A stretch of DNA of 64,000 nucleotides from Fibrobacteria bacterium (GCA_043745805.1 JAYTSD010000043.1:64001-128000); one strand, 5' to 3'. Positions 1 to 64,000 are shown, numbered from the stretch's first letter. A program made the numbers and translations. The notes: generated from the sequence alone by a model not told the origin.

Positions 1-5
1 AGGCC

Positions 6-1466
6 TTAAACGTTTCGCATGTCCTCTAGGGTTTTAACCATCCGGCGCAAAACCCTTTCTTTTCCTAAAGCCGCCATTAACTCGAAGAGTCCGGGACCAA
101 AGGATATTCCTGAAATGGCTAAGCGAGTGGGATGAATAAGGTCGCCACCTTTGAGACTTAGCTTCTCGGCAAGCTGGCGATAAATAGGTTCTAAGTCACC
201 CGAGTTAAAGGAATTTAAGGGCTTTATGTCTTGAATTAAATTCTCTAAAACCTTAATCCCAGTTTCATTGAAATACTTTTTCTTGGCTTTTTCTTCATAT
301 ACAGTAGGCTCTTGGAAAAAATATAACCCAAACTCCACAAAATCGGGAAGGCGCTTGGAGCGATCTTTAAGCAGGCGAATGGCTTCATGAAAATAAGCGT
401 CGCTAAATTGGCTAAAATCCACACCAGCTTTTTCATACAAGGGTTTAACCAAGGGCAGAAAATATTCCACACTACGTTGCAGGAAATATTGTCCATTCAA
501 CCATTCGAGTTTTTTTTCATCGAACATGGCGCTTTTGGGATTTACTTTTTCGAGCGTAAATCTTTGGATTAAAACATCCATTTCCATGAATTCTTGATCG
601 TTGCCTGGACTCCAGCCTAATAGCGAGAGAAAGTTCACCAGGGTTTCGGGTAAATAGCCGAGATCGCGATAATCTCCCACCGACGCCGCACCCTTACGCT
701 TACTGAGCTTGCCGCCGCCTTCAGCTAAAATAATGGGTAAATGCACAAAAATAGGAGGTTCCCAACCTAAGGCTTGATAAATAAGCACATGCCGTGGCGT
801 ACTGGGAATCCATTCATCTCCACGTAACACATGTGAAATTTCCATAAAATGATCATCGATGACATTCGCTAAATGATAGGTGGGGAAGCCATCGCTTTTG
901 AGCAAAACCATATCGTCGAGAACGCGGTTTTGATATTCAATTTTGCCACGAACCAAATCATTGAAGACAGTATTTCCGTTGAAAGGAGCTTTGAGTCGAA
1001 CGGTATATTTTTCACCGGCAGTAATACGTTCTTTGCCTACTTCAGGAGGGAGGTTTCTACAGCGTCTATCATAACTTGGAGGCAAACTATTGGCCTTTTG
1101 TTGTTCCCGCAATTCATCGAGGCGCTGGGTAGTGCAAAAACACGGATAGGCATGGCCGCCATCAATCATTTGCTGCGCATATTTTTGATAAAGTGGTAAG
1201 CGTTGCGATTGGAAATAAGGGGCATGCGGCCCACCAACTTCAGGGCCTTCATCCCATTGGAGGCCGAGCCATTTGAGATCGGCAATGAGTTCTATTAAGG
1301 CTTTTTCATCATAACGGGTTTGATCGGTATCTTCAATGCGCAGAAGGAAATCACCGCCCATATTTTTGGCGAATAAATAATTAAAAATGGCTGTGCGTGC
1401 GCCGCCAACATGCAGATAACCTGTGGGGCTTGGTGCAAACCTCACGCGAACTCTTTTTTGTGACAT
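6..1466 (-). CDS. gltX: glutamate--tRNA ligase
   Basis: RFAPSPTGYLHVGG (HIGH-like) and KLSKR (KMSKS-like) motifs; LRIEDTD; full length 486 aa. Confidence 0.97.
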   Translation of the reverse strand: MSQKRVRVRFAPSPTGYLHVGGARTAIFNYLFAKNMGGDFLLRIEDTDQTRYDEKALIELIADLKWLGLQWDEGPEVGGPHAPYFQSQRLPLYQKYAQQMIDGGHAYPCFCTTQRLDELREQQKANSLPPSYDRRCRNLPPEVGKERITAGEKYTVRLKAPFNGNTVFNDLVRGKIEYQNRVLDDMVLLKSDGFPTYHLANVIDDHFMEISHVLRGDEWIPSTPRHVLIYQALGWEPPIFVHLPIILAEGGGKLSKRKGAASVGDYRDLGYLPETLVNFLSLLGWSPGNDQEFMEMDVLIQRFTLEKVNPKSAMFDEKKLEWLNGQYFLQRSVEYFLPLVKPLYEKAGVDFSQFSDAYFHEAIRLLKDRSKRLPDFVEFGLYFFQEPTVYEEKAKKKYFNETGIKVLENLIQDIKPLNSFNSGDLEPIYRQLAEKLSLKGGDLIHPTRLAISGISFGPGLFELMAALGKERVLRRMVKTLEDMRNV

Positions 1467-1649
1467 AGGGAACCTTAAAGCTTTTGCAATGATTTTCTGG
1501 TTAAATGCGATGGGGATTTGCCGACGTAAATAACCAGATGTAATTAGGTGCGCAGGCCTTTTAGCTCTGCTGCGGCTGGAAATTTACATCCGTCTGGCGG
1601 AACTCGTCAATTGCGGTTTGCTGTGGATGGGCATTAGGTTTTGGTGGCT

Positions 1650-2621
1650 TTAAAGCGGAGGATTTTTCACAAATTTATATTCTGCAAAACGCTTGTCGCC
1701 TTGCTTTAATAAATAGCCCTCTTTTACACCCTTTGCTAAATCGCGACTCGCGGTTAAAGGGGCAAGGATTTTTAGTCCATGCAGGTATTGTTTACGAGTG
1801 AATAATTTTTTACCGAACCGTTGAAAGGCAATTTGCAAGCGATCGTTATTTTTAATTGGAATGCGTTTTGAGGAATGCTGAACAGCTAAAGCTTGATCAA
1901 TAATGCCTAACATAAATTCAATAAAGGATGTGGAATGCCCTTGTTTATCGGATTGAGATAAAGCGTGATAATATCGAATTTGATTTTCTTTGATCAAAGT
2001 TTCTAAAGGCAGATATTCAAAAATCGGATATTCCTGCATTAATAAAACGGTTTGCCAAAATCGCCCCATTCGTCCATTACCATCCATAAAAGGATGAATA
2101 AATTCCATTTCATAATGGAATACACAACTTTTAATTAATAATGGATCCTTATTGGTTTTAAGGTATGAAAACAGATTTTTCATTTGTGCGGGTACTAATT
2201 GACTAGGCGGTGCAAGATGAGAGACGGCGGAACCTTTTAAAATACCCACCGCCGATTTTCGAAATTGACCTAGGTTATGGATTAAGCCTGCCATAAGAAT
2301 TTCATGTGCGTGTAAAAATGCTTTTAAATCAAAGGGTTTGAATGTGTTCGCTTGCGAATAAAGACTAATAGCGTTTTGAACTTCGAGAATATCTTTTTTG
2401 GGACCCAATACGCGCTTACACTCAAATAGGGCTGTGACCTGATCGATGGATAGGGTATTGCCTTCAATTTGCAAGGACGCTTGAATGGTTTTAATGCGAT
2501 TCTTTTTGCGAAGTTCAGGATGCGTTTTGTTTAGCGTAGCCGTTTGGATTTCACCCAGCTTATGTGAAATGGACATGATTTGCTGTAAAATTTTTTGCGT
2601 AGCTTGATAAGGCGGCTTCAT
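1650..2621 (-). CDS. Fic family protein (class II, autoinhibited) with C-terminal HTH-like domain
   Basis: HPFMDGNGRMGR Fic motif; SLQIEGN inhibitory helix motif; C-terminal FTRKQY...TASRDLAKGV winged-helix-like segment. Confidence 0.92.
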   Translation of the reverse strand: MKPPYQATQKILQQIMSISHKLGEIQTATLNKTHPELRKKNRIKTIQASLQIEGNTLSIDQVTALFECKRVLGPKKDILEVQNAISLYSQANTFKPFDLKAFLHAHEILMAGLIHNLGQFRKSAVGILKGSAVSHLAPPSQLVPAQMKNLFSYLKTNKDPLLIKSCVFHYEMEFIHPFMDGNGRMGRFWQTVLLMQEYPIFEYLPLETLIKENQIRYYHALSQSDKQGHSTSFIEFMLGIIDQALAVQHSSKRIPIKNNDRLQIAFQRFGKKLFTRKQYLHGLKILAPLTASRDLAKGVKEGYLLKQGDKRFAEYKFVKNPPL

Positions 2622-2642
2622 ACAACAAGATTAATGTTTTTA

Positions 2643-2670
2643 TTTGATAATATCAATTGATATTATCAAA
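2643..2670. promoter_or_regulatory. perfect 28-bp palindrome upstream of fic, candidate autoregulatory operator
   Basis: TTTGATAATATCAATTGATATTATCAAA is its own reverse complement and holds two TGATAnTATCA units; 21 bp upstream of the fic ATG. Confidence 0.7.
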
Positions 2671-2693
2671 ATTTTGATTTTAGAGTTGGGGAT

Positions 2694-4462
2694 TTAATGC
2701 GAAACAGTGAATGTTTGAGTGAAGCTTTTATTGTCGGCTTTTAGTTCAAGAATGTATTGGCCTAGCGGGAGTTTGTTTATTGCGAGGCTACCTTCGTTTC
2801 CGTGTAAGGTTATGGTGCGGTTTAGAATTGCCTTTTGGCCGGACGGTGTGTAAATGTTGGCTTGTATGGGTTTGTTTTGTGACGTTGTAGGGATGGAAAA
2901 GGAAAGTGTGTTATGGGTAACATGTAGGGAAAAGTTGGTTTTTGGGGTTTGATGGGGAGTGATGGAGAGAGGATCTTGTGGGGAAGTAATGATTGTGCCA
3001 TCATTTCCAACTGCTACGAATTGCGTACCGGTCCAAGCTATGGATGATATTCCACCAACACTTAAACTCCTAATTGTCCAGCTGATACCATCGGGTGAGG
3101 TAAGAATCTTATTACTACTCTGAGCTACGATTAGATTTCCAGTCCAAATAATAGAATTCAGAAGTGCTGTTGTTCCTGAAATTCTTTTAGTCCAATTTAT
3201 TCCATTAGGCGAAGTGAGAATTGTATCCGCATTGGTAGTTGCTACGATTTGTGACCCAGTCCAAGAAACTCTGAGGAGATCAAAGGATTTTTTTGAATTT
3301 CGAATAGTCCAACTCAGTCCATCTGGGGAAGTAAGAATTGTTCCGAATATTCCTACGGCTACGAATTGATTCCCTGTCCATGTCACGGAAAGAAGTCCAA
3401 AATCCGCTCCTGAATTATTATTAGTCCAATTGACACCGTCTAATGAAGTTAGAATCGTGCCTACACCTACAATTACATACTTGGTACCTGTCCAAACTAT
3501 GGAGTTTAATTTTCCATTTAGTTTCACTGGATTTGGTTTCCTAATTATGCCATCAGATGAGCTATTGATCGACCATTTCACATTACTATTTTCGAGATCT
3601 GCACCCAATGCAATCAAATTGGTTCCATTCCAAATTATTGAGCTTAAATAGGGGCCCGTTAAAGCATTTTTTCTATTAGTCCAAGTAATTCCGTCAGGTG
3701 AAGTAATGATTTTATTTGAATCACCCACTGCTACAAATTGGGTGCCGGTCCACGTTACTGACGAAATACCTTTTGTTGCTTCCGAACTTCTATTGCTCCA
3801 AAGAAGGCCGTCGGGAGATGTAAAGATTGAATTATTACCAATTGCTAAAAGTTGGTTTCCATTCCAGGTTATAAAGAATAGAACCTCTAGTAATCCCGAA
3901 TTCCGCTTTTTCCAGGTAATGCCGTTTACTGAGGTGAGAATTGTATCACGACTCACGGCGACAAATTCTTTTCCTGTCCAAGTTATTGAAGATATTTCAT
4001 CAGCTAAACTGGAAGACCTCTTTGTCCAAGTGACGCCGTCATTAGAAGTAAGTATGGCGCCATTTGTAGTCTCATTAACTGCATCAATACCAACGACAAC
4101 AAGCAAATTAGCTGAAGATGTGACAGAGAAAAGGTTACAAATTAGTCCGGAAATTCTTGGTGTCCAATTAATACCGTTTGGAGAGGTTAGAATTACTCCA
4201 TTCCTTCCAACGGCTACTAATTGATTTCCCGTCCAAGTAACGCTAAATATCCAAGTTGCCACGCCAGATTTTCTATTTGTCCAAGAAGCCCACCGAACAG
4301 AGGTAACTCACAGGTTATGTCAAAGACATAATTTGATTTAATTTGTATTGATGACCAATTGAACGTCTTTTTCGAATTCAAAACAAAAACAAGACCTTAA
4401 ATGGATTTGCCAACGGATAATCCGATTAAGCACAAAATTAAATTCGAAAATCTTTGAAGCAC
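2694..4462 (-). pseudogene. BNR/YVTN-like beta-propeller repeat protein with T9SS-type C-terminal domain; 5' end disrupted (remaining ORF 2694..4262)
   Basis: About 11 repeats of ILTSPDGxxWTxRxSG...SVTWTGxQFVAVG; CTD-like end (IYTPSGQ...LPLGQYILEL); ORF starts mid-repeat; upstream GTG at 4462 gives signal-peptide-like VLQRFSNLILCLIGLSVGKSI then TAA at 4397-4399, with a frame change before the ORF. Confidence 0.6.
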
Positions 4463-4507
4463 GAAAATGATTATGAGGGCGTCATTAGCAAAAGAATTTT
4501 TCCGGTC

Positions 4508-4594
4508 AGGAGAGAGGGGGATTCGAACCCCCGGTACCTTTAACAGCACAACGATTTAGCAAACCGTCGCCTTAAACCGCTCGGCCATCTCTCC
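4508..4594 (-). tRNA. tRNA-Ser(GCT)
   Basis: Minus strand reads GGAGAGATGGCCGAGCGGTTTAAGGCGACGGTTTGCTAAATCGT...GGGGGTTCGAATCCCCCTCTCTCCT; long variable arm; no encoded CCA. Confidence 0.95.
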
Positions 4595-4791
4595 CGACCT
4601 GGGAAAAGCTCCACATTTCTGCGGAACAAGAGTGTGCAAGTATAGTTAAACCCTTTTTCTCCTTAAAGGTGAAAGCTTTACGATTTTTGCAAAAGTCCCA
4701 GAATAGCCACCTAGGTTAGGCTTCCTCTTTTGTACTTTTGTAGGCATTTGAATCTTTTATTTCCATTTTCTTTGAAAGGGTATTTTCCAGA

Positions 4792-7700
4792 GTGAAGATC
4801 CGTAATTTTTTCTTTGTCTTGACCTTGGCTTTATTAGGGTTTGCTGTGGTAGCTGCGGGTGGGGGATTTTTCGCCTTTAAATATTTATCCTCTGAGGATA
4901 GCAGCGACGCTAAAATTTTTACCAAGGAAGGTATAATGCAAATACTTTCCATGGAAAGTACAGTCTACTATGCTGATGGCAAAACTAAATTAGGCACTTT
5001 TTTTGAAGGCTCGCATCGCGATTATGTGCCTTTTGATTCTATTCCTCCTCGCATTCCCGAAGCTTTGGTGGCGGCGGAAGATCATAACTTTTTTCAACAT
5101 GGTGGCGTGGACTATAAAGCCATTGCCTATGCGATGCTCGATAATGTTAAATCGGGAAGCTTGCATCGCGGCGGAAGTACGCTAACCCAACAAACCGCAA
5201 AGATTTTATTTAATCGCAAAGGACGTACCATTGGGGGCAAATTTAAAGAGCTATTTAATGCTTTTAAATTGGAAAAACATTTTACCAAAAAAGAAATTTT
5301 AGAATTTTATTTGAATCAATTTTATGTGAGTGGCAATGGTCATGGTGTGCGCATTGCGGCGCGGTATTTTTTCAATAAAGAATTAGCCGATCTTAATTTA
5401 TTGGAATGTGCTTTTATTGCGGGATCGGTTAAAGGACCCAATCAATACAATCCTTTTATTCAAGAGACACCGGCGAAGAAGCAAAAGGCCTTAGAGAAGG
5501 CGCAGTATCGTGTAGCTTATGTTTTGAAACAATTAGCGAAAGATAAAAAAATTACTGCTGCGGAATATGCTGCGGCTTCAAAACAAAAATTGGAATTTAA
5601 AAAAGGTAGTTTTCAATTTTCGCTTTCTACGAATATGGTGCAAGTAAAGCATATTTTGGAAACACCTCGATTACAGAAAATTTTAGAGCAAAATGATGTG
5701 CAAGATTATATGTCGGATGGACTACAAATCTTTTCGACTTTAGATGCCGATTTACAAAAAGCTGCAGAGTACGCCACTAATCATAACTTATCGCGTTTAG
5801 AAATTTTATTAAAAGGATATATTCCACCCAAAGAAAAAGTTCCCAATTTGGTGAGTCGTTTTCAAGCTGGCAATTTTTATATAGGTCGCGTAAACTCCAT
5901 TCGCTATGACAAAAAAACACCGACGAGTTTAGAATTAGAGTTCGGTTCATCGAAAGGAATTATTGGTTCCGAAGCTTTAAATGAGTTTTTGCAAAATTGG
6001 AATATGCATGAACAAGGCTCTGCGGCTTTGCCCACTGCCGCCGTTCGAGCGGATATAATCAAAAAATTATTTTCTCCTGGAAGTCTGGTGTATTGTTCGG
6101 TTCCTTATCAATATTTTAAGGGTGACATTCCGGATACCCTGCAAAATAGTTTACGTATCGAAATGAAGCCGGTTATACAAGGTGGCTTACAAGTTTTGCA
6201 AGAAGGTAAGGTATTGGCGAATGTAGGTGGATTTGAAAATACCGGTTATGATAGAGTGAATCAAGCGAAGCGACAATTTGGTTCTGCATTCAAGCCCTTA
6301 GTTTTTGCAGCGGCTTTGGAACAAGGTTGGAGTCCCTTGGATGCTCTGGCAAACTTTCGTCAGCTCTTTCGTATTGGCAGCTTATTTTATTTCCCTAAAC
6401 CCGACCATGCTCCCGAAGACACCGTGAGTATGGCTTGGGCGGGACGACGTTCAGAAAATTTAGCGAGCATTTATTTATTAGCGCATCTTTTTGATAAATC
6501 CAAATTTGCGGGTTTTTGGGAAACCGCACGCAAGGTAGGTGGGTCGCCAGAAAATTTTTCCATGCAAAATGAGTTTGAAATTTTTGTGCGTGACTCTTTA
6601 GGATTAATTTTGGATGAAGAACATTTGCGTGAAATCGCTTACCAAAAAGAAATCGGTGACATTGCTATTGATTTAACTTTTGAAGGAAAAGTGGGGGAAG
6701 CCGAAGCGTTACGTAATTTGCCTTATGGCTGGGGCTTTAACCATGAAGCCGAAAAGTATGCCAGTTCCGAAGATAAAGAAGCTCGTCTGCGTTACCGTAT
6801 CCTGAGTAAAAATTATTCGAATTATTTACGCAAAGCGCATGCTTGGGTGAATCGTGACTCTTCACATTATAAACCTATTATTGCGCGGCAAGTTGCCTCT
6901 TCAAATATTGGCTTCTTTGAAAAAACACCGGATTCGAATTGGACGCTTGCTAATACCTCGGAAGCATGGTTGCAAAGTGATTCTTTGCTTGTGGAAGGGC
7001 AAGTGAGTTTAGCCACTTTAAAAAAAGTGGAAGCTAAGGTGCGTGCTAAGATTCAGAATAATGATGGCAGTCCTTATACTAAAGAAAATCTTTTCGCCTC
7101 TTCCGATTTCCGCGCTTTGTTAGCGCTTCGGTATGTGGTTTATTTTAGTCATCAATTGGGAATTGCTTCGCGCCTCGATCCGGTGATCTCTTTTCCATTA
7201 GGCACTAATGTCATTAATTTAGCCGAGGCCGTGAATGCCTATCAGGCTTTAAAGGATGGCTATGTGTACAAAAGTAAAACCGGCGAAAATCAAATGTTCA
7301 TTCAAAAAATTTGTTTGCGCGATGGCACCGTGATTTGGGAAGACGAATTGCAAAGAGATAAAGTGATTAGTGATAAAACTCGCTACGGTTTGGAAGCAAT
7401 TTTGGGTAGTGTTGTAAAAGGAGGCACCGGCCAACAAATTTATAAGGAGTTAAAAGTTTTTGGGGGAGGTAAAAATGGAGCAGGAAATTTAGAACTTTCT
7501 ATTCCAGCCTATGGCAAAACAGGAACGACTAATGATTATAAGAATGGAGCCTTTTTGGGCTTTGTAGCGGCGCCGCGAGGCCCGGGTAAAGGCTTTGATA
7601 GTCAAGCGGGATTTTCGATTGGAACTTATGTGGGATTTGATGACAATAGAGTAATGCTACATAAAGGTTTTAAAGGTACCGGTGCCGGTGTGGCTATTCC

Positions 7701-7995
7701 CGCATGGTTGGCGACTGCGAAGGCTTTAGTACAGGTTCAAGATTTTGCTTCGCGTATTGATTTCTTGGATTTAGAGGCGCAAGCGACGGGTGCCGCGCCT
7801 TTATTTCAAATGGAAAAATATTCCAAGTATACGGTGAGTAAGCGTACCGGATTGCCTTTATTGAATAAGGACGAAAACTTTTTGAAATCCACCTTGGGAA
7901 ATTATACCGAAGATATTTCCGATGAAATTTCGGGTAATGAAAATATGACGGGTGATGTGATTCCTTATACACAATTATTAATGAGAGAAGAGTAA
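4792..7995 (+). CDS. class A penicillin-binding protein (PBP1A-like, transglycosylase plus transpeptidase)
   Basis: N-terminal TM; EDHNFFQHGG and GGSTLTQQ GT51 motifs; SAFK (SxxK), SEN (SxN) and KTGT motifs. Confidence 0.92.
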   Translation: MKIRNFFFVLTLALLGFAVVAAGGGFFAFKYLSSEDSSDAKIFTKEGIMQILSMESTVYYADGKTKLGTFFEGSHRDYVPFDSIPPRIPEALVAAEDHNFFQHGGVDYKAIAYAMLDNVKSGSLHRGGSTLTQQTAKILFNRKGRTIGGKFKELFNAFKLEKHFTKKEILEFYLNQFYVSGNGHGVRIAARYFFNKELADLNLLECAFIAGSVKGPNQYNPFIQETPAKKQKALEKAQYRVAYVLKQLAKDKKITAAEYAAASKQKLEFKKGSFQFSLSTNMVQVKHILETPRLQKILEQNDVQDYMSDGLQIFSTLDADLQKAAEYATNHNLSRLEILLKGYIPPKEKVPNLVSRFQAGNFYIGRVNSIRYDKKTPTSLELEFGSSKGIIGSEALNEFLQNWNMHEQGSAALPTAAVRADIIKKLFSPGSLVYCSVPYQYFKGDIPDTLQNSLRIEMKPVIQGGLQVLQEGKVLANVGGFENTGYDRVNQAKRQFGSAFKPLVFAAALEQGWSPLDALANFRQLFRIGSLFYFPKPDHAPEDTVSMAWAGRRSENLASIYLLAHLFDKSKFAGFWETARKVGGSPENFSMQNEFEIFVRDSLGLILDEEHLREIAYQKEIGDIAIDLTFEGKVGEAEALRNLPYGWGFNHEAEKYASSEDKEARLRYRILSKNYSNYLRKAHAWVNRDSSHYKPIIARQVASSNIGFFEKTPDSNWTLANTSEAWLQSDSLLVEGQVSLATLKKVEAKVRAKIQNNDGSPYTKENLFASSDFRALLALRYVVYFSHQLGIASRLDPVISFPLGTNVINLAEAVNAYQALKDGYVYKSKTGENQMFIQKICLRDGTVIWEDELQRDKVISDKTRYGLEAILGSVVKGGTGQQIYKELKVFGGGKNGAGNLELSIPAYGKTGTTNDYKNGAFLGFVAAPRGPGKGFDSQAGFSIGTYVGFDDNRVMLHKGFKGTGAGVAIPAWLATAKALVQVQDFASRIDFLDLEAQATGAAPLFQMEKYSKYTVSKRTGLPLLNKDENFLKSTLGNYTEDISDEISGNENMTGDVIPYTQLLMREE

Positions 7996-9174
7996 ATGAT
8001 GTTCTTCCAGCGATTTCAATTCGAGAAAATTTTATTTTTAAGCGTTGTTGCTTTTTCGATGTTTTTTATTTCCAATTGCGCGACCTCTTCCAGTAAACCA
8101 GCGGCTAAAGGAAAGGCGATTGTGAAAGTACAATCGCATGCCGATGAATTGACTGAGTTAAAGCCCACTCTGCAAACTTATGAAGACAGCTTATTATTGG
8201 ATTTAATGCTAGGCTATCGTCAATTAATCATGCTAGGACAAAACGATAAGGTCGCTGATGCGGCGGCTTTAAAACGCAGTCATCAAGCTTATGATTGCTT
8301 AGAAAAAATTTTACGTCATGGAGGTCTGTCATCCCAAGATAATGGCGAAAGAGTATTTACCGTAAGCAATGAAGAGAAACTTTCTTTTCAGCAAGTGATT
8401 CAAACAGCGAATGAGGCTGCGCAAAAGGCGGCTGTGAATGGGGATTGGGAAACGGCGAAGCAACGATGGTTAGAAATTGTACAAGGTAAATCGGCTGTGC
8501 AAATGGGTCTTGAGGAAGCTACTTGGGGTTTGGCTTTATCCGAAGCCTTAGCCTCTAATTTGAACGAGGGTACAAAAAAGAAATTGAAGGATTTAAATGA
8601 AAGTTATTTTCATGCTGCGCCCTATGATGAAATTAGTCAGCAAGTCATTGCTTTATTAAATGAAGTAGAATCCGACAAGTTACGTAGGGAATTAAAAAAA
8701 GTAGCGAGTCGCGCTTTTGATCGGGATAAAAAAATGGGAAAAAATTCTCCGGTTAATAGTCCGAGCAATAATGGAGCTTCGCCTTCGCTGGAAAATAAAT
8801 CTCCAGAAGCCAATGGGCTCAAGCCGGATCGAGAATCTTTAATACACCAAACGGATTCATTAATGGCAGCGGGAAAATATATTTTAGCCCTAAAAGCATT
8901 AGATCAATTAGATAGCAAGAAAGATCCTGCAGTATATCAAGAAAAGAAAATTCAAATAGGCGAACATTTTTGTGAAGAAAAACGTCATGATGCTGCGGCA
9001 TCATTTAGTAATTATAAAAAATCGGCCAATGAAGATTTAAAATCAAAATATTTAAAAGCAGCCGCTCAGCATTTAGATAGCTGCCTATTCTCTTTCGGCG
9101 ATTTAACTGTAAGTCAAAAAGTGCGTAAAAATCGCGAAATGGTGGAAGCCGAAATACGAAAATTAGGCAAATGA
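7996..9174 (+). CDS. hypothetical helical lipoprotein
   Basis: Lipobox-like FFISNC after a hydrophobic stretch; abuts the PBP stop codon and overlaps the nadC start. Confidence 0.75.
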   Translation: MMFFQRFQFEKILFLSVVAFSMFFISNCATSSSKPAAKGKAIVKVQSHADELTELKPTLQTYEDSLLLDLMLGYRQLIMLGQNDKVADAAALKRSHQAYDCLEKILRHGGLSSQDNGERVFTVSNEEKLSFQQVIQTANEAAQKAAVNGDWETAKQRWLEIVQGKSAVQMGLEEATWGLALSEALASNLNEGTKKKLKDLNESYFHAAPYDEISQQVIALLNEVESDKLRRELKKVASRAFDRDKKMGKNSPVNSPSNNGASPSLENKSPEANGLKPDRESLIHQTDSLMAAGKYILALKALDQLDSKKDPAVYQEKKIQIGEHFCEEKRHDAAASFSNYKKSANEDLKSKYLKAAAQHLDSCLFSFGDLTVSQKVRKNREMVEAEIRKLGK

Positions 9175-10049
9175 ATTCACTTAAATTTCCTGAACTCGCT
9201 TTACAAAAATTATTGCCCTTGGCTTTTGCCGAAGATGTCGGTAACGGGGATGTGACGAGTTTAGCCACTATTCCTGAGGGTTCGCTTTCGGAAGCAACCC
9301 TGGTGGCCAAGGCCCATGGCATAATTGCGGGTTTGCCATGCATAGAAATGATATTTCGCAATCGTGGATTTTTGCCTAATTTGGAATCACTAATTACCGA
9401 AGGCCAAGCGGTTAAACCCGGAGATAAATTAATGCAGCTCTCCGGTAAAACTCGCGAGCTTTTGGTTTGCGAACGGATTTTACTGAATATACTTCAAAGA
9501 CTTTCAGGTATCGCCACGGTTACCCATCAATTTACGCAAGCCCTTAGTCAATCACAAAGCCAGTCAAATGGTCATTCAAAAACAAAAATTTTAGATACAC
9601 GCAAAACTTTGCCTGGTTATCGCGAATTGGATAAATATGCTGTGCGTATCGGGGGTGGTCAAAATCATCGCCAAGGGTTATTCGATCAAATATTAATTAA
9701 GGATAATCATATTCTTGCTTGTGGAACGGTGCGTGCCGCCGTAGATAAAGCCGTGGCAAGTTATGGAAAACAATTTGTGATTGAAGCGGAAGTGAATAGC
9801 TTAGAGCAATTGCAAACCTTATTAGGTAGTGCAGTGGATATCGTGATGCTCGATAATATGTCCGATACGGAAATGGAAAAAGCTATTGCTTGGGTGCATG
9901 CTTATGCGCCAAATATACTTTTGGAAGCGAGCGGAAATATGCATTTATCGAGAGTGCAAGGCCTGGCGAATATAGGCTTAGATTTTATTTCAGTGGGAGC
10001 CTTAACCCATAGTGTACAAGCACTCGATATTTCTCTGGAGTTTGCGTAA
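9171..10049 (+). CDS. nadC: nicotinate-nucleotide diphosphorylase (carboxylating)
   Basis: EDVGNGDVTS, DTRKTLPG, HRQGLFDQILIKDNH, MLDN, ISVGALTHS. Confidence 0.96.
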   Translation: MNSLKFPELALQKLLPLAFAEDVGNGDVTSLATIPEGSLSEATLVAKAHGIIAGLPCIEMIFRNRGFLPNLESLITEGQAVKPGDKLMQLSGKTRELLVCERILLNILQRLSGIATVTHQFTQALSQSQSQSNGHSKTKILDTRKTLPGYRELDKYAVRIGGGQNHRQGLFDQILIKDNHILACGTVRAAVDKAVASYGKQFVIEAEVNSLEQLQTLLGSAVDIVMLDNMSDTEMEKAIAWVHAYAPNILLEASGNMHLSRVQGLANIGLDFISVGALTHSVQALDISLEFA

Positions 10050-10155
10050 TGTCGCTCACAATTATACTTTTCTCCAGTCAAAATTTGAGGCTATATTGCA
10101 GGGTAAAGTAAAATCGTTAAAGGGTAAAATTTTAGGCCAAAACCAGGCTTCATCC

Positions 10156-10941
10156 TTGTATTTAGTAATTGATGTAGGCAATACGCATACGGTTATAGGT
10201 TTATTTGCAAAGCAAAGCATTCGTCACAATTGGCGTTTGGCTACGCGTAAAGAAACCACTATCGATGAGATACTTTGGTGGTTACAAGGTTTAATGTTAC
10301 CGGCGGCGGATAAAAAAGCTATTACTGGCATTGCTTATGCATCGGTAGCACCTTCGGTGGATAGCAGTTGGTTGCAGGCTTTGGAATCTTTTCTAGGGAT
10401 TAAGCCGCAAGTTTTAAATTATGCCAATTGTTGCGGATTGCATTTGGCTTATGAAGTGCCGCGCCAAATTGGTGCGGATAGACTTTGTAATGTACTAGGG
10501 GCGTATTCTCTAGGTTACCGCGAAGGCGTGATTATTGATTTAGGGACAGCCACCACTTTTGATGTATTTAGTGAATACACTTATTGGGGCGGTATTATTT
10601 GTCCAGGCATACATAGTTCCATGCAGGCTTTGGCGCGTAATGCTTCCAAATTGTTCGAAGTGGAATTGCATTGGCCCGCAACCGTAGTTGGCACGAATAC
10701 CGAAGATGCTTTACGTACCGGTTTATTACATGGCACGGTAGGGCAATTAGAATATTTATTAGAGCTTATTTTTGCAGAAAAAAAAATGCATAAGCCTATA
10801 GTGATTGCTACGGGTGGTTTAGCTTCTTTAGTAAAAGAAAAATCAAAAGCGATTCATCGCGTAGAGCCGGATCTGACCTTAATGGGATTGAATTATTTAT
10901 TGAGTCAAAATGACAGCAAAGCAAAAAGGAAAAAAGCATGA
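10156..10941 (+). CDS. coaX: type III pantothenate kinase
   Basis: [30 protein letters not shown] motifs; probable TTG start at 10156 (ORF-track start at 10012 overlaps nadC). Confidence 0.93.
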
Positions 10942-11873
10942 AAAGAATTTTAGTAACCGGCGGTGCAGGTTTTTTAGGCTCGCATCTTTGCGAAAAGTTA
11001 CTCAAACAAGGCAATGAAGTAATTTGTTTGGACAATTATTTTACGGGTTCTAAAAACAATATTGAACATTTGCGAGACTATTTTCATTTTGAAATTATTC
11101 GTCACGATGTCACGATGCCGATTTTTTTAGAAGCCGATCAAATTTACAATTTGGCTTGCCCCGCTTCTCCAATTCATTATCAATACAATGCGGTAAAAAC
11201 TATTAAGACCAGTGTTATGGGTGCTATTAACATGTTGGGTTTGGCGAAACGTGTGAAAGCTCGTATTCTCCAAGCTTCTACGAGTGAAGTTTATGGCGAT
11301 CCCGAACAACATCCGCAAAAAGAAAATTATTGGGGTCATGTCAATCCAATCGGTATTCGATCCTGTTACGATGAAGGCAAACGCGTTGCGGAAACATTGT
11401 TTTTTGATTATCAAAGACAAAATAATGTGGATATTCGCGTGATGCGCATATTCAATACTTATGGCCCTCGTATGCATCCCAATGATGGGCGTGTGGTTTC
11501 GAATTTTGTCATGCAAGCTTTGCAGGGCATTGACATTACGCTTTATGGTGATGGTTCACAAACGCGATCCTTCTGCTATGTTTCGGATTTATTAGAAGGC
11601 ATGGTGCGTTTAATGAATCATGAAAACTTTTCGGGACCGGTAAATATTGGCAATCCTAATGAATTTACCATTAAGCAATTAGCCGAGCAGGTAATTAAAT
11701 TGACCGGCAGCAAAAGTAAATTAGTGTTTAAACCTTTACCTAGCGATGATCCCAAACAACGCCGTCCCGACATTTCTTTAGCTCAAGAAAAATTGGGATG
11801 GAATCCTACGATCGAATTAGAAGAGGGTTTGAAAAAGACGATTGAATATTTTCGCGATCATTTACCCAAATAA
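10938..11873 (+). CDS. UDP-glucuronic acid decarboxylase (UDP-xylose synthase), SDR family
   Basis: [43 protein letters not shown]. Confidence 0.94.
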
Positions 11874-11913
11874 TTAGCTTATCTAAACTAATAGTCTGCA
11901 CTAATCTTATATA

Positions 11914-12723
11914 CTACTCATGCTTTTGCAGTAGTATATAAGTGGGCTTCCAAGTGGCATGAATTTTTCCGTTTTCGGAAAATAAGGCGGTATAGTCTTT
12001 TTGCAAAGCTTTCCATTTTTCTTTCGTTAACTTTTGCTTTTCCGAAACTGAACGTGATGTGCCCAAATTTTTTAAGCTATGTAAAAAATCGGCGACAGAA
12101 GGATAAAGTACTCGTTTTTCACACTCTTGATATTTGATGCAAGTATATCCAGCAAGCTCTGCGGTTTGTATAAAACTCTTTTGCGCATGGCCAATTAAGG
12201 GTTCATTCCATAATTTCAATTCAGTCATTACATGCTGTAATTCAGGAAAATGATCGGGTTGAAAATCCGAAACTAAATAAAATCCTTGGGGTCTAAGTAA
12301 GCGAGCAATCAATTGTAAATGTATTAATGGATTGGTAAACCATTGAATGAGCGCATTAGAAGTAGCGAGATCGAAAGACCGCTCAGGAAAAGCAAAATCG
12401 TTTTGCAAAGCATTTAGGGTGGGCTCTGGATTGGCATCCCAAATAGCAAATCGCCTATTCATTGATAAATGGGAATTAAACCGCTGCTCTGCAAGGGTCA
12501 GCATTTGCGGCGCAGCATCTGTAACTTGTATATTACTCTGCGGGAATTTATTGCTCAATAACTGTGTGTAATAACCTGTTCCACAACCACATTCAAAAAT
12601 ATTTTGGGGTTTAAATCCATTCGGTAATAAAGTGATTAAATCATGAGCCATTTTTCTTTGGGCTTGAGCATCTGCATCATAGGTTTCGGCAGCTCTATGA
12701 AATATTTTCACGCGTTCCTGCAT
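11914..12723 (-). CDS. bioC: malonyl-ACP O-methyltransferase
   Basis: SAM-binding ECGCGTG; FHRAAETYD N-terminus; SNALIQW; last gene of the bio operon. Confidence 0.85.
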   Translation of the reverse strand: MQERVKIFHRAAETYDADAQAQRKMAHDLITLLPNGFKPQNIFECGCGTGYYTQLLSNKFPQSNIQVTDAAPQMLTLAEQRFNSHLSMNRRFAIWDANPEPTLNALQNDFAFPERSFDLATSNALIQWFTNPLIHLQLIARLLRPQGFYLVSDFQPDHFPELQHVMTELKLWNEPLIGHAQKSFIQTAELAGYTCIKYQECEKRVLYPSVADFLHSLKNLGTSRSVSEKQKLTKEKWKALQKDYTALFSENGKIHATWKPTYILLQKHE

Positions 12724-13430
12724 TAAAAATGCTCATCCAAAAAGAATTCTCGAAACGTATCTGCATAAGAAAAAAAAGGTAAATGCCCTTGCGCTAAAAT
12801 TAAGGTATGCCAAGGATCATCCGAGAGGCTGTAAATAAAGGGCGAAATAGGATCGCTTCGCATCATTACAAAATAAATCTGCTTTGCCCAAGGTAATAAC
12901 TTTTCAGGGGCCGTTTTTTCGTCGGCTAAATACTTTAAACCGGTTTGCAAACTCACGATAGAATAGTTTTGTGATTGTTCTATCCATGTTCTTTCCATTT
13001 CAGAAAGTTTCGCTATTGGAACGGCTGTTTTTTCTTTTTGACTAAGTCGATTCCAAAAATCTTGCAGCACTTGAATTTTTTCTTCTTCAAGTTTTTTTTG
13101 CATTTTTTGTAAAATATTCGCAGACCAATTTTCTTGGGACTGAGTTGAGCAAAAATCAAAAATTGGACAAATAGAAAGTATCGGGTTTGATAAATTCCAA
13201 TTTCCTTGCATCATTTGTTTATGCATGAATAAAGAGCCTAGAGACCAAGCGGCGATTAAAGTATCGGCGGGTAATTCACTAATATTTGCGTAAAAAGATT
13301 TTGGATTTTCTATTAATGCATGTGTGTCTATAAAAAAATGTTTTTGCTGTGGATAAAGTAAAGAGAAATCTTTTTCCCAACACAATAAATTCGAGGCCCA
13401 ACCTCCTAGCCACAAAATATTTTTAATCAT
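12723..13430 (-). CDS. alpha/beta hydrolase, probable pimeloyl-ACP methyl ester esterase (BioH/BioG-like)
   Basis: GGWAS oxyanion region, AWSLG nucleophile elbow, DPI and GHLPF; between bioF and bioC. Confidence 0.75.
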   Translation of the reverse strand: MIKNILWLGGWASNLLCWEKDFSLLYPQQKHFFIDTHALIENPKSFYANISELPADTLIAAWSLGSLFMHKQMMQGNWNLSNPILSICPIFDFCSTQSQENWSANILQKMQKKLEEEKIQVLQDFWNRLSQKEKTAVPIAKLSEMERTWIEQSQNYSIVSLQTGLKYLADEKTAPEKLLPWAKQIYFVMMRSDPISPFIYSLSDDPWHTLILAQGHLPFFSYADTFREFFLDEHF

Positions 13431-14587
13431 ACGGAAGGATTAATTTCTTTTTGAATATCTACCAGTTTGTTTAATAATTGATCAACTTCTTCAAGGAGCC
13501 AATCACTGGTCCAATTAATGCGCAAACGCGCCGTGCCTCGGGCTACAGTAGGGTGACGGACAGGTACCGTATAATAACCACTCTGTTGCATTTTTTCAGC
13601 CGCTAGAATAGCCTTTTCATTGCTTCCCAAAATAATCGGGAAAATATGGCTTTGACTTAAGCCTTTGTTTAAGCCTAATTGTACGGCTTTTTGTAAAGCG
13701 TATGCAGAAACTTTTTTTAAACTTTCGAACCGTTCTGGTTCCTGATTAACCAAATCCAGAGCTGCTATATTCGCTCCTAAAACAGCAGGTGGTAAGCTGG
13801 TACTGAAAATAAACGGACGACTTTTGTTAATAAGAAAATCAATGATTTCGGGAGCAGCGCTCACATAGGCTCCAAAACTGCCGAAAGCTTTGCCAAAAGT
13901 ACCCATAAGAATAAGCTTTTCAGGAATATTTTTTATTAAATTATCTAAGAGGTTACCGTAACCTCCAGTAGAATGTGCCTCATCTACATAGAGATAAAAT
14001 CCAAATCTTTTTTGTAAAGCGATCAAGCTATTTAAATCGGCAAAATCACCATCCATGCTAAAAAGCGTTTCGCTGCACACTAAACTTTTTTCTGGATCTT
14101 TTTGTTTCAGCAATAACTTTTCCAAATGATTTAAATCGCCATGTCGATAACGTTCAAAAGGAATATCCAATAAACGTAAACCTTCTTGCAAGCTCGCATG
14201 ATTGGATTTGTCGCAGTATACGGTATTTAAAATTTGACCGAGTGCAGTAACAATTCCCATATTGGCCATATATCCGGTATTGAACAGTAAGGCCTTACCT
14301 AAAGGGCGATAAGCTTGGATTTTGTTTTCCAATTCCTCATGTAACATCGACGCGCCACCTAATAAACGCGCACCACCTGAGCCCAGGCCATATTTTTCTA
14401 TCGCCACTTGTGCAGCTTGTTTAAGTTTAGGATGTGTTGCCAAGCCCAAATAATTATTCGAGCATAAATTCAACATTCGCTTGCCATGCACATGAATCAC
14501 TTTTTCACAAGGCCCTTCCACCGTATTAATTTGGCGTAAAAGTCCTTCAGATTTTAAAGTGGATAAAGCATCTTGGAAAATATTCAT
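13427..14587 (-). CDS. bioF: 8-amino-7-oxononanoate synthase
   Basis: SNNYLGL, FNTGYMAN, FSMDGD, DEAH, GTFGKAFG (PLP lysine), FIFSTSLPP. Confidence 0.93.
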   Translation of the reverse strand: MNIFQDALSTLKSEGLLRQINTVEGPCEKVIHVHGKRMLNLCSNNYLGLATHPKLKQAAQVAIEKYGLGSGGARLLGGASMLHEELENKIQAYRPLGKALLFNTGYMANMGIVTALGQILNTVYCDKSNHASLQEGLRLLDIPFERYRHGDLNHLEKLLLKQKDPEKSLVCSETLFSMDGDFADLNSLIALQKRFGFYLYVDEAHSTGGYGNLLDNLIKNIPEKLILMGTFGKAFGSFGAYVSAAPEIIDFLINKSRPFIFSTSLPPAVLGANIAALDLVNQEPERFESLKKVSAYALQKAVQLGLNKGLSQSHIFPIILGSNEKAILAAEKMQQSGYYTVPVRHPTVARGTARLRINWTSDWLLEEVDQLLNKLVDIQKEINPSV

Positions 14588-15282
14588 GCAGGATTTTTAT
14601 CCCACCAAGTTGCAAGTGAAGACGATAGTGGAGCTAATAAAAGCGCCTGATTGTTTTCGCTTAATGGTTCGCTAAAATCATGGTTTAAGAAAGGTAAACT
14701 TCCCCAAAAAGGCCATTGAGTTAAGGTTTCCAACGTTTCTGCATTATCCTTTTCCAATGGTGAATTTATGGCCTCCGTTCGCGAAAAAATAAAACCGCTC
14801 ACTTGTGCCTTTTTTTCTTGAACATAAGCTTGTGCGGTTAGAGTATGGCTCAATGTACCCAAACTCGGCGCAGCAACGACTAATACTGGTAGCTTTAATG
14901 TTACGGAAAAATCCATTGCCGAATAACCTTGACGATTCCAAGGTACCGCCACGCCGCCCGCAGTTTCGACAATTAGTAAATCATATTCGGATTTTAATTG
15001 CAGATAAATTTCTTGTAAATGGGATGGCACCATAACCTGATTTTCTGCTTCAGCGGCCAAATGTGGAGAGGCGGGCATTGCAAAGGTATAACCGGAATGC
15101 GTTTCTACCTTAGGACAGGCTAGGGAAATTAAATGGGCATCCGTGATTTCTAAACCACATTGAACGGGTTTAAAATAGCCTGTTTTCAACCCTTTTTTTT
15201 GTCCCCATAAACAAATAGCCAAACTGACCATGGTCTTTCCAATGCTGGTTCCCGTTCCCGAGATAAGTAAACTTCGATTCAT
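14584..15282 (-). CDS. bioD: dethiobiotin synthase
   Basis: GTGTSIGKT P-loop, KPVQCG, SPHLAA, VETAGG, LGTLSHT. Confidence 0.94.
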   Translation of the reverse strand: MNRSLLISGTGTSIGKTMVSLAICLWGQKKGLKTGYFKPVQCGLEITDAHLISLACPKVETHSGYTFAMPASPHLAAEAENQVMVPSHLQEIYLQLKSEYDLLIVETAGGVAVPWNRQGYSAMDFSVTLKLPVLVVAAPSLGTLSHTLTAQAYVQEKKAQVSGFIFSRTEAINSPLEKDNAETLETLTQWPFWGSLPFLNHDFSEPLSENNQALLLAPLSSSLATWWDKNPA

Positions 15283-15357
15283 CTTTTTCCTTGTTGGGGA
15301 AATTTATTAATAACCTTTGCAATATAGGCTATTCAGCCCTAATGTGGGTTCCAGTGT

Positions 15358-15386
15358 TTGACAAAGCCATCTAGGCGACTTAGTTT
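15358..15386 (+). promoter_or_regulatory. sigma70-type promoter of tRNA-Val
   Basis: TTGACA-17 nt-TAGTTT, 30 bp upstream of the tRNA. Confidence 0.65.
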
Positions 15387-15416
15387 TACGGGCCAATATT
15401 TTTACGGTTTTTAACC

Positions 15417-15490
15417 GGACGATTAGCTCAGTTGGTTAGAGTATTACCTTGACATGGTAGGGGTCACTGGTTCAAATCCAGTATCGTCCA
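15417..15490 (+). tRNA. tRNA-Val(GAC)
   Basis: GGACGATTAGCTCAGTTGGTTAGAG...CTTGACAT...GGTTCAAATCC...ATCGTCCA cloverleaf; no encoded CCA. Confidence 0.96.
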
Positions 15491-15584
15491 GTTTTTTAGG
15501 CTTCTTTTTTAGGCAAATACCGCTTTGCAACCCCATTTTAATTTGCCATGCGGCCTCTCAAAGGCTTGAATCATATCCTCCCTT

Positions 15585-15613
15585 TTGACAAGCTGCGGGG
15601 AATTAGGTAAAGT
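15585..15613 (+). promoter_or_regulatory. sigma70-type promoter of the thrS operon
   Basis: TTGACA-17 nt-TAAAGT about 115 bp upstream of thrS. Confidence 0.65.
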
Positions 15614-15729
15614 TTCCCCCCAAATATGGCGAGGAAGCCGATTTTCTTTTTCACTTGAAGTGTTCGAGCGATTTAAAATCCTTTCATTCGTCTCAAGTTC
15701 ATGGCTCAACAAAGCAGGAATTGTAAGGT

Positions 15730-17649
15730 TTGTCACAGATTAATATTACTTTACCCGATCAAAAGCAACTGCAAGCAGAAGCGGGTACTACCCTTTTAGA
15801 AGTGATTCAACAAATCGGAGCAGGTTTAGCACGCGCCGCTATTGCTGCGGAGTATAATGGCAAGCTTTTAGATTTGTCCGGTACCATTCATGAGGATGGT
15901 AACCTGAAAGTGATTACTGCCAAAAGCCCAGAAGCTTTAGAAATTGTTCGTCATTCTACGGCGCATTTAATGGCTATGGCGGTGACGCAACTTTTTCCGA
16001 GTACCTTGTTAACTATTGGTCCGGTTATTAGTACCGGTTTTTATTATGACTATGCTAGCGAGCATAAATTTTCGCCCGATGATTTTGAAGCGATAGAAAA
16101 ACGTATGCAAGAATTGGCTCTGGAAAACTTTCCGGTTACCCGTTCCGAAAAAACGCGTTTGGACGCGATTAAATATTTTCAAGATCCTGCGCATGCAGAA
16201 CCTTATAAAGTGGAAATGATGCAAGAGTGGACGGATGAAACCGTTAGCTTTTATCAACAAGGATCGTTCACCGATTTATGTCGTGGTCCGCATGTTCCTT
16301 CTACGGGCAAGCTGGGACATTTTAAATTACTCTCGGTGGCAGGTGCATACTGGCGTGGCGACGAAAAACGTCCGATGTTACAACGTATTTATGCTACCGC
16401 GTTTTTAACTAAAGAAGAATTAGCAGCTCATCTTTTTCAGCAAGAAGAAGCTAAGAAACGCGACCATCGCAAACTGGGAAAAGAGCTCGATTATTTTCAT
16501 ATGGATGAAGGTTCGCCGGGTATGATTTTTTGGCATGATCGTGGCTGGAAGCTTTATTCACGATTAACGGATTATATTCGCCAGAAGTTACGCTTCAGTG
16601 GTTATCAAGAAGTACGGACTCCAGAAATTGTCGATATTAATCTCTATGCAAAATCTGGACATGTTACCAATTATACCGAGAACATGTTTTTCACGGAAAG
16701 CGAAAATCATAAATATGTGATCAAGCCGATGAATTGCCCCTGTCATGTGGAAATATTCAAACAAGGCACAAAATCTTTTCGCGACTTACCTATTCGCATC
16801 GCCGAATTTGGAAAATGTCATCGTAATGAATTAGCTGGCGTGATGCACGGCCTCATGCGCGTACGTGGTTTTACGCAAGATGATGCGCATATTTTTTGTA
16901 CGGAAGAACAGGCAACCTCGGAGATACGTAACTTCTGTGCGCTATTAAAAGAAGTGTATTTGGATTTTGGTTTTAGCGATATTATTGTAAAGCTTTCTAC
17001 GCGTCCAGAAAAAAGAGTGGGTAGTGATGAAGCTTGGGACAAAGCCGAAGGCGCTTTAGCTGATTCCTGTAAGCTTTCGAATATTCCTTTTGAATATAAT
17101 CCTGGCGAAGGCGCTTTTTATGGGCCGAAACTGGAATTCACTTTAAAGGATTCATTAGGTCGTCATTGGCAATGTGGTACTATTCAATTCGATCCTACTC
17201 TACCTGTGCTTTTAGGCGCTGATTATATTGGCTCAGATTCAGCAAAGCATCCTCCAATAATGTTACATCGCGCTATTTTTGGATCGCTAGAACGCTTTAT
17301 TGGAATATTGATTGAAAATTATGCTGGCGATTTACCGCTTTGGCTCAACCCTCAACAAATTCGCATTCTTCCGGTTTCGGAAAAATTTTTAGATCATGCA
17401 CGAAAAGTGAATGATTTCTTTTTATCCGCCGATATTTACAGCGAAATCGATGGGCGTAATGAGAAAATCGGGTATAAAATTCGTGAGGGTGAACAAGATA
17501 AGGTGCCTTATCTGATTATTCTGGGTGAAAAAGAGTTAAATGCTGGTAAAATTAGTTTACGAAAACGAAAAATCGGCGATTTAGGGACTTTAACCTTAGA
17601 CGAAGCCTTAGAAAAATTTAAATTGGAAATTTCCTCCAAAGGCAATTAA
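15730..17649 (+). CDS. thrS: threonine--tRNA ligase
   Basis: TGS N-terminus, DLCRGPH editing motif, RDHRKLG, KPMNCP, RVRGFTQDDAH, FYGPK. Confidence 0.98.
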   Translation: MSQINITLPDQKQLQAEAGTTLLEVIQQIGAGLARAAIAAEYNGKLLDLSGTIHEDGNLKVITAKSPEALEIVRHSTAHLMAMAVTQLFPSTLLTIGPVISTGFYYDYASEHKFSPDDFEAIEKRMQELALENFPVTRSEKTRLDAIKYFQDPAHAEPYKVEMMQEWTDETVSFYQQGSFTDLCRGPHVPSTGKLGHFKLLSVAGAYWRGDEKRPMLQRIYATAFLTKEELAAHLFQQEEAKKRDHRKLGKELDYFHMDEGSPGMIFWHDRGWKLYSRLTDYIRQKLRFSGYQEVRTPEIVDINLYAKSGHVTNYTENMFFTESENHKYVIKPMNCPCHVEIFKQGTKSFRDLPIRIAEFGKCHRNELAGVMHGLMRVRGFTQDDAHIFCTEEQATSEIRNFCALLKEVYLDFGFSDIIVKLSTRPEKRVGSDEAWDKAEGALADSCKLSNIPFEYNPGEGAFYGPKLEFTLKDSLGRHWQCGTIQFDPTLPVLLGADYIGSDSAKHPPIMLHRAIFGSLERFIGILIENYAGDLPLWLNPQQIRILPVSEKFLDHARKVNDFFLSADIYSEIDGRNEKIGYKIREGEQDKVPYLIILGEKELNAGKISLRKRKIGDLGTLTLDEALEKFKLEISSKGN

Positions 17650-17675
17650 GCCAACGGAAGCGGAAAGAGGTAAGA

Positions 17676-18317
17676 TTGCAAAGAAGACCGTTTGTTCCAC
17701 CCGCCAAGGATAATCTCAATATCCGCATTAATGAAATGATCCGCGTGCGCGAAGTACGCGTTATCGATCATGATGGCAAGCAATTGGGCGTTTTGCCTGT
17801 TCCGGTTGCAATTGAAAAGGCCAAAGAGCGGCTCTTAGATTTGGTAGAGGTGTCTCCAACGGCAGCTCCGCCGGTATGTCGTATCATGGATTATGGAAAA
17901 TACAAATACGAGATTTCCAAGAAAGCCAAAGCTTCTAAAGCCAAGCAGCATGTGATTAAGGTGAAAGAAATAAAATTTCATCCCAAAACCGGAGAAAATG
18001 ACTATAATTACCGCCTTACCCAGGCAAAAGAGTTCCTGGAAAAAGGCTTTAAAGTCAAAGCTACCGTAGTTTTTCGTGGTCGTGAAATGGCCCATATGGA
18101 ATACGGTTCGCGTTGGCTAGTTAAAATGGGCACAGATTTGGAAGGCTTCGGCGTCGCTGAAACTTCTTCACAAGTCGAAGGCCGTAACATGACACTTATT
18201 TTTGGACCTTCAAAGCATAATGCGGCTCCAAAAATAAAGAAGCCTGCAACGTCTGAAGGCGCGGTAATAGCCGCTCCCAAAGAGGCGGAGCCAGAAAAAA
18301 AGACGGTTGAGAATTAG
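17676..18317 (+). CDS. infC: translation initiation factor IF-3
   Basis: RINEMIR, LDLVEV, PPVCRIMDYGKYKYE, FRGRE; non-ATG (TTG) start after a GAGG SD. Confidence 0.97.
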   Translation: MQRRPFVPPAKDNLNIRINEMIRVREVRVIDHDGKQLGVLPVPVAIEKAKERLLDLVEVSPTAAPPVCRIMDYGKYKYEISKKAKASKAKQHVIKVKEIKFHPKTGENDYNYRLTQAKEFLEKGFKVKATVVFRGREMAHMEYGSRWLVKMGTDLEGFGVAETSSQVEGRNMTLIFGPSKHNAAPKIKKPATSEGAVIAAPKEAEPEKKTVEN

Positions 18318-18332
18318 CATGAGGAGTATATA

Positions 18333-18530
18333 GTGCCTAAGATGAAAACCCATAGTGGAGCGAAGAAACGTTTCAAGCTCACGGCTAGTGGAAAAGTGAA
18401 AAAAGAATCGACTAATCGAAATCATATTCGAGCTAAAAAAGATGCTCAACGTAAGAGAAGATTAGGTAAAGCAAGTTACGTGTCCGAAGTCGATGCACCA
18501 CGTATTAAACGTTTGCTGATTAAAGCCTAA
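18333..18530 (+). CDS. rpmI: 50S ribosomal protein L35
   Basis: MPKMKTHSGAKKRFKLTASGK; conserved infC-rpmI-rplT order. Confidence 0.97.
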   Translation: MPKMKTHSGAKKRFKLTASGKVKKESTNRNHIRAKKDAQRKRRLGKASYVSEVDAPRIKRLLIKA

Positions 18531-18552
18531 GTAGAAATAATAGGAGAGAGAA

Positions 18553-18903
18553 ATGCCCAGAGCAACACACCGGGTCCCTTCGCGGACTCGTAGAAAAAAA
18601 GTTCTTAAAGCCGCCAAAGGTTTTTATGGCCGTAGAAAATCCAATCTTAAGATTGCGAAAGAAGCCGTAGATAAAGCACGTACATTTGCATATACCCATC
18701 GTAAAGACAAAAAAGTGGCTTTCCGCTCTTTGTGGTTGGTGCGTATTAATGCTGCCGCCCGTTTATGCGGAATGAGTTACTCTCGTTTGATCGCTGGTTT
18801 GAAGAAAGCGAATATCGCCTTGGATCGTAAAATCCTCGCCGACCTTGCTGTATCCGATGCCGCTGCTTTCGAACAAGTAGTTAATTTAGCCAAAGCGGCT
18901 TAA
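18553..18903 (+). CDS. rplT: 50S ribosomal protein L20
   Basis: [29 protein letters not shown]. Confidence 0.97.
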
Positions 18904-18960
18904 TAACAAAATTTTGCCTGCCGATAATTCGGTGAGTCAATTTTGCTAAAGGTGAAAATT

Positions 18961-18990
18961 AAGGGTGCCCTATCGGGTGCCCTTTTTGTT
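18961..18990 (+). terminator. intrinsic terminator after rplT
   Basis: AAGGGTGCCC-TATC-GGGTGCCCTT stem (two G-U pairs) running into a T tract. Confidence 0.75.
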
Positions 18991-19117
18991 GTGAGTTGTG
19001 GTTAGAATCCCCATCTTGAAAACAGACCCCCTTTTTCCTTCTATCTTTCATCTGCATATTTCAATTCCACACTAATTCAAGTAACTTTGAAAAAAATTAA
19101 CTGAGGCTAGGGCTAAT

Positions 19118-20140
19118 ATGTCTTCACTCGATCAAATCAAAACCCAATTAGAAGCTGAGCTTGCGGCCTTGCAAGAAACGCGCAGTCTCGAAACTTTATT
19201 GGCGATGAAAAATAAGTATCTCGGTAAAAAAGGCAATATTTATAGCATGCTTCGGCAAATGGGAAGTCTTCCTGCGGAAGAACGTCCTGAATTTGGCAAA
19301 CAGGTAAACTTATTGCGTGATTTGGCTGAGGAGCGTTTTAGTTTTTGGCAGCAAGAATTAGAAGCGGAAGCCATTGTTAAAAGTTTGCAAGCCTCCACCT
19401 TGGATGCCACCTTGCCAGGTTTGCGTATTCCGGCAGGTAACCTGCACCCTCTCAACCGTTTGCGCGAAGAAATTTTGGATTTCTTTGTAGCCCTCGGTTT
19501 TGAAATTGGCACGGGACCGGAAGTGGATACGGATTGGTATAATTTTGAAGCTTTAAATATCCCACAACATCACAGTGCCCGTGACATGCATGATACTTTT
19601 TATGTAGACGAAAAAGTGGTGTTGCGCACGCATACTTCTAATGTGCAAGTGCATATGATGGAAAATCAAAAACCACCGATTCGTATGATTGCACCCGGCC
19701 ATGTTTATCGCGTGGATAATGATGCCACACATTCGCCTATGTTCCAGCAAGTAGAAGGCTTAGTAGTGGACGACGGTATTTCTTTTGCCGATTTAAAAGG
19801 CACTATTTATTTATGGGTTAAGCATATGTTTGGCAGCAATGTAAAGCTGCGCTTTCGCCCTAGCTATTTTCCTTTTACCGAACCTTCTGCGGAAATGGAT
19901 ATTTCCTGTTTTGCTTGCGCGGGTAAAGGCTGTCGCATTTGTAAAAAAACCGGCTGGATTGAAATTGGCGGTTGCGGTTGTGTTCATCCTAATGTGTTCA
20001 AAAATGTGGGCTGGGATGCAGAGAAGTTTACGGGCTTTGCCTTTGGTTTTGGCATTGATAGAATTGCCATGCTCAAATATGGCATACCGGATATCAGTTA
20101 TTTAACGCGTAATGACAATCGCTTTTTAAAACAGTTTTAA
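19118..20140 (+). CDS. pheS: phenylalanine--tRNA ligase alpha subunit
   Basis: NFEALN, HSARDMHDTF, LRTHTS, RPSYFPFTEPS, GFAFGFGIDR. Confidence 0.98.
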   Translation: MSSLDQIKTQLEAELAALQETRSLETLLAMKNKYLGKKGNIYSMLRQMGSLPAEERPEFGKQVNLLRDLAEERFSFWQQELEAEAIVKSLQASTLDATLPGLRIPAGNLHPLNRLREEILDFFVALGFEIGTGPEVDTDWYNFEALNIPQHHSARDMHDTFYVDEKVVLRTHTSNVQVHMMENQKPPIRMIAPGHVYRVDNDATHSPMFQQVEGLVVDDGISFADLKGTIYLWVKHMFGSNVKLRFRPSYFPFTEPSAEMDISCFACAGKGCRICKKTGWIEIGGCGCVHPNVFKNVGWDAEKFTGFAFGFGIDRIAMLKYGIPDISYLTRNDNRFLKQF

Positions 20141-20169
20141 CGTAACCTTAAAGTTACTGAGTTCAAATT

Positions 20170-22608
20170 ATGGAAATTAGTTTAAATTGGCTTAAAAAAT
20201 ATATAAACCTCGACGCTTCGGTTGAAGCTATTTCTACTGCATTAACTTCAGTAGGCTTTGAAGTAGAAGGTATGCAGTCTTTGGGTGGAGAGGCTCAAGG
20301 CGTTGTGTCTGCGGAAGTGCTTACTTGCAGTAAACATCCCGATGCGGATAAATTATCCTTATGCACGGTAACCGATGGCACCGAAACTTTTCCGGTGGTA
20401 TGCGGTGCGCCTAATGTGGCCGCCGGCCAAAAAGTTTTACTCGCTAAAATCGGTGCGTCTTTGCCGAGCGGTTTAAAAATTAAAAAAGGCAAAATCCGTG
20501 GCGAAGAAAGTTTCGGTATGCTTTGTGCCGAAGATGAACTCGGCCTAGGTGACAGTCATGAGGGTATTTTAGTATTGCCGCCTGAAACCCCTTTAGGCAT
20601 TAGCTTACAGGAATTGCCTGGCTTAACGGATACGCGTTTTGAATTGAATGTCACGCCCAATCGTCCCGATGGTTTATGCCATGTTGGCATTGCTCGCGAA
20701 TTGGCCGCCCATTTTCAAGTTCCTTTACAATACCCTTTGTTTCAGCTTCAGGAAAAAGGTCCGGCTATTAACTCCTTAGTTACGGTAACCGTAGAGGATC
20801 AAGAGGGATGCAGTAATTATACGGGTCGCGTTATTCAGGGCATTAAAGTAGGCCCTAGTCCAACTTGGTTAAAAGCCGCGCTTAAAAGCCTCGGCAAAAA
20901 AAGCATCAATAATGTGGTCGATCTCACTAATTATGTATTACTAGAATTTGGACAACCTTCGCATGCTTTTGATTTGAAGAAAATCCATGATCGACAAATC
21001 ACCATTCGTCGCAGCCGCGATCAGGAAAAATTGACGACTTTAGATGGCATAGAACGTCAATTAGCAATTAGCGATTTAATTATTGCCGATGGCAATGGCC
21101 CTGTTTGCTTAGCTGGTGTTATGGGTGGCTTAGGTAGTGGAGTGGATGAAAACACCACGGATATTTTTTTAGAAGTGGCTTATTTTCAACCCGCAGGTAT
21201 TCGTCGTCAAGCCAAGCGTCATGGTTTAAGCAGCGATTCTTCGTATCGTTTTGAACGCGGCGTAGATCCTTTGCATACCGCTTGGGTAAGTGATTATTTA
21301 GCCGCCTCCATTGTTGCTATGGCTGGTGGAGAAGTGGCTCAGGGACAAATTCGTATTCAAGCAAGCCAACATCCCGTGACCCATCATAAAATAACTTTGC
21401 GACCTGAACGCGTAGCAAAAGTTTTGGGTAAAACTTTGGATTCCGATACTATTGTTCGATACTTAACTGGGCTTGAATTAAAGCTGGTTAGCATTGATGA
21501 TGCCGGCGCGTTTACTTTTGAGATCCCTGGTTATCGCGTGGACTTAGAAGTGGAAGTGGACTTGATCGAAGAATTAGCTCGTTTACATAATTTTAATCAA
21601 ATCCCTACTACTTTACCGAAAGTGGCTTTGTCTTTTAAGGCTTTGCCACCGATTGAAAAAGTGTCGCGTGCGATACGACATTGGTTAGAAGCGCAAGGTT
21701 TGCAAGAAACTTTGCATTTACGTTTTTCAGCACGTAAGCTTTTGGATCAAATGCTTTTGCCGGATAATGATTTGCGTCGTAAGTTCGTGCCTTTACGAAA
21801 TCCATTAAGCGAAGAATGGGAAATATTACCGTCTACACTTTGGCCAAGTCTGTTTAATTCCATTGGCTATAATCAAAACAATCAAGAAAAAACCTGTCGT
21901 TTTTTTGAAATTAGCAAAGCCTTTTTTCAAACTGACGAAACACGTGGGGAACGGTCTTCAGGAGTTACGGAAGAAGATGTGCTGTCTATCGCCCTGACAG
22001 GAGAATGGAAAGATTGCTCTTGGAGTTCCGATGCGGCTACGGTGCAGTTTCATCATATTAAAGGCCTCATAGAAAATTTATTAGTGGCTTTGAAATTAAA
22101 TGCGGAAATCGTTCCGCCTTCGCGCGAAGCTTTTTTGCATCCGGTAGAATCTGCGGACATTGTTTTACGTAAAGGCAGTACTTTTACCAAAATTGGCAGT
22201 TTAGGAGTTTTGCATCCTCAAGTTAAATCCAATTTTGATTTAAAGGGATCCGTAGTGATAGCAGAATTGTCTTTAAGCAAAATTTTATCTGCGGCATTTG
22301 CTTTACCTACTTTTAAACCCTTCGGAAATTTTTCGGCTTCGTCACGGGATATTAATGTATTAGTGGATGAATCCATAAGTCATGGCGAAATTTTGAGCAA
22401 AATCCCTCGGCAAAATATTCCTTTATTGCGTGAGATAAAACTCAATAGTATTTATCGGGGCCAAGGTGTCCTTGAAGGTAAAAAGGCCTTACATTATACT
22501 TTGGTATTTCAACATGCGGAAAAAACCTTAACGGATGAAGAGGTGAATACCGCAAAGGAGAAGGTTTCCAAAGCATTGCTGGCTGATGGACGTATTGTTT
22601 TTAAATAA
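20170..22608 (+). CDS. pheT: phenylalanine--tRNA ligase beta subunit
   Basis: HPDADKL, VCGAPNV, TPNRPD, RFERGVD, C-terminal anticodon-binding domain. Confidence 0.97.
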   Translation: MEISLNWLKKYINLDASVEAISTALTSVGFEVEGMQSLGGEAQGVVSAEVLTCSKHPDADKLSLCTVTDGTETFPVVCGAPNVAAGQKVLLAKIGASLPSGLKIKKGKIRGEESFGMLCAEDELGLGDSHEGILVLPPETPLGISLQELPGLTDTRFELNVTPNRPDGLCHVGIARELAAHFQVPLQYPLFQLQEKGPAINSLVTVTVEDQEGCSNYTGRVIQGIKVGPSPTWLKAALKSLGKKSINNVVDLTNYVLLEFGQPSHAFDLKKIHDRQITIRRSRDQEKLTTLDGIERQLAISDLIIADGNGPVCLAGVMGGLGSGVDENTTDIFLEVAYFQPAGIRRQAKRHGLSSDSSYRFERGVDPLHTAWVSDYLAASIVAMAGGEVAQGQIRIQASQHPVTHHKITLRPERVAKVLGKTLDSDTIVRYLTGLELKLVSIDDAGAFTFEIPGYRVDLEVEVDLIEELARLHNFNQIPTTLPKVALSFKALPPIEKVSRAIRHWLEAQGLQETLHLRFSARKLLDQMLLPDNDLRRKFVPLRNPLSEEWEILPSTLWPSLFNSIGYNQNNQEKTCRFFEISKAFFQTDETRGERSSGVTEEDVLSIALTGEWKDCSWSSDAATVQFHHIKGLIENLLVALKLNAEIVPPSREAFLHPVESADIVLRKGSTFTKIGSLGVLHPQVKSNFDLKGSVVIAELSLSKILSAAFALPTFKPFGNFSASSRDINVLVDESISHGEILSKIPRQNIPLLREIKLNSIYRGQGVLEGKKALHYTLVFQHAEKTLTDEEVNTAKEKVSKALLADGRIVFK

Positions 22609-22717
22609 GTAAACTCTGACATTTTGTCGAAAAAAATCCTAAGATTTAAGTGAGATTGCAGAGAATAATTCTTTTCTATGGCCTTATGAGGCTGGGTACA
22701 TTAAAATAGGAGTTAAT

Positions 22718-22984
22718 ATGGACATTGCAGAATTCGAAGCCTTAGCCAAAAAAGTTGAGTTAGCGGTGAATATCATTTCTGGCCTTAAGCAAGAAAAAGA
22801 AGTGCTAACTAAAGACCTCGCCTCGGTTATGGAAATGAATAAAAAATTAGAAACGCAATTGGGACATAAAGAACAAGAGCTCTCGCATTTGAAAAATGAA
22901 TTGTCGCATAAAAGTGAAAATATTCATCAAGCGGGAGAAAAAGTGCGCGATATGGTGTCTCGCCTAGAAGCGGCATTAGCTTAA
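22718..22984 (+). CDS. zapB: coiled-coil cell division protein, ZapB-like
   Basis: 88-aa heptad coiled coil directly upstream of zapA. Confidence 0.7.
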   Translation: MDIAEFEALAKKVELAVNIISGLKQEKEVLTKDLASVMEMNKKLETQLGHKEQELSHLKNELSHKSENIHQAGEKVRDMVSRLEAALA

Positions 22985-22991
22985 TAAAGAT

Positions 22992-23297
22992 ATGGAAAAA
23001 CTAGAGCATTCTTATAGAGTCACTATTTGCGGAGAGAATTTCCAAATGAAATCCGATCAGCCTCCGCAAGTGATCGAAAGAATTGCGGGATTTTTGGATT
23101 TTAAAATTAAAGAAGTCAGCAAAGGCGCGATAAACGCCGATAAATTTCGCTTAGTGGTTTTGGCCGCTATGAATATTTCAGGTGAACTTTTTGATATTAA
23201 AAACAAATCGGAGGAAAGCGAAAAGCAAGGATATCAAATACTGGAAAAGTCTCGCGCTTTAAACGAAAGTTTGGATCGCGCTTTGAAGCCAGTATAA
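22992..23297 (+). CDS. zapA: cell division protein ZapA
   Basis: VTICGENF, IAGFLDFKI, VLAAMNIS pattern; pheT-zapB-zapA-6S synteny. Confidence 0.9.
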   Translation: MEKLEHSYRVTICGENFQMKSDQPPQVIERIAGFLDFKIKEVSKGAINADKFRLVVLAAMNISGELFDIKNKSEESEKQGYQILEKSRALNESLDRALKPV

Positions 23298-23303
23298 AAT
23301 ATT

Positions 23304-23483
23304 AATAGAAATAGACTCTGTCGCACGCACAAGTGTCTCGACTTACAACCTACTATAAAATATTGAGACTTCCGAACGACTAGTGCAAGCCCCCTTGAGG
23401 GGAAGCGCGAACCGAGCGGGGCTCATAATAATGTTCATAGAAGGGTCCGAGTAACTGTGCGATAAGCCGGCAGAGTTTCTATT
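23304..23483 (+). ncRNA. ssrS: 6S RNA
   Basis: About 180 nt directly after zapA; terminal stem AATAGAAA..GACTCTGTCG pairs with CGGCAGAGTTTCTATT; canonical syntenic position. Confidence 0.75.
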
Positions 23484-23545
23484 TTAGGGATTTTTACTTC
23501 CTCTATTTTCACTTCAATTTTAATCACTATTTACTTGGATTTATC

Positions 23546-24427
23546 ATGGCCATTTTAATCGACGGAAAAAAAACCGCAGCCGATATTCGGGAAAACTTAA
23601 AAGCGCGCGTGCAAGCTTTAGCGCAAAAAAATATACAGCCAGGATTGAGTGTTACCCTAGTGGGTGAAGATGCGGCTTCCAAAGTATATGTGGCGCAAAA
23701 GGATGCAGCGGCTTCGGACACCGGCATTAAAGCATGGACGCATAAATTTCCTGCGGATGTTTCGGAAGCGGAACTTGTTGAGCACATGCTCTCAGAAAAC
23801 AAAAATCCTCTGGTACATGGCATTTTATTGCAATTGCCTTTGCCTAAACATTTAAATGAAGAAAAATTATTGAATTTAATTGCGGTGGAAAAAGATGTGG
23901 ATGGTTTTCATGCCATGAATCTCGGCAACTTGGTCCTAAATCGTCCTTGTTTTAAATCCTGCACGCCTTGGGGTGTGCAAGTATTAATGCAAACCTATGG
24001 TTTGGATCCTGCGGGTAAGCATGTGGTGATAGTGGGCCGCTCCAATATTGTCGGTAAACCTTTAGCGAATATGCTTATTCAAAAAGCGGAATGGGCTAAT
24101 GCTACCGTGACGGTTTGCCATGCGGCAACGCCTGATATTGCTTATTTCACACGTCAAGCGGATGTTTTAATTGCTGCGGTGGGTAAACCGGAATTAATTC
24201 GCGGCGATATGGTTAAAGAGGGTGTTATTGCTTTAGATGTTGGCGTAAATCGCGTTCCTAGTGCATCCACTAAGTCGGGCTTTAAGCTGGTGGGAGATAT
24301 TCATTTTGAATCGGTGGCTGCCAAGGCTAGTTATATTACGCCCGTGCCTGGTGGAGTAGGGCCGATGACCATTGCTATGCTGCTTACCAACACGGTTCTT
24401 TCGGCAGAAAGGCATAGTCAAAATTAA
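23546..24427 (+). CDS. folD: methylenetetrahydrofolate dehydrogenase/cyclohydrolase
   Basis: GILLQLPLP, EKDVDGFH, CTPWG, GRSNIVGKP, TPVPGGVGPMT. Confidence 0.97.
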   Translation: MAILIDGKKTAADIRENLKARVQALAQKNIQPGLSVTLVGEDAASKVYVAQKDAAASDTGIKAWTHKFPADVSEAELVEHMLSENKNPLVHGILLQLPLPKHLNEEKLLNLIAVEKDVDGFHAMNLGNLVLNRPCFKSCTPWGVQVLMQTYGLDPAGKHVVIVGRSNIVGKPLANMLIQKAEWANATVTVCHAATPDIAYFTRQADVLIAAVGKPELIRGDMVKEGVIALDVGVNRVPSASTKSGFKLVGDIHFESVAAKASYITPVPGGVGPMTIAMLLTNTVLSAERHSQN

Positions 24428-24511
24428 GATTCAGGATAATTGAGTTTTTGCCCTTTTTCTCACAATTGAGCGAAGCTAAACGAGATTTTTTTGTTATTTT
24501 TGCACGGTTAA

Positions 24512-25396
24512 ATGAAAAATGTTGAGACTGCCATTACGGTGGAAGATTATTTAAAGAAAACCTCTGCTGCAGTCAACGCGGCTTTGGAAAAACATTTACC
24601 TCCCGAAACCGAACAACCTACTGATTTACATAAAGCAGTGCGCTATTCCATTTTTGCCGGTGGCAAACGTTTACGTCCAGCTTTAGCTTTGGCGGCCTTC
24701 GAAGCCTGTAATGGAAACGGCGACGCGATTTGGTATGCCACTTCCGCATTGGAAATGTTACATACCTTTTCCTTAATTCACGATGATTTACCCTGCATGG
24801 ACGATGATGATTTTCGTCGTGGCCGTCCCACTAGTCACAAAGTTTTTGGCGAAGCCATTGCCGTATTAGCGGGTGACTCCTTATGTATTTATGCTTTTGA
24901 ATTATTAGCCAAAACGGGTAATGCCAAATGTATTGAAACCTTAGCTAAAGCTTTAGGAACGCATGGTATGTTGGGTGGACAAGTTGTCGATATTCAAAGC
25001 GAAGGCAAAAAAGTCAGCTTAGAAACTGTTGATTATATTCATTATCATAAAACCGCCGCCTTGATTGCAGCGTCCTTGGTTATTGGCGCACAGCTCGCAG
25101 AGGCCGATGCAAAAATTATTGCGGGACTAGAATCCTTTGGAAATAAAATCGGTTTAGCTTTTCAAATTGTCGATGACATTTTGGATTTGGAGCAAACGAC
25201 TGAAGAGTTAGGTAAAGACGCGGGTTCCGATTTGGAAAAAGGCAAAGCGACTTATCCTGCCGTGTTGGGTTTGGTTGAGAGCAAACAAGCCGCACGAAAA
25301 TTAATTGAAGAGGCAAATGCCGAATTAAGTTTGTTGCCTATTCAGAGCGACTTTCTGCCTTTATTGGCAAATTACATCATCACCAGAGTGCATTAA
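24512..25396 (+). CDS. ispA: farnesyl/geranyl diphosphate synthase
   Basis: GGKRLRP, HDDLPCMDDDDFRRG (FARM), FQIVDDILD (SARM). Confidence 0.93.
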   Translation: MKNVETAITVEDYLKKTSAAVNAALEKHLPPETEQPTDLHKAVRYSIFAGGKRLRPALALAAFEACNGNGDAIWYATSALEMLHTFSLIHDDLPCMDDDDFRRGRPTSHKVFGEAIAVLAGDSLCIYAFELLAKTGNAKCIETLAKALGTHGMLGGQVVDIQSEGKKVSLETVDYIHYHKTAALIAASLVIGAQLAEADAKIIAGLESFGNKIGLAFQIVDDILDLEQTTEELGKDAGSDLEKGKATYPAVLGLVESKQAARKLIEEANAELSLLPIQSDFLPLLANYIITRVH

Positions 25397-25409
25397 ATTT
25401 AAGGTTCAC

Positions 25410-27305
25410 ATGTTGGAAAATATTAATTCCCCTGCCGACTTGCGCGCATTATCCATAGCTGAATTAAAAGATTTAGCGAAAGAGATGCGTGAAGTAATTG
25501 TTAAGCAGGTGGCAGCTACAGGTGGGCATTTGGCTTCGAATCTCGGCACCGTCGAGTTAACCTTGGCTTTACATAAACTTTATAATACTCCGGAAGATAA
25601 AATTGTATGGGATGTGGGCCATCAAGCCTATCCACATAAATTAGTTACGGGTCGTTTCAAAGAGTTTCATACCTTAAAACAGTATGGTGGCTTAAGCGGT
25701 TTTTTAAAACGCAGTGAAAGTATTTATGATACTTTTGGTGCGGGTCATGCAACGACATCTTTGTCCGCTGCTTTGGGCATGGCTTCGGCGCGTACGCAGT
25801 TGAAAAAAACTTTTGATGTGGTTGCGGTTATTGGTGATGGCGCTATGACCGGTGGCATGGCTTATGAAGCCTTGAATAATGCGGGCGAAACCGAAGAGAA
25901 TATTACCTTCGTGCTCAATGATAATAAAATGTCTATCGCTAAAAATTTAGGCGCGATGTCTAAATATTTAAATCGTATTATTTCTAACCCCATGTACAAT
26001 CGCCTCAAAGACGATATTTGGGATTTTACCGGCAAGTTACCCCGTGGCAAAGATTTGCAAAAAATCGCTAGCCGTATGGATGAAAGCTTTAAGAAAATTT
26101 TAATGCCCGGTGGTTTTTTTGAAGACTTAGGTATTCGTTATTTTGGTCCAGTGGAAGGACATAATCTCGATGACCTGCTAGAACTTTTTGAAGCAGTAAA
26201 AAAAATGCCTGGCCCAAAACTGGTGCATGTGGTTACCACTAAAGGTTATGGTTGGGATAAGAGCGAAGCCGATTCTATTAAATGGCATGCGTCTAATCCT
26301 TTTGATATTGAATCCGGTAAGCCTAAAGCCGCTCCGGCTAAGACGCCTACTCTAACAACCGTGTTTGGTGATGCTTTATTGGAAATCGCTAAAACCGATG
26401 AAAAAGTGATTGCTATCACAGGTGCTATGCCGGAAGGCTGTGGCGTGCACATTATGCAAAAGGAATTACCAAGCCGCGTATATGATGTGGGTATTGCCGA
26501 ACAATATGCCGTAACCTTTGCTGCCGGTATGGCTTGCGAAGGCATTAAGCCGGTGGTTGCCGTTTATTCAACATTTTTACAACGTGCATTCGATCAAATT
26601 GTGCATGATGTTTCGATGCAACATTTGAATGTGATTTTTGTACTTGACCGCGCGGGCGTGGTAGGCTTGGATGGCGCGACACATCATGGTTCATTAGATC
26701 TAAGCTATTTGCGTATGATTCAGGATATGACCATATTGGCTCCCTCGGATGAAGTGGAATTGCGCAATGCGCTTTATACCGCTTATAAATTTGAAAATGG
26801 TCCGATTGCTTTACGTTACCCTCGCGGTAATGCTTTTGCTCCGGATGCCAAGGCTAAATTTGAAGTTTGGCCTTTTGCTAAACCTCGCATTATGCAAGAG
26901 GGTGAAGAGTTAATTATTTTGGCTGTGGGGCATATGCTAGCACACGCCCTTAAAGCCGCAGAAAAATTGCAAGAGCAAGGTTATAAGCCCACCATTGTGG
27001 ATGTCCGTTGGGTAAAGCCTTTGGATAAAAACGCTTATGCGAATTTCTTTGCAAAACATAAATTGGTATTAACGATTGAAGACAATGTGGTTGCTGGCGG
27101 TTACGGTAGCGGCGTCTCTGAGTTAATGTCCGAATTAGGGGTAACCGATGTGTTAATTAAACATATGGGACTTCCAGATGAATTCGTCACCCATGGCGAT
27201 ATTCCTACCCTGCACAAAATCCTCGGCCTGGATGCTGATGGTATTTATCAAAAGGCGCTGGAAATGCTTTCGTCCGTTTCTGCGCACACCCGAAATAAAA
27301 ACTAA
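25410..27305 (+). CDS. dxs: 1-deoxy-D-xylulose-5-phosphate synthase
   Basis: GGHLASNLG, WDVGHQAY, GDGAMTGG, DVGIAEQ, DRAG. Confidence 0.97.
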   Translation: MLENINSPADLRALSIAELKDLAKEMREVIVKQVAATGGHLASNLGTVELTLALHKLYNTPEDKIVWDVGHQAYPHKLVTGRFKEFHTLKQYGGLSGFLKRSESIYDTFGAGHATTSLSAALGMASARTQLKKTFDVVAVIGDGAMTGGMAYEALNNAGETEENITFVLNDNKMSIAKNLGAMSKYLNRIISNPMYNRLKDDIWDFTGKLPRGKDLQKIASRMDESFKKILMPGGFFEDLGIRYFGPVEGHNLDDLLELFEAVKKMPGPKLVHVVTTKGYGWDKSEADSIKWHASNPFDIESGKPKAAPAKTPTLTTVFGDALLEIAKTDEKVIAITGAMPEGCGVHIMQKELPSRVYDVGIAEQYAVTFAAGMACEGIKPVVAVYSTFLQRAFDQIVHDVSMQHLNVIFVLDRAGVVGLDGATHHGSLDLSYLRMIQDMTILAPSDEVELRNALYTAYKFENGPIALRYPRGNAFAPDAKAKFEVWPFAKPRIMQEGEELIILAVGHMLAHALKAAEKLQEQGYKPTIVDVRWVKPLDKNAYANFFAKHKLVLTIEDNVVAGGYGSGVSELMSELGVTDVLIKHMGLPDEFVTHGDIPTLHKILGLDADGIYQKALEMLSSVSAHTRNKN

Positions 27306-28771
27306 TGACTACTAATCAAGACAATCACGGGGACGAAAAACGTCCTTCCAAAAAAACTCCTTTCGATTTCGCTGGCTTCAAGCCACAAAAGGCCAAGGAA
27401 GGAGCTCCCGAAAGAAAAACTTTCAAACCTCGTGAAGGCGGATCCGACAGACCGGAACGTAAATCTGAAGGTCGCTCGTATGGTGACAAACCGGAACGCA
27501 AAGCTTTTGGCAGCGGAGATCGCAAGCCTTATGAATCCAGAACTCCACGCGAAGGGGGTTCCTATAATAACCGTGATGGAGCGAGACCAGCGCGTCCTTA
27601 TGGAGCGAGCTCTGGCGGCGATCGTAAACCCTATGCACCTCGTGAAGGCGGCGGTGATAAGCCCTTTAGAAAATCCTATGACAAACCTTTAAGCCCTCGC
27701 GGCGAAGGTCGTTCCTTTGCGCCACGCGAAGGCAGTCGTGACGGTGGCCGAGAAGGTGGACGCTCTTTTACTCCTCGCGAAGGTGGAAGAGAAAGCCGAC
27801 CTTTTACTCCACGTGAAGGTGGAAGAGAAAGCCGGCCTTTTACTCCACGTGAAGGCGGTCGTAGCTTTGATGGTGGTTTTAAAAAAGATGGTTTTGTTAA
27901 ACCCGGTATTAAAAAAACTTGGGAAGAAAGACCTAAACGTGAATTTAATAATCAACGCGATAATCGTGATGCTGCTTGGAAAGGTTCGCGTAATTTTGGC
28001 GAGCGTCGTCCTTTATCCGCATTAGCCAAAGCCTTTATCGGATTGAAAAGTGAAAAAGGACGCTTAGAAAATAGCCGCTTTATTCTCGAAGGTATTAAAA
28101 ATATTACGGACATTATTAATGTGTCTCCCGATATTTTACATGAGATTTTGTATTCCTCCGAATGCAATGAAAAAGAATTAATGACTTTGGCCAAAGCTAA
28201 AGGCGTGGCTTTAACCGAATGCAGCGTAGAAGATATTCAAGCCTTATGCGATACGGAAACGCATCAAGGAGCTTTAGCTATTGCTAATTTTGCGACTTTG
28301 CGTCCCGATTGGAATACCATTCGTTATGTAACTTTGCTCGATGGGGTACAAGATCCAGGTAATGTGGGCGCAATATTCCGCACTTCCTTAGCTTTGGGCA
28401 TGGATGCTGTGGTTTTAGGTAAAGGCACTTGCGAAGCTTATAATTCTAAAGTTGTACGTTCTTCAGTTGGCTCCTTAATGCGCTTACCTTTTGAAAGCGG
28501 CGTGGATTTAGGCAATAAGATTTCTTTCTTAAAGCAAAAAGGGTTTACGGTAGTAGCGACTTCACCGCATGCCAAAGAAACCTTAGATACCGCAAAGTTA
28601 CGTAAGAAAGTAGCGCTTTTAGTGGGTTCCGAGGGCGCTGGCGCCAATGAACGCTTTATGGCGATGGCTGATTCCGTGGTTTATATTCCGATGAAACAAA
28701 AAGTAGAATCCTTGAATGTTGCGGTAGCGCATGGGATACTATCCTATGCATTGGTCAATAAGCGAGATTAA
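27305..28771 (+). CDS. TrmH/SpoU family RNA methyltransferase with long low-complexity N-terminal extension
   Basis: C-terminal LDGVQDPGNVGAIFR, GSEGAG, IPM..VESLNVAVA; about 230-aa R/G/E/P-rich N-terminus. Confidence 0.9.
   Translation: MTTNQDNHGDEKRPSKKTPFDFAGFKPQKAKEGAPERKTFKPREGGSDRPERKSEGRSYGDKPERKAFGSGDRKPYESRTPREGGSYNNRDGARPARPYGASSGGDRKPYAPREGGGDKPFRKSYDKPLSPRGEGRSFAPREGSRDGGREGGRSFTPREGGRESRPFTPREGGRESRPFTPREGGRSFDGGFKKDGFVKPGIKKTWEERPKREFNNQRDNRDAAWKGSRNFGERRPLSALAKAFIGLKSEKGRLENSRFILEGIKNITDIINVSPDILHEILYSSECNEKELMTLAKAKGVALTECSVEDIQALCDTETHQGALAIANFATLRPDWNTIRYVTLLDGVQDPGNVGAIFRTSLALGMDAVVLGKGTCEAYNSKVVRSSVGSLMRLPFESGVDLGNKISFLKQKGFTVVATSPHAKETLDTAKLRKKVALLVGSEGAGANERFMAMADSVVYIPMKQKVESLNVAVAHGILSYALVNKRD
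27767..27859 (+). repeat. 36-bp coding tandem repeat (FTPREGGRESRP, about 2.6 copies)
   Basis: Units start at 27767, 27803 and 27839 with near-identical TTTACTCCwCGyGAAGGyGG. Confidence 0.85.
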
Positions 28772-28820
28772 GTTTTTTGTTCAGCACTTGTGAAATGATG
28801 ATGGAGCCATAGATTAAACT

Positions 28821-29411
28821 ATGCGTCTCCGTTATAATTCACCAGTAGTTCTTTCTTTCGCGCTAGTTGCTTTTTTAATTTTAATTCTTAATTCGCTGAC
28901 GGGAGATAAATTCACCTCGGCGTTTTTTGTGACTTATCCGCATTTTGATTGGACTTCGCCACTAGATTATTTTCGTTTGGTATCGCATGTTTTAGGACAT
29001 AAAAATTGGGCGCATCTTTCGGCCAATTTTTCGGTTATTCTTTTAATTGGCCCTATTCTCGAAGAGAAATATGGCTCCGCGAATTTAATGAAAATGATGC
29101 TTATCACCGCTTTAGTCACTGGCATTTTAAATTCCTTATTTTTTTCCAGCGGATTAATGGGAGCCAGCGGCTTAGCTTTTTTAATGATTCTATTGGGATC
29201 CTTCACTAATACCAAAGTAGGAGAAATACCACTTACTTTTATTTTAGTGTTGGTTTTATTTTTAGCCCAAGAATTTATTCGCGCCTTTGGGCAAGACGAT
29301 GTCAGCCAATTTGCACATATATTGGGTGGCATATCGGGATCGATTTTTGGATTTTTACATTCGCCAAAAAATGCGAGCGCAAGTCTATCTAAGCGTACCT
29401 TGCGATCTTAA
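28821..29411 (+). CDS. rhomboid family intramembrane serine protease
   Basis: HLSAN, GASG catalytic Ser, AHILGG catalytic His; multiple TM segments. Confidence 0.9.
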   Translation: MRLRYNSPVVLSFALVAFLILILNSLTGDKFTSAFFVTYPHFDWTSPLDYFRLVSHVLGHKNWAHLSANFSVILLIGPILEEKYGSANLMKMMLITALVTGILNSLFFSSGLMGASGLAFLMILLGSFTNTKVGEIPLTFILVLVLFLAQEFIRAFGQDDVSQFAHILGGISGSIFGFLHSPKNASASLSKRTLRS

Positions 29412-29445
29412 TCTCCTTAGAAAAAACCATCTACTTCAAAATTAA

Positions 29446-30090
29446 TTAAGCAAACTGCACAAAGCTTAGTACTTGCCCATGCACCATTTCTAAAGACTTA
29501 ATGGCTTTGTCCATGGCCAAATCTTTTTCTTGAAAACGCTTACGCAAACTAGCACAGATCACTTCTTTTAAAACTTCACAATCGTATAAAGCCCGATGCA
29601 ATTCGGCGCTATTCAAAGTGAGTTGCATTTGATCACTTAATTTTTTGGCTAAGTCACCCAATTTATGCGAAGAGTATTCGGGAAAAATTTTTCGCACTAC
29701 TTTTAAACTGTCGATAATAGGATTCTGTGGCATCACCATGCCGTGTTTACGAATAGCCTTACCCAAGAAGGCTGCATCAAAAGATGCATTATGGGCCACG
29801 AGCACAGTACTTAATCCACAAAAGCGCAGGAATTGGGCTATCACTAATTTTAACTCAGGAGCATCTTCTACCATTTTATTAGTAATATGATTAATCCGTG
29901 TAGCTTCTTCAGGAATAAATTTACTAGGCTTTACAAAGCTGGAATATTGCCCCAAAACTTTAGGTTGTAATTTCCCATCTTTTTTTTCCAAAGTGAATTT
30001 GACACCTGCGACTTCGATAATTTCTTCTTTTTCAGCATCGAGTCCGGTAGTTTCCAAATCGAAGGCAACAAAGGTAACAAAAGGGATCAA
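29446..30090 (-). CDS. DEDDh 3'-5' exonuclease (DnaQ-like)
   Basis: FDLETTG, AHNASFD, HRALYD motifs. Confidence 0.92.
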   Translation of the reverse strand: MIPFVTFVAFDLETTGLDAEKEEIIEVAGVKFTLEKKDGKLQPKVLGQYSSFVKPSKFIPEEATRINHITNKMVEDAPELKLVIAQFLRFCGLSTVLVAHNASFDAAFLGKAIRKHGMVMPQNPIIDSLKVVRKIFPEYSSHKLGDLAKKLSDQMQLTLNSAELHRALYDCEVLKEVICASLRKRFQEKDLAMDKAIKSLEMVHGQVLSFVQFA

Positions 30091-30338
30091 AGCTTACTCC
30101 TGTAATTTTCTCAGGAGGGAATATAGCAAGGATGAGGAGTGTGTTGGGGGTGAAAATGAGTAAAATGAAGCTACTAAATTTGCTAAAATTTAAGGGTAAG
30201 TTCTTTCGTCTTTCCAATTGGAATGCTTTTATTGCATTGGAGTCTAATAATGATACCGCTTATAAAATATCTATTATTTAGGAACCAAATATTTTGCGGA
30301 ATCGTCAAAACCAAAATACACTTACCGAGAAAGCCCTT

Positions 30339-31265
30339 ATGTCCAAAACCCTAAGATTTATCATACCCACCGTCGTTTTAATGATCGGACTTTTGTTTTC
30401 AGCCTGCTTATTCAGCAATGATAATAATGGTAGCACTTCAACATTTGTTCTGAAATCTTCTGTAAATTACACAGCGAATGATAGTTTGCTAATCTATGCG
30501 CACAAAGATTCGATTTATAAATCATTTTATTGCGATGCTGGGGGCTTAGTTACCACATACGATACTGCCAAGGCTAGCAAGGATACTATACAATATTCCG
30601 TATCGGGAAATGTTTTTACAATTTATAGTGTGAATGTATTCCAAGACAGTGTGCACGCGATGTTTAAAGTAAAAAGAAATTTTAATTATGCGCGGCAGGG
30701 TTTAGGAAACGGATTGATCGGTTCTTGGCGTCCAGCTTCCTCGAATTATGAAGTTATTGGCGGAACTCTTTCTCCAAGTCAAAAAAAAGAATTAGATCGC
30801 AGTGTGCATGAAGATAGTATGGACATTGCTCCTAATAGTTATCTTATTACCATAACTTCTACTACGCTTGAGTTCTATGTTGATTCGAATCGTAGTAGTT
30901 TTGCAGATAATTTTATTGATGATTGGAATAATGCTGGGAATTCTGGGCTTTTGAATACCGATAGTGCCCGTTATGATATTTCCTTAGTAAAAGTAAACAA
31001 CTCTACAGTGAAACTTACGGGAAATAAAAGCCATGAAGTCGTCACCATCTCGGGAAATATTGATGGAGATAGGACATTTACAAGCAATAACACTGCTCAT
31101 ACCATCCATGTTCATTATGATATTCCTAAATCTTGTCCCAATGATGATGTGCCGGATTGGTATACCAGTTTTTTGTTAGCCAATGCTAAAATTACGATAT
31201 TTGAGAAATTAAGTGCCCAATCTATTTCCAGCACAAAACAGTTTCGAAAACCTTGGGGCTTTTAA
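30339..31265 (+). CDS. hypothetical lipoprotein
   Basis: Probable ATG at 30339 (MSKTLRF...), lipobox LFSAC; no recognised domain. Confidence 0.7.
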   Translation: MSKTLRFIIPTVVLMIGLLFSACLFSNDNNGSTSTFVLKSSVNYTANDSLLIYAHKDSIYKSFYCDAGGLVTTYDTAKASKDTIQYSVSGNVFTIYSVNVFQDSVHAMFKVKRNFNYARQGLGNGLIGSWRPASSNYEVIGGTLSPSQKKELDRSVHEDSMDIAPNSYLITITSTTLEFYVDSNRSSFADNFIDDWNNAGNSGLLNTDSARYDISLVKVNNSTVKLTGNKSHEVVTISGNIDGDRTFTSNNTAHTIHVHYDIPKSCPNDDVPDWYTSFLLANAKITIFEKLSAQSISSTKQFRKPWGF

Positions 31266-31299
31266 AACGCTTCCGAGTATAGGCAGTAGTAAAGAACCT

Positions 31300-31330
31300 A
31301 ATCTCTAAGTATTACTATTACTTAGAGATT
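31300..31330. terminator. hairpin / probable terminator after the lipoprotein gene
   Basis: AATCTCTAAGTA ... TACTTAGAGATT perfect 12-bp inverted repeat. Confidence 0.6.
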
Positions 31331-31862
31331 GTTCAGCTTTATCCTGTTAATCTTATAACCCTGAAAATCCTGATTTGGACAGTTGAGAGGGTGGACGATG
31401 ACCCCGCAGCTAATTGTTAGAAATGTTGCGAGGAGGCCAGAGGAAAATGGCGCCTGAGAATTAAAAATCAGGTAGAAAAAAAAATCCGATATTTGCTTTA
31501 GGAAAAATTGATTTGGATGTTAAAAAGTTGGTGCATTTTTTATCCCTTCTTCCCACAAACCCAACACTAGGGTCACAAGTGAAGTGATCGTTCGCATCGA
31601 AAAGAGAGTCGAATAGATCACATCATGGGGAGGGCATAAAAAAAATGTTTTTATTTTCGCAGTAACAATCGCAACATCGTCTACAGTTTTTAATTAAAGT
31701 ATTATCGACTCCTGATACAATTCATATTGCTCCCTTGCTATTTCGGTCACTGAAAGGGAATCCTAACACAATTTGCACAAGATCCACATCAACCTGTAAT
31801 ATCCGGAAATGATATTTCCCTTCGTGCTAGGAAATTAATCCGATGCACTCTAAGGAGAAAGA

Positions 31863-33614
31863 ATGAAAACTTCCAAACTACTCGCTTGCGGGATACTAGC
31901 AGCCGCTGCTGCTGGTGCCTTCGCAGCGAAGCCTATCAAAATTATTAACCAGGCCAGCTTCCCCTGTCCAACCCCTTCCACAACGCTTAGTCGCGACACC
32001 GTGTACATTATGTCTGGACGTATCTTTGTCGGTCAGAACGCGGGATGCCCACAAGAAATCACAATACAATCGGGAGCAGTTGTAAAGGGCGCGCTAGGCG
32101 AGCTCGGCAATGCCTCTTCATTGATCATTACTAAATGGGGTAAAATCCATGCCATGGGTACTGCAACCCAACCTATCTTGTTCACCACCGTTTTGGATAA
32201 TGAAGACGATGCCAACGACTTAGGTGCTTTTGATCGTTACATGTGGGGTGGCGTGATCTTGCTCGGTAATGCCCGCATTTCCGAAGACTCAGCCTACATT
32301 GAGGGTATCAACTTCGATCCTCGAGGCTCTTATGGTGGATTAAACGACGTTGACAGCTCAGGTGAAATGCACTATGTCTCCATTCGTCATGGTGGCAAGA
32401 TCATCGGTAATGATAACGAAATCAATGGCCTAACTTTCGGTGGAGTAGGTAGCAAGACTGTTATCGACCATATCGAAGTATTCGCTAATGGCGATGACGG
32501 CTTTGAATGGTTCGGCGGCACAGTTAATTGCAAATATTTAGTTTCCGTATACGGAAATGATGATTTGTTTGACTTTGACTTTGGTTACAAAGGCAAGTTG
32601 CAATACGGTTATGGTGCCTTCAGCCCAATGAACCCAGACATTAATGGCGGCGATCAAGGCATTGAAGGCGATGGCTTCGCTTACCCTCTCAATTCCGGTA
32701 ACCAAGGTCTCACGGACACCACTCGCTATTCCAAGCCAAAATGGTCTAACCTTACTCTCATTGGCGCTGGCAATCCCCAGAACACCAATACCGCGAATGA
32801 CTTGGTCTTCCGTCTCCGTGACGGTACGGCTGGTGACTTCAAGAATATGGTTGCACAGGATTGGCGTTTAAACCTTGGCCGTATTGAAAACCAAGGCGGA
32901 ATTCCTTGCAATGCGCCTTGCAGACTTGCCAATGACGAACTCAATGTCGAAGGAAGCGTGTTCTGGAATTTAGGTAATTGGTTCGGTAGCTTCGCTGATG
33001 TTATGGTAGCCGGCATCGGTGCCGATTCTATCGCAGCTAAAAACGTTTATGCTAATCCTTTATTGAACAGCATGCCAAACGGCGCGAACTGGACTACCAA
33101 TTCCATCGACCCTCGTCCATCCCCAACCGGCCCTGCGGTAACAACCACGCATTACCAAATGCCAGTCGATGGTTTCTTCGAACCCGTGACCTATGCCGGC
33201 GCTTTCAGCCCTACCGAAAAGAGCTGGATGGAAGGCTGGACCGCTATTTCTCAGATGGGAATTGCCAAAAAATACTTGCTTACCCAACCTGAAGGCGGCA
33301 CTGAACTAAAACCCGCTAGGTTGTATACTCCAGCAGCATGGGATTTTGTACTCACTCAAACTGGTTTGAACGGCGCTATCAACGTTGCACAATCCGGAGC
33401 TTGGCTGGACGGCAATGACGTGAGCGGAACCTTTCAATCTGCCATTTTCCCTTTCCCAACTGTTCTCGGTAATGGCGATCGAGTTTACAAAGCCAATGGT
33501 CAAACTGGTGCAGTCTTTGGCGCTCCAGGCAAACATAACCTTCGAGTGAAGTTGGTGATCGCCGCGACTAATCAAGTCATCGACGAGACCAGCTACTGGG
33601 TAACGAACCCTTAA
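31863..33614 (+). CDS. secreted parallel beta-helix-like protein of the TBDR-associated 'NGLTxGGVG...DDGxExFGG' family
   Basis: AAGGAG SD; signal peptide; WGGVILLGNA, NEINGLTFGGVG, DDGFEWFGGTVN; separate C-terminal domain of about 110 aa. Confidence 0.75.
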   Translation: MKTSKLLACGILAAAAAGAFAAKPIKIINQASFPCPTPSTTLSRDTVYIMSGRIFVGQNAGCPQEITIQSGAVVKGALGELGNASSLIITKWGKIHAMGTATQPILFTTVLDNEDDANDLGAFDRYMWGGVILLGNARISEDSAYIEGINFDPRGSYGGLNDVDSSGEMHYVSIRHGGKIIGNDNEINGLTFGGVGSKTVIDHIEVFANGDDGFEWFGGTVNCKYLVSVYGNDDLFDFDFGYKGKLQYGYGAFSPMNPDINGGDQGIEGDGFAYPLNSGNQGLTDTTRYSKPKWSNLTLIGAGNPQNTNTANDLVFRLRDGTAGDFKNMVAQDWRLNLGRIENQGGIPCNAPCRLANDELNVEGSVFWNLGNWFGSFADVMVAGIGADSIAAKNVYANPLLNSMPNGANWTTNSIDPRPSPTGPAVTTTHYQMPVDGFFEPVTYAGAFSPTEKSWMEGWTAISQMGIAKKYLLTQPEGGTELKPARLYTPAAWDFVLTQTGLNGAINVAQSGAWLDGNDVSGTFQSAIFPFPTVLGNGDRVYKANGQTGAVFGAPGKHNLRVKLVIAATNQVIDETSYWVTNP

Positions 33615-33644
33615 TTCGTAGATCTTTGGATCGACTATCTTTTC

Positions 33645-33676
33645 GGATCGAGGGCAGCCGCCCCCGATCTTTTTTT
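33645..33676 (+). terminator. intrinsic terminator
   Basis: GATCGAGGGC-AGCC-GCCCCCGATC followed by T7. Confidence 0.75.
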
Positions 33677-33763
33677 CATCTAGAAACCCAATCTCCTCGA
33701 AATAATTTCTCCGCAACATATCAGTAACCGTTTTGAAAATCCTTTCTAGTACAGTTTCCCCCT

Positions 33764-36700
33764 ATGAAACTAGAAATCCGCCACCTTCTGCAAATCTTAC
33801 CCCTTTTCCTTATTGTTGCCTGTTGCACCGCCGGTACCTTGGATACGCTTTCCAATCGGAACTTCGTCCCCGTCCTCGATCTGGATTCTCTAATCGCAGA
33901 TACCCTCGGCATCCCAGCGAAGCAAGCGGAAAAACGTCTGAACAGCGCGAGCAGTAGCACTGCCAATGTGCATAACACTGTGAGAGACTCGACGGCTAAG
34001 ACGGACACTGTCACAAAATCCACTTCATCGGGTATTGTCTTCAATTCCGGCCTCAAAGGAGACCGAGGAATTTTGCGCGGCCTCGTACTCAGTGTCGATG
34101 GCGCTAAGCCTATAGCCGACGTCTCCATTAACCTGCAACGGGATACCATAAGGCTTTCGACGTCTACCGATGCGGCAGGCCTATATCGTATCGTCGGCAT
34201 CCCGCCGGGCGTTTGGAAAATTACCATACTGCGAAAAGGCTATGAGACCAAATTGATGGACGCAGAATCGGTCACAGCCGGCGAAGACCGTGTGATGGAA
34301 ATCCAATTAGAGCGTAAAATCCTGAAAGGCCAATTGGTGCAAGCGACATCGGGAAGGAAGGCCGGAAGCTCCCAAGATATCCTGACTAAGCGCAAGCAGG
34401 CTGCTGCCGTAATGGAAGGCGTCTCCGCAGAGAAGATTGCCAAAACCACTGACTCGGATGCTGGCGCCATCGCCAGGCGCATCACGGGCACCTCGCTGGT
34501 AGGTGGGAAATATATCTATGTGCGTGGGTTGGGTGAACGGTACACCAATATGACATTGAATGGGCTCCCAGTGCCTTCGCCGGAAAAGGATAAGCGGGTT
34601 GTTCCGCAAGATCTATTCCCAGCGGGAGCCTTGGAAAGTTTCTCCATTTACAAAACCTTCGTTCCTGATCTTTATTCCGATTTCGCGGGCGGTTCAGTTG
34701 CTTTGGTTACCAAGGGGATCCCCGAAAAGTCTTTTTTCAAAGTCAGCCTTTCCACCTCTAATTATTATCATGGGCGCTTGGACAGCGCTAATTACTTAAC
34801 CGCTTACCGTGAAGAGGCGCCGAAGAATGGCTTAGCCCCAGAAGCGCGTCCAGCCGGATGGATTGTGGGTGACCGTCGCTTAACCTATAATGGCGGTAAT
34901 ACCTTTTGGGGTTTTGACGATGGCACTCGATCCTTACCAAAAGGTTTTCCCGGAAGCATTCCTAGGGGACTTTCCGAGACCGCTGCCCAGGAGGCCCGCA
35001 ACAAGGGATTACCTGGCTACTCCACGAATGAGCGCATTCAACTGGCCAACGAACTATCCAATGTGTACGCCATTGACACAGCGAAGATAAAATCTCCCAC
35101 GAATTTCACGATATCTGGTGGAAGCGTATTCCCAGCTCCTGGCGACGGAAAATTCGGATACCTCGCTACCCTCGGCTTCAAGAATAAGTACGATCAGAAC
35201 CTGGTGGAGAAGCAAGATGTGGTCTTAGCCAATGCATATGTCGATGTGTCGGAGTTCAATACCCGATTGCAGATGAATGTGGTTCGCCGGGCGCAACTAT
35301 TTGATACGGTTCAGTCTGATTCGGGCCCCGTTGCCGTCCCCGTAAGCTCTCTGCAGCCTGGTATCACTGCTCAAAACGATCAAGGGACTTATGAAGCGCA
35401 ATTGACTGGCATGCTGAATATGCGCTATGAAAATCCCAACTGGGCCGTCTGGTGGAAAAATTTCGCTATTAATCTCGGCACGGATCATGCCAACATCACA
35501 CACAGCTACGTTTCCCCTCGCGCAGGAGGCCAAGTTACTGGCCAAGGAAGCCCGTATGAAGAGCGCTCTTTATTGGAATTCAATCGGCGGGATTTGATTT
35601 GTAGCCAAGTGGGGGGCGAGGCCTATGTCGGCAAGGGATTAATGGATTCCGTAACCTGGGCGGCGGGACTTTCAAACGTCACTGGAGAAACCCCAGACAG
35701 TCGCCGCTATATTTATAGTCAGTCCGTGGTAAAACCGGAACAGGCGTTCGAATTTCGCAATACCGATGTTTGGGGCACACGCATTTACGAATCGCTGGAT
35801 GAAGTGGCCGCGGCAGCTCGTGTCGACGCTATGCTGATCATTCCTCCGGAATATGCTTCGCGTGACACTTTTTTCCTTGAAGGCCAAATTTTCTCCCATC
35901 TCGCTCTGCCCACCTTTACTACCGGTCTTGCTTGGAATGGCAGGAAACGGCATTTTAATGCCACCCGTTATGCGTACAATGATGCTCGGTCACTAACAGG
36001 CCTAAAATTAGAACAGATTCGCGCGCCGGATTCTTTGTCCCGGGACATTACCGAAGGAGTATCCGATTTTTCCACCGGCCCAAAAGATTACGACACTTAC
36101 AATGCGAGTGAAATCCAGGCCGCGTCTTATTTGGCGAGCTCCATTTCTGCGCGTTTGTGGGATATTCCGTTGGGATTGGATGGGGGAGTAAGGGCAGAGT
36201 GGTACAATTTTAAACTACGGGCGCCATACACAGGGATCAACGAAGGTCAACCTGACAAGAAGATCAAAATTGGGGAGTGGGCGGCCTACCCGACGGTCGG
36301 CATTTGGATTCAGCCGACGCGCCCTTTGAAGTTACGTTTGCAATATGCACAAACCGCCGTTCGCCCAGAAATCCGCGAAGTAGCCCCTACTGCATTCGCG
36401 GACTTTACTAGCGGACGTACCATCTTAGGGAATCCGGATTTGCAAAAGACTAGGGTGATCCATTATGATACCCGCGCTGATTTGTATTTGCCTTTCCAGC
36501 AAACTATTTCCGTCTCGCTCTTTTACAAGGACTTCACTAAGCCGGTGGAAACGTCCGTCGACATTGATAAGATTGAATCTCAACAAAATGCTCAAGGTGC
36601 TTATGTGAAAGGCGTCGAATTCGAAGCGGTCATTAATCCCGGCCATTTGCTCGACGGGCTGGATCTATCACTTGCCTGGCTACAAGGGTTGGAGATTTCC

Positions 36701-37180
36701 GGAAACCTGGCACTGATGCAGTCAGAAGTGAGTCTCCGAAAGGAATCTAGTGGAGTCAATACCTCCAAACGCCGGCCCATGGTGGGACAGGCTCCTTATT
36801 TGATCAACCTATCCCTCACCCACGAAGCCGAAGCCGGGCCATTTGCCTTTCTCAATGCGGTATTGTTCAACCTAGCCGGGGAACGTATACACATCGCTGG
36901 AACTCAAGGACTACCGGATATCACGGAAAAACCCTATGCCAGTCTAGAATCCCTGCACCGCTTCACGTTTTGGAAGCGCACTGAGCTAAGCGTGCGCGTC
37001 AAAAATTGGCTAAGGCAATCTAAAGAATTTCGGGTCAAGGAATACAACGATAAACTTATTTATCATACTCTAACACCTGAGCAATACCAAGCCACATTTG
37101 GTAAGGTCGAACGTTACTTAACCCTTGAGCGCACCCAGGAAGGCCTTTCGGTAGAAGTTAATTTATCATGTCAACTGTAA
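33764..37180 (+). CDS. TonB-dependent receptor with N-terminal carboxypeptidase-regulatory-like domain
   Basis: Plug motifs [29 protein letters not shown]...FAGG; barrel features [13 protein letters not shown]. Confidence 0.92.
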
Positions 37181-37306
37181 TGAAATGGCGTTGCAATAAA
37201 TTGGGGCCTCGTTTGAAATGTCGCGTTATGATCTTTTACCCATTATTCCATCGGTAATTAAAATCCGGAGGATTCGACCAACACCACCCCATGGGAGACC
37301 ACCAAT

Positions 37307-40300
37307 ATGTTAAAATCGATATTATTAAAACCTTTTTTGCTGAGTGGAGCCATTGCCGCTACGCTTGGAGCGCAATTAGCAATTGCTGCTTTGCCGACCA
37401 AGGATATTCCAACCAAAAAGTCCGTAGGCGGTAGCCCCGCGGATAGCATTGTGGTAAATACTCGGCTTACCAATGATACAATTTGGATACTGAACGGCTA
37501 CACAATGGTCAAGTCCGGTGTCACCCTCACCATTGATCCGGGTACCACTATCCAGCCTAGTTTAACCAATCGCGGCACTTTGATGGTGGATCGTGGCGGG
37601 TACTTGGTGGCTGCGGGCACCAAAGCACAGCCCATTACCTTTCAGTGCGAGAAAAATTCGGATGGCACCCCAGCCGAACGTGGACAATGGGGCGGTATCG
37701 TAATGCTCGGAAAGGCACGAAGCAACCAACAAATTGGAGGTGGCTTACTCCAATATGAAGCTTTGGGCTGGGCCAAATTCGGCGCGAAAACAACTGACCT
37801 TGATCCCAACAACGACTCTTCTGGTGTGCTCACCTATGTACGTCTTGACGGACCCGGATTCCCGATTGCTGTGGACCGTGAGTTAAATGGAATCACCTTA
37901 TGCGCAGTAGGCAGAAAAACCTTAATCCACCATGTTCAGGTTGATCGTGGAGATGACGACGGTATTGAGTTTTTCGGAGGATCGGCCAATGCCGACCATA
38001 TGGTGATAACCAACCAAACAGATGACAGCTACGATGTGGATCAAGGGTATAGCGGAACCATCGATTATATGATAGGGATACAGAGGACTGAGGCACCTAG
38101 GCTTCGAGACCCAGGTAGCACTCTCCCGTTTGAACCGGTGGGCGATTTTGGGATTGAATGCAGCAGCACCTCCGCACCCGGTATTCGCCCTTTGAATGCT
38201 CTTCATTTCTCTCATATTACTTTGATAGACAATGGCGGTTATGATGGAGCCATGGAAGACAAGGAAGAATGCGCCGGCACTTTTGAGAAAATGGTTGTTG
38301 TGGCTGGAGGTGCTGCCAAGGATAAGCCATCGGGCTGGGCCTTCCGGATCACAGGCGATGGTACTGCCGCGAATATTACTTCGTCCCCTTCCAGCTTAAC
38401 TTATAGCGACGTTTTCCTAACCGGAAAGTGGACTGAACTTTATACTTTTTTAGGCCTTACCGGTACCCCAGCACAAGTGGCTGTCCAAAAAGCATTGGTC
38501 ACATCCATCTTGAACACTGAGATTAAAAACTATCCCTATGATGCTGTGAATTCCTACGGCCTATATAAAGATTTGACACCTTCAAATACCGATATCATCG
38601 CGGCCAAGTCCGGCGCCATTGTAGACGGAGATCTCTGGTATCAAGACTGGACTCTTCCTGGCACTATGGAATTCCCCTTGGGAGATCGCTTCAATGTTGA
38701 AGACCCCTCCGCAACCTTAACTCGTACACCTACGACCGATCTGACCTCCCCAGGTAGCTTCACCTTAAACGCTACTGCTACAGATCCCGATGATATTGCC
38801 AAGTTGGAAATACTTCAAGATGGCCTTGTCTTGGCATCGGCCACCACCGGAGCGGTTTCTTTCAATGTCGTTAATGCCCAGGCTGGCACGATTGTATATA
38901 CTGTCCGCGCTACGGATAAGCATCCCTATAAAGTGAGGACTTCCACGCAAGCCCTGTCGGTAACTGTCACCAATCTTCCCCCTGTCGTGACAATTGATAC
39001 GGCCTCTGCGCAGAACTTGGTTCAACCAGCCAGCTTTACTTTGAAAACCAGCGCCACAGATGCTGATGGTATTGCCACCTTAGAAATTCTTGAAGGGTCT
39101 ACAGTACTCAGCTCAAATACCAATTCCGGAACCTTGAATTTCGATCTCACCAACGTTTCGGCTGGCCTACACAAATATAGCGTTCGCGCCAAAGATAAAA
39201 GTGCCACGAATCCGTTGACTGCAACATCGGAAATGCTCATCTTTGTGGCTCCCCCTCCAGCTAACAAAGCCCCGGTGATAACGTCCTTCGGTCGCACGGG
39301 AGAGACCCTCATAGCAAATGCCAGCTTTACGCTCAATGCTGCTGCCACGGATTCGGATGGAGCAATTGCCAGCATGCAAATTCTAGAAGGCAATCAGGTT
39401 TTGGCTTCCAGCGCTAGCGGTACAATTTCCTTCGCAGTCCCTGATAAAGCTGCTGGCAATTATTCCTATCTCTTGAAAGTCACAGATAACCATGCTTCCG
39501 ATCCCCGTACGGTTGTCCAAGTTCTAAACGTAGTGGTATTTGCTCAGCCGCCGGCAGAAAACGTAGCCGGTCCGGTTATCAATATCACTCGCACAGGCAA
39601 TGATACCCTAATGGAACCCGCCAGCTTCACACTCAACGCAACGGCCGATGACCCCAATGGGATCGATACCGTGCAAATCCTAGTGAACGGCGAAGTTAAG
39701 GCCACAGGCACTTCGTTAACCTTAAGCTTCCCAATTTCCAATATGGTTGCTGGAACTTACAAGTACACCATCAAGGCTAAGGATAAGCATGCGACGGATC
39801 CCAAGTGGTCCAGTAAAGATTTCGATGTTGTGGTAGCTGCCAACGCGGCTCCGAGCATAGTTAGCTTTTCTCGGAGCGGAGAACCCAATCTTGTAGGCAC
39901 TGCGGCCTTTACTATGAGTGCCGTGGCCGCGGATTTGGATGGAATCGCCTCTTTGCAAATTCTGATTGGCAACACCGTCTTGGGCACCAGCAGCAATGGT
40001 GTACTTTCGGTTCAGATTAATAACCTTTTGCCAGGTAGTTATACCTATACCGTCAAAGCCACGGATAAGAATAGTGCCAATCCCAAGGTGACGACGCAGG
40101 AACTGAAAGTGACTGTTGAGGCTGTTGTTGTATCCATCGCCATTCCTCTGCGCGACCTGAGCGGCATTCGCTTCTCGTCAAGTCAAGGACAGAATCTGAT
40201 CATTGAATCTGAGGGCATTGGTTACGTCAAACTGGTAGTGTGGAACCTTTCCGGGCACAAAGTCAGCGCGCGTAATGTGCGCCTTGAGCAGGGGCAGAAT

Positions 40301-40399
40301 GCCGTTTTCATGGGTAACCTGCGCGGATTGCATATTGTACGTCTAACCAGCGGCAAGGAATCACGTTCCGCCCGCATTGTATTCAATCCTAATAATTAA
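37307..40399 (+). CDS. secreted beta-helix-like protein (paralog of 31863..33614) with five Ig-like repeats and a T9SS-type C-terminal domain
   Basis: WGGIVMLGKA, RELNGITLCAVG, DDGIEFFGG; five SFTLxAxAxDxDGIxxxxIL repeats; CTD-like VWNLSGHKV...GLHIVRL. Confidence 0.8.
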   Translation: MLKSILLKPFLLSGAIAATLGAQLAIAALPTKDIPTKKSVGGSPADSIVVNTRLTNDTIWILNGYTMVKSGVTLTIDPGTTIQPSLTNRGTLMVDRGGYLVAAGTKAQPITFQCEKNSDGTPAERGQWGGIVMLGKARSNQQIGGGLLQYEALGWAKFGAKTTDLDPNNDSSGVLTYVRLDGPGFPIAVDRELNGITLCAVGRKTLIHHVQVDRGDDDGIEFFGGSANADHMVITNQTDDSYDVDQGYSGTIDYMIGIQRTEAPRLRDPGSTLPFEPVGDFGIECSSTSAPGIRPLNALHFSHITLIDNGGYDGAMEDKEECAGTFEKMVVVAGGAAKDKPSGWAFRITGDGTAANITSSPSSLTYSDVFLTGKWTELYTFLGLTGTPAQVAVQKALVTSILNTEIKNYPYDAVNSYGLYKDLTPSNTDIIAAKSGAIVDGDLWYQDWTLPGTMEFPLGDRFNVEDPSATLTRTPTTDLTSPGSFTLNATATDPDDIAKLEILQDGLVLASATTGAVSFNVVNAQAGTIVYTVRATDKHPYKVRTSTQALSVTVTNLPPVVTIDTASAQNLVQPASFTLKTSATDADGIATLEILEGSTVLSSNTNSGTLNFDLTNVSAGLHKYSVRAKDKSATNPLTATSEMLIFVAPPPANKAPVITSFGRTGETLIANASFTLNAAATDSDGAIASMQILEGNQVLASSASGTISFAVPDKAAGNYSYLLKVTDNHASDPRTVVQVLNVVVFAQPPAENVAGPVINITRTGNDTLMEPASFTLNATADDPNGIDTVQILVNGEVKATGTSLTLSFPISNMVAGTYKYTIKAKDKHATDPKWSSKDFDVVVAANAAPSIVSFSRSGEPNLVGTAAFTMSAVAADLDGIASLQILIGNTVLGTSSNGVLSVQINNLLPGSYTYTVKATDKNSANPKVTTQELKVTVEAVVVSIAIPLRDLSGIRFSSSQGQNLIIESEGIGYVKLVVWNLSGHKVSARNVRLEQGQNAVFMGNLRGLHIVRLTSGKESRSARIVFNPNN
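38704..40120 (+). repeat. five tandem Ig-like (Big) domain repeats of about 95-100 aa
   Basis: Recurring (P)ASFTLNAxAxDxDG...GxYxYxVxAxDK motif; boundaries approximate. Confidence 0.75.
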
Positions 40400-40434
40400 T
40401 TTGTATAGCTTTGCCTGAAGGGAAAAAGAGGAAT

Positions 40435-41025
40435 ATGTCGACATTTATTAATCGTAAAGCGTTGGCAGGCCTCTGCCTTTCTGGCGGCCTTTTACTCCTA
40501 TCGGCTGAGAGCGTCCAGGGTATTCCTGGCCGTTTTCGGGCCGCTTCTATCATCGAAGACAGTATTCCGCAATTAGGCCGCATCGCGCATTCGCCCGATC
40601 AACTCATTCGCAATGCCATATCTCGACTTCTCGATCGGGACCTTTTGGGCTTAATCCTGATGGGCCCTGATCCTGAATTACTCATGACCATTTATAAGAA
40701 AACGCCTGAAGGCAAAAAAGCCGGCGAAGTCGAATTGAATTTTATTCGTGAATTTTATTACATGGACAATGGAAAATTATTGAGCCGCAGTGTGGAAAAA
40801 TACGGCGGAAAAAACCTCGAGCTAATTTCTTGGAAAACCAATACCCCCCCAGTTCAGTTGGACGGTGGCGGTAAAATATTACGCGACCTTGAAATTTGGG
40901 TCATGGATTTTAAAACCCATTCCAAAGAAAAAATATCCTTTGTGCAAAGTATCTACGTGGATCCGAAAGGATGTAAAATCTGGGGATTCCAGGATCATAA
41001 GGGCGGCCAGGAAACGAACCACTAA
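40435..41025 (+). CDS. hypothetical exported protein
   Basis: GAGG SD before ATG 40435; signal-peptide-like N-terminus; co-oriented in the cluster. Confidence 0.65.
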   Translation: MSTFINRKALAGLCLSGGLLLLSAESVQGIPGRFRAASIIEDSIPQLGRIAHSPDQLIRNAISRLLDRDLLGLILMGPDPELLMTIYKKTPEGKKAGEVELNFIREFYYMDNGKLLSRSVEKYGGKNLELISWKTNTPPVQLDGGGKILRDLEIWVMDFKTHSKEKISFVQSIYVDPKGCKIWGFQDHKGGQETNH

Positions 41026-41091
41026 TATGCCTTTTGTCTCCCTATATTGAGCGACATTCTTATGCATACCCACAATTCCAAGATTGACTTT

Positions 41092-43200
41092 ATGAATTCC
41101 AAGTTTCTTTTATTATTTACACTAGCCACATGCCTTATGAGCCTGGCCCATGGATCGGCAACGGTTGAGATGCCATCTCATATCGTTGGATCCGTTGTGA
41201 ACGTAAACGGAAAGCCGGTTTCGGGCATAGTGGTGCAACTCAAGAATAAGGGTATCACGGCCGTTACGGATGCTTCTGGAAATTACCAGCTGAATATCTT
41301 TGACTCGGGAAATAAGATCGTCTCCGAGGATTTCTTCAATGTGGAAGGCCCAAGATTTGCCTTTCATGTGCTAACCCTGCATGCCCATGTCAAGATTACC
41401 GTTTTCGATTTCGCGGGTCATGAACTTGAACAGGTCCTCGATGAGAACTTGGCGCGCGGACTTTATGGACTCTCGCCCTTGGCGGGCTTACGGCATTCAT
41501 TGAAGGCAGGCATTTATGGCGTACGCTTAGAAATTGGTGAACGTTCCTATTACCATCGAATCCCGTATATTGGCAAAAAGCTCGGTCGTATCGGTGTAAG
41601 ATTCGTTCCCTTGTCTTTAGAAAGTATTGCGAAGGTGGCCGCTACGGAGGTTGATACCCTCGTGATTTTCAAACTCGGCTATCGCACCGTTCGACAACCA
41701 GTCCTTTTGGAGGAAGATAGCCTTCCCGGTATGGTACTTATCCCAGATAGCCTGACCTCCTGGCGTAGCGATGATCGAGCCTATCTCAAAGCTATTGACC
41801 CAAGCGTTACCATTACCCCTTTACTTACGGTAGGGGAAAGCGTCCCCCTAACAGGCAACCCGTTGCAGGCCTTTCGTATGGGCGGCTTTCCCGCTGGATT
41901 GGGATTGACTCCCAGTGACAGTATGACCGCGCGCTTATTCATGTCTCATGACATCAACTCCAAAAATTTGTCCGATGCCTTCATCACCGGCCCTGCTCGC
42001 CGCGGGGCTTATGTGTCGGAATACCTGTTGGACAAGGCGACGGGCCGAGTCCTTTCGGGACGGTACGCTTTCGAAAGCGCTTACAAGATATCGGATATTA
42101 GCCCTACTCCTGGTTTCTTTAGCGGATTCGGTTCCGGTTTCCTAGCGGGAGCAGCCGAAGGAATATCTACTCCCTTTTACTTGACCTCCGAAGCCTCCAC
42201 TGACTCACTCGCCTTTTCGCCATTGGGACCGCAGCCGGTGGCTATTGTGGGCGAGCGAGCGCAAATCCTGCCCGATTTTGGTAAGCTGTCTTTCAGCGAT
42301 ATCGTAGTAGTTCCTAACGAGGATTCCATGCGCACGGTGACCTTTTTATTAGGGAAAGGGCCAGCTAATGCCGGTCAGCTCTACCTTTATGTAGGCCGTA
42401 AACTTCGCGATTTGAGAACGCCAGATCCAATTTATGAAAACGGCCTTGCCGGAGGGAAACTTTATGTTTTTGCTGCTCAGAGTAAGCACGATGAGGCGGG
42501 ATTTACTAGGGGAGCTTTGGAGGGGCATTGGGTAGATCCACTCAAGAACCGGCCCGATGCGCCTACCTCATTGACATCCATTTCCGCAGCTACTTTGCAG
42601 GCTTGGTGCGCTGTGAGCGCCGACGGCAAGGATAAAGCCTTCCGCTTCGATCATATTGAAAACGGAACCTACGATCCAAGTTCAAAGGGAGTCTTTTACT
42701 TTGCAACCGCAGGGGATCCCGGTGGGTCTCGCAATCGCTTCGGGCGTATATACAAATTGACCTACGACTCGGTGAATCCCGCGGATGGTTATGGACCTCG
42801 CTTGGAGATTCTTGCCTCGGGCGACCCTACCTCTGGATTTGCGAACCCAGGGGACATTCGTATAGGATCAACAAGAAAGATGATGATATGCGAAAAACCC
42901 TTATTGGAATCGGCTCGGATTCCCGCCGTTTGGATGCTGGATTTGGAAACAAAAGGCCTCCGCAAGCTGGCCGAGATGGATCCGTATGCAGTGCCGATAG
43001 CATCAAGGCCAGATTCAAAAACGCAATGGGAAGCGACCGGAATAATCGATGCCTCGGCCCAGTTGGGTGCAGGCGAATGGCTTTTGAATGTCCAAGCCCA
43101 TAGTGTTGGAAGCGAGTCGGCAGCAGAGATGCAAGACTCGCCAAAGTCTACGAGACTTATTCAAGGCGGGCAATTGCTATTATTGCATACAGCGCCTTAA
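41092..43200 (+). CDS. PhoX-like (DUF839-type) beta-propeller protein, apparently catalytically degenerate, with N-terminal carboxypeptidase-like/CTD module
   Basis: TPLLTVGESVP, GQLYLYVGRK, NGLAGGKLYVF, WEATGIIDAS, WLLNVQAH, GGQLLLL match the family scaffold as I recall it; probable ATG at 41092. Confidence 0.7.
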   Translation: MNSKFLLLFTLATCLMSLAHGSATVEMPSHIVGSVVNVNGKPVSGIVVQLKNKGITAVTDASGNYQLNIFDSGNKIVSEDFFNVEGPRFAFHVLTLHAHVKITVFDFAGHELEQVLDENLARGLYGLSPLAGLRHSLKAGIYGVRLEIGERSYYHRIPYIGKKLGRIGVRFVPLSLESIAKVAATEVDTLVIFKLGYRTVRQPVLLEEDSLPGMVLIPDSLTSWRSDDRAYLKAIDPSVTITPLLTVGESVPLTGNPLQAFRMGGFPAGLGLTPSDSMTARLFMSHDINSKNLSDAFITGPARRGAYVSEYLLDKATGRVLSGRYAFESAYKISDISPTPGFFSGFGSGFLAGAAEGISTPFYLTSEASTDSLAFSPLGPQPVAIVGERAQILPDFGKLSFSDIVVVPNEDSMRTVTFLLGKGPANAGQLYLYVGRKLRDLRTPDPIYENGLAGGKLYVFAAQSKHDEAGFTRGALEGHWVDPLKNRPDAPTSLTSISAATLQAWCAVSADGKDKAFRFDHIENGTYDPSSKGVFYFATAGDPGGSRNRFGRIYKLTYDSVNPADGYGPRLEILASGDPTSGFANPGDIRIGSTRKMMICEKPLLESARIPAVWMLDLETKGLRKLAEMDPYAVPIASRPDSKTQWEATGIIDASAQLGAGEWLLNVQAHSVGSESAAEMQDSPKSTRLIQGGQLLLLHTAP

Positions 43201-43409
43201 TCCTTCCTAGAGCATATCCAAAACAAAGCCTCATTTTTGATCCTCGCTATTGAGTGCAACATATTTCTTTCATAAAGATCGGGCACTGTGCAAGCCCTTT
43301 ATTTTTTTCTGAATTCAAAATTAAATCCAGATGAAATATTGATCCTATAAATTTCAATCAGGAATTTTTAACCCCTGATCTTTTGGATCGTATCAACTAA
43401 GGAAAAATA

Positions 43410-44612
43410 ATGAATCATTACGGAAACAATTTCAAACCAAAGTCGGCAGCTATAGTGTTGATCGCGGGCCTTGCCTGCTTTTCCACTCTTAAAGCTGGAG
43501 AAATAATAGACCCCATTACCGATGAATGCCAAGGTTGCCTATTTTCCTTTTCTACCGTCGGCGACTCCCGCCAAGATCCAATTGCTCCCGATTCCACTCT
43601 GATGCCCTTATCCGGTCAAGACTCAATATGGCTGCAAAACACAAAGGCATGGTTTCGGATTGAAAAATCTATCTCAGAGCAAAAATCGAAAATGCTGTTT
43701 TTCAATGGCGACATGATTATGGGCTATGGCAATGCCATAGTACCAGCTAACAATACCACCGTGGCAGGCATTGTTGGATCGGACCTGATGGCGTTCTATA
43801 AGCAATATGCTTTTTGGCGCGGTATGGTTGCACCTTTGATGGAAACAGGAACCTACGTGATACCCGTAGCAGGAAATCATGAGACCCAATGGAAGGCAGG
43901 CGGTAAAAAAGCCCAGGTCGCAAATGAAAACGCTTGGCGTGACAATATGGGAGATTTGATCTCCAACAATAGCAAGCTCAGGGAAATCCTAGGAGCTTCT
44001 GCCGTTACTTCCCCCGCCATCGGCGATGAAAGAAATGCCCTCGACTCTCTTACATCTGATCAAAGTAAACTAACCTATAGCTTTGATTATATGGGATCGC
44101 ATTTCGCAGTCATCAATACCGATCCGGTGGGAAAAGATGCCCATGCACCGACTCAATGGCTCACAGCTGATTTGTCTGCGGCCAAGGCCCGTGGCGCCAA
44201 ACATATTTTTGTATTCGGCCACAAGCCAGCCTACACTTATTTTTATGGTTCTGTGATTCCGGCGCTTCCAGCATTGCCGCTGCCCGGTAAAGCCGCAGGA
44301 TTAGACGTAGATATCGCCGCCCGCAATGCTTTTTGGGACGTGATCGAGTTTTTCGGCGCGACCTATTTTTGTGGACATGAACATGTCTTTAACATGATGC
44401 AACCCCGTGGCGGAGCTTGGCAAATCATGGTTGGCTCTGGCGGATCTCCTTTTGAAGCATCCCCTCATACGCCAACCATTAGCCCTACTGATCGCGATTA
44501 TGCTTGGGCTACGGTCAAAGTTGATTCTGCCGACCATGTCCAACTCAAAGCCTTTGGTTTCGACGACCATGGTGGACCAACAATGTTGTTACAAACCATC
44601 ACGTTACCCTAA
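43410..44612 (+). CDS. secreted calcineurin-like metallophosphoesterase
   Basis: GDSR, NGDM, GNHE, GHKP, GHEH metal-binding motifs; signal peptide; AAGGA SD. Confidence 0.88.
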   Translation: MNHYGNNFKPKSAAIVLIAGLACFSTLKAGEIIDPITDECQGCLFSFSTVGDSRQDPIAPDSTLMPLSGQDSIWLQNTKAWFRIEKSISEQKSKMLFFNGDMIMGYGNAIVPANNTTVAGIVGSDLMAFYKQYAFWRGMVAPLMETGTYVIPVAGNHETQWKAGGKKAQVANENAWRDNMGDLISNNSKLREILGASAVTSPAIGDERNALDSLTSDQSKLTYSFDYMGSHFAVINTDPVGKDAHAPTQWLTADLSAAKARGAKHIFVFGHKPAYTYFYGSVIPALPALPLPGKAAGLDVDIAARNAFWDVIEFFGATYFCGHEHVFNMMQPRGGAWQIMVGSGGSPFEASPHTPTISPTDRDYAWATVKVDSADHVQLKAFGFDDHGGPTMLLQTITLP

Positions 44613-44628
44613 GCTATTATCAGCAAGC

Positions 44629-44669
44629 AGTTGTAGTTTCCATTCGCGAAGCTACAACTTTAAATTTTT
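44629..44669. terminator. hairpin between convergent genes, probable terminator
   Basis: AGTTGTAGTTTC-7 nt-GAAGCTACAACT followed by an AT/T-rich tract. Confidence 0.6.
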
Positions 44670-44732
44670 CGAGAGCTAATTTCCATTTCTAGAAATTTTA
44701 ATAAATTTACTAAACAGCAAAGAAATTAAATA

Positions 44733-46115
44733 TTACAACGATTTCAAAAATCCCAACAAAGCCTGGCGGTCCTTTAATTTCAAAGCCTGAAAATCAATTC
44801 TCGATTTTGTCGCTTCACCACCATGCCAGAGTATAGCCTCGGTGAAGTTGTTGGCGCGGCCATCATGCAAAAACTGCGTATGCCCGTTCACTACTTCCGT
44901 TAAGCCAATACCCCAAAGTGGAGGGGTTCTCCATTCGTTGCCATTGGCCAGAAAGTCCGGACGATTATCCGACAAGGCATCGCCCATATCATGCAAAAGC
45001 AAATCGGTATAGGGATTAATAATTTGTTGTGATAATTCGGGATGCTGATCGAAATTTCCAGTTTTTAATTCCTGAATATGACATTCATTACATTGTAATT
45101 GGCGGAATATTTTTTCACCGGCTTGCACTTGGGCATCATTAACATTGCGTCGTGCGGGTACCGCCAAGGTACGTACATAGAATGTGACGGCAGCTACCGT
45201 AACGCTGTCTACTTCAGGTATAACATTGCCGCAACCTTTTTGGCTTTGTCCAAAGCAGGTTTCCTGAGGAAAAATCCAAGAGGTGACGCCCATATCATTA
45301 TTATAAGCCGCTGCACATTGCTGTAATAAATTAGGGGTATTGGATTTTAAGCCAAAGCGCCCTAAAGTTTTTTTTCCTGTTAATACATTGATTACATAAT
45401 TGGGTCGGCCCGATATACCATCATTATCCTTATCTGATTCATCCGCTAAAGCCACTATCGAGGCTTCGTCCAAGGCTTCCAAAAGTCCCAAACCAAAAAC
45501 TGGAGGCGCAATGCGCGGAGAAAGCAAGGCAGGGGCACTTAAGGACATATAAAGATCATTTAATTGATAATTGGGTACCTTTAAGGTTACCGTTTCCCCG
45601 TCGGCTAAATGTACCAAGCTATCATAATAGGTAATGATCACTTGTCCTTCGGGATTTTCTCCGAATATGGCGCGTGGTTGCAATTGGGTTCCATAATTAT
45701 CCATGGTCAAAGGACCACCGTTAACATCAGTTCCCGCTTTACTAATACGGAAAAGCATCGAGCTTAAAAGTTCGCCCGCTTCGGGAGGACGGCCGCGCCC
45801 ATCCTTCGAATGGCAAGCAGAGCAAGAGGTATTATTAAATACCGGCCCTAAGCCGGCATTATTGGCTGCCGGAGCAGTTACGAATTTCGCTTCAAAGGCG
45901 GCATCGCCTGTGGCATGTTCATCCAGTTGAGAAGCAGAAAGATTAGGGGCTGGCGAAGAAAAAGCTTTGCTGCTAGCATCTCTTAAAGTTGTAGAGCCTC
46001 CTGGCAAATTAACCACGGTGTTATCCGAGTCATGGTCGGTGGTTTGACAGGCGGTTAAGAGTAAAAATGCACTTGCCATGGAAAGGGCAAAGAGTTTTTT
46101 ATTTAAGAGAGGCAT
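44733..46115 (-). CDS. di-haem oxidoreductase-family (DHOR) lipoprotein
   Basis: Two haem motifs CSACH and CNECH; GLGPVFN, PYTDLLLHDMG, WRTPPLWG, LHDGRA; lipobox LTAC. Confidence 0.92.
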   Translation of the reverse strand: MPLLNKKLFALSMASAFLLLTACQTTDHDSDNTVVNLPGGSTTLRDASSKAFSSPAPNLSASQLDEHATGDAAFEAKFVTAPAANNAGLGPVFNNTSCSACHSKDGRGRPPEAGELLSSMLFRISKAGTDVNGGPLTMDNYGTQLQPRAIFGENPEGQVIITYYDSLVHLADGETVTLKVPNYQLNDLYMSLSAPALLSPRIAPPVFGLGLLEALDEASIVALADESDKDNDGISGRPNYVINVLTGKKTLGRFGLKSNTPNLLQQCAAAYNNDMGVTSWIFPQETCFGQSQKGCGNVIPEVDSVTVAAVTFYVRTLAVPARRNVNDAQVQAGEKIFRQLQCNECHIQELKTGNFDQHPELSQQIINPYTDLLLHDMGDALSDNRPDFLANGNEWRTPPLWGIGLTEVVNGHTQFLHDGRANNFTEAILWHGGEATKSRIDFQALKLKDRQALLGFLKSL

Positions 46116-46153
46116 ACTAAAAAGCTTTCTGTATCAAGCAGGCGATAAAAGGA

Positions 46154-47257
46154 TTATTGTGTTATTAATGGTTTAATATCTTCTTCCAAAGTTTTTTGCA
46201 TTTTTTGAATAGCGATTTGGGCAGTAGCAACTTTTTCTTTATTTTTAGCAATAGCATCGCCGAAGGTGGGGATCATTTCTCCAATAGCTGTAATAGCCGC
46301 TGCAATTTCATTTTCTAAACGAGTGGCTAAAGTGGGGTTAAGTGCTTTTACGAATTCACGAATACCTTTATTGGTGGTGCCAGCAGCATATTTCCCTAAA
46401 TACACATTTTGAATACTACGAATATTATCTTGAAAATCAGCATTAGAATTATCGCTGAATTGTGATTCTTCCAAGCTTCTATCTTCTGCTGTAAAAGGAC
46501 CATTGATTTTACCATTGGCGACTTCATCACTAATGCCAATCATGCCATTCACTAATTCTTGCAAGGCGGCATTTTTACTAATATAAACACTACCTTCTAA
46601 ACCAGCCTTTTTAAAATTAGCGATGTAATTTCCATCAGTAGGTGACCACGCTTGTATAAGCTGTTGTGTGGCCGCTTGGAAACTGGCGGTTACGGCGTTG
46701 AGGTATTCAAACTCACGCACAGTAAAAGATTCTAAGGTTTTCGTGTTACCCTGACCAAAGAGTAAATATTCAATAGTGTGAAATCCTTTTTGTGTGCCTT
46801 CTAAGTTATCTACGAAACTTTGATTGAGCGTATTACCACTGGTCAACACTCCCTCCAAATCTGCTTTATTCAGAGGCCAGCTATCAATTGAAGGATCAAT
46901 GCCTTTGCTTTCCACAGGTCCAAAAATAAAAGCTTCGCTTTGTTCCCAAGGGCGACGGGCATTACGCCAGGCTTGTTTGGCTGCCGCTAAATGATCCATC
47001 GTTTTATGGTCTTTAAAATTTTTAATAGCAAAAGCCAAGCTATCGGCTTTTTGTCCCAGATCAACATAAGTGCCATAAATCACCGTGGTGGATACGGCAT
47101 CTAAAATCTCGCTAATCCCTTTCTCGCTAGAAAAAGAAATAGTCGGAGAGTCTTCATTACATCCCGCTTGCATGCCCGCCATACCTAGGGATAATAAACT
47201 TAAACCTATACAATAATGTTGGTGATGGTTTTTTATCTGACCTTTTTTAAATAACAT
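46154..47257 (-). CDS. imelysin (peptidase M75 / IrpA-like) iron-regulated lipoprotein
   Basis: WEQSEAFIFGP, IDSWP, GFHTIEYLL (HxxE), ESQFSDNS. Confidence 0.9.
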   Translation of the reverse strand: MLFKKGQIKNHHQHYCIGLSLLSLGMAGMQAGCNEDSPTISFSSEKGISEILDAVSTTVIYGTYVDLGQKADSLAFAIKNFKDHKTMDHLAAAKQAWRNARRPWEQSEAFIFGPVESKGIDPSIDSWPLNKADLEGVLTSGNTLNQSFVDNLEGTQKGFHTIEYLLFGQGNTKTLESFTVREFEYLNAVTASFQAATQQLIQAWSPTDGNYIANFKKAGLEGSVYISKNAALQELVNGMIGISDEVANGKINGPFTAEDRSLEESQFSDNSNADFQDNIRSIQNVYLGKYAAGTTNKGIREFVKALNPTLATRLENEIAAAITAIGEMIPTFGDAIAKNKEKVATAQIAIQKMQKTLEEDIKPLITQ

Positions 47258-47299
47258 ACTTTCTCCGATTTAATAAAAATTTTCTCGTCATTTCACGAT

Positions 47300-48577
47300 T
47301 TAAAACACTAAGCCTAGTCCCAAGGAATAAGTATTTTCTTGATTATTAGTGGCTAATCCTAACGTGCGATAGGAAAGTTGCCCTTTTAAAATGACTTGGG
47401 GATGGGGTTTATAATTTACCCCAGTGGTCCAGGTTTCTTTCCCCCAACGTGGATTGTTAAAATACTCTTCAGGCATTTCGCGCATGGTGTCGTATCTATC
47501 ACAACGTGCAAAAATATCCAAGCTCTGTTTGGGAAATGTATTTTGTAATTCCATTTTCGTACGTAGTAATACAAAAACATCCACACCGACTTCTGCAAAC
47601 CAACCTAAGGCAGTTTTACCTACGGGTGTACGCTTAACCGCCAAGTTACTTGAGAGATTTTTATTAGCCAAAGAAACCGAGGCAGCATTTTGTAAAATCC
47701 CATATAAAAGCAAAGCTCTTGCTTTAAAAGGCCCTTGTTTATAATCCGCATGCATATCTAATACGGTAACATACGCAGGAATTGGTAAATCGGGCTTAGG
47801 CCGATTGCCGGCACTATTGCCATAATAGCCCGCAATGCCGAAAGTACTTTGGGGAAATAAATCACAATCTAAACGTCCTGCAAGGGCTAAGTTTTCCGCA
47901 TTCACAGTTTCAAAACGCCCTTGATGTCCGCGTGATATCCATGTGGAAGAGCTGAAGCCCGTGGCGTCCAATCCATTAATCACTTGTACTTGATAGAATA
48001 AAGCGCCAAGCTCTCCGAATATTTCAATGCCGGTTTCATGCCATAGCAAAGGGATGAGTTGACTTTCCATTTCCGATCTTTGCACCGTAAAATAATCTAC
48101 AGGCTCATCTAGAGTATAAGCCCAACCTATGGGTAAAAAGAAATGTCCCAAGCGAATATTAAAATTTGGATGCAAAGAGAAAACTATACAAAGTTCTTCG
48201 AGGGTAACTTCGCCGCCTTTTTCAACTTCGCTTTCATATTCGCCAAATTCTTCTAGCTTATCGAATTCCATGGTTGCGCCAGTGCCACCATGTTCAAATT
48301 CTATTTCTGCTTCAAAGCGAATTTTATTAGTGAGTATATACGTGGGTTCAATTGCAAGTCTTTCCAAATCCATTTGCGCTCGGCGTGTAGGATCGGTTTG
48401 CCAATTAAAAGTTTGGTAGTTAATAGTTCCGTAACCATGTAAAAAGAATTGATTTTTGTTTGACGAATTAGGAGTGGGTTCAACAGCGTAAATACATAGG
48501 GTTAGAGGAAACAATAAATAATATAAAGTGAATATTAGTGTGAGATGACATTTTTCAAATAGCATTTCCTTCCTCAT
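47300..48577 (-). CDS. outer-membrane beta-barrel / porin-like protein of the imelysin-DHOR iron locus
   Basis: EIEFEHG, IPLLWHETG, alternating beta-strand pattern, C-terminal Phe. Confidence 0.8.
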   Translation of the reverse strand: MRKEMLFEKCHLTLIFTLYYLLFPLTLCIYAVEPTPNSSNKNQFFLHGYGTINYQTFNWQTDPTRRAQMDLERLAIEPTYILTNKIRFEAEIEFEHGGTGATMEFDKLEEFGEYESEVEKGGEVTLEELCIVFSLHPNFNIRLGHFFLPIGWAYTLDEPVDYFTVQRSEMESQLIPLLWHETGIEIFGELGALFYQVQVINGLDATGFSSSTWISRGHQGRFETVNAENLALAGRLDCDLFPQSTFGIAGYYGNSAGNRPKPDLPIPAYVTVLDMHADYKQGPFKARALLLYGILQNAASVSLANKNLSSNLAVKRTPVGKTALGWFAEVGVDVFVLLRTKMELQNTFPKQSLDIFARCDRYDTMREMPEEYFNNPRWGKETWTTGVNYKPHPQVILKGQLSYRTLGLATNNQENTYSLGLGLVF

Positions 48578-48606
48578 CCTTGCTTTCCGGCTAAAATTAA
48601 TCTAAT

Positions 48607-48625
48607 ATTAAGACTGAGTCTCAAT
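48607..48625. promoter_or_regulatory. Fur-like 9-1-9 operator
   Basis: ATTAAGACT-G-AGTCTCAAT (8/9 inverted repeat), 30 bp upstream of the iron operon start codon. Confidence 0.65.
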
Positions 48626-49152
48626 CTTTTAAAAGGATAATAAGGATTGTAAGGCTCGGCAAGGAAATAAGGGATCCATTCCTAAACCTTTGTTCGCAAT
48701 GTTTGCAAAAGTTGAGTTTCAGAGGGTTTATGGTAAAAAGCAAATGAATTCGTGAGTGATGAAGAGGCTAATGATACTCCTACTTCAAAAAATCCTTCGC
48801 ATCCACAAACTACACCTCTCGAATTAGAAAAACAAAACAGGCTTATTGAAATACTTCAGAAATACAAAAAAATTTAATTCCGATTGATTATTGTTAAACA
48901 TTATGATTTACCCAGCTTTATTATAAGCACACTATAGAGATGTGCTGAACCTATAAATTCACTCATATTTAGAGTTATATATTAGGGTTTTATTTTAGAA
49001 GATTAGTTTTGATTTTATTTATTTTAGATTAGATCTGGGAATTTGAGTTTATTTATTTTATTTAATGGTTAGAAGTTTGCTCAATTTCTAGTTGTGCTTC
49101 TTTTGTTCTGCTATTTCCTATTGCCTTTGGATCAAATTTTAGGAGAGATACC

Positions 49153-51549
49153 ATGCCGATTCAACCTTCATACCCTGGTGTTTATGTTCAGGAAGTTTCC
49201 AGTGGAGTAAGGACAATAACAGGTGTCTCCACTTCGATTGCCGCTTTTTTTGGACGAACATTAAAAGGTCCCATTAATAAAGCCGTGCGATGCCTGAGCT
49301 ATACTGATTTTTTGCGATACTTCGGCGGCGGCCATGCTCTGAGTGATACTGGGATTAGTGTTAAACAGTTCTTCGATAATGGGGGAACGGATTGTTATGT
49401 AGTTCGGTTGGCTAAAAATCCAGCAGTGGCCAGTGTAACTTTAAAAAATGAAACAGCAGTTACGAAGAATGTCCTTATTGTTACTGCCAAGGCAGAGGGA
49501 ACTTGGGGACAGCAAATAAAATTATTCACGGATTACAATACCACTAATCCAGATGATAGCTTCAACTTAACTGTTGTTCATGAAATTGATGGGGCTGTTT
49601 TAGCTCAAGAAGTTCACAGTTTTCTTTCCATGAATCCAAATTCATCACGCTTTGCACCCATTTTTGTTTCGCAATCTTCAAAATTTGTCAATCTGGCCAT
49701 TCATTCTGATTTAGGTGATCCTAATATTTCAGGGTCTATTATGAATTTAACCGCCAATACCCCCGCAGGTTATAGTCAAAGCCGCAGAGTGTTTACGGGA
49801 GTATCGGATAATGCGCTTAGGGATGCGGTCAAAACGGAGATTGAATCTAAAATTACTGCGGGTAAATCTAAGTTTGAAATCAATGTAAATGGGATTAATG
49901 CTACCGTCGATCTCAAGGGAATCGAATTAAGGCCTGACTGGACTACTCCTGTTCCTAATGATGTAACGGGTTTGTTACCTTCGCTTGCTGCGCATATCAA
50001 CCCGCAACTTCAGGCTGTGAATGCAAGTTTAGTTGTTGCGTTTAGCTGGGATACTTTGGCAACAAGAACTTTGGTATTAAGGGTAACATCCGCTGTTGCG
50101 CCATTTTCCAATGTGTCCATTCGACGAAGTAACTCCAATGATATTAGTGCTGCTTTGATGTTGGGTGTAGAGCAAGGTGGTATTGAGGTTGCACGTTACA
50201 GTAATCTTCGTCCAATCCCCAATGGATCCTATTTTTGGGGAGGCGGTACGTATGGAAATTTTACCACTGAACTCGATAAATTCGCCGTGCTGGCTCAAAA
50301 TGGAATAACGAGTATCACCCTTGGGACAAAGGTTATCCCTTTAAACCTTGTCACGGCCGGTACTTTGATTTACGAACAAGCCGCAGGCGCACTGGATGGG
50401 GTGCGAGAAAAACTACGACTCATTGTACAGGCCGTAAATGCGGATGTGAATTCCCCCTGTACCGCTGAGTTATGGGGATATCATCTCGTATTTAAGCGCA
50501 AGATGGGTAATATAAATGATACTGCTTCCATTACCACAAGTCCTGGGGCTAACTTTGGAAATGGATTTGTATCCAATGTAAAACAGTATAGCCTAGGAGC
50601 TCTGGGAACGGGTGTTTATCAATCTGCGGGTACAGCGGGTAGTGATGGTATTGCTCCAGATAAAAATACTTATGTGGGTAGCCCTGTTGATCATACCGGT
50701 TTTTATGCCTTGGATAAAGTGGACCTTTTTAACCTAATGATAATTCCTGGAGATCGTGAAGTGCTCGCCTCACTCTATGCAGAATTGATTGCGGAGGCCA
50801 GTAATTTTTGCCAGCAAAAACGCGCGTTTTTTCTGGCGGATGCTCCTGCAGATTGGACTCAAGGGGAAATCATGGCGGCGGATGCTAGCGCAGTTAACAA
50901 TATTCGCATAGGTGTGGCAAAAACAAATTCGGCAATATTTTATCCGCGAGTACAATTTAGTGATGGTGGATTGCGTAAGTATATCGGCCCTTCCGGCATG
51001 ATTGCAGGATTAATGGCCAGAACCGATTCTCAACGCGGAGTGTGGAAAGCACCTGCGGGCATTGATGCGGATTTGCGTGGTGTACTCGATGTAGAATTAA
51101 ACTTAACAGATAATGAAAATGGTGTGTTAAATAAATTAGGCGTGAACTGCCTGCGTAAATTTCCGAATGGAATTGTGAACTGGGGCGCACGTACCTTGGA
51201 TGGTTCAGATGATTTTGGTTCGGAATGGAAATATATTCCTATTCGTCGTCTCGCACTTTTCTTGGAAGAGTCACTTTTTCGCGGAACTAAATGGGTAGTA
51301 TTTGAACCCAATGATGAACCCCTTTGGGCTAAGATTAGAATGAACTTAAATGCATTTATGAATAGTCTATTTAGACAGGGTGCATTTCAGGGAAGTACGC
51401 CTGATAAGGCCTTCTTCGTAAAATGCGATGGAGAAACGACCACAGCTAATGATCGCAACTTAGGTATTGTAAATATTCAGGTTGGCTTTGCACCAGTTAA
51501 GCCGGCGGAGTTCGTCATTATTAGCATACAACAAATCCCAGATGTCTAA
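49153..51549 (+). CDS. contractile tail sheath protein (eCIS; Afp2/3/4-like)
   Basis: YPGVYVQE, FFDNGG..CYVVR, RTDSQRGVWKAPAG, WGARTL, VFEPN, GFAPVKPAEFV. Confidence 0.95.
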   Translation: MPIQPSYPGVYVQEVSSGVRTITGVSTSIAAFFGRTLKGPINKAVRCLSYTDFLRYFGGGHALSDTGISVKQFFDNGGTDCYVVRLAKNPAVASVTLKNETAVTKNVLIVTAKAEGTWGQQIKLFTDYNTTNPDDSFNLTVVHEIDGAVLAQEVHSFLSMNPNSSRFAPIFVSQSSKFVNLAIHSDLGDPNISGSIMNLTANTPAGYSQSRRVFTGVSDNALRDAVKTEIESKITAGKSKFEINVNGINATVDLKGIELRPDWTTPVPNDVTGLLPSLAAHINPQLQAVNASLVVAFSWDTLATRTLVLRVTSAVAPFSNVSIRRSNSNDISAALMLGVEQGGIEVARYSNLRPIPNGSYFWGGGTYGNFTTELDKFAVLAQNGITSITLGTKVIPLNLVTAGTLIYEQAAGALDGVREKLRLIVQAVNADVNSPCTAELWGYHLVFKRKMGNINDTASITTSPGANFGNGFVSNVKQYSLGALGTGVYQSAGTAGSDGIAPDKNTYVGSPVDHTGFYALDKVDLFNLMIIPGDREVLASLYAELIAEASNFCQQKRAFFLADAPADWTQGEIMAADASAVNNIRIGVAKTNSAIFYPRVQFSDGGLRKYIGPSGMIAGLMARTDSQRGVWKAPAGIDADLRGVLDVELNLTDNENGVLNKLGVNCLRKFPNGIVNWGARTLDGSDDFGSEWKYIPIRRLALFLEESLFRGTKWVVFEPNDEPLWAKIRMNLNAFMNSLFRQGAFQGSTPDKAFFVKCDGETTTANDRNLGIVNIQVGFAPVKPAEFVIISIQQIPDV

Positions 51550-51578
51550 GCACTATTAAAGATCATTAGGAGATAAAA

Positions 51579-52100
51579 ATGGCCAAAGGTTTTGAAAAAA
51601 ATGCAAAGCGTATTGATCCTTATAAAAATTTTAAGTTCCGTATTCTATGGGACAATAAAACTGTATTAGGAGTTAGCAAGGTCAGCGCTTTAAAACGTAC
51701 TACCGAAGTGGTTTCGCATCGCGATGGGGGTGACAATAGCACTGATCATAAATCACCTGGTCGCACTAAATATGATGGCATCACCTTGGAACGTGGATTA
51801 ACCCATGATCCAGAGTTTGAAAAATGGGCAAATAAAGTTCATCCCTACGCGGGCGACTCGGCCATGGATTTAGCCGATTATAAAAAAAACTTAACCTTAG
51901 AAATGATGAATGAAAAAGGGCAGGTGGTTTATCGCTACTTTCTTTATCATTGCTGGGTTAGCGAATACACGGCCATGCCCGAGCTCAATGCCAATGCCAA
52001 TGCTATATCTATCGAATCTTTAAAAATAGAACTTGAAGGTTGGGATAGAGATTTGGATACCAAAGAACCGAATGAAAGTGATGACGTACCGAAATCATGA
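51579..52100 (+). CDS. tail tube protein (T4 gp19-like; Afp1/5-like)
   Basis: DPYKNFKFR, PGRTKYDGITLERG, ELNANANAISIE. Confidence 0.93.
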   Translation: MAKGFEKNAKRIDPYKNFKFRILWDNKTVLGVSKVSALKRTTEVVSHRDGGDNSTDHKSPGRTKYDGITLERGLTHDPEFEKWANKVHPYAGDSAMDLADYKKNLTLEMMNEKGQVVYRYFLYHCWVSEYTAMPELNANANAISIESLKIELEGWDRDLDTKEPNESDDVPKS

Positions 52101-52116
52101 TAGGGTGGAATAGAAC

Positions 52117-52947
52117 ATGAATGTTGCTCCGGGATCAAATGCTATTGGTCAGTTATCGGAGCAGACCACGTCCTTTGCCGGATTCTATCCAGCGAGCGAA
52201 ATACGCATGCGTAATTTTGGAATACTGCAAAGCGATCTCGGTATTAATTTTACTACAAAAAATACTTCGGCACTAATTACCCATTTACTCGAACAATGTT
52301 CATTTGATCCTATAGGTATTGGGTCAACCGGTTTTTTCAAAAATCTTTCTATTGGCAGACGAGTAGAATGCTTGCTTGTTTTGGCAAAGGGAGGAGACCA
52401 CTCAGATTTCAATTTCCCATTTGCTTGCTCCGGTTGCAAACAGATTATTGCGTTGGATATTACCATGGAAGAAATCACAACGCTGCAAAGAGAAGCGGAT
52501 CACATTGAAACCGTGCAGATTCAAGTAATGGGTAACAATTTCGGTTTGCGAAAACCTTGCGGTCATGATCAAGAAAAATGGGCTGAAATGGTTTTTCTCG
52601 ATCAAAATGAAGCCCAGATAAAGATGATTAATTCGCTTACACTTACGGAGAATTTTCCTGCAAAAATCAATGCCGAGGCTTTGCAGCTTATTGATGAAGC
52701 GATGAACGTAGCGGATCCCTTGATCAACTTTAATTGCCAAGTAACTTGCGAGGAATGTACTACAAAAAATGAAATTGTAATTGACCTTTGCGATGCGGCG
52801 ATAAATATGCTGAAGCGGCTTCAGCAGCAATTGATAGTGATGGCACATAAATTGGCTTCCCATTATCATTGGAGTGAAAGTGAAATTTTTGCTATTCCGC
52901 ATTGGCGTCGGAAAGTTTATCTCGACCTTATAGCTGTTGGACGATAA
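52117..52947 (+). CDS. CIS baseplate-hub/tail-assembly protein (T4 gp26-like)
   Basis: Two CxxC motifs; C-terminal HKLASHYHWSESEIFAIPHWRR..YL; follows the tube gene. Confidence 0.75.
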   Translation: MNVAPGSNAIGQLSEQTTSFAGFYPASEIRMRNFGILQSDLGINFTTKNTSALITHLLEQCSFDPIGIGSTGFFKNLSIGRRVECLLVLAKGGDHSDFNFPFACSGCKQIIALDITMEEITTLQREADHIETVQIQVMGNNFGLRKPCGHDQEKWAEMVFLDQNEAQIKMINSLTLTENFPAKINAEALQLIDEAMNVADPLINFNCQVTCEECTTKNEIVIDLCDAAINMLKRLQQQLIVMAHKLASHYHWSESEIFAIPHWRRKVYLDLIAVGR

Positions 52948-52950
52948 ATT

Positions 52951-53934
52951 ATGCCAAACTATTTTTCACGTCTTGCTGAGCAGAGTGGTTTTCAATTTAA
53001 GGGAAGCCAAGGAGTAAGGCCCGAAGTATTAGAAAAAAAAGCGGGTAGTGGACTTTCTCCGCTTGAACAAGAAGCGACGATTTTAAGTCCATCGCAACCA
53101 TTAGAAAAATCTTCCCTAACCTTAATAGATTCGAATAAGCATGAAATGCAACCCTCCATTTCTAAAAATGAAGAAATTAAAAATGAGCCTTCAGAGAAAG
53201 CGCCTATTAATCCGAAGGAAATTTTTGCTCAAAAACAGGTAACTCGTGAAGTTAATCCAATTGTCCAAAACATAGATTCTGTGACTGCGCCAATGGAAAA
53301 TAAAACCCTTGCTGCATCGCTTTTCAATAAAGCGATATTGCCTGTGAATAAAATGAACGAAAATAGTTTATCACAGGAGTCGAAAGAGTTTAAATCACCG
53401 AGTGCTGTTAAATTAGCTGATCCTGTTGAAGCGTCAGTACCGATACAAGATTCACCTCAGTTTGAGTCAGCAGAAAAACAAGAAAGCATTGTGTCTCTCC
53501 TTTCACCTTTGGAGAATTCTGAAAAGCCAAATTATTTTTCCAGAACTTCGGAGATTTTGAATCAAGGTCAAATCGAAAAACAGGATATTCATTCTCTTAT
53601 TCTGCAAGATGTTCAGGAATGGGTTGCGGCTTCGCCCACGGATACAAAAACGGTAAAAAGTAATATTGAAGTATTCAATACGGCTTTAAATTCAGAACCT
53701 GTATTCTCAAATGAGATAACTGATCCGTTAACACAAAATTTGTTTCGATCTAGAAATGCAGAAGTAGAAAGTTCGTTGGAACATAACTTTAATCTTTCCA
53801 TTGGATCCATTAGTATTATTATTGATGAACCCACAAAACCACAGCATTCAGAATTTAAAAGCCAGCCACAACCTCAACCTACAATACCGAAAAACGAAAA
53901 TCGTTTTTCGCGACTTAGTCGAAGTTATCTCTAA
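52951..53934 (+). CDS. CIS-associated low-complexity hypothetical protein
   Basis: MPNYFSRLA start, S/E/P/K-rich middle, C-terminal LSIGSISIIID strand. Confidence 0.7.
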   Translation: MPNYFSRLAEQSGFQFKGSQGVRPEVLEKKAGSGLSPLEQEATILSPSQPLEKSSLTLIDSNKHEMQPSISKNEEIKNEPSEKAPINPKEIFAQKQVTREVNPIVQNIDSVTAPMENKTLAASLFNKAILPVNKMNENSLSQESKEFKSPSAVKLADPVEASVPIQDSPQFESAEKQESIVSLLSPLENSEKPNYFSRTSEILNQGQIEKQDIHSLILQDVQEWVAASPTDTKTVKSNIEVFNTALNSEPVFSNEITDPLTQNLFRSRNAEVESSLEHNFNLSIGSISIIIDEPTKPQHSEFKSQPQPQPTIPKNENRFSRLSRSYL

Positions 53935-53948
53935 ATTATTCAGGATTT

Positions 53949-55172
53949 ATGGCACTTGCTGATACATCAAAAGCTATTGGAGCCGTTACTAAAGGGCTTA
54001 AAGAACGTCTTGAATTTAGAACGGGTTATCATGTAAGTGCAGGTCGCATTGAAAAGCCCAATTTGACTATAGACGAGGCCTACTTAAATCTTTTTTTATA
54101 TGAAATCGCTTTTGATCCGCAATTAAAAAATACACCATTAAATGAAGGTGAAAAGCCACCTATATGGTTGGTGTTGAAATTTTTGCTAACCGCCTTTGCC
54201 TCGAAAACAGAAAGCGATACTCAAGCTGCCCATGAAATATTAGGTTTGGCGATTCGAGCTATTTATCAAGATGATTTGCTAAAACTAAATGGATTGGGAG
54301 ATGTCAAACCTTTAGAAAGTAATCCGAGTGAATTGCATGTTACCTTTGAGGAATCACCAGCTGATCTGGTCGCGAAGTTAACCCAGGGTTCTGATGAAAC
54401 GCCAAGACTTTCCATTGCCTTTCAAGTGCGTCCGGTGATGATTGCCTCAGCAGAACCCGGCCATTATTCTTTGCTTGTGGGTGTGGATTATACTAAACCG
54501 CCAATTACCCTTTCACCAGCGCCCGTTGGGCTGGATGTAATTCCTTCCATGGGATCCTTTATAACCGAGATAGTACCCTCAGGATTTGAAGTGAATGAAG
54601 AGATTACTCTGCGTGGTACGGATCTGCATTTGGCGAATCTCTCGGTGATGCTTGGATCAGTTGAACTCCCTATAACCATGCAGCAACCTGATGAATTAAA
54701 GTTTAAAATCGATAGTGCGATTATTGCAGCGAGTGGACTTTCCGCTGGAAGTTATTCGGTTATGATTGTGCAAACTCTTCCGGGTACGGGTAAAAAACGC
54801 AAGAGCAATGCGCTAATAGGAAATTTAGTACCCACACTTTTGAATGCTCCGATAGCGGCATTTAGCCTTATGGTTATTCCCGCAATTCCTCCCAGTAGTT
54901 TCGACACCGCTTATGCCACTATTAATCTGAATGGTATATTGCTAGGAAATAAAAATGATGATGTGATACTTGCTCTTTATCGTGATGGTAAAGTGTATCA
55001 ATCTTTTGACGTATTTTCTGTGTTACCCGTCCCACAACCTCCCTTACAACCTGCACAGCAATTGAAGATGATTGCTAAGGACGCGGTGCCCGTGGGTGAC
55101 TATCAGGCCATTTTACTAGTTAATGGGCAACAAGCTCCTCAAAGTCCAATTATTTCCCTGCATAATCCATGA
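53949..55172 (+). CDS. DUF4255 (Afp16/Pvc16-like cap) protein with C-terminal IPT/Ig-like extension
   Basis: AIGAVT..L, LNLFLYEI, LKFLLTAF, RLSIAFQVRPVMI. Confidence 0.85.
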   Translation: MALADTSKAIGAVTKGLKERLEFRTGYHVSAGRIEKPNLTIDEAYLNLFLYEIAFDPQLKNTPLNEGEKPPIWLVLKFLLTAFASKTESDTQAAHEILGLAIRAIYQDDLLKLNGLGDVKPLESNPSELHVTFEESPADLVAKLTQGSDETPRLSIAFQVRPVMIASAEPGHYSLLVGVDYTKPPITLSPAPVGLDVIPSMGSFITEIVPSGFEVNEEITLRGTDLHLANLSVMLGSVELPITMQQPDELKFKIDSAIIAASGLSAGSYSVMIVQTLPGTGKKRKSNALIGNLVPTLLNAPIAAFSLMVIPAIPPSSFDTAYATINLNGILLGNKNDDVILALYRDGKVYQSFDVFSVLPVPQPPLQPAQQLKMIAKDAVPVGDYQAILLVNGQQAPQSPIISLHNP

Positions 55173-57328
55173 GTACTTTAACCGGAAAATATGAGAATAT
55201 TGTATTCTCGACCAATTTACGAGCCGATGATGAATGGGCAAATTATTGGATGCGTCAGGCTACACTTAGGTTACGTCGTGAAATCGCATGGATTTGGAAT
55301 GAAAGAGGGCATACGGGGAAAGCGCGTATGGGCGAGTTGCCTCCTATTATTGACCAAGTTTCGAATTCCTTGGACTTTGCGCGTTACCGTGATGAAAAGC
55401 AAAGATTCTTTAAAGAAAATGCGGCAGCGAGATATTTGACTGAGCAATTGCAAATCGAAAAACCCGAAGATAACAAAGTTCATCGTGGCTCATTTGGCTG
55501 GGTTATTATGGAATTGGGCTTGGATGATATTTCGGCATTTGCGCTGGGCCTTGCGCTTGCGGCCGCTTTCGATGCGAGCTTTGGAGCGGTGATTGCAGCT
55601 TGTCTAAATGAACATGCACGTATTTATCCTAATCTAATGCTCATACAAAGGCTATGGGATTTGCCCGAGGATGCACTTTTGCTTTCCGATCCGATGCATT
55701 TACTATTCCGCTTTGGTCTTTTACGTCGCAGTGCCGTGGCTCAACGCGCTTATGCCGAGACCTTATGGGAGCAACCCTTATTTATTCCTTCCATGATCGC
55801 GCGTCAACTTTTATGCGAATACCCCATTGTTCCCGCAGGGTTGGAATTGCTTCATCCTGAAAAATTGCCAGCGGGAAAATTAGATAAATCCTGTGAGCTA
55901 ATAGCCTATCGACTCAAATCGGAAAAAGCCAAAAATTTACGCGTGTTACCTCTATTGGGAAATAAACGATCTGCTTATCGCCAAATCGCAGTGGACATTT
56001 CCAAGGTTACTAAACGCGCTTTGTGGGAATATCGCGGTAACCCTTCTCTACTGGCCGATGCGGATTATTTGAATATGCTGGTGACTTTATGTTGGTTACA
56101 AGATAGAGAATTACTTATCTCTCATGAGATATTTGATAGCAGTGAAAAAAACCGAGAGCGTAATGAAGGTTTACCCCTTGTCTCCATTCCTATTACTTTA
56201 TTTTTGGCAATTTCGGATCGTAGACAAATTAAACATATCGATTCGGAATGGATATTACCCCTAATTAAAACTCCCGTTCTGTCTTATGAAGAGAGGCTTA
56301 TTTTTTGGCATGCCGAATTTGGGGCGGAGGCAGAAAAACATGGATCTATTTTTACCGAGATTGCGCGAAGATTTCGTTATGACAAAGAAACTATTCGACA
56401 AATTATTAAAGAGTTAAAAGCGCTTCCCCATAAACTCACTGAGGATGATTTTAATATGGCTTGCCGTGTTGAGCTCAATTTTGATATTGGCGAATTAGCA
56501 GCTTATGTGGAGCCTCGCTTTGTGGATGAGCAACTCATTTTACCTAAAAAACAAGAGCAGCAATTTGAAGAACAATTAGCAGCCATGGAATCGCTTACAA
56601 AAGTGCATTATAGTTGGGGAACGGCACGTGCTTGGAATGAAGGCGGAATAACCGTTTTGTTTGCGGGGCCGCCGGGAACGGGAAAAACTATGGCCGCCGA
56701 AATTATGGCTTTGCGTTTGAAGTTACCCATGTATCGCATTGATTTATCGCAGGTGGTTAATAAATACATCGGTGAAACGGAAAAAAATTTAAAACGCATT
56801 TTTGATGCGGCTGAAATTTCCGATATGGTACTTTTCTTTGATGAAGCGGATTCGCTTTTTGGCAAGCGTACGGATGTGAATGATGCACGTGATCGCTATG
56901 CGAATTTGGAAGTGAGTTATTTGCTGGAACGCATGGAACGATTCAAAGGCTTAGCCATTTTGGCGACCAATCGCAAGCGCGATTTGGATGATGCCTTTAT
57001 GCGACGCATACGCTATATCATTGACTTTCCTGTGCCGGAAGAAGCGCAGCGTTTAGCGATTTGGAATCAGGTTATTCCTCAGGACGTGGCCAAAAATTCT
57101 TTATTGGACATTCCTTTTTTGGCAAGGCAATTTCCGCTTTCTGGTGGACATATTCGTTCCGTGGTATTCAATGCTTGTTTACAATCGGCACATGGGAATA
57201 GTGAAAAAAAGGAACTCTTTATGAAAGATGTTTTGATTGCCATTAAACGTGAATATGACAAAATGAATCGCTCTTTGAGTCTCGATCAACTGGGACGGTA
57301 TGCTCAGCATATTAGTGGGTTAGAGTAA
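55169..57328 (+). CDS. AAA+ ATPase (Afp15/Pvc15-like)
   Basis: GPPGTGKT, VVNKYIGETEKNL, FFDEAD.LFGKR, DRYAN.EV.YLL.RME. Confidence 0.94.
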   Translation: MSTLTGKYENIVFSTNLRADDEWANYWMRQATLRLRREIAWIWNERGHTGKARMGELPPIIDQVSNSLDFARYRDEKQRFFKENAAARYLTEQLQIEKPEDNKVHRGSFGWVIMELGLDDISAFALGLALAAAFDASFGAVIAACLNEHARIYPNLMLIQRLWDLPEDALLLSDPMHLLFRFGLLRRSAVAQRAYAETLWEQPLFIPSMIARQLLCEYPIVPAGLELLHPEKLPAGKLDKSCELIAYRLKSEKAKNLRVLPLLGNKRSAYRQIAVDISKVTKRALWEYRGNPSLLADADYLNMLVTLCWLQDRELLISHEIFDSSEKNRERNEGLPLVSIPITLFLAISDRRQIKHIDSEWILPLIKTPVLSYEERLIFWHAEFGAEAEKHGSIFTEIARRFRYDKETIRQIIKELKALPHKLTEDDFNMACRVELNFDIGELAAYVEPRFVDEQLILPKKQEQQFEEQLAAMESLTKVHYSWGTARAWNEGGITVLFAGPPGTGKTMAAEIMALRLKLPMYRIDLSQVVNKYIGETEKNLKRIFDAAEISDMVLFFDEADSLFGKRTDVNDARDRYANLEVSYLLERMERFKGLAILATNRKRDLDDAFMRRIRYIIDFPVPEEAQRLAIWNQVIPQDVAKNSLLDIPFLARQFPLSGGHIRSVVFNACLQSAHGNSEKKELFMKDVLIAIKREYDKMNRSLSLDQLGRYAQHISGLE

Positions 57329-57332
57329 TAAT

Positions 57333-57593
57333 ATGGCTAATCGAAATATTCACATTGAAAATATACAAGTTAGCATGCCACCTCATTTGGTAGTGCAGGC
57401 GCATGAAATAGGGAATGGACTTGGTCAGGCTATTCTGCATGCCATTGCTGAATCTACGCTTGGAAAACATGGCCATAAAAAAATAGCCGCCTTAGAGGTC
57501 GGAAAAGTGAGTGTGAAAAACTATGCCGAACCGCGAGGAATACAACAACAAATTGCGAGTCATGTGGCGAATACGATTCGGGAAAAATTCTAA
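57333..57593 (+). CDS. small CIS-associated hypothetical protein
   Basis: IHIENIQV N-terminus; tightly packed in the operon. Confidence 0.7.
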   Translation: MANRNIHIENIQVSMPPHLVVQAHEIGNGLGQAILHAIAESTLGKHGHKKIAALEVGKVSVKNYAEPRGIQQQIASHVANTIREKF

Positions 57594-57610
57594 AAGTTAG
57601 GGTAGCGAAG

Positions 57611-58273
57611 ATGGCTGGTTTTTTAATGAGAGGCGCATTGATCGAATACGGTTCCGATTTTATGGGACCCATTCCTAATGTAGTGATCTTTCAATTCAAT
57701 CCTGAGACCTTGTCACGTACCGTACAAATTCCTCCGCGTCCGGCTTCTGCGACGGCACGCGAAACGACACAAGCGGGTCAACCTTCTATAGAAAAAATCA
57801 CCTTGAAGGCTAGCTTTAGTGCGGCAGATGAGCTGGGCGATAATAAAGCCTTAGCGCGATTGTTTGGTGTCGGGACTCGTTTAGCCGCATTGGAGAAAAT
57901 GGTTTATCCGTCCAATGAATTGACTGCTGCAATCGGTGCTGCGCTAGGCTTAGGAGGCAGCTCAACCGGTGGTGATCTTAGGCAGCCTATTCCGCGTCAA
58001 AAAATGCCAAGGATATTATTTATTTGGGGGCCATTAAAAGTATTACCGGTGGTACTCGAATCCATGAGCATTACCGAACAACAATATGATTTTTTATTGA
58101 ATCCCACGCAAGCTGAGGTTTCCATTACCATGGCCGTTAACTCTAATGATCAATGTTCGGATGATAATATAGGTAAAGGCGCTTTATCTTATTCTAATAT
58201 GGCAAAGGATGCCCAAGCCATGGCAAACCTTTCTAATACGGCTGCACAAATTGTGGACTTAATTCCATTTTGA
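57611..58273 (+). CDS. CIS tube initiator (Afp7/Pvc7-like)
   Basis: FQFNPETLSRT, LFIWG, VLESMSITE, P.QAEVSITM. Confidence 0.85.
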   Translation: MAGFLMRGALIEYGSDFMGPIPNVVIFQFNPETLSRTVQIPPRPASATARETTQAGQPSIEKITLKASFSAADELGDNKALARLFGVGTRLAALEKMVYPSNELTAAIGAALGLGGSSTGGDLRQPIPRQKMPRILFIWGPLKVLPVVLESMSITEQQYDFLLNPTQAEVSITMAVNSNDQCSDDNIGKGALSYSNMAKDAQAMANLSNTAAQIVDLIPF

Positions 58274-58286
58274 ATAAGGAGGTAAC

Positions 58287-58589
58287 ATGTTTGATGTAAA
58301 TTCTCGTTATGCCAAAAATCCAATCGTTGAGGTGGATAAGTCCAATAGCAAAAAGGTAAATGTTATCAAGTTACGCCACTTGCCTTATGTGGGAGGGAAT
58401 TTATCTGAGGTAAAAGGCATAGATAGACTCGATATTATGGCTCATCGTAATTATAAAGACGGCACAAAGTTTTGGCATGTGGCCGATGCGAATACCGAGC
58501 TTGAGGCTAATGATCTGGTAACTAATAAGTTACCTGAAAATCCACTGCAAAAGCAAGAAACCACTTTCATTTTCATTCCTGAGAACTAA
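58287..58589 (+). CDS. LysM-like baseplate component
   Basis: SRY, DRLDIMAH..Y....FWHVADAN. Confidence 0.8.
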   Translation: MFDVNSRYAKNPIVEVDKSNSKKVNVIKLRHLPYVGGNLSEVKGIDRLDIMAHRNYKDGTKFWHVADANTELEANDLVTNKLPENPLQKQETTFIFIPEN

Positions 58590-58590
58590 A

Positions 58591-59748
58591 ATGAACAAAG
58601 CATTTCGAGTTTATTATGGGGGGAATTTGGCTACGCAAGAACAACTCAATGCTATTGAGGAAATTGTTGTGGTACAAGAAATGGGTATTGCTTGGGAAGC
58701 GCAGATAAAAATACCCGTTTGTATTGCTGAAGATGGTTCTTGGGAAGGTGAAAATGATTCCATCTTTGCAGAGTTTGCACGTGTTCGCATTGAGGCTCAA
58801 ATTGGTGAAAATGATTTTATCCCTCTAATCGAAGGGAGTATTCACTCAGGGGAGCCAGATTATAATGCATCGCCAGGCTTAAGTACCGTAACCGTTATTG
58901 TACATGATGACACTCGCTTACTACATCGCCAAGCCGAATCCGTTGCTTTTTCTGGACAAAGCGATAATGAAATTGTGAGTACTATATTTAATGATGCCTC
59001 GCTTGGTGAGAATGCTGAAATAGATAATCCTCCTGCTGGACCGGTACAAAATGCGGTCATAAACCAACAGGGCACAATGATGGAAATGTTACGTTCCATT
59101 GCGGCGCGTTATCAAAACTATTATGCCTATGTGCTTCCAGGATCCACAGTTGGAAATAGTAAAGGTGTTTTTAAAAAACTTCCGACAAGCCCAGATGCAG
59201 GTTTGCCTATTGCCTATTTGAGTGGCCCTAAGCAAAACATTTCGGAATTTCGCATTCGAAGAAATTCTGCTAGGGCCTCTCGTGTTGAAGGAGCTCATTT
59301 AAGTATGAGCGATAAAAGCGTTGCTAAAGCTAGCGCAAATCCGAGCGACAATATTCCTTCAGGAAGTGATAGTGCGACTAGTGGAAGGGATACCGATCTT
59401 CGTCTTCGTCGCCTTCCGTCGGGTATTGGCGATCATACTGATTTAACTGAAGCGGCCAATGGAATGGCTGAAGAATCTAGTTTCACACTTAGTGCTGAAG
59501 GCAGTGTAATTTCAGGACTTTTTCCAGCGATATTGCAACCGTATAAAATGCTTTCCGTGCAACTTTCCAATAGTCGTTACAGTTCCAATTATGTAATTAG
59601 CAAGGTGACACATACATTAGGCATTTCGGAATATACCCAAAGTTTTTCGGTAATAGGTAATGTGGTGTCGCCTGAGGGTAGCGCTACTATACCTGCGCCA
59701 GCAGCAGTGATGTCTGTCAGTTTTAATGTTCAAATGGGTGTATTCTAA
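58591..59748 (+). CDS. phage late control D / gp27-like spike hub (N-terminal half of VgrG/Afp8)
   Basis: Position before gpV; QQGTMMEMLRSIAARY, YVISKVTHTL. Confidence 0.75.
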   Translation: MNKAFRVYYGGNLATQEQLNAIEEIVVVQEMGIAWEAQIKIPVCIAEDGSWEGENDSIFAEFARVRIEAQIGENDFIPLIEGSIHSGEPDYNASPGLSTVTVIVHDDTRLLHRQAESVAFSGQSDNEIVSTIFNDASLGENAEIDNPPAGPVQNAVINQQGTMMEMLRSIAARYQNYYAYVLPGSTVGNSKGVFKKLPTSPDAGLPIAYLSGPKQNISEFRIRRNSARASRVEGAHLSMSDKSVAKASANPSDNIPSGSDSATSGRDTDLRLRRLPSGIGDHTDLTEAANGMAEESSFTLSAEGSVISGLFPAILQPYKMLSVQLSNSRYSSNYVISKVTHTLGISEYTQSFSVIGNVVSPEGSATIPAPAAVMSVSFNVQMGVF

Positions 59749-60392
59749 TGCATAATTCTGAAGTAGAAGATCAATTAATAGGAATTTCGGAATGGAGAAA
59801 TCAACATTTCTTTGGGAAATACCGTGGTACCGTAGACGCCGTAGAAACGGGCAATGATCTCGGACTCATTTCTGTTAAAGTCCCAGATGTTTTTGGTGCC
59901 GATTTTATAGTGAAAAGAGTGCGGCCTTGTTCCCCTTTTGGAGGCAATAAACATGGCTTTGTCGCTATTCCAGAAGCGGGCGATGGAGTGTGGGTTGAAT
60001 TTGAAGCGGGAAAAACTTCCCTACCTATTTGGACAGGATTTTGGTGGGCGGATAATGAGATACCCGAACCTAAAGGTCCTTTGATACGCAGCTTTATTAC
60101 TACCAAGGGACATAAACTGCTTTTAAATGATGATGCCAATGAAGTGCAATTGCTCCATGCCAGTGGACCTGAAATCACCATGACGGATAGCGATATTACT
60201 ATTCAAATAGGGGATACCAGTATTAAATTGACTACTAGTGATTTAATCTTAAAAGTGGGCGCTTCATCTACTTCACCGCAAATCAAAATTACCGCCAGTG
60301 ACATTACCTTGCAAAGTAGTACAGTAGGTTCTATTAAGCTTACGTCAGGTGGCGTGGATATTGGTAATGGCGCTATGAAAGTAGGAGCCTAA
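59748..60392 (+). CDS. baseplate assembly protein V / gp5-like spike
   Basis: FFGKYRG.V, PEAGDGVWVEFEAG....PIWTG OB-fold; beta-helix-like repeats. Confidence 0.9.
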   Translation: MHNSEVEDQLIGISEWRNQHFFGKYRGTVDAVETGNDLGLISVKVPDVFGADFIVKRVRPCSPFGGNKHGFVAIPEAGDGVWVEFEAGKTSLPIWTGFWWADNEIPEPKGPLIRSFITTKGHKLLLNDDANEVQLLHASGPEITMTDSDITIQIGDTSIKLTTSDLILKVGASSTSPQIKITASDITLQSSTVGSIKLTSGGVDIGNGAMKVGA

Positions 60393-60728
60393 GTGCCCGG
60401 CTATATTTTAACCACGGCTAGTCAAGTAATGTGTACGCATGGAGGCAATGCGATATTAACGACTTCGAATACACAACTGCAAGTGGATAATGCACTGGCA
60501 TTATTAGAAACCGATGTGAATTCCATTGCCGGATGCCCTTTTACTTTACCCGGCCCAAAGCCATCGCCTTGTATTCGTATTGAATGGACCGCAGGTGCAA
60601 CCCAGTGTAAGAGCAATGGGACAAAGGTTTTAATTCAATCCAGTATGGGAAAATGTATTAGTGCCGAAGGGGCAACACAGGGTATAGCCATAGTGATTCA
60701 AACGCAAATGAAGGTGCAGGGGAATTGA
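60393..60728 (+). CDS. PAAR-like (DUF4280-type) spike tip
   Basis: CTHGG, IAGCPF, PSPC..I.W, conserved Cys pattern; follows the spike gene. Confidence 0.8.
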   Translation: MPGYILTTASQVMCTHGGNAILTTSNTQLQVDNALALLETDVNSIAGCPFTLPGPKPSPCIRIEWTAGATQCKSNGTKVLIQSSMGKCISAEGATQGIAIVIQTQMKVQGN

Positions 60729-60732
60729 TTTT

Positions 60733-61113
60733 ATGAAACTGCAAAATGGTAAACATTTAAAGTTTCCCTTCCATGTAGGCAATGACGGTCGCATGAGCAC
60801 CGTTAAAACCTTGGATGAACATGTACATGATGAGCTTATCCAACTGATTCTCACTAATCAGGGAGAGCGTCCTTTTCTAGTAGACTTTGGCGCGGGTGTG
60901 CGTCGTTTGGTTTTTGAAGCGGCTGATGGAATGACGGGTGCCGTAGCGAAAGCAACGATTACTCAAGCTATTAATCGCTGGCTAGGTCATCGTGCGGTTT
61001 TGGAATTTCTAAATGTGATTGTTGAAAATTCTACCATATCCGTTGATATACGCTATCATTTGGCCGGTACAGCTGATTCGCGCTCACTTCGTTTTCAACA
61101 TGCGGGAGCTTGA
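60733..61113 (+). CDS. GPW/gp25 baseplate protein (Afp9-like)
   Basis: FPF, LILTNQGER...DFGAG. Confidence 0.92.
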   Translation: MKLQNGKHLKFPFHVGNDGRMSTVKTLDEHVHDELIQLILTNQGERPFLVDFGAGVRRLVFEAADGMTGAVAKATITQAINRWLGHRAVLEFLNVIVENSTISVDIRYHLAGTADSRSLRFQHAGA

Positions 61114-61121
61114 TTTAGCAA

Positions 61122-63758
61122 ATGTTTAACGAATCCGTAATACCTTTAAGAGAAATGGCTTTGAGTGAGCCTTTGGCGGCACGTGCGCGATTGATGATCG
61201 AGGCCAGCTCATCGAATGCTCCGAATGGTATTAAGCTCATTCGCGTAATATCGGTGAATACGGTAAAGGATGAAGCATGGATAGAACTGCATTTTTTTAA
61301 TCTTAATTATTTATCCGCTATCGTTACAAAATATACAAATGATAAATCCTCGGCCCAAAAAATATTTCCTATTTCGGGTGGTTCAAGAATTCGTGCTGGA
61401 GGAGCTTTAGGGCAGGTTCAGGTGGATAGTTCACTACTTGTGGCATCCCCTTCGATTGCAATGCCTACTGCGACAAAACCCATATTGAAACTTCGCATTC
61501 ATCCTATTGGAGACTATTCAACGTATACCTTAGGGATTAGCGCGCTTCCGATTTCCGGATGGATATTCGATCCCTTATTTTCTGAGATTCGATTAAAGTT
61601 TCGTCCAGGTTGTTTCAATACCAATTGCGCACCCGAATGGGATATGGCCTTACCTCCTTTACCTGAGCCAACCATTGATTATTTAGCCAAGGATTATGGG
61701 TCTTTTCGTCAAACCATGATAACCGCCATGATGGAGCGCGTTCCGGAATGGCAACCCACAAGTGAAGCGGATCTCGATATGGTGCTCGCGGAACTTTTTA
61801 GTGTAGCTGCGGATGAACTTAGTGATTATCAAGATCGAGTGATGAATGAAGCCTATATTGCTTCTGCACGTAAACGTGTTTCCATTGCACGGCATGCACG
61901 CTTAATGGATTATCATATTCATCAAGGCAATCAAGCTTCTACATGGTTGGCCCTCGAAATTGAACATGATGGTATGGGACAAAAAATCTTTCAGCTTGTA
62001 CAAGGGCTCAAGGTATGGGCAGGCGAAAGTAATAGTGAGTCGGATAAAGAAGTAATTGATAGTTCCGTGGTTTTTATGTCGCGCCATGAAACCCAAACGG
62101 TACATCAGTATTTAAATAATATGGGGCTTTATACTTGGAGTGATACCATTACTTCGCTTAAGGCAGGATGCACTCGCGCAGATATAAAACTTTATGATAA
62201 ACTTTATTTGCATAGTCCTGATGCACCCATTGAAATCATCACCAAAGCTGCCGCCAAAGAAATACAAGATTTAATACGTCATGGAAATATTAAGCACTTT
62301 GTCATTGAGGAACATTTAAATCCCGAGACGGGATTGTTGGCCGGACGCGATCCTTCAAAAAGACAATTACTAAAACTGATTTCTGGAGAGGATACAAATC
62401 AATCCGCTTTGGCCATGGAAGATCCTATTACCGGTGAATGGTTTGTGCGCATACATTGGGAAAAAGCGGATGCCTTACATCGCGATTATTGTTTTAAAGT
62501 CCACTGTCCTTCGGGAAATTCCGGCACAGGTATCGGTGCAGTTAATAATATTTCTCTCTTTCATGGAAATTTGATTGAAATATTTCACGGCCGAGAAAAG
62601 ACTGTTCTTTTCAAGGATGAAAATGTTTTATTAGGCAATGATCCCAATAAATCTTATGAGTTTCATTATGAGCGAACACGCTGGGGAGCGCTTTGCCATA
62701 TACCGGATACTTTTTTGGCCTATCGTAATACAGATCCTGGCGGTGACGTAGCACCACTGTCAACAATTAACTTAACGGTTGAATTTCTCTCGGGGCCATC
62801 CGATCCATGGAATGAGGTTCCAAGCCTTATTCATAGTGACAATTCGGGTGAAGGTGGCGACCATTTTGTGGTAGAAACCGATGAAAATCATAAAAGCCTT
62901 ATTCGTTTTGGTAATAATAAAAATGGCATGGAATTGCCCGATGAGGCGACGGTTACCGTGACCTATCAATATGGCGATCCTCGTGAAGGCAATATTGGCG
63001 CGGATCGAATTATGTACTTCGATATTTCGACTGTGAAGATTGATCCTGCGACTCCAACATTTCTTTTGCATAGTTGTTGGAATCCATTCGATGTGGTTAA
63101 TGGACGTGATCGAGAGCCTTTAGCGGAAATTATTCGTCGCGTGCCCGAGGCTTATCGCCAAAGACAACTGCGCGCAGTGACGCTAAACGATTATATTGCT
63201 CGGGCCGAAGAAATTGAAGGCGTTTCTCGCGCAGTGGCAAAATATGCGTGGACAGGAAGCTGGCGTACCGTGCAAGTTACCATCGATCCAATAGGAACGA
63301 ATGAACTTTCGGAACCCCTGAGAAAGCAAATAGAGTCATATTTAAACGCGGTGCGTTTAATTGGTGAAGATCTCGAAGTGCGTCCGCCGAAATTTGTTCC
63401 CTTAGAAATTCAAGTCCATCTTTGCGCCAAGCCCGACGTTTGGATAGAAGATATTCGTTTTGTTTTGGAGCAAGAGTTTTCAGTAGGCTGGACGCCGGAT
63501 GGCCGCATGGGATTTTTTCATCCTGATTTATGGACATTTGGCCAATCTCTTCATGCCAGTCAAATTATGGGCCGCGCTTTTACTGTTCAGGGAGTAGAAC
63601 ATATTATTAGTGTTTCTATTAAACGTTGGAATTCCCCCTTTCCTCCTGTCGAATCGCTAACTCAGGTGGATTTCAATGAGATTATTCAAGTACAAAATGA
63701 TTCCGATCATATGGAATTAGGTACGATTACCTTTGCTATCAAAGGAGGTCGTCAATGA
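61122..63758 (+). CDS. baseplate J-like protein (Afp11-like)
   Basis: IDYLAKDYGSFRQ, LSDYQDRV.NEAY, RLMDY, RFGN, RAVTLNDY. Confidence 0.9.
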   Translation: MFNESVIPLREMALSEPLAARARLMIEASSSNAPNGIKLIRVISVNTVKDEAWIELHFFNLNYLSAIVTKYTNDKSSAQKIFPISGGSRIRAGGALGQVQVDSSLLVASPSIAMPTATKPILKLRIHPIGDYSTYTLGISALPISGWIFDPLFSEIRLKFRPGCFNTNCAPEWDMALPPLPEPTIDYLAKDYGSFRQTMITAMMERVPEWQPTSEADLDMVLAELFSVAADELSDYQDRVMNEAYIASARKRVSIARHARLMDYHIHQGNQASTWLALEIEHDGMGQKIFQLVQGLKVWAGESNSESDKEVIDSSVVFMSRHETQTVHQYLNNMGLYTWSDTITSLKAGCTRADIKLYDKLYLHSPDAPIEIITKAAAKEIQDLIRHGNIKHFVIEEHLNPETGLLAGRDPSKRQLLKLISGEDTNQSALAMEDPITGEWFVRIHWEKADALHRDYCFKVHCPSGNSGTGIGAVNNISLFHGNLIEIFHGREKTVLFKDENVLLGNDPNKSYEFHYERTRWGALCHIPDTFLAYRNTDPGGDVAPLSTINLTVEFLSGPSDPWNEVPSLIHSDNSGEGGDHFVVETDENHKSLIRFGNNKNGMELPDEATVTVTYQYGDPREGNIGADRIMYFDISTVKIDPATPTFLLHSCWNPFDVVNGRDREPLAEIIRRVPEAYRQRQLRAVTLNDYIARAEEIEGVSRAVAKYAWTGSWRTVQVTIDPIGTNELSEPLRKQIESYLNAVRLIGEDLEVRPPKFVPLEIQVHLCAKPDVWIEDIRFVLEQEFSVGWTPDGRMGFFHPDLWTFGQSLHASQIMGRAFTVQGVEHIISVSIKRWNSPFPPVESLTQVDFNEIIQVQNDSDHMELGTITFAIKGGRQ

Positions 63759-64000
63759 GCGAAGACTCTTGTGAAAATGGTTGCGTATTACCACTGTACT
63801 TTCCTCGCCGTCCAGGTGAGAATCCACCGACTCTGCATGCTAAGGATTGTCCCTGTTGCAGCCCCGAAAATCAAATCGGATCCGACATTAGCTCGGACAA
63901 TAGACCTGCATTATCGCATTTCAACTATCGAATTGGTTCTTATGGAACCATACGTGAATGGTTATTTCATCAAATAAATCAAACTCCTAATCTCAAGAAT
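63755..64000 (+). CDS. second baseplate J-like protein (Afp12-like), partial, runs off the window edge
   Basis: ATGA overlap with the previous stop, GGAGG SD; my translation MSEDSCENGC...CPCC...NRPALSHFNYRIGSYGTIRE resembles the CIS baseplate N-terminus; absent from the ORF track because there is no stop. Confidence 0.8.
   Translation, partial: MSEDSCENGCVLPLYFPRRPGENPPTLHAKDCPCCSPENQIGSDISSDNRPALSHFNYRIGSYGTIREWLFHQINQTPNLKN

Follow-up and report, generated by a model that had tools for sequence, protein, structure and literature searches.

The second of two baseplate J proteins (J2) encoded by a contractile injection system (CIS) cluster in a member of the Fibrobacterota carries a predicted helical hairpin arm, and the distal half of this arm behaves as an exchanged cassette: two relatives with 97-98% identical flanking DNA have 31% shared residues in the arm's outer half. 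The operon itself is ordinary, and the arm represents one undescribed structural variant of a known family.

The gene cluster and its host

The window, the whole 64,000-nucleotide stretch that was analysed (C43:64001-128000), belongs to a 3.95 Mb genome that is 99% complete. The host is a member of the class Fibrobacteria, phylum Fibrobacterota, in agreement with the initial annotation. From position 49153 onward the window holds 15 open reading frames on the + strand with zero internal stops and intergenic gaps of -4 to 29 bp, and the description of these genes as tightly coupled and intact is borne out. The eCIS cluster continues unbroken past the right edge of the window, where positions are given on L001 (C43:127001-147000, with position 1001 the first base past the window), and comprises 21 co-oriented genes over 33.6 kb (Table 1). 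It ends at L001:19770, where by eye a convergent sugar ABC transporter follows; host genes flank the cluster on either side, and its structural genes are single-copy, with no second set in the genome. A promoter scan returned 6 sites, as against 3.4 +/- 1.6 expected by chance.

Table 1. Features of the eCIS cluster (plain positions are those of the window; L001 positions run past its right edge)
Feature	Position	Strand	Remarks
Sheath	49153..51549	+	798 aa; PF04984+PF17482; ~310-aa middle region without Pfam family
Tube (Afp1/5, gp19)	51579..52100	+	PF06841 E 1e-40
gp26-like assembly protein	52117..52947	+	phrog_150 E 4e-4 (weak); conserved position
Low-complexity lineage-II gene	52951..53934	+	no Pfam; positional homologues at 24-36%
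Cap/terminator Pvc16_N (DUF4255)	53949..55172	+	PF14065 E 1e-16
Afp15-like AAA+ ATPase	55169..57328	+	PF00004 E 5e-28; Walker A and B readable in sequence
Small conserved ORF, 86 aa	57333..57593	+	homologues at same position
Tube initiator (CIS_tube, Afp7-like)	57611..58273	+	PF19266 E 0.008, below cut-off
LysM-like ORF	58287..58589	+	weak label, mainly by position; profile to tCIS All3321 E 0.38
Split-spike hub half (gp27/gpD-like)	58591..59748	+	weak label; Phage_GPD in 2/14 homologues, E>=0.011; position
Spike half (gp5/gpV)	59748..60392	+	PF04717 E 1.5e-14
PAAR-like tip	60393..60728	+	DUF4280 E 0.006 (weak)
gp25 (Afp9)	60733..61113	+	PF04965 E 5e-10
Baseplate J 1 (Afp11a), 878 aa	61122..63758	+	PF04865; TIGR02243 E 7e-45
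Baseplate J 2 (Afp11b), first 82 codons	63755..64000	+	gene cut by window edge
J2, whole gene, 1200 aa	L001:755-4357	+	TIGR02243 E 7.5e-36 (under the cut-off); Foldseek matches in wedges of CIS and phages
Helical hairpin arm within J2 (predicted)	aa 438-721 = L001:2066-2917	+	~1-2 kb past window edge
Exchanged distal cassette of arm	aa ~529-644, L001:2339-2686		
Tail_P2_I wedge/fibre adaptor, 882 aa	L001:4362-7010	+	PF09684 E 0.001, just below cut-off
DUF6519 (eBAP5) fibre, 1239 aa	L001:7023-10742	+	PF20129 E 2e-9; weak beta-helix; tail spike phrog_7458
Post-fibre ORF, 154 aa	L001:10773-11237	+	shortened form of 229-353 aa family (alignment)
DUF4157 cargo 1, 1090 aa	L001:11283-14555	+	C-terminal AHH nuclease, PF14412 E 5e-13
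DUF4157 cargo 2, 722 aa	L001:14673-16841	+	C-terminal tip without Pfam family
DUF4157 cargo 3, ~970 aa	L001:16867-19770	+	hydrophobic segment; conserved tip of no family

Seven kinds of gene score above the Pfam cut-off, namely sheath, tube (T4 gp19), cap (Pvc16_N, DUF4255), ATPase (AAA), spike (Phage_base_V), gp25 (GPW_gp25) and baseplate J (Baseplate_J), and these labels of the initial annotation stand; its labels of tube initiator, PAAR-like, gp26-like, LysM and gpD are weak. Its reading of a single-sheath, single-tube, split-spike member of the eCIS family is upheld by Pfam profile and gene content. The best PDB matches of the sheath are 8bky and 9ezm, with E 2e-73 to the Streptomyces CIS and E 3e-71 to the Halogeometricum CIS. 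Capsid, terminase and portal genes had been noted as absent from the window, and four Pfam families for these gave 0 matches in the 99% complete genome. The separation from type VI secretion systems (T6SS) holds as well: the TssJLM membrane complex and TssB/C are absent from the cluster, and the TssC and TssL families match solely contig C22, among ORFs that by eye resemble a classical T6SS with its own sheath. Among the cluster's 21 genes there is no multi-pass membrane protein and no lysis gene was seen.

Fibres and effectors had been expected past the right edge, and the DUF6519 fibre and three DUF4157 cargo genes were found there. PF13699 (DUF4157) matches each of the three cargo proteins at E<=5e-29, and these are the family's only matches genome-wide. 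Neither cargo 2 nor cargo 3 has a tip belonging to a Pfam family, and that of cargo 2 has no match in the PDB either; from motifs judged by eye, we take both to be PD-(D/E)XK-like. The cargo 2 tip is 69% identical to a different cargo in G006, a relative from the same family as the host genome whose locus is listed under class Fibrobacteria and whose cargo array is reordered with different contents. Another 8 proteins share the cargo 3 tip, and 7 of these have DUF4157. Since the gaps between cargo genes are just 117 and 25 bp, they leave no room for immunity genes, and none is adjacent; eCIS cargo is commonly found without adjacent immunity genes (PMC8213781).

By gene content, the cluster fits the known eCIS family, lineage II, and appears IIa-like. 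The traits given for dbeCIS clade IIa are two afp11 genes, a split afp8 and the presence of afp10 (PMC6899500). All of these are present in the cluster, with weak hub and PAAR labels, and the afp12/afp13 position is occupied by the Tail_P2_I and DUF6519 genes. The Afp/PVC/MAC type named by the initial annotation is a lineage I type (fused afp8, single afp11, afp14), and it was rejected in favour of lineage II: the cluster has a split spike and two J genes, none of its leftover genes reads by eye as a tape measure, and its sheath has its nearest matches in the CIS of Streptomyces and haloarchaea. Moreover, DUF4255 together with the ATPase is no proof of an extracellular mode, because the IIa system that has been characterised is anchored in a membrane (PMC11566945).

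The host lineage had also been put forward as one without a characterised CIS. This is correct in so far as no paper characterising an eCIS of this phylum was found; the lineage is nevertheless no novelty, because 8 Fibrobacter eCIS operons were catalogued in 2021 (PMC8213781 supplement) and the cap family Pvc16_N matches 45 of 296 phylum genomes. The one listed operon that was checked, UWH6, is of another type, with two tubes and afp14. No Fibrobacter or Pseudaquabacterium rows occur in three supplementary files of PMC12210884 or in four of the five of PMC12923769, and the latter supplement holds one Aquincola eBAP5 row. The cluster's gene order is also found in loci from Acidobacteriota, Nitrospirota, Verrucomicrobia and other groups (37 of 57 loci annotated, several cut short). 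Because this order is common to several phyla, and because the flanking genes of G006 differ from those of this genome, the cluster probably moves sideways between genomes.

The J2 arm and its distal cassette

The arm is a 284-aa Ala-rich insert in J2. In the AlphaFold2 model, a helix spanning residues 443-521 leads through a kink, which sits at a conserved KD..TD motif, into a second helix (527-571), a tip of low confidence (pLDDT 37-43) and a third helix (595-720). The arm is thus predicted to be a kinked antiparallel coiled coil of about 19 nm, at 0.15 nm per residue, with a conserved stalk of ~12 nm and a variable forearm of ~7 nm. Among known structures it matches antiparallel coiled coils (PrgA, colicin E9, SMC and 7NNA, which we take to be klebicin C) at Z 11-14, a level generic for long helices. 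The host region of J2, folded from arm-less homologues, reached pLDDT 89, and in fold searches its nested ranges matched small beta-barrels weakly (best Z 6.9, rmsd 2.3 over 75 residues); these may be three barrels, one inside another, with the arm rooted in the outermost. For a spike-cage domain of the Alg11/Cis11 type in J2, the same fold searches gave no confident match.

The arms of the carriers contain 34-45% Ala. Large hydrophobic residues account for 36% of the tip and for 13-18% of the arms (15 carriers, one duplicate dropped), and the hydrophobic tip at aa ~570-600 is kept in 15/15 carriers, with Pro in 14/15 and Asp/Glu in 14/15. The tip of the present J2 is marginally hydrophobic (Kyte-Doolittle 1.77). 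Its longest uncharged run, of 33 residues, suits a membrane anchor and counts against an arm directed at a target.

Among the best 120 of 292 J2 homologues, 14, the query included, contain an Ala-rich insert of the arm type (284-308 aa), whereas 99 are shorter than 1000 aa, are without aa 441-720 and so lack the arm. Six have a second class of hairpin, an Ala-rich insert of 417-441 aa near aa 234, and one has a Pro/Thr-rich insert. The second class resembles the first in its conserved elbow, variable tip and discordant identities; homology between the classes was not established by hhalign, which scored 27.8 as against up to 25.2 in 30 block shuffles and 29.3 in a reversed self-control. At the level of genome loci, 3 of 57 carry the arm and 50 are arm-less (4 fall outside the measurement). 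Within the phylum the arm is found in 3/296 genomes of one family only; one more carrier came from metagenomes, and the cultured betaproteobacterium Pseudaquabacterium terrae S2 (locus L022) also carries it. Gene order is alike in loci with and without the arm. The length of the sheath shows no association with it, as a sheath of ~800 aa occurs in 5/5 relatives tested, with or without an arm. In the two deepest runs, which are possibly the source of the assembly, the insert lies inside a single gap-free contig.

A search of 1.84 billion representatives with the arm profile gave 44 matches, comprising 1 full-length carrier, 2 J2 fragments and 41 partial matches. Occurrence of the arm in other protein families was rejected on the 2 partial matches inspected, both in unrelated long proteins, and when longer proteins were searched by alignment, 5 already-known carriers were all that came up. 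A phage origin was likewise discarded: the 9 loci from viral collections are 26-33% identical, and the one annotated is another eCIS cluster. No paper describing the arm was found in a literature search whose scope left aside subscription journals, bioRxiv supplements and dbeCIS tables.

The distal part of the arm follows a history of its own. In G006 and a second relative, G279, the DNA on the two sides is 97.7% and 97.1% identical, and the ~370-410 bp block between, spanning aa 521-644, is unalignable by blastn. Identities in core, stalk and distal arm are 98/93/31% for the pair P0002-P0014 and 85/74/35% for P0005-P0006; the distal arms of P0001 are 52% like those of P0006, yet 20% like those of its sister P0003. 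Within carriers, the Spearman correlation with the core is 0.81 for the stalk and 0.30 for the distal arms. Under the AU test the core tree is retained for the stalk and rejected for the distal arms (p 2.5e-34; 81 columns, 14 sequences). Carriers are also scattered over five positions of the core tree, and an AU test on a 47-sequence subset rejects their monophyly (p about 1e-14; the number of replicates was below that advised, and the constrained tree was approximate). Taken together, these findings show that the distal half of the arm behaves as an exchanged cassette. Recombination of this kind is evidence of exchange and is silent on what selects it.

Possible roles of the arm

The exposed ends of fibres and toxins are exchanged between near-identical genes under target-driven selection. 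Because exchange of an exposed end is typical of such tips, an arm that engages a target from a released particle is favoured. On this reading, to which we give an even chance, the cluster encodes an unbroken lineage-II CIS that is probably released, and the exchanged hydrophobic end of the J2 arm probably engages the target envelope beside the fibre, before cargo injection. By analogy with related systems, J1, J2 and Tail_P2_I would form six wedges; if the wedge has this composition, as the 2:1 CISSc wedge suggests (PMC12237407), each baseplate, and hence each particle, would bear six arms. The AAA+ ATPase may load cargo into the tube via the cargo's disordered N-terminus, the analogy for N-terminal loading signals being AlgoCIS (PMC8894135, 10.64898/2026.05.27.728243). 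Lysis of the producer would release the particles and the DUF6519 fibre would make first contact, again as in related systems. The exchange pattern suggests that the arm tip could then act as a specificity determinant, binding to or dipping into the target outer membrane. Colicin-type coiled-coil hairpins engage outer-membrane receptors, and the tip may act in a similar manner. The DUF4157 cargo would be injected after target engagement. This reading draws on the eCIS marker set with no match to the four phage head and packaging families, on the optional arm with its exchanged, hydrophobic end, on the like layout of the second hairpin class and on the lack of multi-pass membrane proteins in the cluster; the low-confidence tip, the generic coiled-coil matches and the lack of a visible lysis gene count against it.

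A bolder form of this proposal is possible, and we hold it tentatively: that a colicin-like, elbowed wedge arm was built twice in a subset of lineage II, that its six tips insert into the target envelope, and that the recombining forearm and tip set the target range. If true, contractile machines would have in the twice-built arm a second specificity module that does not depend on the fibre.

The most serious alternative, which we regard as unlikely, is that the arm fixes the particle to the inner membrane of its producer for T6SS-like firing from inside, as in the haloarchaeal IIa CIS, T6SS-iv and tCIS. The hydrophobic tip, with the long uncharged run noted above, would suit this role, as would the resemblance of the sheath to those of Streptomyces and of the clade IIa CIS of Halogeometricum. 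In the latter there are two cis11 genes, and its six feet are incompletely explained by known parts (PMC11566945); in tCIS, an extension of Cis12 and a helix of Cis13 act as the tether (PMC8894136). However, self-anchoring offers no clear reason for a swap of the end between 98% identical relatives, and it sits poorly with Asp/Glu in nearly all tips, with the absence of a long arm from 99/120 homologues and from loci of the same gene order, and with the separate T6SS already in the genome.

It is improbable that the system works like the Streptomyces CIS, staying in the cytoplasm and killing its producer under stress, with the arm in place of CisA and the nucleases acting on the producer. The Streptomyces CIS does provide the best sheath and wedge matches, the nuclease cargo has no neighbouring immunity genes, and CisA has been modelled to link CISSc to the membrane via Cis11 (PMC12237407). 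Yet the 1239-aa beta-helix fibre and the shuffled, variable cargo array point outward, CISSc being fibre-less, and tip exchange would be left unexplained.

A similarly small probability attaches to the arm being a structural extra, for particle arrays or surface sticking, or a near-neutral passenger with easily recombining Ala-rich flanks. Low-complexity arms so rich in Ala, together with the conserved flanking motifs, could favour crossover, and the majority of homologues manage without an arm; against this, the cassette is held at 113-135 aa across carriers, the hydrophobic tip is kept in every one of them, and a second hairpin class occurs at a different site. Finally, a prophage tail remnant or part of a classical T6SS, suggested by the tail-like genes and by the T6SS genes elsewhere in the genome, is very improbable and largely refuted because host genes close the cluster on both sides, and Pvc16_N, the Afp15-like ATPase, DUF6519 and DUF4157 in the cluster, the lack of terminase, portal and capsid matches, the T6SS sheath on C22 and the recurrence of the same architecture across many phyla all speak against it.

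Lineage II is the larger and less studied group of CIS. The CIS characterised to date include anchored, cytoplasmic and released forms, and the mode is unpredictable from gene content. A wedge arm that is present or absent between like clusters, and the end of which is naturally exchanged, offers a natural experiment on how these systems act and how they choose targets. With P. terrae S2 as a cultured carrier, the arm is within reach of cryo-ET and knock-outs.

Comparison with known systems

The cluster resembles dbeCIS IIa in its core (Afp1/5, 2-4, 8, 9, 11, 15 and 16, with a putative Afp7), in having no afp14 and in its extra subtype-specific genes (PMC6899500). Divergent afp12/afp13 copies set IIa apart from IIc, and the genes in that position here may be such copies. 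The cluster differs in the helical arm, which goes unmentioned in the parts of PMC6899500 covered, and the preference for IIa over IIc is a tentative one from gene content. The host genome also has a T6SS, a pairing with eCIS that the same source calls rare.

The clade IIa CIS of Halogeometricum borinquense (9EZM) shares two cis11 genes and DUF4157 cargo with the present cluster; that system is anchored and has a putative membrane protein of six helices as well as toxin-immunity pairs (PMC11566945), and no counterpart of either was seen here. The host here is a diderm bacterium, unlike Halogeometricum with its archaeal T6SS. In the eBAP5 systems, a Tail_P2_I adaptor is followed by a DUF6519 fibre, an order matched here; the catalogue of these systems places target recognition in the fibres, and the word 'coiled' is absent from its text as covered (PMC12923769).

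The cytoplasmic CIS of Streptomyces coelicolor (PDB 9GTP, 8BKY) is the best match for both the sheath and the wedge fold. Its wedge consists of two gp6-like subunits and one gp7-like subunit (PMC12237407). By the IId criteria (PMC6899500) it has one afp11 and a fused spike, whereas the present cluster has two afp11 genes and a split spike; it has no fibre and a separate CisA membrane protein (PMC12237407), whereas a fibre is present here. Streptomyces CIS is cytoplasmic and fires inside the cell (PMC12237407, PMC12998442). The nearest characterised systems are accordingly not released killers, the Halogeometricum CIS being anchored and the Streptomyces CIS firing intracellularly, and this counts against a target-directed arm.

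Extra wedge domains are known from the Anabaena tCIS, AlgoCIS and SalCIS, where they form cages or serve target attachment and membrane contact (PMC8894136, PMC8894135, 10.1101/2025.06.01.657177). The Alg11 cage has been called an evolutionary hotspot, and SalCis11 has a seven-helix extension (PMC8894135, 10.1101/2025.06.01.657177). These are lineage I systems, and the extensions described for them consist of beta-rich cages or of hydrophilic helices; a two-helix hairpin of ~19 nm with an exchanged hydrophobic tip is not among them. In shape, the arm resembles the hairpins of colicin E9 (5EW5; Z 12.7, rmsd 1.9 over 135 residues) and 7NNA (Z 13.8, rmsd 1.5 over 150 residues); matches at this level are expected of any long helices, and they are taken as a likeness of shape only.

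Sheath and baseplate proteins

The middle of the sheath protein, a region of ∼ 310 residues without a Pfam family, is retained in all five relatives tested and is a putative outer sheath domain. Six homologues of J2, the second baseplate-J protein (P0033, P0057, P0068, P0076, P0079 and P0080), carry a second class of predicted Ala-rich hairpin at residues ∼ 234–670. Its tip is hydrophobic and contains Gly/Pro, and its insertion site in the J2-type protein differs from that of the first arm.

Features of the eCIS cluster, its surroundings and a second G000 contig (C22); L001 is G000:C43:127001-147000
Feature	Location	Strand	Remark
Fic-domain gene; protein with weak T9SS-type C-terminal sorting domain match	window 1650-4262		
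TonB-dependent receptor, Ig-repeat protein and neighbours	window 32001-44000		raised GC
Imelysin, di-haem oxidoreductase, porin-like gene	window 44733-48577	-	directly upstream of eCIS cluster
Sheath middle region	window 49723-50652	+	
Post-fibre ORF	L001:10773-11237		
Cargo 1–3	L001:11283-19770		
Cargo 3 variant cluster	L001:17199-17517		runs X3 and X4
Classical T6SS	G000:C22:5636-19096		separate from eCIS; TssC and TssL by Pfam, remaining labels by eye

Cargo genes and the post-fibre ORF

All three cargo N-termini carry a C-x-CGGGC-x-x-C motif ahead of DUF4157, as does the cargo of the same-family genome G006; this is possibly a metal-binding part of a putative loading signal. The N-terminal region of cargo 3, ∼ 70% identical to cargo 2, contains the variant cluster, which may stem from contig misassembly or from recombination of cargo 3 with cargo 2. 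The post-fibre ORF belongs to a family whose members have 229–353 residues, but it is reduced to their helical N-terminal portion and lacks the domain that follows.

Neighbouring genes and other contractile systems

The minus-strand group looks like an iron-uptake cluster, and no such group was seen adjoining the G006 locus. The TonB-dependent receptor stretch (GC 0.48–0.52, vs 0.37–0.46 in the rest) is possibly a separate acquired block.

Relatives from the same order or family encode other CIS types (G027:C7, L017; G012:C1, L019-L020). Three sheath genes are present in one of these, a shorter sheath and ATPase in the other; these differing types are a sign of repeated independent gains. Possession of both an eCIS and a T6SS, as in this genome, is a rare pairing according to PMC6899500.
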